The notes beneath the pieces were generated by a model. The model saw nothing but the letters and a program-made list of their open reading frames with translations. It was not told the DNA's origin and did no database searches. From NCBI GenBank assembly GCA_963810095.1, contig CAWEMM010000012.1:64001-128000 (forward strand): a stretch of 64,000 nt of DNA, read 5' to 3'. Positions 1 through 64,000 of the stretch are shown piece by piece (positions within the stretch are counted from its first letter, which is position 1; every line of letters starts with the position of its first letter). The translations under genes and the position numbers were made by a program. The stretch is from an uncultured Chloroflexia bacterium (GTDB taxonomy: Bacteria > Chloroflexota > Anaerolineae > CG2-30-64-16).

Positions 1-1217
1 CGGCCGCCGTTTCCGCTTCATCGGTGTGAACCTGCGCGGGCTGGTGCATTACAACCAGTCGCCCGGCCGGCCCTACGCCGATGCCCGGCAGCAACTGCGG
101 GCCGCGCCGCGACATGGGTGCGCGCGTCGTGCGCGTCTTTGCCCCGCACGCCGAAGTCTCGCCCGCGGACACGGTCAACCGCATGCGGAATCTGCTCAAC
201 CTGATGCAAGCCGAGTTTCCGGACATGTACCTGATCGTCAGCCTGTGCAACCTGTACAGCGACGTCGACTTCCGGGTGCCGGGCGACGACGCGGCGTACA
301 GCCTGGACCCCGGGGGACCGAGAATCCTGGGGCTCGATTGGTTCCGCCAGGGCTACAAGGGCCCCTACACCACCTTCGCGCGCACGCTCGTCACTGCCTT
401 CCGAGACAACCCGCGCATCATGGCCTACAACGTGGGCAACGAGCTCAAGGCGCAGGAGGCGCCCGATCTGCTGGTGGGCTTCATGCACACGATGGCCGCA
501 CAGATCAGAAGTTGGGACGGTGGCAACCACCTGATCACGACCGGCATGATCAGCACCCGGCACGCGTTCATGGCGGGCAACGACGCGCTGCGCATGAAGC
601 TGTACAGTTCGCCCAACCTGGACTTCATCACGAATCACTCCTACCACGGCGATAACAACGACACGCCGAGCATCGAGGACGACAGCGACCTGTCGATCCG
701 GCTGGGCAAGCCGCTGCTGATCGAAGAAGCAGGCTTTGTGGGCAACGGCGACCGGTCCGGCTGGTTCGGTGCAGATCTGCGGCGGCTGGTGGACGAGAAG
801 CGGGCGGGCGGCTTTATGCCGTGGGGCTTTATGGTGGGCGGCGACAACAACGACGGCGATAACGCGCTGGGTATCGACCACGTCTGGCACGGCGCCGACT
901 GGGGCACGCTCAACAACCTCTTCCGCGACAAGGCTAACAACCTGGCAAACGATAACGCGGTCATCGACGTGCCGAAGCCGGTCGCAAAGTTTGCGGTCGG
1001 GCAGACGGTCTGGACGCAGACCACGGTGAACATGCGCAAGGCTCCCGGGCTTGCTGCCGGGTTGGTGCAGCAGCTGACGGCCCGCACCCAGGTCGTCATT
1101 ACCGGCGACGGCCAGACGCGCGACGGGCTGCTCTGGTGGCCGGTGCGAGCGGCCGACGTCACCGGCTTCGTTGCACAAACCAACAAGTCCAACGTCATCC
1201 TGCTTGCGGCTGCCTGA
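1..1217 (+). CDS. GH5-like (clan GH-A) glycoside hydrolase with C-terminal SH3b-like domain; 5'-truncated, frameshift near 105-110
   Basis: Frame 2 reads GRRFRFIGVNLRG, then shifts to RDMGARVVRVFA; acid/base motif YNVGNE, H-S-Y, nucleophile KPLLIEEAG; tail VNMRKAPG...DGLLWWPV...GFVA is SH3b-like. Confidence 0.75.
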
Positions 1218-1518
1218 GGGCCGACCGCGGCAGTGGCGCTGGTGCCCTGCTCGTACTGTTTTGCCGGGGACCGCTGGTCCCCGGCGCCCCCGCCAGGGGG
1301 AACCCGCTGCGGCGGCAGCCCCCTTGACCCCCGAAGATGCTCGGGGGAAGCGGCTACCGTGCGGCAATGCCTGTGTCTGCACGACTCGGCGGTGCCAACA
1401 GCCGGTGGTCTCCCCAAAAGTAGCATCCTGGGGCGCGCGACTTGATTAGTCCACAGGCGTAGTGGAGGCATGGTCGATATTTGCCGTCAAACGGGCCAGC
1501 AGCGTAGTCATTGGGGGT

Positions 1519-1645
1519 TTCGGGGGCAAAGCCCCCGAAGCGGGGGCGGCGGGGGCCAGCCGGCCCTCGCCAAAGCGAAGAGCAAGCGGGCGGCGGGAGC
1601 CAGCCGGCCCTCGCAAAAGCAAGAGGCAAGCGGGCGGGGGGCCGA
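1519..1645. repeat. GC-rich hairpin followed by about 2.4 copies of a 44-bp tandem unit
   Basis: ttcgggggc-aaa-gcccccgaa hairpin at 1519-1539; gccagccggccctcgc at 1555 and 1599. Confidence 0.7.
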
Positions 1646-1739
1646 CCGTCGCCCAGACGAAGCTGGAGGACTGGCAGCACCCGCAACTTGTGCTAGAATC
1701 TGCTAACGACCGCAACGCACCGAGGGAGAGACGAGAGCT

Positions 1740-3428
1740 ATGCTGCCTGAACCGTTCAAACCGCTTGATCCGCTCTGGTACAAGGACGCCGTCTTCTATG
1801 AGGTGTTCGTACGCGCATTCTCCGATAGCAATGCCGACGGCATCGGCGATCTGGCCGGACTGACCGGCAAACTGGAATACCTGCAATGGCTGGGCATCGA
1901 CGCCCTCTGGATGCTGCCCATCTTTCCTTCGCCGCTGCGCGATGACGGCTACGATGTGGCCGATTTCTTCGACATTCACCCTGACTACGGCACGATGGAC
2001 GACCTCAAGGTGCTGATCGCAGAGGCGCACCGCCGCAACATCAAGGTCGTGGTCGAGCTGATCCCCAACCACACCTCGGATCAGAATGCCTGGTTCCAGG
2101 CTTCACGCGACCCGGCGCACCCCGAGCACGCGAAGTACCGCGACTGGTACGTCTGGAGCGACACCGACCAGAAGTACAAGGACACTCGCATCATCTTCAT
2201 CGATTACGAGCCGTCAAACTGGTCCTTCGCACCGCTGCGCCGCCAGTACTATTGGCACCGTTTCTTCAATCACCAGCCCGATCTCAATTATGACAACCCC
2301 GAAGTGCAGCGTGCCATGCTGAAGGTGGTGCAGTTCTGGCTGGACCTGGGTGTGGACGCGTTCCGGGCCGATGCCACGCCGTACCTTTTCGAGCGCGAGG
2401 GCACCAGCTGCGAGAACCTGCCAGAGACGCATGGCTATCTGAAACGCCTGCGCTCGTTCGTCGACGGCTACGCACCGGGCACGATGCTCCTGTCCGAGGC
2501 GAATCAGTGGCCCGAGGACGTGCGCCCCTATTTTGGCGGCAACCCCGACGACCCGTCCATACGGGGCGATGAGTTCCACATGAACTTCCACTTTCCGGTC
2601 ATGCCGCGGGTCTTCCTGGCGCTCGAGCGGCAGGACCGGACACCCATCCACGAGATCCTGGCCCGCACCCCCGCGCTGCCGCCGGGCTGCCAGTGGGCGA
2701 CGTTCCTGCGCTGCCACGACGAGTTGACGCTCGAGATGGTGACACCGGACGAGCGCGAGGAGATGTGGAAGGTCTACGCGCCCGAGCCGCGCATGCGATC
2801 AAACCTCGGCATCCGGCGGCGGCTGGCGCCGCTGCTTGGCAACGACCGAGCGCGCATCGAGCTGGCCAACTCGATCCTCTTCAGCCTGCCCGGCTCGCCG
2901 GTCATCTACTACGGCGACGAAATCGGCATGGGCGATAACATCTTCCTGGAGGACCGGCGCGGACTGCGCACGCCGATGCAGTGGCAAGATGCCCGCAGCG
3001 CCGGGTTTTCCGAGGCCGATCCGTCTGAATTATACTCCCCGCTCATAGCTGACGAGACGTACGGCTACCATCGCGTCAATGTATCGGCCCAGCGGGCCGA
3101 TCCTGACTCGCTTCTGAACCGCATGCGGACGATGCTGGCCGTGCGTAAAGCACACCCGGCGTTCGGCCGCGGCGACTTCACGATGCTGTTTCCCGAAAAC
3201 ACGCACATCCTGGCCTGCTTGCGCAGTTACCTGGGCATTACGCTGCTGTCAGTAAACAACCTCTCGACAGAGCCGCAAGAGTGTGAGATCGACCTGTCGC
3301 AGTTCGCAGGCGCGACGCCGATCGACCTGTTTACCACCGAGCGACTGCCCGCCGTGAACGAGGCGACCTGGACGCTTTCGCTGCCGGGAAGCGCCTACCG
3401 CTGGCTGCGCCTGGCCTCAGAGGCGTGA
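1740..3428 (+). CDS. treS: Trehalose synthase / maltose alpha-D-glucosyltransferase (GH13)
   Basis: [69 protein letters not shown]. Confidence 0.95.
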
Positions 3429-3440
3429 TGCCGCGTGCGG

Positions 3441-3484
3441 GTTAACGGTCCGCGCACGTTCAGTTTACGGTGACCTGTCATACT
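3441..3484 (+). promoter_or_regulatory. 11-bp-period direct-repeat array plus putative -10 (CATACT) upstream of small secreted protein 1
   Basis: gttaacg (3441), gcgcacg (3452), gtttacg (3463); catact 3479-3484; ACGTTCAGTTTACG matches the site at 3977 at 13/14. Confidence 0.55.
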
Positions 3485-3537
3485 CCCGATGGTAGTCCGG
3501 ACAAGCTCGTAGCACGAGCAGGGCGACAGGAGGGCGT

Positions 3538-3807
3538 ATGAGCAAGCGGATAGCGAGTCTGGCGATTGCGGTTATGGCCGTGTTGGCGTTGTCACTCCCG
3601 GCCAACGCCAGGGGGATCGTCGACCCCATGCCCCCGCGCAGGCCGGTCACCTCGGCTCAGAAGGCCGGGCTGAGTGCGAGGCAATGGATGAAGCTTGGCC
3701 CGATGAGCCACGCCGAAGTCGAGAAGATGCGTAGGAAGGCGCAGCGACCGGAGGCAAACCACAGGCCGCTGCCGCCGCAGTGGGCGACGTCACAGGCGTA
3801 TATCTAG
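3538..3807 (+). CDS. Small secreted protein (89 aa), paralog of 4085-4369
   Basis: RBS ggaggg; Sec signal MSKRIASLAIAVMAVLALSLPANA; motif WMKLGPMSHAEV; hairpins downstream. Confidence 0.7.
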   Translation: MSKRIASLAIAVMAVLALSLPANARGIVDPMPPRRPVTSAQKAGLSARQWMKLGPMSHAEVEKMRRKAQRPEANHRPLPPQWATSQAYI

Positions 3808-3972
3808 ATTGGGGGGTTGACCGCGCGGAGGGTGTCCGGATCCTCGCGCGGTCGCCCCCACCCCAACCCATTCTACGGTTTAGGCGTGAGGGATTGCTTG
3901 CAGGGGTGGCAGTCCCTCACGTCTTTTCGCGCTCTGGGCCGGTCGCATCGTTTCACAAGAACATAACTTGCA

Positions 3973-4016
3973 GTGAACGTTCAGTTCACGATCTATGAGC
4001 GTTGCCGTGCCATACT
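3973..4016 (+). promoter_or_regulatory. 11-bp-period direct-repeat array plus putative -10 (CATACT) upstream of small secreted protein 2
   Basis: gtgaacg (3973), gttcacg (3984), atgagcg (3995); catact 4011-4016; same 9-bp gap to -10 as at 3441-3484. Confidence 0.55.
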
Positions 4017-4084
4017 CGTCTTCAGGTTGCCGAAGGCTCCAGCGGGTTTGCCCGGTGCGGCCACTGTAGAAGTGGGAGGTAGAT

Positions 4085-4369
4085 ATGAAGACTCAAGTCG
4101 CAGTCGTGGTCATCGCAGCGTTGGTCCTGCTAGCGTTCGCGGTCCCGGCATCCGCATCGGTGCGAGACTACGTCGCGCCCCAGCCTGCCCGGCACCAATA
4201 CGGCTGGGCTAAGCTGGCCCCAGTCGACCAGGCCGAGCTGCAGGCAAGCAGGCTGGCCCCTGCCGGTTCCGCGCGTCTAATGGTTCCGGCAGAGCCCCGT
4301 CCGCGTGCGCCGAAAGCAAGCCGGGGCGAATTGCGGTCTGTAAGCGGGCGCGGGCCGCTCGCGCTGTAA
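4085..4369 (+). CDS. Small secreted protein (94 aa), paralog of 3538-3807
   Basis: RBS gggaggt; Sec signal MKTQVAVVVIAALVLLAFAVPASA; motif WAKLAPVDQAEL. Confidence 0.7.
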   Translation: MKTQVAVVVIAALVLLAFAVPASASVRDYVAPQPARHQYGWAKLAPVDQAELQASRLAPAGSARLMVPAEPRPRAPKASRGELRSVSGRGPLAL

Positions 4370-4484
4370 GCGGGCGCGCCGCTCGCGGCTTCGCCGTGCG
4401 GCCTGCCGCTCCAGCCGAAAGCGCGGGCCAAGGCGGGGGTCGCACTGTAAGCCTGGTGCGGCCCCCTGGGCGCACGGACGAGAC

Positions 4485-7400
4485 TCAGCCGGCCGCCATG
4501 CCCAACTCGTAGAGCCGCTCTACCATCATTGCGCTGCCCGTCGCCCACTCGGCCTCAAACTGGCCGTAATCCAGCGCCTTCATCGTCTGCTCGACCGCCG
4601 CGAGATGCTCCGGCAAGTCGGGCAGCCACATCGAGGCGCCCATCGCGGCCAGCAGCGTCATGGCGCCGCCAAAAAGGCGTGCGGCCCGCGGCCACTGCTG
4701 CCTGGCAACCGCCACCTCGGCCAACGCTTCGACCTGCTCAGCGAGCCAGCGCCTGTCGCCCAGGTCCCGGCTCAACACCAGCCCTTCGCGAAAGTGACCG
4801 AGCGCTGCGATGGGATCGCCCCGGCGCAGCGCCATCCGGCCGAGTGCGGTCAGTGACATCATCATCAGCCGGCGGTTGCCCTGGACGCGGCAGAGTGCAA
4901 TGCTCTCCTCCAGGAATACCGCCGCCCGCTCGAAGTCGCCCTGCAGCCGCGCCACGTCGCCGAGATTGTGCAGGACGAGCGCAAGCTGGTAGCTATCGCC
5001 CAGTCGTCGCCACAGTGGCAGCGACCGCTCGCCGTATCGTCGGGAGGCATCGTAGTCCTCGCGAATCCCGGCCAGGAAGTTCAGGCCGATCATCACAGAA
5101 GCAATGCCCCGGGTGTCGCCCAGTTCCTCGTAGATCGTCAGCGCCTCGCCAAACTGGCTGGCGGCCAGCCCGAGCTTGTCCTCATAGCAGGCAACCGTGG
5201 CAAGGTTGTTGAGAGCCAGCGCGCTCCCGGCGCGGTCTCCTGCCTCCTCCCATCGCTTAAGGCTCGCCGCGTGCCGCGCATTTGCCTCCACGTAATCCCC
5301 GCGCAGCCAGGCGACCGTGCCGGCCGCGCTGTGCACCCGGGCTTGGAGTGCCGCGGGGGCGACCGCCAACTGGGACAGCGCCCGCGTCAGCCACGTGTGC
5401 GCCTCGTCCAACCGGTCCGCGCGGACCCAGTACTCACCCAGGGCCGCCGCGAGCCGCAGGGCGTCATCAACACACACGTCCGAGCAAGTGAGGCCCCAAA
5501 TCAGCGCCTCCCGGATGTTATCATAGTCGCGCTCGATCTGCTGGGCGGCCGGCACCTGCTCGGGCCCCCTCAGGCGGTCTTCCAATGCCTCGGCCGCGTC
5601 ACGGTAAAAGGCGAGGTGCCTGCAGCGCACCCGCTTCGCCTCGCCTGCCGTGTCGAGCCACTCGACCACGTACTGACGCACCACCTCCAACAGGCGGTAA
5701 CGCGCCGGTTCGGCCGCGCTCCGACCAGTGGTCACCACGAATGATTTGTCGACCAACAGCCCGAGTAGGGGCAGAACGTCGAGGGCCGGCGCCTCGTCGA
5801 AGGCACAGACACGCTCGGCTGCCTCGAGGGTGAACTGGCCTCGGAACACGGCGAGCCGGCGCAGCAGGATGCGCTCGTTCTCGCTCAACAGGCTGCAGCT
5901 CCACGCCATCGCGGCCAGCAGGCTGCCGTGCCTCGAGTCGGGGGCCGCTGCAGAAAACAGCCGGAAGATGTCGTCCAGCCGGTCGGCGATCTGCTGCGGT
6001 GTCAATAGCTTGACCCACGCCGCAGCCAGCTCGAGCGCCAATGGCAGTCCGTCAAGCTGGCGGCAGATCCGCACGACCGCGGCCACATTCGCTTCCGTCA
6101 GCTCGAACTCCCGGTCGACCGCCCGCGCCCGGTCGACAAAGACCTGCACGGCCGGGAAGCGGGCCGCGTCCTCGGGTGTCACCGCAAGGGCGGCCAGGAT
6201 CTCTGGGGCGGAGAGCGGGCTGAGGAGCCAGCGCGTCTCGCCCGTGGCGCCCAAGGGGGTCTGACTTGTCGCGAGCACGCGCACGCCGGGCGCGGCTCGT
6301 CGAATGGCGACGGCCAGCTTGCCCGCGGCCTCGGGCAGCACCTCGCAGCCGTCCAGGATGACCAGTTGCCGCCTGTTCTCTAGCACGGCCAGCACCGTGT
6401 CAAGCGGCAAGGCCCCGGGCTGTTCCGGAACATCGAGCGCCCGGGCGAGTGCGCCGGGGAGCAGGCCCTCTTCGGGCACAGCAGCGACGTCCAGAAGGAC
6501 GGCGCCGTCGGGGAAAAGCGCTCCGGCAGCCGAAGCGACCTCGAGCGCCAGCCGGGTCTTCCCGCAGCCCCCCGGCCCGCACAGCGTGATCACCGCAGCG
6601 CTGCCCCGCGTCTCAACTTCGCTTGCCAGGAGCCTGAGGAGCGCGGCAACGTCTGCCTCCCGGCCTAAAAAGCTCGTCAACGGCTTGGCGGGCATTGGCC
6701 GGGGTAGTTCCCGGAGCTTAGGGATCGCCAACGCCGTGTTGTCCACAGCAGCGGGCGGCGCGCGGGAGACCACCGCCTCCCAGTCGCCCATTCGAGATCG
6801 CCCGAGCAGCTTACCATCCCGGATCTGGTGATAGAGCTGCAGCGTCTCGGCCTCAGGCTCGACCGCGAGCTCCTCGGCCAGCACCCTGCGACAGCGCTCA
6901 TACTGCGCCAGCGCGCCGCTGCGGTCGCCCGCGAGCGCGAGCGCCAGCATGGCTTTGCGGTGGCACTCTTCCCGGGTGGGATCGATGGAGAGAAGCTGGG
7001 CGGCCCGGCGGGCAGCCGTACGGTAGTCTGCCAGGCCAAACGCGTGGTCTGCCAGCGAGCACAGCGCCTCCGCAGCCAGCCGGCGGAGCGCTTCGCGCTC
7101 CAGCGATGCCCACTCCTCGAAGGCCGCGCTGTCCTTCAGGTAGAAGCCGTGCAGAAAGTCGCCTCGGTACGCGGCGAGAACCCGGTCCAGCGCGCTTTGC
7201 TCGTCCTCTCGCAGTGTCCGGCCGTGCTCGCGCGCGGCAAGGGCCGTATCCGCGGCGCACTTCAGCTCCAGGGCATCGAGGTAGGTGGGGCGGGCAGCGT
7301 TCCAGGCCAGCGCCTGGCGCGTGATCTCGAGGTAGTCGCCGATTTGCGCCTTGAGGCTGGCGAGCGCGACACGGAGATTGCCCAACGCCTGGTCCTGGCT

Positions 7401-7562
7401 CTGCTCCTCCCACAAGAACTCGGCGAGGACTTCACGCGAGTGGCTGGTCTGGGTGTAGGCAAGATACAGGAGCAGAGCGGTGGCCTTCCGCGAGGCCAGG
7501 CCAGCGAGTGGCGCGCCGTCCAGCGTGACAGACAGACCCCCGAGCGACCTGATCTCCAGCAT
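4485..7562 (-). CDS. AfsR/SARP-family regulator: wHTH + BTAD + STAND ATPase + TPR
   Basis: N-terminal SRKATALLLYLA..SREVLAEFLW; BTAD DPTREECHR..GDRSGALAQY; TSFLGRE, Walker A GPGGCGKT, LDGLPLALELAA; TPR repeats ALALNNLA, ALVLHNLGDVA. Confidence 0.92.
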   Translation of the reverse strand: MLEIRSLGGLSVTLDGAPLAGLASRKATALLLYLAYTQTSHSREVLAEFLWEEQSQDQALGNLRVALASLKAQIGDYLEITRQALAWNAARPTYLDALELKCAADTALAAREHGRTLREDEQSALDRVLAAYRGDFLHGFYLKDSAAFEEWASLEREALRRLAAEALCSLADHAFGLADYRTAARRAAQLLSIDPTREECHRKAMLALALAGDRSGALAQYERCRRVLAEELAVEPEAETLQLYHQIRDGKLLGRSRMGDWEAVVSRAPPAAVDNTALAIPKLRELPRPMPAKPLTSFLGREADVAALLRLLASEVETRGSAAVITLCGPGGCGKTRLALEVASAAGALFPDGAVLLDVAAVPEEGLLPGALARALDVPEQPGALPLDTVLAVLENRRQLVILDGCEVLPEAAGKLAVAIRRAAPGVRVLATSQTPLGATGETRWLLSPLSAPEILAALAVTPEDAARFPAVQVFVDRARAVDREFELTEANVAAVVRICRQLDGLPLALELAAAWVKLLTPQQIADRLDDIFRLFSAAAPDSRHGSLLAAMAWSCSLLSENERILLRRLAVFRGQFTLEAAERVCAFDEAPALDVLPLLGLLVDKSFVVTTGRSAAEPARYRLLEVVRQYVVEWLDTAGEAKRVRCRHLAFYRDAAEALEDRLRGPEQVPAAQQIERDYDNIREALIWGLTCSDVCVDDALRLAAALGEYWVRADRLDEAHTWLTRALSQLAVAPAALQARVHSAAGTVAWLRGDYVEANARHAASLKRWEEAGDRAGSALALNNLATVACYEDKLGLAASQFGEALTIYEELGDTRGIASVMIGLNFLAGIREDYDASRRYGERSLPLWRRLGDSYQLALVLHNLGDVARLQGDFERAAVFLEESIALCRVQGNRRLMMMSLTALGRMALRRGDPIAALGHFREGLVLSRDLGDRRWLAEQVEALAEVAVARQQWPRAARLFGGAMTLLAAMGASMWLPDLPEHLAAVEQTMKALDYGQFEAEWATGSAMMVERLYELGMAAG

Positions 7563-7946
7563 GCGTCACTGGCGCGAAGAGCAGTCCCTTCCTGGAACGC
7601 GATGCTGCCGGCATAGGGCAGTGGGACCTTGTCGCAACCGCTCGTCTTCCCGCGCACCCGCATCTTACACCCGAACAGCCAAAGTGGCTACGTAAGATCG
7701 CACACGATAGCGCCGCATTGTTTGGCACTCGTAGCGAGCTTGTCAACGGCTTGTGTGTCTCCTTGGGTGGCTGGACGGGCCGTTGCCATACAAAGGGGTA
7801 AAGTCACCGCGGGGCGCAATGGAGTCTTGCCTACACTACCAAGTTGTGGCATGATGCACCGTGTCCGAGTTTGTGAGCCTACCTCGCTCCACGCCCGCCG
7901 ACAGTCGCGATCGTCGCGCCCTCATCCATCGTTCCCTGGAGGCATC

Positions 7947-9167
7947 ATGGGACTAGACAAACGCCAGCTGTATCGCTTTCCCTGGTCGCTGAACGACAAT
8001 CCGATCGCCTGGTTGGAAGTCACCGACATTTGTAACATCTACTGTGAAGGTTGCTATCGCCAGCACATGACCGGGCACAAGACGCTCGAACAGGTCAAGG
8101 AAGAGGTCCTGATGTTCAAGCGTTGGCGCAATCCGGACAACGTCTCGATTGCGGGCGGCGAGCCTCTCATCTACCCCCACATCGTCGACCTGGTCGCGTT
8201 CATCCACGAACAGGGCATCAAGCCCGTCGTACTGACGAACGGCGTCGCGCTTACGCCGGAGATCCTCAAGGAACTCAAGAAGGCGGGGCTCGCGGGCTTC
8301 ACGCTCCACGTGGACAGCCACCAGAACCGGCCCAAGTGGAAAGGCAAGAGCGAGGCCGAGCTCAACGAGCTGCGCCAGACCTTTGCGGACATGATTCACA
8401 AGGTCAAGGGGTTGTATGTCATCTTCAACTCGACCGTCTATCCGTCTACGTACAAAGAAATCCCGGACGTGCTGAAGTGGGGCCAGAAGAACATCGACCG
8501 GGTGCACGGCCTGGTGTTCATCACCTACCGGACCGCCAAGCTGGACGAACAGAAGGCGACCGACCTCGCCGACCACGAAGTGGACCTGAGCAAGCTGAGC
8601 TATGTCAAGGACCACTTCGATGAGGAATTCGTCACGTCGCCCGAGGTTTACCAACTGCTGCAAGAGGTATGCCCCGAATACGACGCGGCGGGTTACCTGG
8701 GCGGGACGGCCCGGCACGACAGCTACAAGTGGCTGGCCGGCGCCATGATCGGCGCGAAGGGCAAGATGTACGGTGCAGTGGGGAAGGAAACGATGGAGGT
8801 GGCCCAGGCCGGCCATCACCTTCTGAACGGCACCTACCTGGCGTATCTCTCAGAGGCGAAGGTGGGCGGCCTCGCCTTCCTCATGGCGCCGTGGGACGGC
8901 AAGGTGCGCAAGGCGTTGGTGAACCGGGTCGGCGACCTGGTCCGGCATCCCGATCGCCTGCTGCGCCCGCTCTACATCCAGTCGGTGGGCATCATCCAGG
9001 CGCCCGACATCCAGCCGAACGGCCAGGCTGACATGTGCGACTCGTGCCCCGACATCACCATTTACGACGGCAAGTTCATCAACTCCTGCCGCATGGACGA
9101 GTACCGGCTCTTCGGCGGCTTCGTCTCGGTGCAGGAAAAAGAGAAACTCGAGACGATTCAGAACTAA
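7947..9167 (+). CDS. Radical SAM protein of unknown function
   Basis: CNIYCEGC (CxxxCxxC), AGGEP, LTNG; C-terminal CDSC..C; RBS ggagg before ATG 7947; TTGCCT-17-CATGAT upstream. Confidence 0.9.
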   Translation: MGLDKRQLYRFPWSLNDNPIAWLEVTDICNIYCEGCYRQHMTGHKTLEQVKEEVLMFKRWRNPDNVSIAGGEPLIYPHIVDLVAFIHEQGIKPVVLTNGVALTPEILKELKKAGLAGFTLHVDSHQNRPKWKGKSEAELNELRQTFADMIHKVKGLYVIFNSTVYPSTYKEIPDVLKWGQKNIDRVHGLVFITYRTAKLDEQKATDLADHEVDLSKLSYVKDHFDEEFVTSPEVYQLLQEVCPEYDAAGYLGGTARHDSYKWLAGAMIGAKGKMYGAVGKETMEVAQAGHHLLNGTYLAYLSEAKVGGLAFLMAPWDGKVRKALVNRVGDLVRHPDRLLRPLYIQSVGIIQAPDIQPNGQADMCDSCPDITIYDGKFINSCRMDEYRLFGGFVSVQEKEKLETIQN

Positions 9168-9184
9168 TAGGATGCCCGTGTTTC

Positions 9185-9217
9185 AGAAACCGGGTTTCTT
9201 CCAGAAACCCGGTTTCT
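9185..9217. repeat. Paired palindromic AGAAACC(C/G)GGTTTCT units (REP-like / bidirectional terminator)
   Basis: agaaaccgggtttct-tcc-agaaacccggtttct between convergent genes; related pair at 11490-11540. Confidence 0.7.
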
Positions 9218-9242
9218 CGTCTCTTTCTGAGTCATCTGCGTC

Positions 9243-10163
9243 CTATTCCGCCTCCGCCTGGGAAATCACGGGCCCAACTGCGGCCTTTGGCGGACGGGTC
9301 GTGTCCACGGCTGCCGCAACGTGTGCGCCGAACACCGCAATCACGTTGCTGAGATACACCCAGAAAAGGGTGGCCACCACGCCCCCCAGTGACCCATAGA
9401 CAACCTCGTAGGTCGACAGTCCACTCCCCATGTACCAACTGAAGCCCGCGGTGACCAGTTGCCAGGCGATCGACGCCAGCAGTGCGCCAAAAAAGGCCGC
9501 GCGCCAGGTGACCTTGGTGTTTGGCACCCATTTGTAGAGCGCCAGAAACAGGGCAAAGCCGGCAAAGAACGGGATCACGTTGGAGAGCACGCCCCACTGT
9601 GGCGATTCAATCAGGGCCTGCAACTGGGGCACGAACACCGGAAACCGCGGGAGCAGGTCGGCGGCGAGGCTCAGGAAGATGGCGACGATAAGCAGCACCA
9701 GGAGCACGCCGGCCATCTTCAGCCCCATTACCCGCATGCCGAGGAAATTGCGCATGCGCGCATCGGGCCAAGCCTGGCTGACGTGGTGGCTGAGGGCGCT
9801 GAAGAAGCCGATGCCCGACCACAAGAGCGTCACAAGTGCGACGATCCCGACCGGCGTCTTGAGCCGGAACACTTCGTCAAAGGTTGTCAGCAGTAGCCGG
9901 CTCGGCAGCGGGGAGACGCCGGACAGCATGATCCGGATTTGGCTGTACACGCGCTGATCCTGCAGGATGACGCTGGCCGCCGCGACGAGAAAGATGAGCA
10001 ACGGAAAGATGGACAGAAAGGCATAGTAGGCCATGGCCGCCGCGGCCTCGGCGCCGCGGCGCTCGCCATACGTCGTGACCGCTCGGCGCAGCGATTGCGG
10101 CATTCGGCGAGACCAGCGCGCCGCGAGGGTGCGGGCCTCAGTTGGTAGTGTTCGCAGATCCAT
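9243..10163 (-). CDS. YihY/BrkB-family membrane protein
   Basis: AAAMAYYAFLSIFPLL, LYKWVPN, YEVVYGSLGGVVATLFWVYLS...FGA. Confidence 0.9.
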   Translation of the reverse strand: MDLRTLPTEARTLAARWSRRMPQSLRRAVTTYGERRGAEAAAAMAYYAFLSIFPLLIFLVAAASVILQDQRVYSQIRIMLSGVSPLPSRLLLTTFDEVFRLKTPVGIVALVTLLWSGIGFFSALSHHVSQAWPDARMRNFLGMRVMGLKMAGVLLVLLIVAIFLSLAADLLPRFPVFVPQLQALIESPQWGVLSNVIPFFAGFALFLALYKWVPNTKVTWRAAFFGALLASIAWQLVTAGFSWYMGSGLSTYEVVYGSLGGVVATLFWVYLSNVIAVFGAHVAAAVDTTRPPKAAVGPVISQAEAE

Positions 10164-10245
10164 CTTCCCGCCTCAACCCGTGGCAAGAACACCAGTCCGG
10201 CCAGACAAAAGCCGGTCGAGGTCCTGGTCTCCCCACAGCTTCCGG

Positions 10246-10891
10246 TTACTCGGCTCGCCGCGCGAGCCGGTCGCGCAGCATCTCTTTCCACCCCTCGGCC
10301 AGCTCTGGCGAGAGCAGGAGTTCCTCGGCGAAGGATCGGTCGAACGCGCCGTGCCAGTTCTCGTTCAGCACTGCGATCGAATAGGGGCGCTGGGGCCGCG
10401 ATTCCAAAATCAGCTCGTCGCCCGCGCTCGACGTCGCCCGGCGTCAGCACCCGCAGGTACCAGCCGGTGCGCTGGGTCTCTGCGCCGCGCTTCAGAAAGC
10501 CCGGCAGACCCAGCTTGCGCTCCTGCTTGCTGCAGGGCACGCGCGACGCGCTCACCTGGACGCGGGCTGTGCCTGCCCGGTAGATATCGCCGACGAAAAC
10601 GCTGTACTCGTTCCCACCGCTGATCGTCCAGTTCTCCCCTACGGCGGCCGGACCCAGCGCCGCGCCCGGGTACTCGGCGTTCCAGAAATCGTAATGCTCG
10701 AGCGGTTGGCAGCAAACCGCCTGGTCGGGCGAGCCATGATGTTTCGGGTCTGCCACACGGTCGCCCGCGTGCCCCCCCAGGGTGAGAACGACCGGCTCGG
10801 CCACCGGCGTGCGGTAGATGGCGGAGAACCACTCTCCCCGCTCATCCCGATGCGTGGCCGGCTGTCCGATCGAAAGGGTGTGAATAAACAT
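10246..10891 (-). CDS. MOSC-domain protein (YiiM-like), frameshift near 10430
   Basis: SAIYRTP, GDRVADPKHHG, GENW, VGDIY, RVPCSK, TGWYLRVLTPG; continues GDELILE...LAEGWKEML in another frame. Confidence 0.85.
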
Positions 10892-10991
10892 GCTGCTCCT
10901 CGATGAGGCCGCTTGGCCCGATATGTCCCGAGGATTAAACCACAGATTCGTGTTCCACACCACATCTCGGTCAAAAACAAGCAAAATATAC

Positions 10992-11021
10992 TTGACAAAT
11001 AAATACTGTTAGCTTTATGAT
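10992..11021 (+). promoter_or_regulatory. Sigma70-type promoter of the Phd-like gene
   Basis: TTGACA (10992) - 18 bp - TATGAT (11016) in an AT-rich patch; RBS gggagg downstream. Confidence 0.7.
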
Positions 11022-11052
11022 GTAGCCACTCTCATGCCTACGGGAGGTCGAG

Positions 11053-11283
11053 ATGCCGTACGTCGGAATCAAGGAACTTAAGAACCAGACGACCGAGATC
11101 CTGCGCGGGGTGCGTGAGGATGGTCTTGAGTACGTGGTCACCTTCCACGGCCGGCCGGTGGCCGTGCTGCTGCCCATTGCCGACGATTTCCTCGTTGGCG
11201 AACAGCGACGCGCCGTCGAAGGCGCGTTTCCGAGCCAGCAACTGGTGACCGAGCTGCGCGCCGCCACGCTGATCGGCCTGTAA
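11053..11283 (+). CDS. Phd/YefM-family antitoxin-like protein, no toxin partner seen
   Basis: VGIKELKNQTTEILRGV..YVVTFHGRPVAVLLP. Confidence 0.85.
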   Translation: MPYVGIKELKNQTTEILRGVREDGLEYVVTFHGRPVAVLLPIADDFLVGEQRRAVEGAFPSQQLVTELRAATLIGL

Positions 11284-11489
11284 TGCGCGCGGCCCCCGGC
11301 CAACGTTACAGGGGCAACGGCCGCGGCCGAACTCGCAGGCGTCTCGAGGCGGGAGAGGCGCTCGTTGGTTCGGGCGCGGCCGCTGCTCCTGTCTCACGCC
11401 GGGCTATTCTTCTATGCGGGCGTCCTCGAGCGGCGGGCGCTCCTGACGCGCCGGCCGCTGCCTGGCTGGATGTTCGAGCCGAGGCAATA

Positions 11490-11540
11490 AGAAACCCGGT
11501 TTTGCTGCACCGGCAGGGCCAGCGCGAACAACCGGGTTTC
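11490..11540. repeat. Second AGAAACCCGGTTT-type inverted pair
   Basis: agaaacccggttt ... aaccgggtttc between convergent genes. Confidence 0.55.
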
Positions 11541-11559
11541 GGATGGACGCAGGTTGGCT

Positions 11560-12178
11560 TCAGCGTATGGAGGCGAACAAGGCGTCCGCTTCGGCCTGTT
11601 CGTACGTCTCGGCCGGCATCCCGTAGATGACCAGCGTCAGCCCCCGTTCGCCCCGGGCCGCCACCATTGCCTGCTTCCACGGCCCGCTGGAACCCTTTCC
11701 CTCGGCGATCACCATCTCGACCGGTTTCCCATTGACGGTGATGGTTTTGCGCTCTACGACCTTCATCTCGCTGTTGTGCCAGCGGTAGCCGTGTGAACTC
11801 GCCAGCCCGCGCACCTCGCGCTCCAGTTCGTCAAGGTTCGTCTGCGACGCCTCAGGCACGACGGCCAGCATGATATGCCCCGTTCCGTTCTCCGGGCGGT
11901 AGCCGACCAGGCTGAAGCCGCCGATCCGCATCGCGTATTCCGAGCGCCAGCCGGCCGGCAGCTCGAACGGCGCCGCCTCGCCGGCAGCTTCGCCCAACTG
12001 CCCCGGTTCGACCTGCACCGCCTCTTCCACTGCAGTTCGCACGGACTCGCTGCGGACCGTGACCGAGTTGTCGATGAACAGCCACCTGGCAATCAGCGCC
12101 ACCGAACAGGCACAGAGACAGAGTACGACGAGCAGTCCTGCGAGGACGGCCAGGATGATCTTAGTGTTGCGGCTCATG
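11560..12178 (-). CDS. Hypothetical membrane-anchored protein
   Basis: RBS ggag; MSRNTKIILAVLAGLLVVLCLCAC N-terminal TM; coding-like composition. Confidence 0.7.
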
Positions 12179-12329
12179 AGACTCCTCCAGACGGGCCTTT
12201 TTTGGGTGATGTCTTTCACTCACAGTACGCAAGGGAGTTGCTGCAGGTTGCGATCCAGGCCGGCCGGCTCTTTCACACCCTTGATCGCCCCTTGACACGG
12301 TGGTCGAGTAACCGCATCCGGGGCGCACA

Positions 12330-12338
12330 TGCTATAAT
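12330..12338 (+). promoter_or_regulatory. Extended -10 promoter element
   Basis: TG-c-TATAAT about 40 nt upstream of ATG 12380. Confidence 0.5.
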
Positions 12339-12379
12339 TGCCTCCTACTCGCAATTCAAGTCCTCGAAAGGCACGCCCC

Positions 12380-13219
12380 ATGCATCGCACCCTTAATTCC
12401 GTCATTGGCATTCTGCTGATGATCGCGGCCGTCGTCGGCCTCGTCGCCAGCATCGGCGGCATTGTGGTTCTTGGGTCGGTCCATGCCCGCATCGACTCAG
12501 GCGTGAAGCACCAGCTCGCGCTGCTCGACCAGGCGCTTACTGCAACCGATAGCGGCCTGCGCACGGCGTCCGCCTCCGTCGCTCAGAGCCAGGCGACGCT
12601 GTCGTCCCTACAGAGCACGATTGGCGGCTCGGCTGGCGCCATCGACGACATCGTGCCGGCTGTGCAGGCGATGGGCGGAGTTGTTGGTAGCCAGCTGCCG
12701 GGTGCGCTCGAGGGCGCGACAAAGGCACTGACCACCTTTGCGAACACCGCAGCGGTGATCGACCGGGTGATGGGCGTCCTCGAATCTGTGCCCTTCGTCA
12801 ACATCCCCGCCTACGACCCCGACGTACCGCTTGCCGAAAGCGTCTCGAACGTGCGCGATAGTGTGGCAGGGCTGGGCGCGGACTTACGCGATATCCAGAC
12901 GGGCCTGGACAAGACCGCGACGAACCTGAACGCGGTACGCGGGGAAGTCTCGGGCGTGAGCACCGCGCTTGGCGGCCTCGAGACGTCGTTGGCCGGCACG
13001 GTCGACGTCCTGTCCAGCTATCAGGAGATTGTGGGCGACCTCCGCAGCCAGGTCGACGCAGCCAACCAGGGCATCGAGGACGCGCTGCGCTGGGCGCGCA
13101 TCGTCGCAACCCTCGTCCTGGCCTGGGTCGGCATCGCATCTCTCGGCATGCTCGTACAGGGCTGGTATATCCTGCAGAGCAGACGGGAGCCAGCGCGGGC
13201 GGAGGCCACGGGACTGTAG
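12380..13219 (+). CDS. Hypothetical membrane protein with extracytoplasmic coiled coil
   Basis: N- and C-terminal TM helices around a heptad-rich region. Confidence 0.7.
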   Translation: MHRTLNSVIGILLMIAAVVGLVASIGGIVVLGSVHARIDSGVKHQLALLDQALTATDSGLRTASASVAQSQATLSSLQSTIGGSAGAIDDIVPAVQAMGGVVGSQLPGALEGATKALTTFANTAAVIDRVMGVLESVPFVNIPAYDPDVPLAESVSNVRDSVAGLGADLRDIQTGLDKTATNLNAVRGEVSGVSTALGGLETSLAGTVDVLSSYQEIVGDLRSQVDAANQGIEDALRWARIVATLVLAWVGIASLGMLVQGWYILQSRREPARAEATGL

Positions 13220-13379
13220 GGCAAGCAAGTCTGGCGGGCGCAAGTCCACGCTGCGCGGGCTTGCGGGCCGGGGCGCTTTACTTTGCGCTTGATATCGCCC
13301 TCCCGCTCCCGCCATCTTTGCCTTCTCTGCTCCCAGGAGTACAATTATTCGGCAGTCGTCATCATCAAGGAGTGACTCA

Positions 13380-14252
13380 GTGAGCATCATCGAGGTCACC
13401 AATCTCACAAAGTACTACGGCAAGGCGCGAGGCATCGTCGACGTCTCATTCAGCGAAGAAGCAGGCGAGATCTTCGGCTTCATCGGGCCGAACGGCGCGG
13501 GCAAGTCGACCACGATCCGCCTGCTCCTCTCCCTCATCCACCCCACCAGCGGCAGTGCGAAGATCTTCGGCCAGGACGTTGTCAGCAACGGGCCCAAAAT
13601 CCGGCGCGACATCGGCTACCTGCCTTCCGAGGTGTTTTACTACGAAGGGATGAAGGTCGTCGACCTGTTGAAGTATTCCGCCAGCTTCTACCCCCACGAC
13701 TGTACCCAGCGCATGAAACAGCTTTCGGATATCATGGAGCTGGAGCTGAACCGCCGCATCAGCGACCTGTCGTACGGCAACAAGAAGAAGGTTGGCATCG
13801 TGCAGGGCTTGCTGCACAGCCCGAAGCTGTTGTTCCTCGACGAGCCGACTTCCGGCTTGGATCCGCTCATGCAGCGGAAATTCTTCGACCTGATCCGTGA
13901 GGAAAACGCCCGGGGCGTCACCGTCTTCTTCTCCTCCCATATCCTGGGCGAGGTGCAGAAGCTCTGCACGCGGGTTGGCATCATCCGGGAAGGCAAGATC
14001 GTCGAGATCTCGGATATCCGGAGCCTGCAACAGAACAACTACAAGAAGATCGGCCTGACCGCACCGGGCGTCAGTCCGGATGCGTTCGCCCTGCCGGGCG
14101 TCACCGAGTGCCAACAGGAAGGCGACGCGCTGCGCTTCTTCTTCCGCGGCGACATCAACGCGGTGCTGCAGAGGCTGGGCCAAATGCAGGTGACCGATTT
14201 GACCATCGAAGAGCCCACGCTCGAAGAGATCTTCATGCACTACTACGAATAG
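13380..14252 (+). CDS. ABC transporter ATP-binding protein (ABC-2 exporter)
   Basis: GPNGAGKST, LSYGNKKK, FLDEPTSGLDP, SSH. Confidence 0.95.
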   Translation: MSIIEVTNLTKYYGKARGIVDVSFSEEAGEIFGFIGPNGAGKSTTIRLLLSLIHPTSGSAKIFGQDVVSNGPKIRRDIGYLPSEVFYYEGMKVVDLLKYSASFYPHDCTQRMKQLSDIMELELNRRISDLSYGNKKKVGIVQGLLHSPKLLFLDEPTSGLDPLMQRKFFDLIREENARGVTVFFSSHILGEVQKLCTRVGIIREGKIVEISDIRSLQQNNYKKIGLTAPGVSPDAFALPGVTECQQEGDALRFFFRGDINAVLQRLGQMQVTDLTIEEPTLEEIFMHYYE

Positions 14253-14261
14253 GCGGAGACC

Positions 14262-15071
14262 ATGAACGCAAGCATTTACAGGCATGAGTTCCGCGGGCGC
14301 CTCAAATCGGTGATCGTCTGGTCTGTCGCGGTGGCCGCGCTGATCCTGTTCTTCTTCTCGATCTTCCCTGTGTTTGCGGACCAGGCCGCACTCATGAACG
14401 AGTTCCTCGCCCGTTACCCGGCGCAACTGCGGGTCGCGCTGGGGCTGGGGAACCTGGATCTGGCGACCGTGCTTGGCTACTACAGCTTTCTCTTCATGTT
14501 CGTACAGCTGTGCCTGGCGGTTCAGGCCGCGAATTACGGCGTCGGCCTGGTGTCTGTGGAAGAGACCGACCTCACGGCCGACTTCCTGCTGGCCAAGCCT
14601 GTCAGCCGGGCCCAGGTGATGACCAGCAAACTGCTGGCCGCGCTGACCAGCCTGCTCCTCACCGACCTGGTCATCGTCGTCGTCACCTTCCTGGGGATCA
14701 CGCTGTTCCGCGAGGGGCGGGCCTACGACACCCGCACGCTGATCCTGCTGCTGGTGAGCATGGTCATCTTCCAGCTCTTCTTCCTCGGGGTCGGGCTGGC
14801 GATCTCGCTGCTGGTGAAGCGGGTGCGAAGCGTGACGCCGTATGCGCTGGGCCTCGCCATCGGCATGTACGTCCTGAGCGCCTTCAGCGGGGTCTTCGGC
14901 GATGTGGCGCTCGAATTGCTCACGCCGTTCAAGCACCTCGACGCGGCATACATCGCACACAACGGCGCGTTCAACACACCGCTGGTGCTGCTCAACCTCG
15001 GGGTGACGCTGATCGCGCTGGTGGCGAGCTACTGGCTGTACCTGCGCCGCGACATCCCGGCCGTGTCGTGA
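14262..15071 (+). CDS. ABC-2 transporter permease
   Basis: Six TMs, EETDLTADFLLAKPVSR, LTPFKH, RRDI. Confidence 0.88.
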   Translation: MNASIYRHEFRGRLKSVIVWSVAVAALILFFFSIFPVFADQAALMNEFLARYPAQLRVALGLGNLDLATVLGYYSFLFMFVQLCLAVQAANYGVGLVSVEETDLTADFLLAKPVSRAQVMTSKLLAALTSLLLTDLVIVVVTFLGITLFREGRAYDTRTLILLLVSMVIFQLFFLGVGLAISLLVKRVRSVTPYALGLAIGMYVLSAFSGVFGDVALELLTPFKHLDAAYIAHNGAFNTPLVLLNLGVTLIALVASYWLYLRRDIPAVS

Positions 15072-15085
15072 GGGGAGGGTAAACC

Positions 15086-15880
15086 GTGAATATCTTCCTG
15101 CGTGAGCTGCGCGCTAACCTGAAATCGCTGCTGATCTGGTGCGGCATCGTCATCCTCCTGATCATCATGGCCGTGGCCAAGTTTCAGGCCTTTGCCGGCG
15201 ACCCACAGACGATCAAGATGCTCGATTCGATGCCCAAGCAGCTGCTGGACGCGTTCGGGCTGCGCGCCTTCAACATGACCACTCTCAGCGGCTTTTACGG
15301 CGTCATGTTCGTCTACTTCGCCCTGATGGGTGCCATTGCCGCGGCCTTGTGGGGCAGCGACATCATCGCGAAGGAGCAGCGCGACAAGACCGTCGAGTTT
15401 TCCCTCGTGCTGCCGGTCTCGCGCAACCGGGTGGTAACCGCCAAAGCACTGGCAGCCCTGGTCAATTGCGTGATCTTCGTCCTGGTCACCTGGGGCGCGT
15501 CCGCGGTCGCCGTCCGCTCGTTCCAGCCGGACCAGGCTTTCTTCGACTACCTGCGGCTGCAGATGGCCGCGCTCTTTGCGATCGAGCTGATCTTCCTCGC
15601 GGTCGGCTTGCTGCTCGGCTGCGCGCTGAAGCAGTATCGCCGCGCCGGCACAGTTGCCGTATCCATCATCCTCGGCGCATACTTCATCTCGATCATCACG
15701 AGCATGCAGGCGAGCCTGGATTTCCTGAAGTGGTTCACGCCGTTCAAGTACTTCGACGCGGCAGAGCTGTTCCGCGCCGGGAGTATGAACACGACCTACC
15801 TCGTCCTCTCCGCGGCTATTATCGTCGTCTGCGTGGCCGCGGCGTACTGGTTCTATAACCGGCGGGACCTGTATATCTAG
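15086..15880 (+). CDS. ABC-2 transporter permease
   Basis: EQRDKTVEFSLVLPVSR, FTPFKY, RRDL; paralog of the preceding gene. Confidence 0.88.
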   Translation: MNIFLRELRANLKSLLIWCGIVILLIIMAVAKFQAFAGDPQTIKMLDSMPKQLLDAFGLRAFNMTTLSGFYGVMFVYFALMGAIAAALWGSDIIAKEQRDKTVEFSLVLPVSRNRVVTAKALAALVNCVIFVLVTWGASAVAVRSFQPDQAFFDYLRLQMAALFAIELIFLAVGLLLGCALKQYRRAGTVAVSIILGAYFISIITSMQASLDFLKWFTPFKYFDAAELFRAGSMNTTYLVLSAAIIVVCVAAAYWFYNRRDLYI

Positions 15881-15903
15881 GCCGGACGCGGGCCGGCAAC
15901 GCG

Positions 15904-16998
15904 ATGAACGAAGAATCGCTCCGCCGCTTTCGCCCAGACGGCTACCTGGCCGGGCTGGCCATGGTCGCGCTGATTACGGTCATCGGCCTGATTACGCATG
16001 GCCTGATCGTCTCGACGAACCTCGTCATGCTGTTCCTGCTGGCGGTGGTGATCGTCGCGCTGCGCTGGGGCCTTGGCCCGGCGATCTTCACCGCGCTGGC
16101 CAGCGTGGTGGGCTTTGACTTCTTCATCATCCCCCCAAGGCTGACCTTCGAAGTCGCAGACACGCAGTACCTGCTGACGTTCTTCGGCCTGCTGGCGACG
16201 GGTGTGGTCATCAGCACGCTCGCTGCCAGGGCGCGCCAGCGCGCCGACGAGGCCGTCGAACGCGCGCAATTGCTCGAGCAGGCCCGTGAGGCCGAGCTCC
16301 TCCGCGCGACGGAAAAGCTGCAAACGGCACTGCTTAACTCCATCTCGCACGACCTGCGTACGCCCCTGGCGTCGATCACCGGCGCCGTCAGTACGCTCCG
16401 GGACCCCGACGTGCAGTTGGACGAGGTCACCAGAGCCGAGCTTATCGCGGACGTCGCAACCGAGGCCGACCGCTTGAACCGGCTGGTCGGCAACCTGCTT
16501 GATATGACCCGGGTGGAGGCCGGCGCACTCCACATCACTAGCGAGCCGGGCGACATGGCCGAGGTCATCGGCGCGGCGCTCGAGCAGCGCGCAGGCGTGC
16601 TAAAGGACCGGACTCTGCTGCTCCGCGTGCAGCGCGATCTGCCCCCTGTGCCCATGAGCGAACCCCTCATCGTCCAGGTCGTCGTAAACCTGCTCGACAA
16701 CGCGCTCAAGTATTCGGGCGACGAAGCGGCGGTCGAACTGTCTGCGGCACTCGAGGGTGCGGCCGTGGCTGTAGCGGTGTCCGACCGGGGCGTCGGATTT
16801 CCGGAAGGGGACGAAGGGCACATCTTCGACAAGTTCTACCGCGTCCAGCAGCCGGGGCGGGTCAGCGGGACGGGCCTGGGGCTCGCGATTGCCAAAGGCA
16901 TCGTGGAGGCCCACGGCGGCGAGATTGCGGCCGAACACCGGCCCGGCGGCGGTTCGACCTTCCGCTTCACGCTGCCCGTGGCCAGGGAGGGACCATGA
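15904..16998 (+). CDS. Short KdpD-like sensor kinase (4-TM DUF4118-type + HisKA + HATPase)
   Basis: NLVMLFLLAV, FDFFIIPPRLTF, LLNSISHDLRTPL, NLLDNALKY, GTGLGLAI; lacks KdpD/USP/GAF domains. Confidence 0.88.
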   Translation: MNEESLRRFRPDGYLAGLAMVALITVIGLITHGLIVSTNLVMLFLLAVVIVALRWGLGPAIFTALASVVGFDFFIIPPRLTFEVADTQYLLTFFGLLATGVVISTLAARARQRADEAVERAQLLEQAREAELLRATEKLQTALLNSISHDLRTPLASITGAVSTLRDPDVQLDEVTRAELIADVATEADRLNRLVGNLLDMTRVEAGALHITSEPGDMAEVIGAALEQRAGVLKDRTLLLRVQRDLPPVPMSEPLIVQVVVNLLDNALKYSGDEAAVELSAALEGAAVAVAVSDRGVGFPEGDEGHIFDKFYRVQQPGRVSGTGLGLAIAKGIVEAHGGEIAAEHRPGGGSTFRFTLPVAREGP

Positions 16999-17687
16999 CC
17001 CAGCCCGTCAACCAGCGGGTGCTGATCGTGGACGATGAGCACGCGATCCGCCGCTTCCTGCGTGCCTCGCTCACCGCGCACGGCTATACGATTCACGAGG
17101 CGGCCACGGGCGAAGAGGCCCTGCAAGTGGTCGTCAATGCCCGGCCAGACATCGTCATCCTCGACCTGGGCCTGCCCGGCATCGACGGGCTGGAGGTCAC
17201 CAAGCGCCTGCGCGAGTGGAGCACGACGCCGGTGATCGTCTTGTCGGTGCGGAATGACGAGGCAGAGAAGATCCGGGCGCTGGATGCGGGAGCCGACGAC
17301 TACCTCACCAAGCCCTTCGGCGTCGGCGAGCTGCTGGCCCGGCTGCGGGTGGCCCTGCGTCACCGGGCGCCTGAGGCGGGGAACGCGGCACTCTCTGCCG
17401 GCGAACTCGCTATAGATCTCACCCGGCGGCTGGTGACACTGGCAGGCGAGCCCGTCCAGCTCACGCCGACCGAGTATGACCTGCTGCGCGTAATGATGAC
17501 CCACGCCGGGAAGGTGCTCACGCACCGCCAACTGCTGCGCGAGGTGTGGGGCGCGGCGTACGAGTCGGAGACCCACCTGCTGCGCGTTAACATCAGCAAC
17601 CTGCGGCGAAAGATCGAGCCCGAGCCGGCACGACCGCAGTACATCTTGAATGAGCCGGGAGTCGGCTACCGCCTGCGTGAGTCTTGA
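16995..17687 (+). CDS. kdpE: KdpE-like OmpR-family response regulator
   Basis: ALDAGADDYLTKPF, AGKVLTHRQLLREVWG, HLLRVNISNLRRKIE..P..PQYILNEPGVGYR; overlaps the kinase (ATGA). Confidence 0.85.
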   Translation: MTQPVNQRVLIVDDEHAIRRFLRASLTAHGYTIHEAATGEEALQVVVNARPDIVILDLGLPGIDGLEVTKRLREWSTTPVIVLSVRNDEAEKIRALDAGADDYLTKPFGVGELLARLRVALRHRAPEAGNAALSAGELAIDLTRRLVTLAGEPVQLTPTEYDLLRVMMTHAGKVLTHRQLLREVWGAAYESETHLLRVNISNLRRKIEPEPARPQYILNEPGVGYRLRES

Positions 17688-17749
17688 CACTTTCTTGACA
17701 CGTTCCGGCCCAATCTTGATCCTCTCTTTATGCCCCCCGGACGTATGCT
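17682..17749 (+). promoter_or_regulatory. Tandem TCTTGAC-type boxes (putative KdpE-like binding array) plus -10
   Basis: tcttgacac at 17682 and 17693; tcttgat 17714 and tctttat 17725 (11-bp pairs); tatgct 17744. Confidence 0.6.
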
Positions 17750-17771
17750 CTCCATCGAGGAGAGTAGTCAA

Positions 17772-17993
17772 ATGGATTTGCTCATCAAGCACGGCACCTG
17801 GATCATCGCGCCGGTCGGCCTGGTCCTGTCCCTGGTTTATCTTTACGCGTACCCGAAAATCTACCCGTTCCTGGTCGCCCGGTCCCTGAAAGAAGAGGAT
17901 GCCCTGGGCCGCGCCCCACAGGCTGTAACTCCCGAGGTTGAACCCCATCCCCGGCCATTCGAGGCGCCCCAGCCGGCCCGTTCACGCGCCTAA
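17772..17993 (+). CDS. Small single-TM protein (73 aa)
   Basis: RBS gaggag; MDLLIKHGTWIIAPVGLVLSLVYLYAYPKIYPFL. Confidence 0.6.
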   Translation: MDLLIKHGTWIIAPVGLVLSLVYLYAYPKIYPFLVARSLKEEDALGRAPQAVTPEVEPHPRPFEAPQPARSRA

Positions 17994-18006
17994 ACCGAGC
18001 TGAAAT

Positions 18007-18086
18007 GGGACGCTGATGCAACTGATCTGCACTGCCCTTAGGGTAGAGATCGTGATAGTCAGTCTGATCCGTTCAATCAGTGTCCC
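18007..18086. repeat. 9-nt-period inverted-repeat element, family A copy 1
   Basis: gggacgctgatgcaactgatc ... gatccgttcaatcagtgtccc. Confidence 0.7.
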
Positions 18087-18162
18087 GTCCCGTCTGGCTC
18101 GGTCGGAGACCGGCCAGAGCCCTTTCGGATAGAGTCTTAGTGCAGAGTGCTGCGGGAAAAGC

Positions 18163-19239
18163 TCAGGCCCGCGGCAGGATCACGGAGAACTGCGACCCCC
18201 GCCCCTTGCCCGCACTCGCGGCTTCGACGCGACCGCCGTGCGCTTCCACGATCACCTTGACGATGGCGAGCCCAAGCCCGGTGCCCCCCGTCTCGCGGCT
18301 GCGCGACCTGTCGGCCCGGTAGAACCGGTCGAACGCCGCGGCAAGTTGGTCGGGCTCCAGCCCTTCGCCCGTGTCCGCCACCGTCAGACGCACTTCTGAC
18401 GTGCTCACGGCGCTCGACACCCACACCTCGCCGCCCGCATCCGTGTGCCGCAGGGCATTTGTCAGCAGGTTGAATAGGACCTGGCGGATGCGCCCAGGGT
18501 CGACTTCGAGCTCGGGCAGGCCGCTGCAGCGGTCCACGAGTGCGATCCCTTTCTCGGCGGCAAACGGCTCGAGCGCCTGGAGCGTCTCGGCGACCAGGTC
18601 GGCCAGCGAACTCGCCTGCTTCTGCAGGGGCAGCTGCCTCGACTCGCCCAGCGAGAGCTCGCGCAGGTCGTTGACCAGGCGGATCAGGTGACGGGTCTGG
18701 CTGTACAAGTTTGCGATTTCCGACTCGTCGAGCGTGTAGACGTGATCGAGCGCTGCCCGGAGATTGCCCTCCAGTACGGTCAAGGGCGTACGTAGCTCGT
18801 GCGACACGTCGGCCATCAGATCGCTGCGCACGCTCTCAGCGCGCTGCAGGTCCGCGGCCATCTGGTTAAACGTGCTGCCGAGCTCGACCATCTCGAGGCT
18901 GCCGCGGGGTTTTACCCGCGCGCCAAGCTCCCCCGACCCCACCCGTCGCGCCACTCGCACCAGGTCCGTGATTGGCGCACTCACGATGCGCCCGATCAGG
19001 CCGCCGCCCGCAAGGCCCACCGCCGCTGAGAGCAGCATGAAGTTCACAAGCCGCCGCGTGATCTCGTCGCGCGTCTCGTTGCCAGGCCCCTCGGCATGGC
19101 CGGCCGTCTGTCCGGGCGCGACCGGGGACGGGGGCAGCCCGCCGGCCGGCGACAGCATGATCGACGCGAACTGCAGGAAGAAGACCAGGAAGAGTACTCC
19201 GGCAATCATCAGACCGATTCGCACCCACAGGCGGTTCAT
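18163..19239 (-). CDS. BaeS-like HAMP sensor histidine kinase
   Basis: ADVSHELRTPL, NLLTNALRH, FDRFYRADRSRSR..GGTGLGL. Confidence 0.93.
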   Translation of the reverse strand: MNRLWVRIGLMIAGVLFLVFFLQFASIMLSPAGGLPPSPVAPGQTAGHAEGPGNETRDEITRRLVNFMLLSAAVGLAGGGLIGRIVSAPITDLVRVARRVGSGELGARVKPRGSLEMVELGSTFNQMAADLQRAESVRSDLMADVSHELRTPLTVLEGNLRAALDHVYTLDESEIANLYSQTRHLIRLVNDLRELSLGESRQLPLQKQASSLADLVAETLQALEPFAAEKGIALVDRCSGLPELEVDPGRIRQVLFNLLTNALRHTDAGGEVWVSSAVSTSEVRLTVADTGEGLEPDQLAAAFDRFYRADRSRSRETGGTGLGLAIVKVIVEAHGGRVEAASAGKGRGSQFSVILPRA

Positions 19240-19943
19240 CGGGCATCTCCGGTGAAGCGGTATCCCACGCCGTAGACTGTCTGGATGTACACCGGGTCTT
19301 CGGCATCACGCTCGATCTTTCGGCGCAAGTTGCGGATGTGGGTGTCGAGCGCCCGGCCCAGCCCTTCGTACGCATACCCAAGTGCCTTCTCGAGCAGTTC
19401 GTCACGGGCCAAGGTGTAGCCCGGATTGCTCATGAACGCCTCCAGCAGGTTGAACTCGGTACGGGTGAGTTCGACGGGCCGGCCGTCGACCAGGAGCAGA
19501 TGTTGGTCGAGGTCGAGCCGCAAGTCGCCAGACGCGAGGATGCGCGGGGCCGCGATGGGCAGCCGGTCGAGGCGGGTGCGCCGCAGCAGCGCGCTGACCC
19601 GCGCGACGACCTCACGCGCATTGAACGGCTTGGTAATGTAGTCGTCCGCGCCCAACTCGAGGCCTACAATCTTGTCAGTGTCTTCGACCCGGGCGGTCAG
19701 CATGATGATCGGCACGGCCGCAAGGACCGGGTCTGCGCGCACCACCCGCGTGACGTCCCAGCCATCGCGGCCGGGCATCATCAGGTCCAGCACCACGAGG
19801 TCGGGCTGGTCGTGCCGCAGCACGTGCAGCGCGGTCTCGCCATCGCCTGCGGTCAGAACCTGGTAGCCCGCTTGCTCCAGGTAACCGCGCAACACCTTGA
19901 TGATGGAACGGTCGTCGTCGACCACAAGCACTCGTGAAGGCAT
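19236..19943 (-). CDS. OmpR-family response regulator
   Basis: VVDDD, LDLMMP, GLELGADDYITKPF, HIRNLRRKIE, TVYGVGY. Confidence 0.95.
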   Translation of the reverse strand: MPSRVLVVDDDRSIIKVLRGYLEQAGYQVLTAGDGETALHVLRHDQPDLVVLDLMMPGRDGWDVTRVVRADPVLAAVPIIMLTARVEDTDKIVGLELGADDYITKPFNAREVVARVSALLRRTRLDRLPIAAPRILASGDLRLDLDQHLLLVDGRPVELTRTEFNLLEAFMSNPGYTLARDELLEKALGYAYEGLGRALDTHIRNLRRKIERDAEDPVYIQTVYGVGYRFTGDAR

Positions 19944-19990
19944 TGTCTCTCCTGATCGTCCTGTTCGTCTCGCAGCATCCTAGCACGAAA

Positions 19991-20081
19991 TTCTCAAGAC
20001 ATTGTCAAGCAACGTTAGCCGGGAAGCCGGTCCTGCGAATCCTCAGAATCTATGCAGCCGAGCTTGAGATTCTCTTGAGAA
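19991..20081. promoter_or_regulatory. Two oppositely oriented 11-bp-spaced CTTGAS box pairs in a divergent promoter
   Basis: ttctcaag/ttgtcaag at 19991/20002; cttgag at 20063/20074. Confidence 0.55.
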
Positions 20082-20203
20082 TTGCGGCGCAGAATGACAA
20101 GCATCAAGGACGATGCCGGCAGGCGCTTGTCCGCCGGCGTTCGCCCTGGCGCTCGTCCATCGCAAGGTGCGATCGTTGGATTCAATCAAACAGGAGAAGC
20201 ATC

Positions 20204-21289
20204 ATGTTCAATTCTAACGGATCACTCGGTCACCGGCTCGTTGTCCTCGTTAGTGTATTGCTCATAGGAGGCCTGCTCATGTCCGGATGCGCCACATCGA
20301 CTCCCGCGCCGGCCGCCGCGCCAGGTTCTGCATCTCAGCCGGCTGCCACCGCGGCACCCGCAGCCACCGCCGCCCCTGTGCCCGCGGCCACCGCTGCGGC
20401 CACCGCTGCGGCCGGCGGCGTCATGCCCCAGGGCAAGGGGCCAGCGGGCGGCATGACGCAGGTGCAGGCGACCCCCGCGTACAAGGATCTCGCCTACGCA
20501 AATGCCTCGCCGACTCAGACGCTCGACATCTACGTGCCTGAAGGCAGCGGTCCGTTCCCGGTCGTCGTCGACATCCACGGCGGCGGCTTCATGATGGGCG
20601 ACAAGGGGATGGCCGCGCTAACCGACCAACTCCTGGCAGCGGGATACGCGGTTGCCAGCATCAACTACCGGCTGAGCGGCGAGGCGTTGGCCCCCGCACA
20701 GATCCAGGATGCGAAGGCTGCAGTCCGCTTTCTCCGGGCAAACGCCGCGCAGTACAAGCTGGACCCCGACCGCATTGCAGCATTCGGCCAATCGGCCGGC
20801 GGTAACCTGGCAGCGCTGCTCGGCACTTCGTGCGGGGTAGACGCGGTCGAAGGCGCGGAGCTGGGCAACACGGGCGTGTCGAGCTGTGTGCAGGCGGTCG
20901 TCGACTGGTTCGGGCCCACCGACTTTCTGCAGATGGACACGCAGTTCGCAGGCACCTCGTGCCCCACGACGCACGACGCCGCAGACTCGCCCGAATCTAA
21001 GCTGGTCGGTGCGCCCATCCAGACCGTACCCGACAAGGTCAAGGTGATGAACCCGATGACGTACGTCGACGGGAACGAACCGCCCTTCCTGATCCAGCGC
21101 GGCTCGGCCGACTGCAACGTGCCGCCTCAGCAGAGCCAACTCTTGTACGATGCGTTGGCGGCCAAGAACGGGCAGGACAAGGCGACGATCACGCTGCTCG
21201 AAGGCGCGGGTCACGGTGGAGCGCAGTTCGAGACGGCAGAGAACGTGAAGCTGGTGGTTGACTTCCTCAATCAGGCGCTGGCCAAGTAG
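20204..21289 (+). CDS. Lipoprotein alpha/beta hydrolase (HSL-type esterase)
   Basis: Lipobox LMSGC, Ala/Pro/Thr linker, HGGGF, GQSAG, D..VP, GAGH. Confidence 0.9.
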   Translation: MFNSNGSLGHRLVVLVSVLLIGGLLMSGCATSTPAPAAAPGSASQPAATAAPAATAAPVPAATAAATAAAGGVMPQGKGPAGGMTQVQATPAYKDLAYANASPTQTLDIYVPEGSGPFPVVVDIHGGGFMMGDKGMAALTDQLLAAGYAVASINYRLSGEALAPAQIQDAKAAVRFLRANAAQYKLDPDRIAAFGQSAGGNLAALLGTSCGVDAVEGAELGNTGVSSCVQAVVDWFGPTDFLQMDTQFAGTSCPTTHDAADSPESKLVGAPIQTVPDKVKVMNPMTYVDGNEPPFLIQRGSADCNVPPQQSQLLYDALAAKNGQDKATITLLEGAGHGGAQFETAENVKLVVDFLNQALAK

Positions 21290-21315
21290 CGACTGCTTCT
21301 GCCGCAACAATGGGT

Positions 21316-21351
21316 GCGCCCCGACGTCTGGTCAGACGCCGGGGCGCTTTT
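21316..21351 (+). terminator. Intrinsic terminator
   Basis: gcgccccgacgtctg-gt-cagacgccggggcgc followed by tttt. Confidence 0.75.
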
Positions 21352-21394
21352 CGTGTGCCAAAGGATTCGCGAGTCCGGGATCGATCGCGACCGG

Positions 21395-22687
21395 TCAGCG
21401 TTTTTCGGCGTTGGGTTCCAGGTAAGGGATGGTCTGCGGGCCCTCGGGCAGCACGCAGATCGTGGCGCCTGGCCCGTAGCGCCGAAGCAGCTCGGTCACG
21501 GTGTCTTCGATGCGGGCCGAGTACTTGAGCAGCGCGGCTTCGATCTCATCCTTGCTCAGGAAATCCGTCCGCACGTACACGTCGGCCTTGAGCTGGATCT
21601 GCGCCTGGATCTGCGCCTGCCACTGGTCCTGCTTCAGGAACCCGGGCCGGCAGATCGTCTGCAGCAACTCGGCCGGGCTCGACGCGCCGCGCAGCAGTTC
21701 TCCGTACAGCCCGTGCTCGGGCAGGCCGTCCGAGCACTCCGCCGCGACGACGATCGCGCCGTCGTCCTTCACGACCAGTGCGGCCGCGCTCATCCCCTTC
21801 ACTGCCTGGTACAGGCTCTGGTCGAGCGGATAGCCGGAGTTGGTCGTGATCACGATATCGAAGGGCCGAGCGACGGGGATCATGGCAGTGCCCCTGACGA
21901 ACGCGCACCCCGCCGCATGTGCCTGCTCGAGCTCGCCGGCAAAGACGCCCGTGATGCGCCTGTCACGGTTGAGGCTGACGTTGAGCAGGAAGAGCCGGCC
22001 TGCCGAGCGCGCCACCTCCAAGATTTCCGCCAGGATCGGGTTTCCCTCCGTGACGCCCCATGTCGCATTGGGGTGCCGGATCATGTTCGCGTCGTGGTTG
22101 CCCAGCACGGTGCGCTGCCCGGCCATCCCCGGCATGATCGCCTTGCCGCCCCCCGAGAAGCCGGCAAACAGGTGCGGCTCGATGAAGCCCGTAAGCACCT
22201 TCAGGTCGCACTCAAGCAGCTCGCGATTGATCCAGATCTCGTGGCCAAAAGTGGAAACGCCGGTGCACGCCTGGGTGGCGGGGCTAAAAGCGTCGTTCTG
22301 CACAATGCGATAGTCGCGCACCAGCTCTTCGCCCAGCAGCCCGATCAGCTCGGCTTCAGTCGTGAAACGGTGCGTGCCGAGCGCCTCGAACAGGGTGATG
22401 TCGTCACGACGGACGCCCGCCGCCCGCAGCGTGTGCAGCACCTGGGGCAAGATGACCTCGTTGGGCGTCGCCCGGGTGATGTCGCTGAAGACGACCCCGA
22501 CACGCATCCCGGGCCGTACCTGCTGAGCCAGCGGCGCCGCGCCAAGGGGCTGCGCCAGGGCGGCCGCAATGGCCGCTCGCTCGTCGGGCAGGCCGGGCAC
22601 AAACAGCGGCTCGACCACGGTAACGTTCGCGTCGTCGGGCAGCTCGAGGGGCAGGCCCGAGCGGCCATAGGCAAGGGTTAGCTGCAT
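21395..22687 (-). CDS. larA: LarA-family nickel-pincer-dependent 2-hydroxyacid racemase/epimerase
   Basis: SDITRATP, ALGTHR, GFIEPHLFAGFSGGGK, NH, GYPLDQSLYQAVKG, DQWQAQ. Confidence 0.9.
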   Translation of the reverse strand: MQLTLAYGRSGLPLELPDDANVTVVEPLFVPGLPDERAAIAAALAQPLGAAPLAQQVRPGMRVGVVFSDITRATPNEVILPQVLHTLRAAGVRRDDITLFEALGTHRFTTEAELIGLLGEELVRDYRIVQNDAFSPATQACTGVSTFGHEIWINRELLECDLKVLTGFIEPHLFAGFSGGGKAIMPGMAGQRTVLGNHDANMIRHPNATWGVTEGNPILAEILEVARSAGRLFLLNVSLNRDRRITGVFAGELEQAHAAGCAFVRGTAMIPVARPFDIVITTNSGYPLDQSLYQAVKGMSAAALVVKDDGAIVVAAECSDGLPEHGLYGELLRGASSPAELLQTICRPGFLKQDQWQAQIQAQIQLKADVYVRTDFLSKDEIEAALLKYSARIEDTVTELLRRYGPGATICVLPEGPQTIPYLEPNAEKR

Positions 22688-23491
22688 GTGAGGTTCCCCA
22701 GGCGCAAGATGGCTTCGAGCACGCCACCGGCAATAGCAAAAGACTTGTCAGAGATCAGGTAGCAGTGTTCGGGCGCCGCCCGCGGGTCGACGTCGCCGAT
22801 CTTCTCGCCTGCATGCACCCGAGCGCCGGGACGCACGAGGCCGCGCAGCACGCCTGACGTCCCTGCACGCACCTCGTGCCCGTCGACGACCGCCACGACC
22901 TGCCCGGCCGCGACCCGGTCGCCGATCGCCGCCCGGCCGTATACCTCGCCCGGCACCGGTGCGCGCAGGATTCGCTCGTCGGTTTTGCCCCCAATGCTGC
23001 CCGGCCGCCCGGTGTCGGGCTCGGCCGCGCCTTCGGTGATCACCCGACCCAGGCAGTGCCCGCGGTTGGTCTCGACGACCGCGTGACAGTCGCGACTGGC
23101 CGTGAACCCGGGCCCAAGTGCAATAACCAGCGGTGCGAGAGCGAGCGAGGTGCCTGTGTTGCGCTTGGCCATGATCGCGTCGACCAGCACGGCGGGCTGC
23201 AGCGCGGCCAGGTTGGCGCCCGCAGGATCGACCAGAACGGGAATTACGCCGCGCTTCAATCGCCAGGCGTGCTGCGGCCGCGTCCTCGACCCGCCGGGCC
23301 GCGATGCCCTCGACCCGCACCTCGCCTTCATAAACGGCCTCGCCGAACGCTACGGTGCGGCGTACCATCAGCGGATGGGGCAGCTCGGTCATGGCGACCG
23401 GAAAACCACAGCGATGCAACCGGGCCGCGACGCCGGTCGCGAGGTCGCCGGCGCCCTTGATCAGGACCAGGGTGTTATTGAAGTTGCTCAT
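22678..23491 (-). CDS. yqeB: YqeB-family selenium-dependent molybdenum hydroxylase system protein; frameshift near 23260
   Basis: KGAGDLATGVA.RL, VRRTVAF, VDAIMAKRN, LGPGF, ETNRGH.LG, KIGDVDPR, ISDKS.AIAGGVLEA. Confidence 0.88.
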
Positions 23492-23541
23492 CGAGGGTCA
23501 TTTTATGCCAGGAATGGGCACAACAGAAAAAGCTCTGCGCC

Positions 23542-24273
23542 CTATGGAGCCTCCCCCGCCCTTGGCGGTTCCGTACCGGGCGCGGGCTGCATCACCTTCT
23601 TCTCCCCCGCCACGGGCGCCGAGTAACACTGGTGGACGAAGATGATCAGCAGCACCCAGGGCAACGTCACCGCGAACGCGGCCAGCACGTCGCTGGGGTA
23701 ATGCACCTCGAGGTAATTCCGGCTCAGGCCAACGAGGACGATCCAGAAGCCTGCCGCCGAATAGATGGGAATGCGCCATTTAGGCGCGACGCGGCGGGCG
23801 AGCAGGTACGCCAGCACGGCATAGAACGCCAGCGCGGCCTGGCTGTGGCCGCTCGGAAAACTGTAGCCGCCGACGTTTTGCAAATGTGGGAAGAGGCTGG
23901 GCCGCGAACGCTCGAAGATCTGCTTGACGATCTGATTGAGGATGGCGACCCCCACCACGGAAACCACGAGCGCGATCCAGTCCTGCCGGTGGTTGCGCCA
24001 CCACAGCACGCCCAGCAGCAGGAGCACCGGCCCAAGCACCAGGGGCGTCGCCGAGTCGGACACGAGGAGCATGAAACGGGTGACACCCGGCGACGCTGCA
24101 CGCGCCAGCGAGGTCAGCACCGCCTGGTCGAAGCCAAAAGCCTGCTTCTCCACGATTTCACGGGCCAGCCCCACGAAGACTGCCAGCCCTAGCGTGGCCA
24201 GCAAAAGACCGATAATCAGCGGCCTGTTCCACTTGATACAGCCGCGCAAGCGCCAGTTCGCCATCCGTGCCAT
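23542..24273 (-). CDS. PAP2-family membrane phosphatase
   Basis: K..FERSRP, SFPSGH, SRNYLEVHYPSDV; start uncertain. Confidence 0.9.
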   Translation of the reverse strand: MARMANWRLRGCIKWNRPLIIGLLLATLGLAVFVGLAREIVEKQAFGFDQAVLTSLARAASPGVTRFMLLVSDSATPLVLGPVLLLLGVLWWRNHRQDWIALVVSVVGVAILNQIVKQIFERSRPSLFPHLQNVGGYSFPSGHSQAALAFYAVLAYLLARRVAPKWRIPIYSAAGFWIVLVGLSRNYLEVHYPSDVLAAFAVTLPWVLLIIFVHQCYSAPVAGEKKVMQPAPGTEPPRAGEAP

Positions 24274-24380
24274 TACAACCTCGTTCGCCCCTGATCCTCA
24301 ACACACCATCTCAACTGGCTCAGTTTGCGCCGCCGGGAACGACCCGTCTATGAGCTACTTTACATGATTCGCACCGCGCC

Positions 24381-24399
24381 TTCACATCTTCTGCACATC
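24381..24399 (+). promoter_or_regulatory. 11-bp-spaced TTCACA/TGCACA boxes upstream of the second BaeRS-like operon
   Basis: ttcacatc 24381, tgcacatc 24392; similar pair at 28220/28231. Confidence 0.5.
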
Positions 24400-24529
24400 C
24401 TTGCGCAACACTCAAGCGTGGGGAATAATGGTTGCCGTAGCCAACACTGAGCTGCAGCACGTTGACACGAAGGAGCGCACTTGGTGCATCCCTGAGTGCC
24501 GTTCTACTGGCTAGCCCCGCGGAGAAGAG

Positions 24530-25219
24530 ATGTCACCCAAGATTCTGGTCGTAGACGACGAAGCGAAGATCGTCAAACTGGTCCGCTCATACCTCGAGCA
24601 GAGCGGGTTCGCGGTGGTGGAAGCGGGCGACGGGCAGACGGCCCTCATCCAGGCCCGCCGCGAGAAGCCCGACCTGGTCGTGCTCGACCTGGGTCTGCCG
24701 GGCTTCGACGGCCTGGAGGTGGCGCGGGTGCTCCGCCGGGAAGGCAACACTCCCATCATTATGCTTACCGCCCGCATCGAGGACACGGACAAGATTGTCG
24801 GGCTCGAACTGGGCGCGGACGACTACGTGACCAAGCCGTTCAATCCGCGCGAGCTGGTCGCGCGGGTCAAAGCCGTTCTTCGCAGGGCAGGCGCCGCGGC
24901 CGAGCCCGCGGCGGCACGCCTGAGCGCGGGCCCATTGGGGCTCGATCTGGCAGGACATGCGGCTACGGTCGACGGGCGCACGCTCGACCTCACACCAACC
25001 GAGTTCGAGCTCCTGGCCGTCTTTCTCCAGAACCCCGGCCGTGCGTTCAGCCGGCTCGAGCTGCTCGACCGCGTGCAAGGCGACGCATACGAAGGCTACG
25101 AGCGGACGATCGACGCGCACGTCAAGAACCTGCGGGCGAAGCTGGGCGACGATCCCCGGAAGCCGCGTTTCATCCAGACGGTCTTTGGCGTAGGCTACAA
25201 GCTGGGGTCCGACCTGTGA
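24530..25219 (+). CDS. OmpR-family response regulator
   Basis: VVDDE, IIMLTARIEDTDKIVGLELGADDYVTKPF, HVKNLRAKL, TVFGVGY. Confidence 0.95.
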   Translation: MSPKILVVDDEAKIVKLVRSYLEQSGFAVVEAGDGQTALIQARREKPDLVVLDLGLPGFDGLEVARVLRREGNTPIIMLTARIEDTDKIVGLELGADDYVTKPFNPRELVARVKAVLRRAGAAAEPAAARLSAGPLGLDLAGHAATVDGRTLDLTPTEFELLAVFLQNPGRAFSRLELLDRVQGDAYEGYERTIDAHVKNLRAKLGDDPRKPRFIQTVFGVGYKLGSDL

Positions 25220-26604
25220 ACCGCCTGTGGGTCAAGCTGACCGCCGCATTTCTGGGGGTGTCGCTGGCCGCGATCGGCCTGGTTGCTGTGATCTCCGTCC
25301 GGGCCACCGACGCTTCGTTCCGGCAGTACGTGGTTGCCTCGGGCATGGGCAACCAGGTCTTGGCGGCCGAAACGCTGGCCGAATACTACATGTCAAACGG
25401 CAGTTGGCGCGGGGTCGAGCAAGTCCTGGAGCAGCTGGGGCCGGGGGGCATGGGCGCTATGATGGGGATGGGCCGCGGGATCGGGGCGGGGGGCCCGAAC
25501 CTTGCGGTGGCAGATCCGGGCGGCCGTGTGCTTGCCAGTCGCACCGGCGAGCTCGTCGGCGAGGTGATGCCGCCTGCGGTGCTGGCCCAGGGCGTCCCGA
25601 TCGTGTCACGGGGCCAAGACGTCGGCACCCTGCTGAACGTGCGCCCTGCATCGGCCGTGCTCGATCCGCAAGCCGAGACTTTCCTAAGCCGCGTACGTAT
25701 GTCGCTTGTGTGGGCCGCCCTCGGCGCGGTGGTCCTGTCGCTGGTCCTCGGGGTGCTCTTGAGCCGGCTGTTGACCGCGCCGCTCGCCCGGCTCACCGGC
25801 GCAGCCCAAGCCATCGCGGGCGGTGACTTATCGCAGCGGGTGGCCGTCCGCTCGGGCGACGAGATCGGCGAGCTCGGCAAAGCATTCAACGAGATGGCCG
25901 AGAGCCTGGACCGGGCTGAAGACCTGCGCAAGAACCTGATCGCCGACATCTCGCACGAGCTCCGCACACCCCTCACGGTCGTCCAGGGCGACCTGCAAGC
26001 CATTCTTGACGGCGTCTACCCGCTCGAGATGGCGCAGGTGTCCAGCCTGTTCGAAGAGACCCGCCTTCTGACGCGGCTGGTCGACGACCTGCACGACCTG
26101 GCGCTGGCCGACGCGGGCCAGCTGCGGATCGAGCGGCTGCCGGTGGACGTGGCCGAGCTGGCGCGGGCCGCGGTGAGCCAGTTCGCGCCCCTGGCCGAGG
26201 CGGCCGCGATCCGCCTCTCCTTCGAGGCACACGGCAGTGCGCCGGTGGATGGCGACGCGGACCGAATATCGCAAGTCCTGCGCAACCTCCTGAGCAACGC
26301 ACTGCGCCACACGCCCGCGGGCGGCCAAGTGACCGTGCGGGTGCGCGCGACGGGCAGCCAGGTCAGAGTGCAAATCGCAGACACCGGCTCGGGCATTTCC
26401 CCCGAAGACCTGCCGCATGTCTTCGACCGGTTCTACCGCGGCGATCGGAGCCGCTCGCGGCAAGGCGGCGGTGCCGGCCTCGGCCTCGCCATCGCGCGCC
26501 AGCTTGTGGCGGCCCACGGGGGCCAGATCAGCGTGGACAGCGAGGCAGGGGTCGGCACTGCGTTCACGGTCGAGTTGCCCCAACTGGCCGAAACTGGGGC
26601 GTGA
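25216..26604 (+). CDS. BaeS-like HAMP sensor kinase with Met/Gly-rich external loop
   Basis: GTG start overlapping RR stop; GMGAMMGMGRG; ADISHELRTPL; FDRFYRGDRSRSR. Confidence 0.93.
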   Translation: MNRLWVKLTAAFLGVSLAAIGLVAVISVRATDASFRQYVVASGMGNQVLAAETLAEYYMSNGSWRGVEQVLEQLGPGGMGAMMGMGRGIGAGGPNLAVADPGGRVLASRTGELVGEVMPPAVLAQGVPIVSRGQDVGTLLNVRPASAVLDPQAETFLSRVRMSLVWAALGAVVLSLVLGVLLSRLLTAPLARLTGAAQAIAGGDLSQRVAVRSGDEIGELGKAFNEMAESLDRAEDLRKNLIADISHELRTPLTVVQGDLQAILDGVYPLEMAQVSSLFEETRLLTRLVDDLHDLALADAGQLRIERLPVDVAELARAAVSQFAPLAEAAAIRLSFEAHGSAPVDGDADRISQVLRNLLSNALRHTPAGGQVTVRVRATGSQVRVQIADTGSGISPEDLPHVFDRFYRGDRSRSRQGGGAGLGLAIARQLVAAHGGQISVDSEAGVGTAFTVELPQLAETGA

Positions 26605-26676
26605 AGTCTGTCACCTTTCGAGCCCTGGCTGCATCAGAAGTCTGAAACGCGAACGCATGAATGCTGGGAGGCTGCG

Positions 26677-27102
26677 ATGGGTACACAAGTGACGGATGCG
26701 ACAACCGAAAGCGCGCTTGGACGGACAGTCCTGCTGCACGCGGAATTCAACACAGCGCTGGAGCGGGTGACGCAGGCGTTGAAGGTCGAAGGTTTTGGCA
26801 TTCTGACCGAGATCGACGTCAAGGAAACGCTGAAGAAGAAGCTGGACGTGGATTTTCGCCCGTACAAGATTCTCGGCGCGTGCAACCCACCGCTCGCGTA
26901 CCGGGCGCTGTCTGTCGCGCCCGAAGTCGGCCTGCTGCTGCCGTGTAATGTGACGGTATCCTACGTCGAAGACGACCTCACCCAGGTGTCGCTGGTCGAT
27001 CCGATCGCGATGCTGGGCGTCGTCCAGTACGCCGAGCTCGAACCCGTGGCTGCCGACGCGGCCGCCCGCCTGGACCGTGTCGCTGCTGCGCTCCGGGCAT
27101 AG
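26677..27102 (+). CDS. DUF302-family protein
   Basis: EGFGILTEIDVKETLKKKL, YKILGACNP, GLLLPCNV. Confidence 0.9.
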   Translation: MGTQVTDATTESALGRTVLLHAEFNTALERVTQALKVEGFGILTEIDVKETLKKKLDVDFRPYKILGACNPPLAYRALSVAPEVGLLLPCNVTVSYVEDDLTQVSLVDPIAMLGVVQYAELEPVAADAAARLDRVAAALRA

Positions 27103-27230
27103 ACCGAGCGCCAGGCGAAAATGATCTCGCCGGTCTCGTACGCCGGCTAAGCTGGCGTACGAGACCGGCCCGCGGACATTTTCACGCTGCGACTCGTTTA
27201 AGTGCAACCAGGAGAATTCGCGAGTCGCGT

Positions 27231-27335
27231 CCTTCGACTGCGGCAGCCGCTGCGCTGGCGCCTCCGCTCAGGATGCTGCGAGCGCAAGGCATCCTGAGCG
27301 GAGGAGCGTCAGGAGCGGCGGAGCGAAGTCGAAGG
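27231..27335. repeat. 105-bp nested inverted-repeat element (REP/MITE-like), copy 1
   Basis: ccttcgact...ctccgctcaggatgc...gcatcctgagcggag...agtcgaagg; second copy at 63585. Confidence 0.8.
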
Positions 27336-27409
27336 GCGATGGCATCAGCAGATTCACTTTGTTGACTTAGAACACCCCTGACACTGAATATTGCGGAGGA
27401 AAAAGACCG

Positions 27410-27619
27410 ATGCCCCTGTACGAATTCCAGTGCACCGACTGCAAGGACGAATTCGAGGAGTTGGTGCGTTCGTCGGCTGCCGTTGCCGAAGTCAAGTGCC
27501 CCCACTGCGGCGGGCAGCACGTCAAGCGAAAAGTCTCGCTGTTTGCGTCGAAGGGTGGCGCCACGAGCATGTCGCTCGGCCCTGCCCCGGCTTCCTCGTG
27601 TTCCACCGGGGGCACCTGA
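27410..27619 (+). CDS. FmdB-family zinc-ribbon protein
   Basis: MPLYEFQCTDC..FEELV...CPHCG; RBS ggagg. Confidence 0.9.
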   Translation: MPLYEFQCTDCKDEFEELVRSSAAVAEVKCPHCGGQHVKRKVSLFASKGGATSMSLGPAPASSCSTGGT

Positions 27620-27661
27620 GGGCTGCGCTGACCAGGCCGGCCGTGCGCCGGCAAACAAAAT

Positions 27662-27714
27662 AAAACCCCCGCTTCTGCTGCCAGCGTGCTGGCGAGAAGC
27701 CGGGGTTTTGTTTT
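27662..27714. terminator. Bidirectional terminator
   Basis: aaaacccccgcttc...gaagccggggtttt between convergent genes. Confidence 0.7.
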
Positions 27715-28114
27715 ACGCCACGACCTTCGTGCTGACCGTCATGTGCGGCGGGTTCTCGATGTGCTTCTTCACTGCGCACTGCTCGGCAGACCGGATCACG
27801 GCCTCCTTGTACTTCTCGGGGAACGACGGCGGCAGCTGGATCTCGAGTTCAATCTTCGAGACCATGCGGGTCGCCGGATCGCTCTCCATCCGCTGAACCA
27901 GGCGGATCCCCTCGGTGGGCAGCCCCCGCTGGCGGCAGAAGCCCAGAACGTAAATCCCGGCGCAGGTGCCCAGCGAGGCCAGGAACAGCGAGAACGGTGC
28001 GGGCGCGGCGCCCTGCCCACCCGCATACGGTGGCTGGTCGGTGACGACGGTGAACTCGCCAAAGTGAGCGTCGACGCGCGCCCCGCCCGGGAAGTCGATA
28101 ACCATTTCGTTCAT
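27713..28114 (-). CDS. OsmC-family protein
   Basis: TDQP..GG...P..LFLASLGTCAG, EQCAVKK. Confidence 0.9.
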   Translation of the reverse strand: MNEMVIDFPGGARVDAHFGEFTVVTDQPPYAGGQGAAPAPFSLFLASLGTCAGIYVLGFCRQRGLPTEGIRLVQRMESDPATRMVSKIELEIQLPPSFPEKYKEAVIRSAEQCAVKKHIENPPHMTVSTKVVA

Positions 28115-28219
28115 GAGGGTCTCCTTGAAGGGATGATTTGATTGCCAACACGGGGTGAGATGCGCGCAAGTTCAGAACGTTACAGATGGCCGTTGTTCGC
28201 ACCGGACACCCACATCTCG

Positions 28220-28251
28220 TTCACAGGTCCTTCACAACCCGGCGGTATGCT
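28220..28251 (+). promoter_or_regulatory. TTCACA box pair plus -10 upstream of Met/Gly-rich secreted protein
   Basis: ttcaca at 28220 and 28231; tatgct 28246. Confidence 0.5.
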
Positions 28252-28301
28252 GTAACCAGCCAACCGAAATGGTTGTGCCACCCAAGACAGAGAGGTTTCA
28301 T

Positions 28302-28850
28302 ATGAAGCGTATCACGGTAATCACCCTTCTTGCAGTCGTGCTCGCCACGCTGCTCGCCTCCACCGCTCTCGCGGCCGGCCCCGTGGGCGGTCGCCTGGCC
28401 CAGGGCACGACTCCGACGACGGGCGCGTGCCCCATGGGCGGAACGGGTATGGCCGGACGCCCTGACTGGGCCGGTCAGCCCGACCAGGTTGCAACGCTGC
28501 TCGGCATGACCGAGGCCCAGATCCAGGCCGAGCGCCAGGCCGGCAAGTCGCTGGCGCAGATCGCCGCGAGCAAGAACGTGTCGGAAGACAAGCTGATCGA
28601 GACGATCCTCGGCGCCAAGAAGACCCTGATTCAGCAGGCCGTGACGGATGGCAAGCTGACCCAGGCGCAGGCCGACACCATGCTGCAGAACATGCAGAGC
28701 ATGGTCAAGACGATGGTCGAGCGCAGCACGACCGGGCCCGCGAGCGGCCGGGGCATGATGGGCGGCCAGGGCACCATGGGCGGTCGCGGCGGCATGGGCG
28801 GCCGGGGCATGATGCGGGGCCAGGGAACGACCCTGGGCAACAACTTCTAG
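28302..28850 (+). CDS. Secreted Met/Gly-rich helical protein (DUF2680-like)
   Basis: Sec signal ending ALA; LGMT..Q...GKSLAQIA; AVTDGKLTQAQAD; GRGMMGG tail. Confidence 0.75.
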   Translation: MKRITVITLLAVVLATLLASTALAAGPVGGRLAQGTTPTTGACPMGGTGMAGRPDWAGQPDQVATLLGMTEAQIQAERQAGKSLAQIAASKNVSEDKLIETILGAKKTLIQQAVTDGKLTQAQADTMLQNMQSMVKTMVERSTTGPASGRGMMGGQGTMGGRGGMGGRGMMRGQGTTLGNNF

Positions 28851-28870
28851 CCGCAGCGGCTGGAACAAAG

Positions 28871-28898
28871 AAGCGGGCGGAGGTGACTCCGCCCGCTT
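28871..28898. terminator. Bidirectional terminator
   Basis: aagcgggcggag-gtga-ctccgcccgctt. Confidence 0.75.
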
Positions 28899-28902
28899 TA
28901 GT

Positions 28903-29307
28903 TTATCCGCCCTCGGTGGGCGCACGCTCCACCAGGTCCCACTTATTGCCGTACAAATCCAGGAAGACTACGACCCACCCATATGCCTCGTGGCGAGGCA
29001 GCTCGACGAAACGCACGCCCGACGCCTTCATGCGCTCGTAGTCGCCCTGAAAATCGCCGGTTTGTAGAAAGAGAAACACCCGGCCGCCCGTTTGGTTGCC
29101 CACGTGCGCGGCCTGCTCGGGGGTGGCGGCGCGGGCCAACAGCAGGGCCGCACCCCCTTTCCCCCGCGGCGCGACCTGCACCCACCGTTTCCCGCCGTCG
29201 AGCGGCGTGTCTTCCACCAGCTCGAAGCCGAGTGCCCCGGTATAGAAAGCAATTGCTTCGTCGTAATCATCGACGAGTAAGGCGACCAATCCCAGCGACT
29301 GAGCCAC
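28903..29307 (-). CDS. VOC/glyoxalase-family protein
   Basis: DYDEAIAFY, LVEDT, KRWV, GNQTGGRVFLFL, FLDLYGNKWDL; RBS aaggagg before GTG. Confidence 0.92.
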   Translation of the reverse strand: MAQSLGLVALLVDDYDEAIAFYTGALGFELVEDTPLDGGKRWVQVAPRGKGGAALLLARAATPEQAAHVGNQTGGRVFLFLQTGDFQGDYERMKASGVRFVELPRHEAYGWVVVFLDLYGNKWDLVERAPTEGG

Positions 29308-29359
29308 GGCTGCCTCCTTACTGCGAGCGCTAACACACACCTGCCAGGTACGCGCCTCG

Positions 29360-29873
29360 TTACGCCGCGCCCATCAGCGGCTCCAGCCACTCGGCGTGTT
29401 CGAGATAATGGCCGTAGGTATTGCCCACGACGAAGGCGCCGAGCGGGTTGTCCTCGCCCGGGCGCCTCGGCTGCTGCAGCCGGTCGAAGGGAAAGCGCGC
29501 AATGGCGTCCACCGCGTCGTCGTGCGAGGCCCAGACCTCGGCCAACACGTCCGCCGGGGCTGCGCCCGCGGTTACGCCGGTATACCATATCGTTGATGCC
29601 CGTCTCGTCCAGGCTGCGCATTTCGGCCTCGCTCACACCCAGCACTTGGTGCTCCGGCTCGTTGCCCAGGTGACTGCGCACGAGCATCTGCTCCCAAAAA
29701 GCCAGGTGCGCCATGTGATCGACGACGGACCAGCCGCCGTTCCCCGGCGCAGCCAACCGGTCTTCGGGCAGGGCCAGCACTTTCTCACGCAGGGCCACCC
29801 ACTCGCGCTCAATCCTCTGCAACAACTCGGCCATGTCCTCGGGCGCATTCGGATACTTCTGTTCCTCACTCAT
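29360..29873 (-). CDS. DinB-like (ClbS/DfsB-type) four-helix protein; frameshift near 29555
   Basis: WSVVDHMAHLAFWE and GNTYGHYLEH in two frames. Confidence 0.8.
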
Positions 29874-29908
29874 ATGTTCCCTCCTGCAACTACTTACGAC
29901 TCTGTGAC

Positions 29909-30697
29909 TTATGATACACCATCTGCTGCAAATCTGCCTCGGCCCGCCCGATCTTCGACTGGTAGATGCCCGAGCTGGCTCTGGAACGACGCACCCAGGT
30001 GGCTCGCCTGGTAGCCGGCCATCATCTGGTTCAGCCAGTCCTGCATCAGCGTGGAATCGGCCTCGCGGTACTGCCCGGTGAACGTGACCGTCTCCAGGGG
30101 CAGCTTCGGCGGCATGGGCGGGCGCGGGGCCTTGGGATAGCCGAACACGATGGTCATGATCGGGATAACACCCGGCGGCAGGCACAGGACGCCGGCCAGG
30201 TAGCCCGCATCGAGAAAGCCGGTGCGGCCCGTCTCCGAGAGCATGACGGATCCAACCCCGAGCGCCTCGGCTGCGACGTTCATCGCCATCGCGGCCAGCG
30301 AAGCGTTCATGACGCCAACCGTGTACTCGACGAGCGGGCTCTCAGGGAAAACGTCGAGGACGGCTCTCGCCCGGTGCGTGTCGGCCAGAATGATCACGGC
30401 GGCAGCGGCCTTGAACGGGACAGGCCGGCTAAACGTTTCGGTCCACTGCCCGGACGTGAATGCCGCAAAGCTCCAGGTTTGCAGGTTAACGGTGGAGGGC
30501 GCGAGCCGGCCCGCCTCGAGGATGGCCGCGAAAATGTCCTCGGGGATCGGTTCGTCGGTGAAGCTGCGCACCGTCCGGCGCTTCAGGAGAACCCCGAGGA
30601 GGGCGTTGTCCTCGAGTGAAGGGGGGATGTTCGGCCGGCCCCGCATGATGCGGAGCAGGCTGGTGACAAACACCCTGGGGGAGGGCGGTTTGAGCAT
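29909..30697 (-). CDS. Nitroreductase-family protein (3' end possibly frameshifted)
   Basis: RRTVRSF, APSTVNLQTW, AAEALGVGS, FGYP. Confidence 0.88.
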   Translation of the reverse strand: MLKPPSPRVFVTSLLRIMRGRPNIPPSLEDNALLGVLLKRRTVRSFTDEPIPEDIFAAILEAGRLAPSTVNLQTWSFAAFTSGQWTETFSRPVPFKAAAAVIILADTHRARAVLDVFPESPLVEYTVGVMNASLAAMAMNVAAEALGVGSVMLSETGRTGFLDAGYLAGVLCLPPGVIPIMTIVFGYPKAPRPPMPPKLPLETVTFTGQYREADSTLMQDWLNQMMAGYQASHLGASFQSQLGHLPVEDRAGRGRFAADGVS

Positions 30698-30721
30698 GCT
30701 ATCCTCCGCTGAGGGCCCGGC

Positions 30722-32569
30722 CTAAATAGCCTGGCCCTTGAACTGGCTCATATACAGGCGATAGAAGAAGCCGCGGCGGGCCAACAAGTCCCCGTGCGTG
30801 CCTTCTTCCAGAATGCGGCCGTCGTCAATCACGAGCACCCGGTCCGCGTCCCGAATGGTGCTGAGCCGGTGCGCGATGACAAAGCTGGTGCGGGCACGCC
30901 CGGTCCCCGGGCGCGACATCAGCCGCAGCAGCGCGGCCTGGATGCGCGCTTCGGTGCGCGTATCGACCGAACTGGTCGCCTCGTCGAGGATCAGGATCGC
31001 GGGATCCGCGAGGATGGCCCGGGCGATGGCCAACAGCTGCCGCTGGCCCTGGCTCAGATTGCTGGCCCGTTCAGACAGCAGCGTCTGGTACCCCTGGGGC
31101 AGCTGCCGGATGAAGTGATCGGCGTCGGCCATCTCCGCGGCGGCTATGACCTCGGCGTCAGTCGCGTCGAGCCGGCCGTAGCGTATGTTGTCCATGACCG
31201 ATGCGGAAAACAAGAACGTATCCTGCAGCACCAGCCCGAGCTGGCGGCGCAGATCGGCCTTGCTGATGTCACGGATGTCGCGGCCGTCGATCTCGATGCA
31301 CCCTCCGCCGGCCTCATAGAAGCGGGTCAGCAGGTTAATGATCGTGGTCTTCCCCGCGCCTGTGGGGCCGACCAACGCGATCATCTGGCCCGGCTGCGCA
31401 TGCAGCGACATGTCCTTGATCACATGCTGGTCGGGGCGGTAGCCGAAGTCGACATTCTCGAAGCAGACGTCGCCACGGATGGCCGCCATAGCGGGCGCCG
31501 ACGCGGGCGCATCAGGCTCGGAAGGCGTATCGATGGTTTCGAAAATACGCTCCGCACCCGCCAGCGCGGCCTGGATCGAGTTGTAGATGTTGGCGATCTG
31601 CCGGAGCGGGTTGATGAAGTTCTGGCCGTAGACAATAAAGGTGGCGATGACGCCGACGGTCACCAGCCCGCGCAGCGCCAGGAACCCGCCCAGCCCCGCG
31701 AGCACGATCACGAAGAAGTTGCCCAGCACGTTCGTCAGGGGCATCAGGAGAAGCGCGTACGTGTTGGCCGAAACGCCCGACCGGTACACCGACTCGTTGC
31801 GCTCGCGGAATGCGGCCACGGCAGACTCGTTGCGACGGAACGCCGTAATCACCTTCTGGCCGCTGATCGACTCTTCCATGGTCGCGTTGAGCTCGCCGAG
31901 GTGCTTCTGCAGGTCACGAAACCCCCGGCGGGTATAACGGGCAACGAACTGGGTGAACCAGAACATGATCGGTACGACGAGCAGCGACGCCAGCGCCAGC
32001 CACTTGTCGAGAACAAACATCGCGACCAGGATGCCCACCATCGACAGCACGCTCGCGATCAGCGACGTGACGTTCTGCGAGACGGCCTGGTTGATGGCCT
32101 CGATGTCGTTCGTCAGGCGGCTCATCAGGTCGCCCGAAGGGTTACGGTCGAAGAAGGCGAGCGGCATCGTCTGCAGGTGCTCGAACAGGTCTTTCCGCAG
32201 CCCCTTCAGGCCCCGCTGCGACACGCCGGCCATCAGCCATGCGGACACTGCCTGAAAGAACGTGTTGAGGATGTAGGTGGCGGTCATCAGCAGCGCAATT
32301 CGCGGCAGGCCGGCCGCGTTCCGCGGTACGATATACCGGTCGATCGCGACGCCCAACAGGAACGGCCCGACCAGCCCGAGCAACGTGTAAATGGCAACGG
32401 CGATCAGCACGAAGACCAGCGTGACCTTGAATGGGCTCAGGTAGTGGAAAAGACCGCGCAGCGCCCGGCGCGGGTCGCGTGCCTTCTCAATCGTCGCGCC
32501 CATGCCGGCGGGCCGCGGTGCCTGGAACGCGCCCCGGGGTCCGCCTCCGCCTGGAGCAGAGAAGCTCAC
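30722..32569 (-). CDS. Heterodimeric ABC exporter subunit (TMD+NBD)
   Basis: GDLMSRLTND, GPTGAGKTT, LSQGQRQ, ILDEATSSVDT, IAHRLSTI. Confidence 0.95.
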   Translation of the reverse strand: MSFSAPGGGGPRGAFQAPRPAGMGATIEKARDPRRALRGLFHYLSPFKVTLVFVLIAVAIYTLLGLVGPFLLGVAIDRYIVPRNAAGLPRIALLMTATYILNTFFQAVSAWLMAGVSQRGLKGLRKDLFEHLQTMPLAFFDRNPSGDLMSRLTNDIEAINQAVSQNVTSLIASVLSMVGILVAMFVLDKWLALASLLVVPIMFWFTQFVARYTRRGFRDLQKHLGELNATMEESISGQKVITAFRRNESAVAAFRERNESVYRSGVSANTYALLLMPLTNVLGNFFVIVLAGLGGFLALRGLVTVGVIATFIVYGQNFINPLRQIANIYNSIQAALAGAERIFETIDTPSEPDAPASAPAMAAIRGDVCFENVDFGYRPDQHVIKDMSLHAQPGQMIALVGPTGAGKTTIINLLTRFYEAGGGCIEIDGRDIRDISKADLRRQLGLVLQDTFLFSASVMDNIRYGRLDATDAEVIAAAEMADADHFIRQLPQGYQTLLSERASNLSQGQRQLLAIARAILADPAILILDEATSSVDTRTEARIQAALLRLMSRPGTGRARTSFVIAHRLSTIRDADRVLVIDDGRILEEGTHGDLLARRGFFYRLYMSQFKGQAI

Positions 32570-34426
32570 TGGGCCCTCCCTTCCGGCGTGGCGCCGAGCG
32601 CGTCCTTCGACGCGGCAGCGCCGGTCATGGCGCTGCTCCCCTCGCCGGGACCCCCATCGAAACCGTTCCCATCCGGCAGCCCGCCGCCAAGCTGCGAATC
32701 ATAGATCTCCCGGTAAATTGGGCTCGACCGCAGCAGATCGCGATGCGTGCCCTCTGCGACGACCTCCCCCCGGTCGAGCACGACGATCTTGTCGGCCTTG
32801 AGCACTGTGCTGATCCGCTGTGCGACCACGAACGTGGTGTGCGCCCGGCCAGGGTGATCCCTCTTCTCCGCCTCGAGCGCGTCCTGGATTTTGGTCTCGG
32901 TCTCGACGTCCACCGAGCTAGTCGCATCGTCGAGGATCAGGATCTTGGGTAGCGTGAGCAGCGCGCGGGCAATCGCCAGGCGCTGCTTCTGCCCGCCAGA
33001 GAGATTGGCGCCGCGGGCGGCCACCCGGCTCTCATACCCCTGCGGCATTGCCATGATGAAATCGTGCGCCTGGCTGGCCTTCGCCGCGGCGACGACTTCA
33101 TCGTCGCTGGCCGCGGGCCGGCCATACCGGATGTTGTCGGCCACGCTGCCCGAGAAGAGCACGGTCTCCTGGGGCACGAGCGCCACCGCGCCGAGCAGGC
33201 TGTCCTCCTGCAGCGCGCGCACGTCGGCGCCAGCCACCGCGACGCTCCCGCTCTTCACGTCGTAGAAGCGCGGGATCAAGTTGACGAGTGTGGACTTGCC
33301 CGAACCGGTGGCCCCGAGCACGGCCACGGTCTGGCCGGGCTGTGCGAGCAACGACACGTCATGAAGCACCTGTTCGTTGGCCGAGCCGTTGTAGTAGAAA
33401 CCCACGCCGGTGAGCGCAACCTGCGGCTCGGCGTCGAGCAGCAGGGGCCGGGCGTCTGGGGCGTCCTGCACCTCGGGCTCCGTTTCCAGCACCCCCATGA
33501 CGCGGCCGGTCGACGCCAGGCCCTGCGCCCACGTTTGCGACAGCATGGTCATCATGATCAGCGGCGTCATCGTGGTGAGCAGGTAGTTGGTGAAGGCCAC
33601 AATCTGCCCCACCGACATCTGGCCCTGGATGGCGCTCAGGCCGCCCGCCCAAATGACGACGACCATGCCGAGGTTCACGAACACGGTGAGCACGGGGCCC
33701 ATGGTCGACATGAAGCGCATGACCCGCACGGAGGTATCGGTGTAGTCCTCGTTCGTCTGCTCGAAGCGCCGGTTTTCGTACGGCGCCGCGCACAAACGCC
33801 TTCACCACCCGCACGCCCGCGATGTTCTCCTGGAGCACGGTGTTGAGGCGATCCAGCCGCTGCTGTACGGTCAGGTACAGCGGCTCCATCTTGACGATGA
33901 AGAAGACGATCACAACCATCGTCACCAGGAGGATGGGCGTCAGGATCGAGCGCGAGGCGACTGCTGGTTGTGACCATGAGGATGAAGCTGCCGACCATCA
34001 GCAAGGGCGCCCGCGTGCCGATGCGCAGGGAGATCTGCACGAGCCGCTGCACGTTGCTCGAGTCGCTGGTGAGCCGCACCATGAGCATGCCCGTGCGCTG
34101 GCGGTCCAGGTTGCCGTAAGAGAACTCCTGGATTTTCAGGAAGATGGCGTCGCGGACGTCGCGGCGACGCTCTCGCCCACCCGGACGGATAGATAGTTGT
34201 TGCCAATGGCAATCATCGCGCTGAGCACCGAGATGCCGATCATCAGCGCCGCGGTTTGGAGCACGACGGCCTGATTGTTGGCACGAATGCCCTGGTCGAT
34301 GATGCGCTGAATGAGCCGGGGGATCGACAGGTCGAGAACGACGAGCGTCGTAAGGAGGACGAGCGCGCCCAGGGCCGGCTTCCAGTAAGGCCGGACGAAC
34401 GGCCAGAGTTTGCGAATGTTGGTCAT
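32566..34426 (-). CDS. Heterodimeric ABC exporter subunit (degenerate site); frameshifts near 34165, 33950, 33790
   Basis: RLTSD, QENIAGVRVVKAF, GATGSGKST, LSGGQKQR, ILDDATS, VAQRIST pieced from four ORFs. Confidence 0.88.
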
Positions 34427-34580
34427 GTGTTTGCGTGTCCACGCCAGATATAACAAGCGGGCGGCCCGGTACGGCCGGCATTGAGCCGATCATCCTTGGC
34501 CGCCCACACGGAGCAACATTATGCGCCCACGGGAGGGAACAGGCAAGCTCTACGGGCCCGTTTGCCCGCCTGTGCCCACC

Positions 34581-35285
34581 TCACCGGGGAGGATTGTAAC
34601 TCGGCAGCGTCGCCACAAAAGCCCCGTCGACTGCCAGCCGCACTTCCTGCTCCCCGATTTCGCTCACCCATCCCACCGGCACCAGCTTGCGGTCCTTGAA
34701 CAGCAGGCCCTGGGCGACGACGAAGTGCGACACCTCGTCTGCATGCTCGCCCGTCAGCACCTGCTCGACCGCGCCAACCTGCTGCCCGTCGGCCGAGACC
34801 ACCCGCACGCCCGGCCGAATCGCGACATTATCGTCGGGGATCGCGCGCTCGGTCCGCTCGACGACGGGCTCGGGCACGGTCAGCGCACCCAGCGTTGCCC
34901 GGGTGTTCACGTTCCCAAGCCCACCCATCTCGCCGCCCAGGACGGGAGGATAGGGGTAGACCGCGGGCGCGCCAGAAATGCCCGCGGCCGAAGTGGTCAC
35001 GGCTGCTCCCGGCGCCACGCCCGAATTGTCGGCGGGGACGTAATAGCGCTCCTCGAACTCAGGAAGCTGCTCGAGATTACCGGCATCCTCACGTAGCATG
35101 ATGCCCTCATCGTCCGCTCGGGCAACCAGCGTCAACGGCACTACCTTGTCCGTCGTGAAGAAAGCGCCCTTGCGCACCACGATGTAGTTCACTTCCTTCG
35201 TGCGCGGATCGACCACTACCCGATCCAGCTGTCCCACAGATTTCCCATCGCTTGTTCGAACGCCCGCACCCTGTTTGAACTGCAT
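34581..35285 (-). CDS. Double PRC-barrel protein
   Basis: GVRTSDGKSVGQLDRVVVDP...YIVVRKG and VVSADGQQVGAVEQV...HFVVAQG. Confidence 0.85.
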   Translation of the reverse strand: MQFKQGAGVRTSDGKSVGQLDRVVVDPRTKEVNYIVVRKGAFFTTDKVVPLTLVARADDEGIMLREDAGNLEQLPEFEERYYVPADNSGVAPGAAVTTSAAGISGAPAVYPYPPVLGGEMGGLGNVNTRATLGALTVPEPVVERTERAIPDDNVAIRPGVRVVSADGQQVGAVEQVLTGEHADEVSHFVVAQGLLFKDRKLVPVGWVSEIGEQEVRLAVDGAFVATLPSYNPPR

Positions 35286-35420
35286 TTCTCACTCCTCGTT
35301 TCATTTGTCCGGCACAACCCAAAGCAGACTCGCGCCCTGGCTCTCAGCGGAAACGGCAGGCCGCCGCCACCGAAATCGGGCTGAGATCGACCGGGAAAAC
35401 CGCTACGTCCGGCCTTGGCG

Positions 35421-36377
35421 TCAGCTGTCCGGCTCGAGCCGCGCTCGCTGCGCAGGCCCGGCCAACTCGGCCACCACGCTCTGCGCCGACACCGGCAGCA
35501 TCTCGCCCGCATCTCGCAGGTTCCAGACGAGCACGTCCCATAGATCAGGCGCGGCATCCCGGATGTAGACCAGGTCTTCGCGCAAGCGATCCGGGCTAAG
35601 CGCCTGGGCTTTCTGCAGCTGCTGCTCCACCCTCCGCAGGTGATCCTGCAGCCGGCCACGGTCGCGGTCGCCAATCTCGGGGTTGCCTTCGAGCGCCATC
35701 TCGACCGGTTGAATCAGGCTCCGGATGTCGCCCGTCGTCATCGCGGCGACGCTCGCTGCACTCTCGACCGGCGAGTCGTACAGGCTGCCCGGACGTTTGG
35801 CCGAGTCCTCCAGGTCCTCGTCGGGGAGGAACTGATCGTACACGTAGGTGCTGCCGCCCCACGTCTCGCCTTGCGTCAGCGGCGACGCATCCGCGCCCTG
35901 GCCGATCATGGTCTCGCCGTCCATATCGCCCTGGCTCGCCAGCAGCACGCCGCCCAGGTCGTCGGCCGCCTCGCTGCTCGTGATCACCGACCCATCGGTG
36001 CCGACAATGGCCGTGCCGTCCTCGAAGTGACCGGCGACGACCACACCCTGATCATCGTCATCCTGCGGTCCCGGTCCGTCGCTGGCGACGAGTTCGTCGT
36101 ACTGTTCTTCCAGGCTCTGCAGACGGACGCCGAACTCCGTGTCGCCCTCGACGGCGGCCTCGATCGCGCCGATCAATTCTGCCCGGTTGCTGTCCGGGTC
36201 CTGATCGAACTCGTCCCAGAGGGAGAAGTACATATCGCTCTGGCGGAGCCGTTCCCGTATGACCCCGTCCATCTCTTCGACTACCGTTATGGCTTCTGGT
36301 CCTGCTGCTTGCTCGAGCTCGGCGCCGGCGCCCCGGCGCAACATGCGCAGCAGGTCCACCACGTCGTTCACTGCCAC
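35421..36377 (-). CDS. Acidic hypothetical protein: helical N-domain, low-complexity middle, helical C-domain
   Basis: 318-aa ORF, RBS gaggagg before GTG, coding-like codon usage. Confidence 0.7.
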   Translation of the reverse strand: MAVNDVVDLLRMLRRGAGAELEQAAGPEAITVVEEMDGVIRERLRQSDMYFSLWDEFDQDPDSNRAELIGAIEAAVEGDTEFGVRLQSLEEQYDELVASDGPGPQDDDDQGVVVAGHFEDGTAIVGTDGSVITSSEAADDLGGVLLASQGDMDGETMIGQGADASPLTQGETWGGSTYVYDQFLPDEDLEDSAKRPGSLYDSPVESAASVAAMTTGDIRSLIQPVEMALEGNPEIGDRDRGRLQDHLRRVEQQLQKAQALSPDRLREDLVYIRDAAPDLWDVLVWNLRDAGEMLPVSAQSVVAELAGPAQRARLEPDS

Positions 36378-36598
36378 ATGATCCTCCTCACGTGCTCACG
36401 CACACGTGCTCACGCGTCGTCTCAAGCCTGACGGTTGATCGCGCCTCCACAGGTGCGCGACGAGAGGCATGAGGCCACCCGCCTCGCAACATAGAACGAC
36501 GGGGACGGAAGAAGTGATCCATTTGCCGCCGGTGAGCAGGCGTGCGTCGCGGCGACATGGGCCGTGCGCGCCGGCGAGATCGGGACGATTGAAGCCGG

Positions 36599-36769
36599 CT
36601 AACGGGTGGCGGAGAGGCTGAGCCTGAGTTCGTGCGGCGGCGCGGCGGAGCTGAGGACTCGCGGCCGCACATCGCCTGGGGGCAGCGGGATCAGCAGCAC
36701 CAGGCCCAGAAGCACGATAACCAGCACCCATCTCAGGACGAGATGCTCGGTCAGACCCTTTTCAGTCAT
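36599..36769 (-). CDS. Small membrane peptide (56 aa), not in the ORF track
   Basis: MTEKGLTEHLVLRWVLVIVLLGLVLLIPLPP...; ATG overlaps the ABC ATPase stop (ATGACTGA). Confidence 0.5.
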   Translation of the reverse strand: MTEKGLTEHLVLRWVLVIVLLGLVLLIPLPPGDVRPRVLSSAAPPHELRLSLSATR

Positions 36770-37478
36770 GGGAGGGTTCTCCGATGGGAGGGAGTTCGAT
36801 GAGCCGGCCCGCAGCCAGCGTCAGCGTGCGCCCCTCGTGGCGGATGGGCGTGTCCTTAGCTGTAGCCAGCACGACGGTCAAGCTTGCGCTGCGCTGATAA
36901 TGGCGCAGCAGCGCTAAGATCTCGTCGACGCCCTGTTCGCAGAGGCCGGCCGTTGGCTCGTCGGCCAGAAGCACCTCCGGACGCCGGACGAGCGCCCGTG
37001 CGATGACGAGCCGCTGCTGGTCGACGCCAGCCAGCTGGCGCGGGTATGCCCCGAGCCTCTCGCCGAGCCCGACTTCGCCGAGCAACTCCATGGCCCACCG
37101 GGTGCGCTCGCCCGCGTCCTCGTTCATCCGGTGAAGCGTCATCGACAACAGGACGTTCTCCAGCGCCGTCAATGACGGCATGAGTGTGGGAAACTGAAAC
37201 ACGAAGCCGACGTGCGCGGTCCGGAAAAGCGACCGCTGCGGATCGGGAAGCCGCCAAACTTCCACGCCGTCATACAGCACCTTGCCCTCGCTGGGCAGGG
37301 TCAGGCCGGCAATGAGGTTTAGCAAGGTCGTTTTGCCAGAGCCAGGATGTGCCGCGATCACCACGAATTCACCCCGGTCGACGACCAGGTGTGCGTCACA
37401 CACTGCGTTCACTACACTCGAGGCCGACACATAGCTTTTGCTGACATGGCGCAGTTCAATGAATGGGGCTGTTGCCAT
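36762..37478 (-). CDS. LolD/MacB-type ABC ATPase with degenerate motifs
   Basis: AHPGSGKTT, GFVFQF, LTALENV, LAGVDQQR, LLADEPT; H-loop His absent. Confidence 0.8.
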   Translation of the reverse strand: MATAPFIELRHVSKSYVSASSVVNAVCDAHLVVDRGEFVVIAAHPGSGKTTLLNLIAGLTLPSEGKVLYDGVEVWRLPDPQRSLFRTAHVGFVFQFPTLMPSLTALENVLLSMTLHRMNEDAGERTRWAMELLGEVGLGERLGAYPRQLAGVDQQRLVIARALVRRPEVLLADEPTAGLCEQGVDEILALLRHYQRSASLTVVLATAKDTPIRHEGRTLTLAAGRLIELPPIGEPSHD

Positions 37479-37773
37479 GCATAACTCCCTTCAGGTGCGT
37501 AGCGCAGAGTGCTACACCCGGCAGCGACCCAGTCCATCGCGCGGACCGAAGAATCGCGAGCCCGGGCAGAGAGGGTGGACGCCCGCAGTCAGAGACAGTA
37601 TATGACTTCTGCTTGCACCCGGTAACCGTGGATTCCACCCATTCTCAGAGCGCCGGAAAGCCGTACTAAGTACCGATGCGGGAGCGACATTTGGCAGGGG
37701 CGCCGATAGGACATTTCGCCTCGCCTTTGATATGATTGCGCAAACATGCCGAAAGGAGCCGCCGCAGCCTCCC

Positions 37774-39174
37774 ATGGACGAGTTCCAGCCCCAAACCATC
37801 ATCGAGCCGTTTCGCGTCCGCTCAGTCGAGCCGATACGCTTCACCACGCGCGGCGAACGCGAGCAGTTGCTCGCCGCCGCAGGCTACAATCCCTTCCTGC
37901 TGAAGGCCGAGCACGTGCTCATCGACCTGCTGACCGACAGCGGCACGGGTGCGATGTCTTCCCGGCAGTGGTCGGGCATGATCGCATCCGACGAATCGTA
38001 CGCGGGCGCCGCGTCGTTCTATCGCTTCGAGGCCGCGGTCCGGGATATCACGGGCTTCAAGCACGTGATCCCCACGCACCAAGGCCGCGCGGCCGAGCAC
38101 ATCCTCTTCAGCGTGATTGCAAAGCCCGGCGACGTCGTGCTCAACAATACGCACTTCGACACGACCCGCGCACACGTGGAGAACCGGGGCGCGGAAGCGC
38201 GCGACCTGGTGACCGCCGAGGGCCGCCAGCCGCACCTGCGCCTGCCCTTCAAGGGTAACATCGACCTGGACGCACTGCGCCGGACGATCGACGAGGTCGG
38301 CCCGTCACGCATCCCCGCCGTCATGATCACCGTGACCAACAACTCGGGTGGCGGCCAGCCGGTCAGCATGGCCAACATCCGCGCGGCGAGTGAAATCAGC
38401 CACGCCGCGGGGCTGCCCTTCCTGATCGACGCCTGCCGCTTCGCAGAGAACAGCTGGTTCATCAAGACGCGCGAGGACGGCTACGCGGACAAAACGCCCA
38501 TCGAGATCGCCCGCGAGATGTTCAGCTACGCGGACGGCTGTACGATGAGCGCAAAGAAGGACGGCATGGCCAACATCGGCGGCTTCCTCGCCGTCAACGA
38601 CGATGTACCGGGCCACCCGGGGCTGGCAGCCGCCTGCCGTAACGTCGAGATCCTGACCGAGGGGTTCCCCACTTATGGCGGCATGGCCGGCTATGACTTG
38701 GAAGCCATCGCGGTGGGCCTGTACGAGGCGCTGGACGAAGGGTACCTGCGCTACCGCATCCGCTCGATGGAGTACCTCGGCGACAAGCTGACCGGGGCAG
38801 GGGTGCCCATCGTGCTGCCCACCGGTGGGCATGCCGTCTACCTGGACGCGGGCGCGATGCTGCCCCACATACCGGCGCTCCAGTACCCCGCCTGGTCGCT
38901 CAACAACGCGCTCTACCTGGTGGGCGGGGTGCGGGGGGTCGAGATCGGGACGGTGATGTTCGGGCTGCAGCCGGACGGGACCGAAAAACCGGCGACGAAC
39001 GACCTGGTGCGGCTTGCATTTCCCCGCCGGGTCTATACGCAGAGCCACGTCGACTACCTGGCCGAAGTGATCCTGGCCGTCTTTGCCGCCCGCTCCGAGC
39101 TACCCGGCTACCGCATCGTGGAGCAGGCGGCCGTCTTGCGCCACTTCACCGCTCGGCTGGCGCCTCTCGGCTAG
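37774..39174 (+). CDS. tnaA: Tryptophanase (PLP beta-eliminating lyase)
   Basis: EPFR, DLLTDSGT, HQGRAAE, MSAKKD, EGFPTYGG, RRVYTQSH, LRHFTA (His, tryptophanase-type). Confidence 0.88.
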   Translation: MDEFQPQTIIEPFRVRSVEPIRFTTRGEREQLLAAAGYNPFLLKAEHVLIDLLTDSGTGAMSSRQWSGMIASDESYAGAASFYRFEAAVRDITGFKHVIPTHQGRAAEHILFSVIAKPGDVVLNNTHFDTTRAHVENRGAEARDLVTAEGRQPHLRLPFKGNIDLDALRRTIDEVGPSRIPAVMITVTNNSGGGQPVSMANIRAASEISHAAGLPFLIDACRFAENSWFIKTREDGYADKTPIEIAREMFSYADGCTMSAKKDGMANIGGFLAVNDDVPGHPGLAAACRNVEILTEGFPTYGGMAGYDLEAIAVGLYEALDEGYLRYRIRSMEYLGDKLTGAGVPIVLPTGGHAVYLDAGAMLPHIPALQYPAWSLNNALYLVGGVRGVEIGTVMFGLQPDGTEKPATNDLVRLAFPRRVYTQSHVDYLAEVILAVFAARSELPGYRIVEQAAVLRHFTARLAPLG

Positions 39175-39193
39175 GCGTGTCGAACAACACCTG

Positions 39194-39220
39194 AAGGGGC
39201 GAGCCTGCACTCGCCCCTTC
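39194..39220 (+). terminator. Hairpin after tnaA
   Basis: aaggggcgag-cctgca-ctcgccccttc. Confidence 0.6.
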
Positions 39221-39533
39221 AGCAAGGTTTTCTGGCCTTCCAAGCACGACGCGCGTGAAATAGCCGGACAGAGCGGACGATAGGCGGGTGAAGCGCTCGC
39301 GCGCCCGTCCTCATCCGCTGTGCGGCAACCCTGTCACCCTCGGAGTCTCGCCCTGCCCCACTGCCCGCCACACGACTCACCGTCCATACGTGTGCGCGAA
39401 GGCACAAAACCCTTTTCGGTCTTTTGTCGGATGAATGCGTCCATGTTGTATGTTAACCTGCCACAGTTGCGTAAGTGCATTTTGCCGATGGTTTGGCGCG
39501 CCTTGCATTTGGCGGACGCCGGGAAGGACAATC

Positions 39534-40970
39534 ATGCGCTGGACCCGAGTGCGCATTTTGAGCATCATCGCCCCGCTGTTGGTCGGCGGGCTTATCGTGG
39601 CCGGATGCGGGAGTGCGGCGCCCCAGCCCTCGGTTGCCACGCCTGCCCCGGCCGCCACCGCAGCGAGCCCCACCCTCGCGCCGGCAGCGGCCTCGGCTAA
39701 ATTGGCCGTTAACGCCGCGGCGGTCCCTGCGCCCGGCGACGAGCCCGTACTCCATCCGGACGTTTCCGGCCAGATCGAGTTGTGGCACTTCTGGGGGTCG
39801 CCGGTGCGCCGGAATGCCCTGCGCCGCGTCATTGCGCTCTGTCAGCAGCAGCTGCCCAATATCCAGGTGAACGACTCGGTTAAGCCGGTCGGCGATATCT
39901 GGACGGCAAACGTTGCCGCGGTAGCCGCGGGCGCCGGTATGCCCGACGTGATCGTCTCCGATCGGCGCACGCTGCCCGAAGACGCGGCCGACGGCGTGTA
40001 CATGTCCTTGCAGGAGTGGGCAGACCGCGACAACGTCCGTCGCGAGCAGTTCTATAACTGGGCCTGGGATCAGGCGCTCTACGAGGGCCAGGTTTACGGT
40101 ATCCCGCACGAGACCGACGTAACGGTGCTGTTCTACAACAAGACCTTGTTCGCACAGGCCGGGCTCGACCCGAACAAGCCGCCCAAGACGTGGGCCGATC
40201 TCGAGGCGTACGCGGACAAGCTGGACAAGATCGGGGCCGGGGGCAAGCTCGAGCGGGTGGGCTTCTTCCCGCTGTGGAATCGCGGGGTCGACGTCTGGCA
40301 GTACACGAATAGCGCCGACATGATTCGACAGGACGGCACGCCGCAGGTCAACAACCCAAAGATGGTCGAGACGGTCGACTGGCTTAAGAAATGGGTCGAT
40401 CGCTACGGCGGTTTCGATAAGCTGCAGGCATTTCGCAATCAGTACGACGCGGCGCCCAACGACCTCTTCATGTCGTCGGCCGTCGCGATGTACGTCGACA
40501 TATTTGGGTACAATAGCCAGCTGCAGTTCTACCGCCCGATGGTGAAGCTCGACGACGGGGAGGAACAGCGGCTCGACTGGGGCATCGCCCTGCTGCCCTA
40601 CAACACGAAGCCCGGCACCTGGAGCGGCGGCTTTGCCATGTCGATTCCCACAGGCGCCAGGAATCCCGCAGCCGCCTGGGAGTTCATCAAGTGCGCCACC
40701 TCGAGCGCGGGCCAGGCGTCGTGGGCGCGCGACACGCAGGCACAGCCGACGAACCTGAAGGCCGCCACCGACCCCGCGCTGCTCGCCGATCCGGCCTGGG
40801 CCATCGTCGACCGGGCGCTGCAAACCAGCACGGGGGGCGTCTACGTGCCGCGCTATCCGAATTGGACCGAACAGCTGACACAGCGCTGGGAGACGGTTTG
40901 GCGCGGCGACCTGACGCCGGCGCAGATGCTGAACGAGGCACAGGCAGCCGTCCAGGAGGCGTTGCAATGA
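39534..40970 (+). CDS. Sugar ABC transporter substrate-binding lipoprotein
   Basis: Lipobox IVAGC, PDV, YGIP, LFYNKTLF..AGL.P..PPKTW, AAWEFIK. Confidence 0.9.
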   Translation: MRWTRVRILSIIAPLLVGGLIVAGCGSAAPQPSVATPAPAATAASPTLAPAAASAKLAVNAAAVPAPGDEPVLHPDVSGQIELWHFWGSPVRRNALRRVIALCQQQLPNIQVNDSVKPVGDIWTANVAAVAAGAGMPDVIVSDRRTLPEDAADGVYMSLQEWADRDNVRREQFYNWAWDQALYEGQVYGIPHETDVTVLFYNKTLFAQAGLDPNKPPKTWADLEAYADKLDKIGAGGKLERVGFFPLWNRGVDVWQYTNSADMIRQDGTPQVNNPKMVETVDWLKKWVDRYGGFDKLQAFRNQYDAAPNDLFMSSAVAMYVDIFGYNSQLQFYRPMVKLDDGEEQRLDWGIALLPYNTKPGTWSGGFAMSIPTGARNPAAAWEFIKCATSSAGQASWARDTQAQPTNLKAATDPALLADPAWAIVDRALQTSTGGVYVPRYPNWTEQLTQRWETVWRGDLTPAQMLNEAQAAVQEALQ

Positions 40971-41028
40971 TCCTGAGCCTCAGCTATCCATGTGACCGCG
41001 CACGGCCAGGCTCGATCGGCCGTGAACT

Positions 41029-42619
41029 GTGACGAGTCCGAGCGGCGAACCCGTGCTGTTGGGCATTGATGCCGGTTCCACGAACGCCAAGGCCGGCCTG
41101 TTTACGACCGGTGGCGGCCTCGTCGCGCTCGCCTCGCGGCCGATGCCGCTGCGCCGGAGCAACGACGGAAGCTCGTGGTTCGATCCCGACCAGGTCTGGT
41201 CGGTGGTCAGCGACGCGATCCGGGAAGTCGTCGCGGCGGCCGGCAGCCCAAATGTGGCGGCGGTCGGCGTGGCGAGCATGGCGGAAACCGGAATCCTGCT
41301 CGACGCCTCGACCGGCATCGCCCGCAGCTACCTGATCCCCTGGTTTGACACCGGCGCGGCCCGGGACGCCGAGATGCTCGGCCGCCTCGCCAGTCCCCTC
41401 GACCGCTTCTGCCACACGGGACTCACGCTGAACTACAAGGCAGGGCTCGCCAAGATTCTCTCCCAGGTGCGCCAGCGCGGTGCGGCAGTGGCCGTTGGGG
41501 CCAGGTGGCTATCTACGGCCGACTACCTCGTCCACCGGCTTACCGGCGCCTTGGCGACCGATCCGACGCTTGCCGCCAGGACCCATGCATTCGACATCCG
41601 GCAGCAGCAATGGGATGGCGAGTGGGTGCAACGGGCCGGCGTTTGTGGCGAGATCTTCCCGCAAGTCCTGCCCTCCGGCGCGCCCGCGGGGACGCTCTCA
41701 CTTGCCGCAAGCGAGGACACGGGGCTGTCGGCAGGGACGCCGGTCGCGGTGGCCGGCCACGATCACGTGGTCGCCGCGTATGCGCTCGGTGTCGTCGCAC
41801 CCGGCCGCGTGCTCGATTCGATGGGGACTGCGGAGTCTATCGTGGGCGCCGCGCCGCCGCGCGAGTTGACGAGGGGCGACCTCGAAGCCGGCCTCGTCTT
41901 TGGCCCGCATGTTTTGCCGGATACGTTCTGCTGGATGGGCGCGCTGGCCGCGTCGGGCGGCTCAATCGAGTGGATGCGCACCATGCTGGCAGACCCGCAC
42001 GTCTCGTACGAGCACCTGCTGAACCTGTTAGCCCGTGCGCCGGCCGGCCCCTCGCCGATCTTGTACTTCCCGTATCTGGCCGGCGCGCAGGCGCCCCGGC
42101 CCGACGGCGCGGCCCGCGGCGGCGTTCGTGGGGCTGCGGGCCAACCACAGTGCGAGCGACCTCGCGCTTGCTGTGCTCCAGGGCGCGGCGTACGAGGTGG
42201 AGCGCATCCGGCAGGTGGCAGAAAGTCTCACGGGACCCATCGAGGAGATCATTGCAGTGGGCGGCGGCAGCCGGATTCGCCGGTGGGTGCAGATCAAGGC
42301 AGACGTGGCGGGCCGGCCCATCTACGTGCCGGCACAGGCCGAGGCTACCGCGCTGGGCGCGGCGTTGCTGGCAGGCGTGGGCGCGGGCGTCTTCACGGGT
42401 CACGACGAGGTACAGGGATTGCTACGTCAGGCGACGTCTCGCGAGGCGGACGAGACAGACGCGCGCGCGGGCCGGCGCACGGGGGTGGTGAAGCCTGACC
42501 CGGTCGAGCACCGCCTGCACACTCGGCTGCTCGACGGCCCCTACGCGGCCCTGCAAGAGCCACTGCGAGCGGCCAGCCGCGCCATCTCGGCCGCGCTGCG
42601 CGAAGATGAAGGCAACTGA
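41029..42619 (+). CDS. FGGY-family carbohydrate kinase; frameshift near 42120
   Basis: LGIDAGSTNAK, AGHDH, DSMGTAE, PYLAG, VGGGS...W.QIKADV, EATALGAALLAG. Confidence 0.88.
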
Positions 42620-45078
42620 TGACAGATCACGTCATGCACATGATCGGCAACGCGCACGTCGACCCGGTGTGGCTGTGGCACTGCGAGGAAGGGTGCCACG
42701 AGGTCATGGCCTCCTTCCGCTCCGCGCTCGACCGGATGAACGAGGACCCGGACTTCATCTTCTCGGCCTCGTCGGCCGCGTTCTATGCCTGGGTCGAGCA
42801 GATCAGCCCCGCCATGTTCGAGGAAATCCGCCGCCGCGTCGCAGAAGGCCGCTGGGAGCTGGTCGGTGGGTGGTGGGTGGAGCCGGACTGCAACATCCCA
42901 CACGGCGAGTCGTTTTGCCGGCAGGGGCTCTACGGGCAGCGTTACTTCCAGGAGAAATTCGGCCGGATCGCCCGGGCCGGTTACAACCCCGACAGCTTCG
43001 GCCATGCAGGCTCGCTGCCGCAAATCCTGAAGAAGAGCGGGCTCGACTACTACGTCTTCATGCGGCCCAGCCGCCAGGAGAAGGGCCTCCCCGATTTCCT
43101 CTTCTGGTGGGAGTCGGACGACGGCACCCGCGTCCTCACCTACCGCATTCCCTACGAGTACGGCACGAAGCCCGAGGGCATCGACCTCCACGTGAAGCGG
43201 GTGGCCGCAGAGATGCGGCCGCCGCACACGCACATCATGGCCTTCTACGGCGTGGGTAACCACGGCGGCGGGCCCACACAACAAAACATCGCCTCCATCC
43301 GGCGGCTGGACGGGGCGCCCGGTCTGCCCCACCTGATCTTCAGCCGGGTCGAAGATTACTTTGCCCAGGTCGAGCGCGAGAACCGCGCCCTGCCCGTGAT
43401 CCACGACGACCTGCAGCATCACGCCAGTGGCGCCTACTCGGCCCACTCGGGGATCAAGGCATGGAACCGCCGCGCGGAGCGACTCCTGATGACGGCGGAG
43501 CGGTTCGCCAGCCTGGCCGCGGTGCTGACGGGCGCGCCCTACCCGGCCGAGGAGTTACGCCGTGCGTGGCGCCAGGTGCTGTTCAACCAGTTTCACGATA
43601 TCCTGGCTGGCACCAGTGTGGAGAGCGCTTACGACGACGCCCGGGACATGCTGGGCGAAGCGACCTCCATCGCGGCGCGCGCCCTGAACACTGCTACCCA
43701 GTCGTTGGCGTGGAACATCGTCGTGCCGAGGGTGGACGGCACGAACCCGCTCGTCGTGTTCAATCCCCATGCATGGCCCAGCCGGGGCGTGGTCGATATG
43801 GAGTATGGCATCCTGGCAGAAGACCAGGTGCTTGTCGACGACCAGGGCCGCCTCGTGCCGTTCCAGCGCACGCCGTCTGAGGCCGCGGTGCGCCGCCGCG
43901 ACCGGCTCAACTTCCTGGCGGACCTGCCCTCGCTGGGTTACCGGGTGTACCGTGTGGTTCCGAAAGCCTCCTTGCCCGAACAGGCCATCGAGAACTCCGA
44001 GAGCCTACCGTCCTACGTGGCTGCGGGCGAGAACTGGCTGGAGAACGGGCGCTTCCGCCTCGAGTTTGACACGGAGACGGGGCAGCTGAAGAGCCTGTAC
44101 GACAAGGAGGCAGGCGTCGAGGCGCTGGCGGGCCCTGCGGCAGTGCCGGTCGCCATCGAGGATCGCAGCGACACCTGGAGCCACAACGTCTTTCGCTTCA
44201 CGGGCCCGGCCGAACGCTTCGCGCTGGTATCGCTGACCGTGCTCGCCAACGGCCCCGTGAAAGCGGTCTTGCGCGTCGTCAGCGAGTGTGGGCGCTCACG
44301 GCTGGTGCAGGACTTCACCTTGTACGCGGCGCTGGATCACATCGACGTCTTCTGCACGCTCGACTGGCACGAGCAGTTCAAGATGCTTAAGCTGCTCTTT
44401 CCCATCAACGTCCACTTCCAGACGGCCACGTCGCAGATCCCATACGGGCATATCGTGCGGGAGGTCGACGGCGACGAAGAGCCCGGCGGGGCCTGGCTCG
44501 ATCTTTCGGGTGCGTCCCGGCAGACCGACGAGCCGTACGGCGTCAGCATTCTCAATGACAGCAAGCACAGCTACAGCGTTCACCTGCGCGAGATTGGACT
44601 GACCGTGCTGCGCAGCCCTATCTACGCACACCACGATCCGATGATCCCCGACCCGGACCGCCTCTATTCCTTCGTCGACCAGGGCATCCAGCGCTTTCGC
44701 TACGCGCTCCTGCCACACCGGGGGAGCTGGCAGGAAGCGGAGACGGTGCACCGGGCCGCAGAGATCAACGACCCGCCAGTCCCGCTTGCCGGGAACATGG
44801 GACCGGAGGGTTTTCTCCCGCTCGCCGGCGCGTTCCTCGAGGTGGAGCCGGGCAATGTGGTTGCGCAGGTGCTCAAGCAGGCCGAGGACGGGGACGGGCT
44901 CGTGGTCCGGCTCTACGAGACGGCGGGCGAAACCGCCCGGGCAACGGTCCGCCTCTCTCACCTCGGGCGGGAGTTCGAGGCGGACTTCGCGCCCAGCGAG
45001 ATCAAGACGTTTCTGCTGCCGCACGACGCTGCCCTGCCCGTACGCGAGGTCAACATCCTCGAATGGGAAATGAGATAG
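42619..45078 (+). CDS. GH38 alpha-mannosidase
   Basis: GNAHVDPVWLW, GGWWVEPD, PDSFGH, YGVGNHGGGP, NQFHDILAG. Confidence 0.93.
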   Translation: MTDHVMHMIGNAHVDPVWLWHCEEGCHEVMASFRSALDRMNEDPDFIFSASSAAFYAWVEQISPAMFEEIRRRVAEGRWELVGGWWVEPDCNIPHGESFCRQGLYGQRYFQEKFGRIARAGYNPDSFGHAGSLPQILKKSGLDYYVFMRPSRQEKGLPDFLFWWESDDGTRVLTYRIPYEYGTKPEGIDLHVKRVAAEMRPPHTHIMAFYGVGNHGGGPTQQNIASIRRLDGAPGLPHLIFSRVEDYFAQVERENRALPVIHDDLQHHASGAYSAHSGIKAWNRRAERLLMTAERFASLAAVLTGAPYPAEELRRAWRQVLFNQFHDILAGTSVESAYDDARDMLGEATSIAARALNTATQSLAWNIVVPRVDGTNPLVVFNPHAWPSRGVVDMEYGILAEDQVLVDDQGRLVPFQRTPSEAAVRRRDRLNFLADLPSLGYRVYRVVPKASLPEQAIENSESLPSYVAAGENWLENGRFRLEFDTETGQLKSLYDKEAGVEALAGPAAVPVAIEDRSDTWSHNVFRFTGPAERFALVSLTVLANGPVKAVLRVVSECGRSRLVQDFTLYAALDHIDVFCTLDWHEQFKMLKLLFPINVHFQTATSQIPYGHIVREVDGDEEPGGAWLDLSGASRQTDEPYGVSILNDSKHSYSVHLREIGLTVLRSPIYAHHDPMIPDPDRLYSFVDQGIQRFRYALLPHRGSWQEAETVHRAAEINDPPVPLAGNMGPEGFLPLAGAFLEVEPGNVVAQVLKQAEDGDGLVVRLYETAGETARATVRLSHLGREFEADFAPSEIKTFLLPHDAALPVREVNILEWEMR

Positions 45079-45094
45079 AGACCAAACATGAAGG

Positions 45095-45159
45095 ACCAAA
45101 GAACCAAAGGTTCGGGAAGTTCTCCGCAAGCTTTGTGAAACTTGGTGTCCTTTGGTTCT
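45095..45159. repeat. Short-period inverted-repeat element (ACCAAAG type)
   Basis: accaaagaaccaaagg ... cttggtgtcctttggttct. Confidence 0.5.
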
Positions 45160-45183
45160 TGCTGTGATAGGGAATCGCATCCC

Positions 45184-48100
45184 ATGAAGTTCTTTACGGT
45201 GCAGAAGATCGAGCGGCTGCTGCGCGAGGTGCAGGCCGCGGTCTACCGGGGCGTCCTCAACATCCCCAACTGGAAAGCGATCGAAGTCGACGTGACGGGC
45301 GCGGAAGCCCCGGATTTTGACGACAGCGGCTGGCGCGACTTCCGGCTGGGGGATGCGTGGGGCGGATATGACGTCGTGGCCTGGTTTCGCACCCGGGTGC
45401 CGATTCCCCACGATTGGCGCCCGAGCGGGGGTCAGGGCCGCAAGCTGGCACTCTCCTTTCTGGTGGGCCCGCGGGAAGAAGGCAACTCGACCGCCGAGAC
45501 CCTGCTTTATGTCAACGGACAGCCCCTACAGGCCATCGACCGGTGGCACGAGGAAGCCTGGCTGCCACCCGAGCTGACCGGCGACGGCGAGCTGTGCCTG
45601 GCGCTGCGGGCTTGGAGCGGCGTGCTCGAGGTGCCCCCCGTGCGCCACTTCCGCCGCGCCCAGCTCGTCTGGATCGACGAGAACGCGGAGCGGCTGGCCG
45701 GCCTGACCGACATCCTGCTCCGGGCGATACGAGATCTGCCGGAGAACGACCTGCGCCGGCACATGTTCCTGGCAGCTCTGCACCGGGTTTACCTCGACAT
45801 CGACTTCGCGGCCTCTCGCCCCGACCAACAGGCGCCCGGCCTTGCGGTGACGTACACGGAACGGTTCTACGACACCGTACGTGCGGCGGTCCGCGTCCTC
45901 TCCGCGGAGCTGGAAGTGTGGCACGGCACGCGCGAGCTCAAGCCGGTGATCACGGCCATCGGGCACGCCCACATCGACCTGGCGTGGCTGTGGCGGCTGA
46001 AGCACTCGCGAGAAGGCCAGCCGCACCTTCAGCACCGCGCTGCACCTCATGCGCCAGTTTCCCGAATACCGTTTCATGCACTCGGCGCCGCAAGCGTACA
46101 AGTTTCTGAAACAAGACTACCCGGACATTTTCGAGCGGGTGAAGGCGCGCATCGCCGAGGGCCGCTGGGAGGTGACGGGCGGCATGTGGGTGGAAGCCGA
46201 CACGAACCTGATCGGCAGCGAGTCGCTGGTGCGCCAGTTCCTGTACGGCATGCGCTACGTGCAAGACGAGTTCGGCGTCGACATGCGGGTGCTGTGGCTG
46301 CCCGACGCGTTCGGCTACTCCTACGCCCTGCCCCAGGTCGCCAGCCAGAGCGGCATCCGCTATTTCGTCACGAGCAAGATCAGCTGGAGCCAGTTCAACC
46401 GCTTCCCCAATGACACGTTCCGGTGGCGCGGGCTCGACGGCACGGAGCTGCTGTCGCACTTCATCACCACGCCCGAGATCGAGAGCCCGGGCAGCGCACA
46501 CACCTACAACGGCCAGATCACCCCGCGTGAGGTCAAGGGCATCTGGGAGAACTACCGGCAGAAGGACATCAACGAAGAACTGCTGATGCTGTTCGGCTGG
46601 GGCGACGGCGGCGGCGGCCCGACCCGGGAAATGCTGGAGCGCGCCGGGGTGCTGCGCAACCTGCCGGGCTACCCCGCGGTCGAGCTGGGGAAGGCCGAGC
46701 CCTTCTTCGACCGGCTGGCCGACCGGCTGCGGGGTGAGGACGTGCCGGTGTGGGACGGCGAACTGTACCTCGAGATCCACCGCGGCACTTACACCTCGCA
46801 GGCGTTCCTGAAGCGTGCGAACCGCAAGGCCGAGATCCTCTACCACGACGCGGAATGGCTCAGCAGCCTGGCCGACGTGCTGCTGGGCCAATCCGAGTAC
46901 CCGATGGACGCGCTGCGCGAGGGCTGGGAAGCCATCCTGCTCCACCAGTTCCACGATATCCTGCCCGGCTCCTCCATCCGGCAGGTCTACGAAGACGCGG
47001 CGCGGGCGTACGAGCGGATCGAGTCGATCGGGTGGCAGACGCAGACCGCGGCGCTCGACCGGATCGCGTGGAGCGTCGGGACCGCAGGCGAGTCGTTGAT
47101 TGCGTTCAACCCGCTTTCCTGGACCCGCGACGACGTCGCTGGCGCTGCCTTGGGATGCGGAACGGCCGGCGATGACCGTTAGGGGCAATGACGGGCTTCC
47201 GGCGCGATGCCAGGTTGTGAAAGAGGGCAGCGAAACCCGCCTCCTGGTCGAGGTCGAAGGCGTGCCCTCGCTCGGCTACCGTGCCTACCCACTGGTCGAA
47301 CCCGCCGGCGGTCCCGCTGCACCGGCGGGGCGCCCCGAGCCGAGTCACGCGGGGGGTTCCGGGGTGGCCGGAGTCGAACGATGCCCAGGGGCACGCTGCC
47401 GCCGTTTCAGTTACCCCGGAGCGACTCGAGAATGCGTTTTGGCGCATCCAGCTCAACCGGGCGGGCCAGATCAGCTCGCTTTACGACAAGCAGGCGGGGC
47501 GCGAGGTGCTGGCGCCGTTCGGCCGGCCGGCCGACCGCGGCGAGCCGGGCGAAGCTCGCGGCAACGTCTTCCAGGCCTTCGAAGACAAGCCGATGAACTT
47601 CGACGCGTGGGACATCGATATCTATTACCAGGAGAAGATGTCGGAAATCAACAGCTTGCAGGAGGCCGTGGTCGAAGAGAACGGCCCGGTGCGCGGGGTT
47701 CTCCGGCTGACCTGGCGCTACGGGAGCTCCACCATCCGGCAGCGCCTGACGATCTATCGCCGCTCGCCGCGGATCGACTTCCGCACGGAGGTGGACTGGT
47801 GGGAGCAGCAGGTCCTGCTTAAGGTCGCCTTCCCGGTCGCGGTGCGTTCGACCCGCGCCACCTACGAGATCCAGTGGGGCTCGATCGAGCGGCCGACACA
47901 CTGGAACACGTCATGGGACTACGCCCGGTTCGAGGTGGTCGGCCACAAGTGGGCCGACCTGTCAGAAGGCGGCTACGGCGTAAGCCTGCTGAACGACTGC
48001 AAGTACGGGCATGATATCAGGGGCAACACGCTGCGGCTGACCCTGCTCAAGTCGGCGCTGCGACCGGATGCGGCGGCGGACAAGGGCCGCCACACCTTCA

Positions 48101-48533
48101 CGTACTGCCTGCTGCCGCATGGGGGCGACTGGCGCGAGGGGGGACAGTTCACGAGGCGTATGCGCTCAACCATCCCCTGTTGGCTGCGCTAACGGGCCCT
48201 CAGGACGGCCCCTTGTCTCCCCAGCACAGCTTCGTCTCCGTCAGCGCCGACCACGTCATCGTCGAGACGGTCAAGCGGGCGGAGGATCGCGCACCGAGCG
48301 GCGGGCCGGGCAACGGGGATGGCTCAGAAGTGAACGCGTGGATCGTGCGAGTCTACGACTGGCAGCAGCGGCGCAGCAGCGGCGTCCGCCTGAAATTCGG
48401 CAGCACCGTGCGCCATGCGGTAGCGTGCAACCTCATCGAGAAGGCCGAAGCGCCGGCCCGCTATGAGGGCAACGACATCATCTTCGACATCAAGCCGTTC
48501 GAGATCAAGACGTTCAAGGTTTGGCTCAGTTAG
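45184..48533 (+). CDS. GH38 alpha-mannosidase (long form); frameshifts near 46010, 47140, 47340-47390, 48150
   Basis: GHAHIDLAWLW, GGMWVEAD, WLPDAFG, FGWGDGGGGP, GELYLEIHRGTYT, QFHDILPG, RFEVVGHKWADLSE, PFEIKT across five ORFs. Confidence 0.88.
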
Positions 48534-48562
48534 GAACGGCGGAGGTCCGATTTCTAGCCCGG

Positions 48563-48665
48563 AATGGGACACTGATTGAACTGATGAGACTGATCTGCCT
48601 GATCTGTTCAGAAAGACGGCGCAAATCGGTTCAATCAGTTCAATCAGTTCTATCTGCGTCCCATT
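48563..48665. repeat. 9-nt-period inverted-repeat element, family A copy 2
   Basis: aatgggacactgattgaactgatgagactgatc ... aatcagttcaatcagttctatctgcgtcccatt. Confidence 0.8.
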
Positions 48666-48680
48666 TCACCTCTCGTGGCT

Positions 48681-48742
48681 CGCCGAGCGGGGGCCCGCCA
48701 AGCGGGGGCCCGCCAAGCGGGGTGCCCGCCGGGCGGGGGCCC
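48681..48742. repeat. 15-bp GC-rich tandem repeat (about 4 copies)
   Basis: cgccRagcgggggcc units. Confidence 0.7.
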
Positions 48743-48776
48743 AGATGCCGGGACGAAGCTGGTTTCTCGAGCTCAC

Positions 48777-49658
48777 TCATCCGCGCTCGAACACCAGCAC
48801 GTCTTCCTTCCCGTCCTGCCAGGCCTCAAAGCCGGCCGACTGGAGCAGGCCCAGCGTCGGGAGCGCCGCGCCGTCCCGGCAGGGGACCATCGCCTCCACG
48901 TTCTTCTCGTCCGTGAGCAACGTCAGCCCGTGCCCGATCAGCTCGGCCAGCGCCGCCGGCTCTCCATCGACGAAATCAAAGCTGAGAGACGCCGGACCGT
49001 GCGGCGTGGGGTCGCCGAGGCAAACCAGCCCGACTAACCGGCCGTCGACGCGGATGCCCAGCCGGTGCGCCATTCTGTGAATCGCAAGCTCGGGCCCTCT
49101 GCCGAAAGGATAGAAGCGCCACGAATGCGGCAGGAAGCCTTTGCCGGCTGCCAGCGCATCGGAGCGGGCCACAAACGCGATCGCTTCGGCCATCGGAACG
49201 GACTCGGCGCGGGGCGACCGGACGGCGAACGGCCGCACCGCTTCTGCAGCGGCACTGCACGCGGCAAACCCGGCGGCCTTGCGGAACCCGTAGCCGGCCG
49301 ACACACGCTGCGAGGCGTCGTTATCCAGGTAGGTCGATAGCCCCATCCGTTCGACGCCGTCCGCTTCGGCCAGCTCGACCAGGTAGCCGGTGATGGCCTT
49401 GGCAATTCCACGACCCTGCAGCCCCGCATCGACGCGCAGACCCTCGAACCAGGCGTAGCCGGGGAACGTCCGGTCGTAGCGGGCGAGGCCGGCGACGCGG
49501 CCCTCCAGCACCGCGACGATGAGGCGGGCCTCAGGGGCGGTCAGCCACTGGTCGATGACGTCGGGAATGTAGTCATCCCCCTCCCAGGTCTGGGCAGCAA
49601 TTTCGAGGATGCGGGCCCGGTCCGCGGGGGTGGCAGTGCGAAATACAAGCTGGTCCAT
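48777..49658 (-). CDS. GNAT-family acetyltransferase
   Basis: TWEGDDYI, AWFEGLRVD..LQGRGIA, N.AS....GF. Confidence 0.85.
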   Translation of the reverse strand: MDQLVFRTATPADRARILEIAAQTWEGDDYIPDVIDQWLTAPEARLIVAVLEGRVAGLARYDRTFPGYAWFEGLRVDAGLQGRGIAKAITGYLVELAEADGVERMGLSTYLDNDASQRVSAGYGFRKAAGFAACSAAAEAVRPFAVRSPRAESVPMAEAIAFVARSDALAAGKGFLPHSWRFYPFGRGPELAIHRMAHRLGIRVDGRLVGLVCLGDPTPHGPASLSFDFVDGEPAALAELIGHGLTLLTDEKNVEAMVPCRDGAALPTLGLLQSAGFEAWQDGKEDVLVFERG

Positions 49659-49695
49659 GGCCTGTAGTATACTATCCTTGTGACCACGCGCAACG

Positions 49696-51887
49696 ATGCC
49701 GAACTCAACACCCTCATTCGCACTACCCGCGACCTGGTACGCGGACGCGCTGCGCCCCGATCTTGACCTGGACGCATTCCTCGCCGAAGTGCTGCGCCGC
49801 ACACGTGAAATCACCCCGTTTGACGTCGGTTGGCTCCTCCTGCGGGAAGGGGATCGGGTTCGCATCCGCGCCGCGGACGAGGCGCACCTGGGCGACGTCG
49901 GCATGTCCTTTCCCGTGGGCGACTGCGTCAGTGGGCAAAGCATGCTGCGCCGCGCGCCGATCTTCATCCCCGACCTGGCCGAAATGCCCGCGGACCTGCG
50001 CCGCGTGTACAAGCCCTCGCGCAGCACCGCCCGCGACATGCGCAGCGAACTGGTGGTGCCCCTTCTGATCAATGATGGCGCCGAGGAACGCGCGCTGGGC
50101 GCGCTCAACATCGAGAGCCCCGACGTCGGCGCATTTGCAGCCGAGCAGATCGAAGTCCTCCGCCTGTTGGCCGATCACGCCGCGCTGGCCATCGAGCTGG
50201 CCCGCTCGCGGCAGGAAGCCGCCGCGCTGAGCGCGATCAGCCTGCAGCTGGCGCGGCGAGACCGAGCTGGGCGACATCGTGCGAACCGTGCTCGAGCGCG
50301 CCCTCGGGCTGGTGGGCGGCCGGTTCGGCCAAATCCTGCTCACCGAGGGCAGCGCGGAGCTCGGCGGCGACCTGGTCGTCCACTACACGACCAACACCCC
50401 ACCCGCGAGCTCGGGCTGCGCTTTGGCCTGCACGACTCGGTGAGCGGCCTGGCCGTCCACGAGCGCCGGCCCGTCATCGTGCCCGACGTATCGCAGCCGG
50501 CCTACTACGTCGTCGAGCGGGTGGGACAGGGCCGGCCCCCGCGGCTCGCGCCGCGCGCAGCCGCACGGCCCCAGTACCAGCGAGTGCTGGAGCGCGAGAA
50601 GGAACGCATTCGGGCGGAGTTCGCCGCGCCGCTGTGGGACGGCGCCCGGTCGACCATCGTCGGCATCCTCAACGTCGAGACGCCGCGCGAGGAGGGCTTT
50701 TCGGAGGAGCAGCGGGCGAAGCTGGCCGCCCTGGGGAAACGCGCGGCAACGCTTTCTGCGACGCGCTGCTCCACGCCGACCCTGCGTCGCTGCGCACACT
50801 CCTCGACGAGGCGCTGCTGCTCGGCGCGACGACCTTCGGCCAACTGCTCGACCTTGACGGGGAGCAACTGATGATCGTCACGACCACAGGCGGCGAACCG
50901 GTAGGGACCCGCGTTTCCGTGGTCGAGTCGGTCAGCGGCGAGGTGCTGGCGCGACGCGCGCCCTACTACGTGCCCGACGTGGACGCGGAACCCCGCTACT
51001 GCCGCTACCTGGGCGAGGAGATGAAGAGCGAGCTTGCCGTGCCGCTGCTGAGCGGCGACTCGGTATTGGGCGTGCTGAACCTCGAAAGCCCCGCGCCCGG
51101 CTTCTTCACCGCCGAGCATGCCCAAATCCTCCAAGCACTAGCCGGGCAGGCTGCGCTGGCGGTCGAGCGTGCCCGGCGGTTCGAGGTCGAGCGACTGGCC
51201 GCCATCGGCGGGCTGGCGGGCGATATCGTGCACCGGCTGAACAACCCCCTCGGCGCGCTCAGCGGCTGGCTCGACTTGCTCAAGCGCAAGGACTTCTACG
51301 CTAAACTGGTGGCCGAATACCCTTATGTCGAGCAGTACGTGGCGCGCTCGGAACGCGACATCGGCCGTGCGAAGGCCATCGTGCAGGAGCTCCGCACGGA
51401 GCTCAAGCGCCGCGCTCCCACGCCGGTGATCCTGCAGGCGGCGATCGTCGAAGCGCTCACGCGGGCGGGCCTGAGCCAGCCGGGCGAGCCGGGTGCCGGG
51501 CCCGTGCGGGTCGACGCTGCGCTCCCACCCGAGCCGGTACGAGTGCTGGCTGGGCCCAGCCTCGCGGGGATTTTCTGGAACCTGGTGGACAACGCGGCAA
51601 AGGCCATGCGCGACGGCGGCACGCTGACGATTTCCGTCACCCCCGGGCCTGGCGCGGACCGGGTGACCGTGGAAGTGCGCGACACCGGCGTGGGTATCGA
51701 ACCGTGGCGCCTGGCCTCGATCTTTGAGCCCGGCGCGTCGACCACATCAAACAGCTATGCGCCGGCCCACGGGTTGGGCCTGTGGTGGACGAAGGGCCAG
51801 GTCGAAGGCTACGGCGGAACCATCGAGGTAACCAGCCAGCCCGGCGAAGGCACGCGTTTCAGGCTGAGGCTGCGAACAACAGGATAA
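49696..51887 (+). CDS. Multi-GAF sensor histidine kinase; frameshifts near 50255, 50400, 50745
   Basis: Three GAF ends (SELVVPL..GALNIES, AEFAAPL..GILNVET, SELAVPL..GVLNLES); HRLNNPL, NLVDNA, DTGVG, GLGL. Confidence 0.82.
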
Positions 51888-51895
51888 AAATTCCT

Positions 51896-51974
51896 GCCAC
51901 AGAGGACAGCGAGGACCGGGAGACCGCCGGAGCGGGACGAAGGTCAGTGTGCGCGCCGGCGAAAACTCTGTGGC
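51896..51974. repeat. Inverted-repeat element (GCCACAGAG type)
   Basis: gccacagaggacagcgaggacc ... ctctgtggc between kinase and regulator. Confidence 0.5.
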
Positions 51975-52011
51975 CGAGACCGTTTTCCAGCGACCGGAGG
52001 AGACCATTTTG

Positions 52012-52839
52012 ATGATACCGAATCGCATTCTCGTCATCGACGACGACCCTTCCTGGCAGGAGCTGCTGGCCGAGAGCATCGAGGCCGCCAACGCCGTCCC
52101 GCCGGGCGAGCTCATGCTCCAGGTGGCCCGCACGTTTGCGGAAGCGGACGCGCTGCTCGACCGGCAGCACTTTCACCTGGCATTCGTCGACCTGCGCCTC
52201 AAGGAAGATGAGCGCGAGCTGACCGGCAAGCGCATCGCGGAGAAGATCACCCGGAAGGACGAAGGCACGTGTGTGGTGATCGTGACCGGCCATGCAGACG
52301 TCGGCACTGCCATCACCGCGCTGCGCGAGTGGAACGTGCTCGACTTCGTGCTCAAGGACGAGTGGGACGCGGACAAGGTGGCCCACCTGGTGCGGGCGGG
52401 GCTGGCACAGGCGCGGCTGAGTTACCGGAGCAAATACGAGTCGAGCGTCGACCTGCTGCGCGGGCCGCAGGACATCTACTCCTGGCTGGCCGCCACGCTC
52501 AACCTGTTCGCGCCGGCCAACGAGGTGGACCGCCCGGACCGCCGGCTGGCCGATTTCCTGAATAAGCTGCTCGACGGCCTGCACCCGCTGCTGCCCGCAG
52601 AGGGCGCGTCGGGCCTTGAGCTGGACAGCGCCCGGCGCATCGCGACTGCCCGGTTCTGGAGCAAGGCGCTCGGCGCCCCGATCAGCCTCCTCATGAGCCG
52701 GACGCGCGGCTTCGACACGGAGACCGGCGCGAGCATCGGCTTCAACCGGCCCGAGCGCGTGCTCGAAGAGCCGGCGCTTGGCCTGGTCGCCGCAATCAGC
52801 ACGCCGGCGGTCCCGCACTTTGACAGCTTCGCCTGCTGA
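52012..52839 (+). CDS. Response regulator with unrecognised C-terminal domain
   Basis: ILVIDDD, FVDLRL, VTGH, DFVLK; RBS ggagg. Confidence 0.85.
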   Translation: MIPNRILVIDDDPSWQELLAESIEAANAVPPGELMLQVARTFAEADALLDRQHFHLAFVDLRLKEDERELTGKRIAEKITRKDEGTCVVIVTGHADVGTAITALREWNVLDFVLKDEWDADKVAHLVRAGLAQARLSYRSKYESSVDLLRGPQDIYSWLAATLNLFAPANEVDRPDRRLADFLNKLLDGLHPLLPAEGASGLELDSARRIATARFWSKALGAPISLLMSRTRGFDTETGASIGFNRPERVLEEPALGLVAAISTPAVPHFDSFAC

Positions 52840-52858
52840 GCGCTAATGGAGACATCCC

Positions 52859-53821
52859 ATGTCATCACTCGATAATCCCCGCATCCTCATCACCGGCGGC
52901 TGCGGTCAAATCGGGACCGAGTTGACCACGGCCCTCCGACGCGCGCTATGGCGACGCCAACGTCGTCGTGACGGACCTTCAGCCCCTGCCCCCCGCCTGG
53001 CCCAGTGCGGCCCCGGCGAGCGCCTGGATGTGACCGACCGCGACGCGCTTGCCGCGCTGGTCGGCAAGTACCACATCGACACCATCTACCACCTCGCCGC
53101 AATCCTCTCGGCCACCGGCGAAGAGAAGCCGCGCCTGGCATGGACGGTCAACATCGGCGGGCTATACAACGTGCTCGAGGTGGCACGCGAGTTGGGCGTC
53201 CGCCGCGTCTATCACCCGTCCTCGATTGCCGCGTTCGGACCCGAGACGCCGAAGGACCAGACGCCCCAGGAGACGGTGCTGCGGCCCACCACCATGTACG
53301 GGGTGACAAAGGTAAGCGGCGAGATGCTAGGGGCTTACTATCACCGGCGTTTCGGGCTCGACGTGCGCGGGATCCGCTACCCGGGCGTGATCTCGAGCGA
53401 GACGCCGCCGGGCGGCGGCACGACCGACTACGCGGTGGCCATCTTCTACGAGGCGATCCTGCATGGGCGCTACACGTGCTTCGTTCGCGAGGACACCGTG
53501 TTGCCCATGATCTACATGCCCGACTGCATCCGGGCGACGTTGGAGCTGATGGAGGCGGACGCGGGGAATCTGAAGCATGCGGCGGAGTACAACCTGGCCG
53601 CGCTCACCTTTTCGGCGGGAGAGTTGGCGGCGGCGATCAAAGCGCGAATGCCGCACTTCGAGGTGGAGTACAAGCCCGACTTCCGCCAGCAGATCGCGGA
53701 CTCGTGGCCGCGGACGATCGATGACTCGGCCGCCCGCGAGGAATGGGGCTGGCAGCCGCAGTACGACCTGGGCGCCATGGTCGATGATATGCTCGAGAAG
53801 TTGGGCCAGAAACTGAAGTAG
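52859..53821 (+). CDS. SDR-type L-threonine 3-dehydrogenase-like epimerase/dehydratase; compensating indels 52945-53000
   Basis: ITGGCGQIG, HLAAILSATGE, PSSIAAFG, YGVTK, PGGGTTDYA, RQQIADSWP. Confidence 0.85.
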   Translation: MSSLDNPRILITGGCGQIGTELTTALRRALWRRQRRRDGPSAPAPRLAQCGPGERLDVTDRDALAALVGKYHIDTIYHLAAILSATGEEKPRLAWTVNIGGLYNVLEVARELGVRRVYHPSSIAAFGPETPKDQTPQETVLRPTTMYGVTKVSGEMLGAYYHRRFGLDVRGIRYPGVISSETPPGGGTTDYAVAIFYEAILHGRYTCFVREDTVLPMIYMPDCIRATLELMEADAGNLKHAAEYNLAALTFSAGELAAAIKARMPHFEVEYKPDFRQQIADSWPRTIDDSAAREEWGWQPQYDLGAMVDDMLEKLGQKLK

Positions 53822-53832
53822 ACGACGAGGCC

Positions 53833-53911
53833 GCCACGAATTTCACGAATGACACGAATTCTACACACCGGGGCAATTCGGGTAATTCGTCAAATTCGAG
53901 GAATTCGTGGC
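53833..53911. repeat. 9-nt-period inverted-repeat element, family B copy 1
   Basis: gccacgaatttcacgaatgacacgaat ... aattcgtcaaattcgaggaattcgtggc. Confidence 0.8.
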
Positions 53912-53921
53912 AGCCTCGCAT

Positions 53922-54659
53922 TCACGTCCCGATGACGATGCCTCCGTCCACTCGCAGCACTGCGCCGGAGATGAAGCTGGCCTCGTCGGAGGCGAGGAAC
54001 GCGTAGGCATTCGCGATGTCAATCGGCTGGCCCAGGCGGGCCAGGGGCGTGCGGGCCTTCATGCCGTCCAGCACCTTCTCTGGCATCTTGGCCGTCATAT
54101 CGGTCAGGACGAAACCGGGCGCAATCGCGTTGACCCGGATGTTGTAGCGCCCGAGTTCGCGCGCCCACACCTTCGTCATGCCGATAACCCCGGCTTTGCT
54201 CGCCACGTAGTTGGTCTGCCCGAAATTGCCGTCCAGCCCGACCACGGAAGAGGCATTGAGGATGACCCCGCCGCCGGCCTGGATCATAATCGGCGTGACC
54301 GCCTGTGTGCAGTTGAACACACCCTTGAGGTTGATGTTCATTACCAGGTCGAAATCGGCCTCCGACATCTGCCTGACGAGATATCCGTCCTGCATCTTCA
54401 CGAGATGCCCGTCGCGGGTGATCCCCGCGTTGTTGACCAGCACGTCGATGCGGCCGTACTTCGCCTTCACGTCGTCGACCCACGCCTGCACGGCCTGGCG
54501 GTCGGTCACGTCGACCTTGTACTGGCCCGGCTCGTCCGGGTTGGCCTCCACATCGCAGATCGCGACCCGCGCGCCCTCGGCGGCAAACTTCTCGGCCGTC
54601 GCCTTGCCGATGCCCGCCGCGCCCCCGGTGACCAACACCACCTTATTCTCGAACCGCAT
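53922..54659 (-). CDS. fabG: 3-oxoacyl-(ACP/CoA) reductase, SDR
   Basis: TGGAAGIG, NNAGITRD, GNFGQTNYVASKAG, NAIAPGF. Confidence 0.85.
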   Translation of the reverse strand: MRFENKVVLVTGGAAGIGKATAEKFAAEGARVAICDVEANPDEPGQYKVDVTDRQAVQAWVDDVKAKYGRIDVLVNNAGITRDGHLVKMQDGYLVRQMSEADFDLVMNINLKGVFNCTQAVTPIMIQAGGGVILNASSVVGLDGNFGQTNYVASKAGVIGMTKVWARELGRYNIRVNAIAPGFVLTDMTAKMPEKVLDGMKARTPLARLGQPIDIANAYAFLASDEASFISGAVLRVDGGIVIGT

Positions 54660-54689
54660 GATTCACTCCCTCTGGAAGAAAACGAGGTG

Positions 54690-54777
54690 GCCACGAATTT
54701 CACGAATTCGACGAATTTGACGGGTTGAACAGACAACGGCAATCCAAGCAATTCGTTCAATTCGTGTAATTCGTGGC
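54690..54777. repeat. 9-nt-period inverted-repeat element, family B copy 2
   Basis: gccacgaatttcacgaattcgacgaat ... aattcgttcaattcgtgtaattcgtggc. Confidence 0.8.
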
Positions 54778-54785
54778 AGCTTCGT

Positions 54786-55202
54786 CTATTCCGCTTTGAA
54801 CGCGAGGTAATTTTGCTCGCCCCGCCGCACGAAGTCTACGACGACGGGGAGGCCGATCTGAATCCCCTCCGGGTGCTTCGGGTCCACGCCCAGAATCTGG
54901 CCGCTGATCTTCACGCCCTCGTCGAGCTCCACGATACCGGACACATAGGGATTCTCTTTGCCGTAGCCCGCATTGATCATGGGCGTCGGGCCGACGTAGA
55001 TGACGGTGAACGCGGCGAGCTTCCCTCTGCCCGCCAGCTCGACCCATTCCATCCGCTCGCCGAAACAATGCGGACAAATCGCGCGCGGCGGGAGGTGGAG
55101 CCGGCCGCACTCGCTGCAGCGCGATCCCATCAGCTTCTGCTCGTCGAGGAACTGGTTGAACGAAGCGACGGTGAACGGTCTCACAGGTGACGGAGCGGAC
55201 AT
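54786..55202 (-). CDS. DUF35 Zn-ribbon/OB-fold protein
   Basis: CSECG...PPRAICPHC, G.LAAFT, PY..GIVELDEG. Confidence 0.9.
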   Translation of the reverse strand: MSAPSPVRPFTVASFNQFLDEQKLMGSRCSECGRLHLPPRAICPHCFGERMEWVELAGRGKLAAFTVIYVGPTPMINAGYGKENPYVSGIVELDEGVKISGQILGVDPKHPEGIQIGLPVVVDFVRRGEQNYLAFKAE

Positions 55203-55204
55203 GG

Positions 55205-56476
55205 CTACCTCCTCTCGAAGAGATGCACGACGCACGTGGAGCCCGTCGCGCCGACATTGTGCGTCAGGCCGACAGACACGTCGCCCGGCACCTGCCGCGG
55301 CCCGGCCTCGCAGCGCATCTGCTTGAACATCTCGATGGCCTGCCCGACACCCGAGGCCCCGACCGGGTGGCCCTTCGACTTGAGCCCGCCGGAAGTGTTG
55401 ATCGGGTGGGCGCCGGTGCGCGCTGTCACCCCGTCCACCGCCGCCTTGTAGCCCTCGCCGGGAGCGAAGAACCCCAGGTCCTCGGTGGCGATCACCTCGG
55501 CAATCGTAAAGCAGTCGTGTACTTCGGCCAGCCGCACGTCGTGATTGTCCATGCCTGCCATCTCGTACGCTTGCTTTGCCGCCAATTGCGCGGCAGGGAT
55601 TTGGGTGAGGTCCTCCCGGTCGTGGAGCGGCACGCCCGACGCTTGCCCCGCGCCGATCACATAGATGGGTTTGTCGGTGAAGTCCTTCGCCCGCTCCTCG
55701 GCGACCAGTAGCACGCACGCGGCACCGTCCGTGATGGGCGAGCAGTCGAACAGGCGCAGCGGCCATGCGATCATCGGGTTCGCCCCGTCGTCATGCAGGA
55801 AGTCCATTTCCGTCTGCCACGTGGGGACCGGCCTGCCCTTCTTCGCAGCCGCATCCTTGCGGCCCTGCATCCACGCCGGGATGGTGCCGAACTGGGCCTT
55901 GGGGTTCAAGCCGCCGTTCTCGTGGTTCTTGATGGCCACCTGCATCAAGTCTTCCGCGGTCATGCCGTAGCGCGCCATGTAGGCGGTCGCCATGGCTGCG
56001 TAGAAGCCGGGAAAGGTGAAGCCCGCGGGGATTTCGTACTGGGCGTCGGCGGCGGCCCCGAGCGTGTCGGTGACCTCGGCCGTGGGCAGCTTGGTCATGC
56101 GCTCGACGCCGCCGACCAGCACGACGTCGGCCATGCCCGACGCGATGGCCATCACACCCTGGCGCAGCGCCACGCCGCCCGAGGCACACGCATCCTCCAC
56201 CCGCACGGCGGGCCGCGGCACGAGGCCCACGGCATCGGCCATGATGGGCGCGACATGAGCCTGGCGCTCGAAGAGGTCGCTCGAGAAGTTGCCGATATAG
56301 ATTGTTTCGATTTGTGCCGGGTCGAATCCGTTGTCCACCGAGGCGCGCAACTCCTTGAACGCCTCGACAAACAGGTCACGGCTGGTCTTGTCGGGAAATG
56401 CGCCGAACTTGCTCATCCCCGCGCCCACCATCGCCACGCCCCGGCCTAATTTGCGGGTTGCCATAGGCAGTGCCAT
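55205..56476 (-). CDS. Thiolase (archaeal/SCP2-type, DUF35-associated)
   Basis: EDACASG, DCSPITDGA, EVHDCFT, NTSGGLKSKGHPVGASG. Confidence 0.92.
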   Translation of the reverse strand: MALPMATRKLGRGVAMVGAGMSKFGAFPDKTSRDLFVEAFKELRASVDNGFDPAQIETIYIGNFSSDLFERQAHVAPIMADAVGLVPRPAVRVEDACASGGVALRQGVMAIASGMADVVLVGGVERMTKLPTAEVTDTLGAAADAQYEIPAGFTFPGFYAAMATAYMARYGMTAEDLMQVAIKNHENGGLNPKAQFGTIPAWMQGRKDAAAKKGRPVPTWQTEMDFLHDDGANPMIAWPLRLFDCSPITDGAACVLLVAEERAKDFTDKPIYVIGAGQASGVPLHDREDLTQIPAAQLAAKQAYEMAGMDNHDVRLAEVHDCFTIAEVIATEDLGFFAPGEGYKAAVDGVTARTGAHPINTSGGLKSKGHPVGASGVGQAIEMFKQMRCEAGPRQVPGDVSVGLTHNVGATGSTCVVHLFERR

Positions 56477-56550
56477 CCGTTCCTCCTTGAACAGCTTTCG
56501 CCTTCGAAATACTACCAGCCCGACGTTACGCGCCAGTTACAGGCGGAGCA

Positions 56551-56639
56551 GGACGCAGACCCAACAGATCGAACTGATTCAAGTAGCGTCTGATTAAGAT
56601 CGTGTGAATCAGTCTGATCTGTTCACCCTGTGTCCCATT
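56551..56639. repeat. 9-nt-period inverted-repeat element, family A copy 3
   Basis: ggacgcagacccaacagatcgaactgattc ... gaatcagtctgatctgttcaccctgtgtcc. Confidence 0.7.
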
Positions 56640-56641
56640 CT

Positions 56642-57691
56642 CTATGGCACGAGCACGACCTTCCCGAACTGCTCGCCCTTTTCCAGGTACTCGTGCGCGG
56701 CCCGGCCTTCGCTCAGGGGAAAGACCTTGTCGACGACCGGCGCGAGCTTGCGCTGCCAGATCAGGTCCATCACGTTGCGGAAGTCGTCGTGGCTGCCCAT
56801 GGTGCTGCCGAGAATGCTGATCTGCTTGCGGAACACAAGCCGCAGGTCCATCTCCACCACGGGGCCGCCGGTCCCGCCGACGGTGACGAGCCGGCCCCCG
56901 CGGGCCAGGGCCCGGATGCTCTGCGTCCAGGTCGGCGCGCCCACGTTGTCGACGACGACGTCGACCCCGCGCTTGCCCGTCGCGAGGAACACCGCCTTCG
57001 ACCAATCTTCGGCCTTGTAGTTGATCGTCACGTCCGCGCCGAGGGAGTGTGCGCGGGCCATCTTCTCGGGCGTCGACGTGATCGCGTAGACGGTGGCGCC
57101 CAGGTGCTTGGCGATTTGGATCGCCGCGCTGTTGACGCCCCCGCCCGCACCGACGATGGCAACCGTTTCGCCGGGCTTGAGCTGCGCTCGCTTGACCAGC
57201 ATGCGCCAGGCGGTCAGGTAGACGAGCAGCGGCGCCGCCGCCGCCACGAAGTCAAAGTCGTCGGGCATGGGCAGCAGGTTGACCGCCGGCACGACCAGCA
57301 GCTCGGCACAGCCGCCCCAACCGTCTTCGCCGAGGATGTGATAGTAGGGGCTGAGGCTGTCCTCGCCCCGCCGCGTCCACTCGTCTTGGCCGGCGGCTCC
57401 GCCAGGGCCGGTCATCACCCCCGGGTCGACCACAACCCGCGTGCCCTCGGCGGGGCCGGTGGCGCCCTCGCCGTAGCCGAGCACGATGCCGGCGACGTCT
57501 GCCCCGCCCACGTGCGGCTTCGGCAGCTTGTCGAACGCGGGGCCGCCCCGGCGGACCCACAGGTCGACATGGTTCAAGGCGACTGCTTTCACCTGGACGA
57601 GGGCCTGGCCCGGCCCGGGTCTGACGTCGTCGAGGTCGCCATACTGCATCACTTCGGGACCGCCATGGTGCGTGAAGTACAGTGCTTTCAT
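56642..57691 (-). CDS. MDR-family NAD(P)H oxidoreductase (QOR/enoyl-reductase-like)
   Basis: HGGPEV, ALNHVD, GAGGGV, GRLVTVG, GSTMG, FGKVVL. Confidence 0.9.
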   Translation of the reverse strand: MKALYFTHHGGPEVMQYGDLDDVRPGPGQALVQVKAVALNHVDLWVRRGGPAFDKLPKPHVGGADVAGIVLGYGEGATGPAEGTRVVVDPGVMTGPGGAAGQDEWTRRGEDSLSPYYHILGEDGWGGCAELLVVPAVNLLPMPDDFDFVAAAAPLLVYLTAWRMLVKRAQLKPGETVAIVGAGGGVNSAAIQIAKHLGATVYAITSTPEKMARAHSLGADVTINYKAEDWSKAVFLATGKRGVDVVVDNVGAPTWTQSIRALARGGRLVTVGGTGGPVVEMDLRLVFRKQISILGSTMGSHDDFRNVMDLIWQRKLAPVVDKVFPLSEGRAAHEYLEKGEQFGKVVLVP

Positions 57692-57758
57692 CGGCATCCT
57701 TTCGGCACGGCTCGATACGCGTTTGTGTGAAGTATAACACGCCGGACGCGGGGCAAGA

Positions 57759-58950
57759 TCACATCCTGGCAAGCACTTCTCGCAGGATGACGACCTCTTC
57801 GTCCGTCGGCACCACCCAGATCTCGGTCCGCGAGCCATCGGCGTTGACCTTCGTGGCCCGATCGAGGGGCGCGTTTCGATTGGCCACAGGATCGAGCAGG
57901 ACGCCCAGGTTCGCCACGCCGGCGCACACCTTCTCACGCAGTTCCCAGGATTTCAAACCGACGTCGTCCGTAAAGACGATGGCATCCGGGCCGTCAAGCA
58001 GCCAGGTGTACGCGCCGAGATAGGTTCTGAGGCGGTGCGCGTAAACGTCGTAGGCAAGCGCACAGCGCGCATTGCCCTTCTCGGCCTCCCGGATGATCTC
58101 CTGCAGGTTAGAGGAGAAGCCCGAGAGGCCGATGAGGCCGGACTGGTTGTTAAGGATGGCGCTCACCTCGTCGGGCGAGTGGCCCGCGCGCACCAGTTCC
58201 AGCACCACCTCGGCGTCGATGTCGCCGCAGCGGGTGGACATGACCAGGCCCGGCAGCGGCGAAAAGCCCATCGAAGTATCGAGCGACCGGCCCTCCTTCA
58301 CGGCCACTACGCTGGACCCACCCGTGCCCAGGTGGCACAGGATCAGCTTGAGGGCGTCCAGGGGCCGGCCCATCAGCTCGGCAACGCGGGCCGACACGTA
58401 CTGGTAGGACAGCCCGTGGAAACCGTACTTGCGGAACCCATACTGTTCGGCGAGGTCACGCGGGATCGCATAGGTTCGTGCCTCGGGGGGCATGCGCCGA
58501 GTGGAAGGACGTGTCGAAGACGGCATACTGCGGCACGTCGGGCAACAGGTCGCGGCAGACCTCGATCACGCTTAAGGAATTCGGGTTGTGAATCGGTGCA
58601 AAATGGAGGCACCGCCGCAGCTTTGCCAGGGCGGCCGGATCGATCCGGGCGGTCTGCGTGAAGAGGTCGCCGCCGTGAACAAAGCGATGCCCGACCGCGT
58701 CGACCCGGACATGGTGCCCCTCGAGAAGCGCCAGGATCTCGCGCGCGGCCAGGGCGTGCAACGAGAGGTCGGCCGCACGCGATCCTGCTTCGCCCCGGAT
58801 GTGCCACTCGACGACGGACGCCGCCTGCGTCTTCGTCGCGACGTTTCTCGCCTTGCCCCAGGCAACGGCGACGGGAGTGCCGTCGGGCGAAATACGATAC
58901 ACCTTGAAGCCCTGTGATGAGCTGCCGCAATTGAAAATGAGGATGTCCAA
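57759..58950 (-). CDS. ackA: Acetate/propionate kinase; frameshift near 58490
   Basis: NCGSSS, GHRFVHGG, APIHNP, VFDTSFH, RKYGFHG.S, CHLG, DTSMGFSPL.G..M.TR.GD, PTDEE. Confidence 0.9.
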
Positions 58951-59042
58951 GCCGTCTCTCCAGCCCGTGGTGTTGGATCGTGGGGAGAGGATAGCACTTT
59001 CGAGGTTACGGCCCAAGCGGCGAAGGAGCACGCGCAAGAAAA

Positions 59043-59073
59043 GGCCCCCGGCTTCGTCGTGAAGCCAGGGGCC
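59043..59073 (-). terminator. Hairpin after the sigma factor gene
   Basis: ggcccccggcttc...gaagccaggggcc. Confidence 0.6.
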
Positions 59074-59095
59074 GCAATTGTTCGCTTGCAGGCCC

Positions 59096-59728
59096 TTACG
59101 ACACTGCCACCCGCTGGGCCTCGCCTGCGTGGAACTCCTGCCGCTGCACGGCCGCCTGTGGCACGATGCCGTTCTTGGTCAACGCGTCGCGCATCTTCGC
59201 GCGCGCCCGGCTGAGCCGTGACTTAACCGTGCCCAGGTTCGAGCCGGTGACCGCGGCCGCCTCGTGATACGCCAGGCCTTCGACATCGCAGAGCAGGAGC
59301 ACTTGCTGCTGCTCCTTGGGCAGCTTGCGAATCTCCGCCATCATCATGCGCATCAGCTCGCTCGACTCCGCACGGTCGTGGGGGGTCGGCTTGGCGTCAA
59401 TCAGGCGATAGTCGTGCTCGGGCAGAATGTCATCACCGTCGAGCAGCTTCGCCCGCCGGCGCCGGTCCCCGCGCATCCGGTCATAACACGTGTTGATGAC
59501 CACCCGGAACAGCCACGCCTTGAACGAGCCGCCCCGGAACTGATGAATACGATTGTAGATTTTGATGAAGCTGTCCTGCATCGCGTCCGACGCGCTGTCT
59601 GAGTCGCCGAGAATGCGGTATGCGATGCTGTAGGCCTGCTGCTGATAGGCCGAAATCAAGGCGTTGAAAGCCGAAAGCTCTCCACACTGGGCCGCCTCGA
59701 CCAATGCGTTCTCATCCTGCTGCGTCAT
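59096..59728 (-). CDS. ECF sigma-70 factor
   Basis: DAMQDSF, FKAWLFRV..N.C.D, GLAYHE, GTVKSRLSRAR. Confidence 0.93.
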   Translation of the reverse strand: MTQQDENALVEAAQCGELSAFNALISAYQQQAYSIAYRILGDSDSASDAMQDSFIKIYNRIHQFRGGSFKAWLFRVVINTCYDRMRGDRRRRAKLLDGDDILPEHDYRLIDAKPTPHDRAESSELMRMMMAEIRKLPKEQQQVLLLCDVEGLAYHEAAAVTGSNLGTVKSRLSRARAKMRDALTKNGIVPQAAVQRQEFHAGEAQRVAVS

Positions 59729-59759
59729 CTCACTTCCTCCCACTCATTCTCTACTCAAA

Positions 59760-60983
59760 TCACCTGGCGGAACCGGCGCCGATCTTCGCCAATATTCGTC
59801 GCTTCACCTGTCCGTCATACACTTGCCACTTCAGGTCCCTATACTCGTCGGTGCCGTTCCCCGCCAGAAACCCAATTGGAACCTCAAACCCCCCCGCCAA
59901 CGCCTTGCCACCGCCAATGTATCGTCCTGCCGCATCTTTGCCGAAGACCGACTTGATAAACTCGTCGGGGTCCAGCGTCAGCTTGGTCGTGCGGAGCGAA
60001 CCCACCAGGCGCTCGGCCGACGCATCATCCCCCTGGATAATGCCGTACACGATCGCCGTGTGGATATTCTCTTCGGTCAGCAGAAAATCGGCTGCCTGGG
60101 GAATCGCATCGCGGTCTTCGAGCCGGATATAACCGATCCCGCTGAGCGAGTAATTGTCGACGATCACCCGGTTCCCCAAGGCCCGCTGGATCGTTTCCAT
60201 GGCCTGCTTCGAACGGGCCTGGCTCATGATTTGCTCGAGCAAGTCGGCATCCCGGTAGCGGCTCAAAAATGCGGCCGCCGTAAAGTCGTCGGGGCCGGCT
60301 CGCAGCAGGCCGTGGGTGTCGGTCAGCAGGCCGTGCATCAGGGCTGTCGCCGCAAGCACGTGCTCCCTGCGGGCCTTGTCCATCGGCAGCAAGCCCTGGG
60401 CCAGATACTCGGCATATAGGGTCGCCGTCGCGCCCACCCGGCGAATGTCGCTGAACTGCGGTTGGACCCTCTCTTGCAGTTCATGATGGTCGATCACGGC
60501 AAGGGCCGGCACGCCCGCCTTTTCCAGCGCTTCCACCAGCCGCATCGCGGTTGTGCCCTGGTTATCCACGAACACTGCCGCCTGATACTTGCGCAGGTCG
60601 CTCGCCGGGTTCCACCGGGCCACATTCATCCCAATGAGCCGAACCAGGGCCACGTTCTGCACATGGCTGATTTGCTCTCCGTATACGACGTCCGCCTGGA
60701 TCTCGTGCGCCGCGCTGATGAGTTGGTGTGCGTACGCCGACGCCAGCGCGTCCGGGTCCGGAAAGTCCTGCAGGACGATGATGTGACGCTCGCCCCGATG
60801 CGCCGCCAACATCTCGCCCAGCCCCTGTGCCACGGTCATGATGGTGTGCACCCCGTGCGCCCGCACCCCGTGCGAGCGCACCAAAGGGGTGTGCTCGCCC
60901 TCTGCGGCCAGCGCCTCCGGCGGCACGTCCTGCGCACCTGCTTGCGTGTCCACTACCGGCTTGTTCGGGTCTTGAGCTGGCAT
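59760..60983 (-). CDS. DHH-family phosphoesterase (NrnA-like)
   Basis: PDPDA, FVDN, IDHH, GATAT, TDT, GSLR, GGG. Confidence 0.88.
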   Translation of the reverse strand: MPAQDPNKPVVDTQAGAQDVPPEALAAEGEHTPLVRSHGVRAHGVHTIMTVAQGLGEMLAAHRGERHIIVLQDFPDPDALASAYAHQLISAAHEIQADVVYGEQISHVQNVALVRLIGMNVARWNPASDLRKYQAAVFVDNQGTTAMRLVEALEKAGVPALAVIDHHELQERVQPQFSDIRRVGATATLYAEYLAQGLLPMDKARREHVLAATALMHGLLTDTHGLLRAGPDDFTAAAFLSRYRDADLLEQIMSQARSKQAMETIQRALGNRVIVDNYSLSGIGYIRLEDRDAIPQAADFLLTEENIHTAIVYGIIQGDDASAERLVGSLRTTKLTLDPDEFIKSVFGKDAAGRYIGGGKALAGGFEVPIGFLAGNGTDEYRDLKWQVYDGQVKRRILAKIGAGSAR

Positions 60984-61015
60984 TTCTATTCAGCCTTCGC
61001 TTGCGTTAGCGGGCC

Positions 61016-61174
61016 CTACTGGCGGAAAGCTGACTTGCGGGGCAGGCGTGTCTGCGGCAGCCTGGCCGGGACACGAACGGGCGCCGGCTTCGGGGCCTTC
61101 TGTTTGGACTTGCCCGTAAAGGCAACAAAGGTAAGCGCAAACGCCCAGGCCAGCAGCAATGCAACTATTTCCAT
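61016..61174 (-). CDS. Small single-TM protein with basic Pro-rich tail (52 aa), not in the ORF track
   Basis: RBS gaggtg; MEIVALLLAWAFALTFVAFTGKSKQKAPKPAPVRVPARLPQTRLPRKSAFRQ. Confidence 0.55.
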   Translation of the reverse strand: MEIVALLLAWAFALTFVAFTGKSKQKAPKPAPVRVPARLPQTRLPRKSAFRQ

Positions 61175-61443
61175 GCTACACCTCTATACTCCCACGTCAG
61201 CTCGATTTGCATCGGGCCCCCTTCGCACGCTGTGCCTGGCGGGACTCCGACAGTCACCACGGTAAGAGACGCCGTTTCGATTCAATTCGTTAAGGTGTCA
61301 CCCGAGACGCTTGTGCGTCTTGTTTGCCATATCAAACAGTGACGCCACAAGCTTACTTGATGCAAGCCTGTGGCGTCTTTAGCGTACACTTACGGGGAAC
61401 TTAAGAGGCCATTAAGACGTTACCCTATTCTTAGCAGCGGCGC

Positions 61444-63310
61444 CTACGCCTCCCGGTCCTGCGACAGGATGACGACAGCGTAAGGCCCCAGGCTGATTTC
61501 ACCGTAGAATGGCAGCCCGTCATACTCGCCCTCTTTGGCCTCCACGTCGAACACGTCCTGAAGCCCGAAATCAGGGTCGTAACCCTGCCAGTCGCTGTTG
61601 AACCGCACCCGCCACCAGCCAGCGGCCGGGAAGCCGATTTTGTACATCCCGCGCTGGGTATTTGCGAAGCTGGCGGCCACAACCACGCTGTCTCCGGGTC
61701 CGCCGTCCTTCCACCGGTGGAATGCGATCACGTTCTCCGTGTTGTTGACGTGGTGCACCTCGACGTTATAGCCGGTCAGCCCCTCGGTGTTGTTCTGCCA
61801 GTTCCGGCGCAGCTTGAAGAGGTCCGTGTACATCTGGAGAATGCCCTTGTGGTCCTCGAAGCGCGACCAGTCCAGCGGGTCCTGCTCGTGGAACCAGCGG
61901 TCCTCCAGCATCTCCTGGCCCTGGAAAATCATCGGCACACCGGGTGAGGTCACCACCAGCGCGGCTCCCAGGGTCGAACGCTTCTTCGGGTACCAGCTCT
62001 CGGCTTCGCCGGGCGAAATCTCCTCAGGCACGCGGGCCTTCCCATTTGCGTCCTCGTCGTGTGACTCCGTAAAGATGATGCGATCGAAGACGTCGTCGCC
62101 CAGCACTGCCTGGATTGCGCCCGCGACGACGTGCATGTCGCGGTGCTCGTCGGCCATGCCCACGATGGCGCCCCGGACGATGCCGACGAATTGGGGGTCC
62201 CATTGCGCGCTCGAAGCCACCGCCGCCGGCGCCCAAGTCCTTGGTCAGCCAGCCGTCGCCCTTCAGGTCTTCCGCGATGGTGAACTTCCACGGCTGTCGC
62301 GCCTGGATCTCCTCGTTGATCCACCGCAGGAAGCCCCACCCCTCGGGCAGCTCGCCGCCCTTGTCGCTGCGCGGGTCATTCCCGTGCACGTGGCGTATGA
62401 AAGCCGTCGCGTCGAAGCGGAGGCCGTCACAGTGGTACTCTTCCAGCCACATCAGCGCATTGTCGCGGAAGTACTGGCGCACCTCGCCGCGGTTGTAGTC
62501 GGGCCGCGTCTCGCCCCACGGCGTCTCCGCGCGCCAATCGTTGTAGAAATAAATCCCGCCCTTGCCGTTCTCGCTCCAGCCGTCGAACTGCCAAAGCGCG
62601 TTGTCGTTCGGACCGACATGGTTATAAACCACGTCCAGCAGCACCGCGATCCCTCGCTTGTGCGCCTCGTTTACGAACTGCTTGAGCGCCTGCGGCCCGC
62701 CATACGCGCCCTCGACTGCAAACGGATGGCCCGGGTTGTACCCCCACGAGAAGTCGCCGGGGAACTCCGTGGGCGGCATGACCTCGATGGCGTTAATGCC
62801 CAGCCCCGCGAGATAGTCCAGCTTTTCGAGCGCGGTCAGGAAGGTGCCCGGCTTCCCCTTCTCCTTGACGTGGAAGGTGCCGACATGCATCTCGTAGATC
62901 GCCAGTTCGTTCCACGCCGGCATTTTGAAGTCGCCGTCTTCCCAATCGAACGCCGGATCGACGATGACGCTGTTGCCGACCGAACTGGTCAGCGCGCGTG
63001 CGTAGGGATCGAGCCGCCACAGCTCGTTCTTGCCATTCAGAAGCCAGTAACGGTATTCCTGCCCCGGCCGAGCGCCAGGGACATCAGTCGACCAGAACCC
63101 GTTCCCCTCGTTCGCCAGGGGATTGGCTTTCGACGACCACTCGTTGAAGTCGCCCACCACGGACACCTTGTTGGCGTTAGGCGCCCAAACCCGAAACGAG
63201 ACGCAATCGTCATGGACGATCGCCCCCATGCCCGGCACGCTCGCGGGGTGCGTCGACTTCGCGGACGCCGCCCGAGACGGCGCCTGATCCTTCTTCCTCG
63301 TTGCTGCCAT
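61444..63310 (-). CDS. GH13 CBM48 alpha-glucan enzyme (branching enzyme/TreZ-like); frameshift near 62210
   Basis: FRVWAPNA, VVGDFN, DPYA, IYEMHVGTF, WGYNP, LDVVYNH, DGLRFDA, IAED, ESHDE, PMIFQGQE. Confidence 0.9.
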
Positions 63311-63421
63311 GCCTTCCTCACACAACTTCAAAACATGCGGCGAATAATGCGGCGGGGCCTCCTGCCGCCTCCCGGGTGGGCGCGCACCCGCGAGGCGACC
63401 ACAGGCAACCCCTGGTCCGAG

Positions 63422-63513
63422 ATAGGACACCGATGCAACTGATTGAACTAATCGCACTGTCCTTCCGGAAAAGATCATGACAATCAGTCGAATCCGTTCA
63501 GTCCGTGTCCTAT
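63422..63513. repeat. 9-nt-period inverted-repeat element, family A copy 4
   Basis: ataggacaccgatgcaactgattgaacta ... aatcagtcgaatccgttcagtccgtgtcctat. Confidence 0.75.
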
Positions 63514-63584
63514 TGCAGCCCTCGTTGTCCAACAGCGCGTGGCGAGGGCCCAAGTACAAGCACACTCAATCTGTTGGGTCGCAT

Positions 63585-63689
63585 CCTTCGACTGCGGCAC
63601 ACCAGCTGCGCTGGCGCCTCCGCTCAGGATGCTTCAAGCGCAGGCACCCTGAGCGGAGGGCGGTCCGCAGGAGCGCCCGCAGTCGAAGG
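63585..63689. repeat. 105-bp nested inverted-repeat element, copy 2
   Basis: Same termini and a 29-nt identical core with 27231-27335. Confidence 0.8.
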
Positions 63690-63757
63690 GCGCCGAGCGC
63701 CATGATTCAACAGATTCGCTGTGGCTGCACCTAAACTCGCTTATCCAGCTGCAACGC

Positions 63758-64000
63758 CTACTTCTTGCCCCGGCCGCCCCCATCGCCCGCGCCCTCACGC
63801 TGCACGAACTTGAAGAACCGGCTCTGCTCGCCGCTCTTGAGCGTGTCCTGGTAGAGGAACGCAAGGCCCGAGTCGTCGAACTTCTTGAAAAAGTCGTCCC
63901 ACTCGATGGGTTCGAGCCGGGCATCGCGATCGTCGGGGTTGGGCTCGTCGAAATCAATACGCAGGAGACCCGCGTCGTTCTTCCCGCCGGTGTCGCGTAC
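63758..64000 (-). CDS. Small conserved hypothetical protein, 5'-truncated; not in the ORF track
   Basis: Open frame ...GLLRIDFDEP...LEPIEWDDFFKKFDDSGLAFLYQD...SRFFKFVQR to TAG at 63758. Confidence 0.7.
   Translation of the reverse strand, partial: VRDTGGKNDAGLLRIDFDEPNPDDRDARLEPIEWDDFFKKFDDSGLAFLYQDTLKSGEQSRFFKFVQREGAGDGGGRGKK

What the first reader, a model, noticed from the sequence alone, without database searches (positions are those of the whole stretch)
3538..7562. Candidate new system: two paralogous secreted micro-proteins converging on an AfsR-like SARP/STAND/TPR regulator
Seen: two ~90-aa ORFs with strong RBSs, Sec signals ending PANA/PASA and a shared core (WMKLGPMSHAEV vs WAKLAPVDQAEL), separated by hairpins and tail-to-tail with a BTAD-ATPase-TPR gene. 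Known: Streptomyces AfsR activates a small adjacent gene (afsS), and TPR domains sense re-imported peptides in RRNPP systems. Inference: a peptide-signalling or regulator-target module in which the STAND regulator drives, and may sense, exported peptides. I do not recognise a family for these proteins.
Basis: partly seen in the sequence, partly recalled or inferred. Interest (0 to 1): 0.75.

Follow-up and report, generated by a model that had tools for sequence, protein, structure and literature searches.

The report
Regulator driving twin secreted micro-proteins
Two small secreted-looking proteins of an unnamed family each carry their own copy of the same activator-binding promoter and sit beside a large AfsR-type regulator, which therefore probably switches them on; whether they signal back to it is untested.

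Summary
Both ORFs (3538-3807, 4085-4369) have RBSs and Sec-like N-termini. They converge on a 1025-aa SARP-STAND-TPR gene. ORF2 has four non-self homologues (49-60% identity) with the same core and no Pfam/NCBIfam family. ORF1 is a divergent member (0 of 3000 shuffles, but weak at database scale). A matrix trained on one promoter ranks the other 2nd or 3rd of 127,898 positions. The units lie in the same register as the afs box of afsS. So this looks like a duplicated, SARP-activated cassette, an afsR-afsS-like unit whose output is an exported, disordered, cationic micro-protein. Binding by this SARP is inferred; an OmpR-type regulator acting in trans is not excluded. Nothing supports peptide sensing by the TPR, and the regulator fails the RRNPP size criterion. 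Linkage in other genomes is untested: no orthologous locus was found, and 0 of 21 distant loci show the arrangement. Verdict: new variant of a known kind, interest 0.5.

The parts
3440..3472 (+). Operator 1: three 11-bp direct repeats (consensus nGTnnACGdTn) at about -51, -40 and -29
   Evidence: leave-one-out rank 3 of 127,898
3476..3484 (+). Extended -10 of cassette 1 (TG-T-CATACT)
3528..3533 (+). Ribosome-binding site AGGAGG
3538..3807 (+). ORF1, 89 aa: Sec-like signal 1-24, core WMKLGPMSHAEV 50-61; divergent paralogue of ORF2
3812..3860 (+). Stable hairpin just after the ORF1 stop
   Evidence: z -3.8, 0 of 200 shuffles
3882..3927 (+). 17-bp stem followed by T4: probable intrinsic terminator separating the two cassettes
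   Evidence: z -4.9
3972..4004 (+). Operator 2: three 11-bp direct repeats, same consensus and spacing as operator 1
   Evidence: leave-one-out rank 2 of 127,898
4008..4016 (+). Extended -10 of cassette 2 (TG-C-CATACT)
4075..4080 (+). Ribosome-binding site GGAGGT
4085..4369 (+). ORF2, 94 aa: Sec-like signal 1-24, conserved SVRDYV and WAKLAPVDQAEL, variable tail; four homologues elsewhere
4338..4389 (+). 26-nt imperfect tandem duplication that contains the ORF2 stop
4435..4466 (.). 12-bp GC-rich hairpin between the converging genes (possible bidirectional terminator)
   Evidence: z -2.05, 3 of 200 shuffles
4485..7562 (-). Large SARP, 1025 aa: OmpR-type wHTH + BTAD (1-250), STAND ATPase (about 295-635; Walker A 329-336 intact), TPRs (about 730-970)
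7717..7746 (-). Sigma-70-like promoter candidate for the regulator gene (TTGACA-18-AACAAT), without the repeat box

Best explanation
An afsR-afsS-like regulator-target unit with an exported output. A whole cassette (operator, extended -10 promoter, RBS, small gene, terminator) was duplicated in tandem. The proteins drifted to about 30% identity while both operators were kept [repeats and spacing shown; duplication inferred]. The adjacent large SARP is held off by its ATPase and TPR domains until a cytoplasmic signal is sensed by the TPR [inferred from AfsR]. Its wHTH-BTAD domains then bind side by side on the 11-bp repeats over the -35 region and recruit sigma-70 RNA polymerase [inferred from geometry]. 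Both genes are transcribed separately. The products leave by Sec and are cut after AxA [heuristic]. They are 60-100-aa cationic, mostly disordered proteins with one short conserved segment (V..W.K..P....E, partly helical). Most likely this segment is a linear binding motif for a protein partner at or outside the membrane, so the proteins are the output of the switch, not its input [inferred; the partner is not identified].
For: Shared promoter: a matrix from ORF1's three units ranks ORF2's promoter 2 of 127,898 positions, and the reverse ranks 3 of 127,898; with both, the two score 34-37 bits and the next -10-anchored site scores 5. Identity among the six units is 0.60 against a maximum of 0.49 in 200,000 random -10-anchored pairs. 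Without any motif, both tie for second of 552 -10-like sites on 11-bp periodicity and are the only ones in the top 12 with TG. SARP targets carry 11- or 22-bp-spaced repeats next to the -10 (PMC10936776). The published afsS promoter has units at -40 and -29 and 6 bp to a C-initial -10, the same frame as here; the afs core GTTYA scored in that frame ranks ORF1's promoter 1 of 3783 and ORF2's within the top 20. Three-repeat SARP sites are known (PMC10972967). Other periodic boxes in the window, upstream of an OmpR-family gene and a DUF2680 gene, use a different unit (TTCAC). The regulator aligns with AfsR over residues 7-632 (E 1.2e-8). The small-protein family is real. The model of ORF2 is disordered apart from the signal helix and helix 49-57 (mean pLDDT 62, pTM 0.24). 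Net charge of the mature parts is +4 to +8.
Against: The register is not unique: the afs core scores 21 of 30 at offset 0 but 19 of 30 at offset -5, and with two units only, ORF2's promoter ranks within the top 94 of 3783. This geometry is common to OmpR-type wHTH activators, three of which are in the window. AfsR's base-contacting T88 and R92 align with V65 and S69 here, so likeness to the afs box is not explained by shared contacts. No orthologous locus was found (9 relatives at 30-39%), and 0 of 21 distant STAND/BTAD loci had a family member or a comparable small secreted ORF. The ATPase differs from 6 of 6 aligned relatives at two motifs (LDG for LDN, TSQ for TSR). Codon use is atypical. 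Among five ORF2-like proteins the signal peptide (0.78) is as conserved as the core (0.79) and the tail is 0.60, so special selection on the core is not strongly shown.
Confidence: 0.55

Rival explanations
1. Peptide feedback loop: the exported proteins are cut to a short W-containing peptide, re-imported and bound by the regulator's TPR domain, which closes a quorum-type loop on their own genes.
For: Four of five RRNPP signature criteria are met at face value for ORF2: size 10-100 aa, Sec-like signal (heuristic), TPR, adjacency within 400 bp. The closest solved TPR matches are PINS/LGN scaffolds, which bind extended peptides (recalled). The operators would give the positive feedback typical of PlcR-PapR (recalled).
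Against: The receptor is 1025 aa, not 250-500, and is a STAND protein. The family is 86-126 aa, against 21-50 aa for validated propeptides. The conserved segment is internal and about 30 aa long, with tails of variable length. One homologue lacks the K of the core. No paper describing a peptide-sensing SARP-STAND turned up in the search listings.
Confidence: 0.15
2. The repeats are read by an OmpR/PhoB-family response regulator encoded elsewhere; the small genes belong to its envelope or nutrient stress regulon, and the SARP gene is only a neighbour.
For: 11-bp repeats over the -35 region are general for OmpR-type wHTH domains, and PhoP shares the afs box (PMC10972967). Three such regulators lie in the window. 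A similar arrangement, a TTCAC box before a secreted DUF2680 protein, is at 28207-28251. Linkage to the SARP gene is seen in one genome only.
Against: The box differs from the TTCAC boxes. It occurs only at these two places in 64 kb, both within about 1 kb of the 3' end of a gene with its own OmpR-type wHTH and no other boxed target nearby.
Confidence: 0.17
3. A decaying module: the regulator's switch is crippled, ORF2's tail has been cut by a duplication, and ORF1 is a drifting copy.
For: LDG and TSQ against LDN and TSR in 6 of 6 relatives; 26-nt duplication at the ORF2 stop, with the next frame weakly resembling one homologue's tail (93 of 3000 shuffles for P0006; 1172 of 3000 for P0003); atypical codon use; no close homologue of ORF1.
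Against: Both operators, both extended -10 elements, both RBSs and both signal sequences are intact although the proteins are about 30% identical. The regulator ORF is open over 1025 codons with an intact Walker A. Two homologues also end at 86-89 aa.
Confidence: 0.1
4. The small proteins are RiPP precursors modified by the radical SAM enzyme encoded divergently from the regulator (7947-9167).
For: A radical SAM gene is adjacent; the core has a W-x-K motif of the kind cross-linked in some RiPPs (recalled); the regulator has a weak match to a cyclophane-RiPP TPR model (72 bits, cut-off 1125).
Against: Sec-type signals would remove the substrate from a cytoplasmic radical SAM enzyme. No RiPP maturase family reaches its cut-off among the 25 best of 63 matches. 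The radical SAM promoter region has no box. W-x-K is not invariant.
Confidence: 0.03

Closest known systems
Streptomyces AfsR-afsS (large SARP and its adjacent small target gene)
   Same: SARP-STAND-TPR architecture of about 1000 aa; small adjacent gene; 11-bp direct repeats in the same frame relative to a C-initial -10.
   Different: Not an AfsR orthologue (70 bits against a cut-off of 1430). The F/Y-HD latch is replaced by LLE, and the base-contacting residues differ. There are two targets, each with three repeats and an extended -10, and they look exported, whereas AfsS is described as a small sigma-factor-like regulator.
RRNPP peptide quorum-sensing pairs (PlcR-PapR, NprR-NprX, Rap-Phr)
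   Same: Small Sec-type gene next to a TPR-bearing regulator.
   Different: The receptor is twice the size limit and is a STAND ATPase with a wHTH-BTAD; the small proteins are 2-4 times longer than validated propeptides; no evidence of processing or re-import.
OmpR/PhoB-family regulons of small exported stress proteins
   Same: wHTH activator, 11-bp repeats over the -35 region, small secreted target; an apparent example lies in the same window.
   Different: The candidate activator here is a one-component STAND protein, and the box and the protein family are different.

Membership tests
Large SARP (SARP-STAND-TPR) | N-terminal OmpR-type wHTH plus BTAD | tested here: met
   BTAD E 8.5e-21; alignment to AfsR and EmbR from residues 3-7 to about 245 (E 3e-5). 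No separate Pfam wHTH match was listed.
Large SARP (SARP-STAND-TPR) | Central STAND ATPase with Walker A, Walker B, sensor and GLPLA motifs | tested here: met
   GPGGCGKT at 329 and GLPLA at 505; Walker B LDG and sensor TSQ deviate from 6 of 6 relatives; Pfam ATPase matches are below cut-off.
Large SARP (SARP-STAND-TPR) | C-terminal TPRs, total length about 1000 aa | tested here: met
   TPR_12 E 8.6e-18, three stretches; 1025 aa.
Large SARP (SARP-STAND-TPR) | Target promoters with 11-bp-spaced direct repeats next to the -10 | tested here: met
   Sequence criterion only.
Large SARP (SARP-STAND-TPR) | Binding to and activation of those promoters | not testable with these tools
   Needs EMSA, footprint or reporter.
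AfsR orthologues and F/Y-HD AfsR-like regulators | Score above the AfsR equivalog cut-off; F/Y-HD latch | tested here: not met
   70 of 1430 bits; AfsR RYRFHDLVR aligns with RYRLLEVVR; the six relatives also lack HD, so this is a subfamily trait.
AfsS | Small cytoplasmic sigma-like protein with internal repeats | tested here: not met
   These proteins begin with a Sec-like signal and share no family match; the AfsS description is. No direct alignment to AfsS was run.
RRNPP quorum-sensing system | Propeptide of 10-100 aa | tested here: inconclusive
   89 and 94 aa here; homologues 86, 89, 125, 126; validated range 21-50.
RRNPP quorum-sensing system | Sec signal on the propeptide | tested here: inconclusive
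   Charge, hydrophobicity and AxA fit in 6 of 6 proteins; SignalP not available.
RRNPP quorum-sensing system | Receptor of 250-500 aa | tested here: not met
   1025 aa.
RRNPP quorum-sensing system | TPRs in the receptor; genes adjacent (-60 to 400 bp) | tested here: met
   115 bp between ORF2 and the regulator. ORF1 is one gene further away.
RRNPP quorum-sensing system | Mature peptide is re-imported and binds the TPR | not testable with these tools
   Needs peptidomics and a binding assay.
Radical-SAM RiPP cluster | Cytoplasmic leader-core precursor with a cognate maturase | tested here: not met
   Sec-like N-termini; no maturase family above cut-off among the 25 shown.

The most novel reading that the evidence does not exclude
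A bacterial NLR-type (STAND) transcription factor whose natural activator is a peptide cut from the exported micro-proteins it transcribes: a quorum-sensing loop built from a SARP-STAND-TPR protein rather than an RRNPP receptor, with two paralogous signals. It would supply a native ligand for a regulator class whose effectors are largely unknown.
Probability: 0.13. Interest if true: 0.85.

Novelty: new variant of a known kind. Interest (0 to 1): 0.5.

Why it matters
Large SARPs are abundant and most have no known target or signal: a 2026 preprint counts 3,853 AfsR-like regulators in Actinomycetota, with 58% of the 3,200 mapped lying outside biosynthetic clusters (10.64898/2026.09.02.748808). 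This locus offers a regulator of the HD-less subfamily, two copies of a predicted operator and a target family with no Pfam or NCBIfam name, so binding and activation can be tested directly. It suggests that the afsR-afsS layout can serve to release small proteins outside the cell. If those proteins feed back on the TPR, it would be a new form of peptide signalling.

Tried and rejected
Word-based searches with the mature ORFs found only themselves (1 of 1 and 1 of 3 candidates); the homologues came from profile searches (one search scored only the 8000 best candidates). Pfam, NCBIfam and PDB gave no significant match for the family; weak NCBIfam matches (UrcA, WGxxGxxG, SMB-1; E 0.009-0.3) fall mainly on the signal peptide. 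No match in phages; in plasmids only three chance matches at E 5-6. Rfam found nothing near a gathering score in 3300-8000, and neither leader folds better than shuffles (z 0.16 and 0.02), so a riboswitch was rejected. The single genome scan, run with the regulator, gave 9 distant loci from 36 candidate stretches and no orthologue. I fetched 12 of the 68 plasmid hits listed (380 and 8 records matched). Across these and the 9 genome loci, 0 of 21 had a family member, a comparable signal-peptide ORF under a strict filter, or (for the 11 loci then held) the box; 8 of the 21 lack a SARP domain and some have short flanks, so this says only that the arrangement is not general. A complex prediction of the TPR region (640-1025) with the ORF2 core (25-66) returned no answer (score 0.02, mark 0.32); this is no evidence either way. 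A structure model of the regulator was submitted but had not finished and is not used. The idea that the 26-nt duplication cut off a conserved tail is weak (93 of 3000 for one homologue, not significant for the other, three frames tried). The first motif count (2 against 0 in 60 shuffles) used a pattern derived from the two sites, so the leave-one-out test is the one relied on. Cluster names, accessions and language-model look-alikes for these proteins could not be obtained.
Full report
Observation. Both small ORFs have a Shine-Dalgarno sequence 4 nt before ATG and a basic-hydrophobic-AxA N-terminus; this is a heuristic, since SignalP was not available. Two strong hairpins separate them, the second followed by T4. 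The large protein has BTAD and TPR domains above Pfam cut-offs and ATPase matches below them, and aligns with AfsR over residues 7-632.

Are the small genes real and related? Pairwise, the shared core is marginal (E 0.002; 140 of 5000 shuffles for the mature parts), and codon use is atypical for this genome. A profile of the two proteins run against 1.84 billion representatives gave 5 hits at E<=0.001: the two queries and three others. A second profile search added a fourth. All four resemble ORF2 (49-60% identity) and keep the signal, the SVR.YV-like segment and the W.K.APVDQ.E-like segment, with tails that bring them to 86-126 aa. So ORF2 is a real gene of a small, rare family. A profile of the five ORF2-like mature sequences, built without ORF1, scores ORF1 above 3000 of 3000 shuffles, but only at E 0.11 among 4259 six-frame segments. 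ORF1 is a probable divergent paralogue. No Pfam, NCBIfam or PDB family fits. AlphaFold gives ORF2 a signal helix, a short helix at 49-57 and disorder elsewhere, at low confidence. The mature parts are cationic.

Upstream of each ORF lie three 11-bp direct repeats (3440-3472; 3972-4004), then 6 bp ending in TGn, then CATACT. A matrix trained on one promoter ranks the other 2nd (ORF2) or 3rd (ORF1) of 127,898 positions on both strands; with both, the next best -10-anchored site scores 5 bits against 34 and 37. The six units are 0.60 identical, against a maximum of 0.49 in 200,000 random anchored pairs. A motif-free periodicity ranking puts both in a tie for second of 552 -10-like sites. With the terminator between them, this makes two complete cassettes in tandem, each separately controlled by the same activator.

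Which activator? SARP targets carry repeats 11 or 22 bp apart next to the -10, and AfsR binds the two 11-bp units at -40 to -19 of afsS as a side-by-side dimer (PMC10936776: passages and section 7). The afsS promoter in that paper's primer table has the same frame as here: units ending 6 bp before a C-initial -10. Scoring the afs core GTTYA in that frame ranks ORF1's promoter 1 of 3783 and ORF2's in the top 20 with three units, and in the top 2 and top 94 with two units. The adjacent SARP is therefore the natural candidate. Three cautions apply. The frame is not unique (21 of 30 at offset 0, 19 of 30 at offset -5). AfsR's base-reading T88 and R92 are V and S here. The same geometry suits any OmpR-type wHTH, and three response regulators lie in the window. 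Periodic boxes near one of them and before a DUF2680 gene use a different unit, TTCAC, which favours but does not prove a separate activator for the small genes.

The regulator. It is a large SARP but not AfsR (70 bits against a cut-off of 1430). The F/Y-HD latch that a recent preprint finds conserved in AfsR-like proteins (10.64898/2026.09.02.748808: abstract, passages, sections 8 and 9) is LLE here, and the six aligned relatives also lack HD. Walker A is intact, but LDG and TSQ replace the LDN and TSR of 6 of 6 relatives. That the arginine senses the ATP gamma-phosphate is recalled, not taken from a call; the switch may be altered. In AfsR the ATPase and TPR domains inhibit the SARP domain and ATP relieves this; I assume the same here.

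Conservation of the arrangement. This is the main gap. The homologues came without context. The one genome scan found only 30-39% relatives of the regulator (9 of 36 candidate stretches). Of 21 distant loci (9 genome, 12 plasmid-collection; 13 with a SARP domain), none held a family member or a comparable small secreted ORF. The arrangement is thus not general to the family, and its conservation among orthologues is unknown. The host is also not established: the gene content recalls Chloroflexota, and the lowest E-value was an Anaerolineales contig, but at 34% identity.

Mechanism and rivals. Most likely (0.55) the SARP activates both cassettes and the exported proteins are its output, acting through a short conserved motif on a partner at or outside the membrane. 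A feedback loop through the TPR (0.15) is possible: four of five RRNPP signature criteria are met at face value, but the receptor is twice too long and the proteins are far longer than validated propeptides (PMC10075063: passages). Control by an OmpR-type regulator in trans (0.17), decay (0.10) and a RiPP role with the neighbouring radical SAM gene (0.03) are the other readings.

Literature. Ten full-text searches were run, combining BTAD, SARP, AfsR, STAND, NB-ARC, bacterial NLR, secreted peptide or small protein, quorum sensing, RRNPP, and Chloroflexi or Anaerolineae. Their listings showed no description of a large SARP controlling or sensing secreted micro-proteins. The library lacks most subscription journals, and listings were judged by title and abstract start. 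PMC11301090 and PMC10972967 were seen as passages only. The preprint's supplementary tables of AfsR-like regulators and AfsS orthologues were not seen and could contain related neighbourhoods.

Verdict. A real feature, better supported than first reported on the regulatory side and unsupported on the sensing side. It is a new variant of the afsR-afsS layout with an unnamed exported protein family and a predicted operator in two copies. Interest 0.5; the peptide-sensing case has probability 0.13 and would deserve 0.85.

Noticed in passing
window 28207-28251 + and 28302-28850 +: TTCAC-type 11-bp repeats and a TATGCT -10 upstream of a 182-aa secreted-looking DUF2680 protein: probable target of an OmpR-family regulator.
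   Followed up: partly
window 24357-24401 +: Similar TTCAC/TTTAC repeats upstream of the OmpR-family response regulator at 24530: likely autoregulation.
   Followed up: partly
window 59801-59845 +: TTCAC/GCCAC-like units before a TATACT hexamer between two minus-strand genes, with no long plus-strand gene evident; unexplained.
   Followed up: no
window 61387-61431 +: Highest 11-bp periodicity in the window (CTTA/ATTA units) before TATTCT, pointing antisense into the end of the gene at 61444-62220; unexplained.
   Followed up: no
window 4338-4389: 26-nt imperfect tandem duplication containing the ORF2 stop; the next frame reads GFAVRP where homologue P0006 has GFACRP (weak).
   Followed up: partly
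P0003 and P0006 C-termini: Two homologues share a 38-aa extension with a CWDGFAC pair of cysteines that the other four proteins lack.
   Followed up: no
window 7947-9167 +: Radical SAM gene divergent from the regulator; best NCBIfam matches (tetraether lipid synthase, NirJ) are far below cut-off.
   Followed up: partly
window 1740-3428 +: Trehalose synthase TreS (TIGR02456 above cut-off) ends 11 bp before operator 1 with no terminator-like site found between them, so read-through into ORF1 is possible.
   Followed up: no
window 1540-1650: GC-rich repeated palindrome-like units between the SH3-bearing gene (81-1217) and treS.
   Followed up: no
window 32566-34456 - and 45526-48533 +: Genes that appear split into several ORFs (an ABC transporter; a glycoside-hydrolase-like gene), possibly frameshifts or assembly errors.
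   Followed up: no
window 9243-10163 -: YihY/BrkB-family membrane protein (Pfam PF03631).
   Followed up: no
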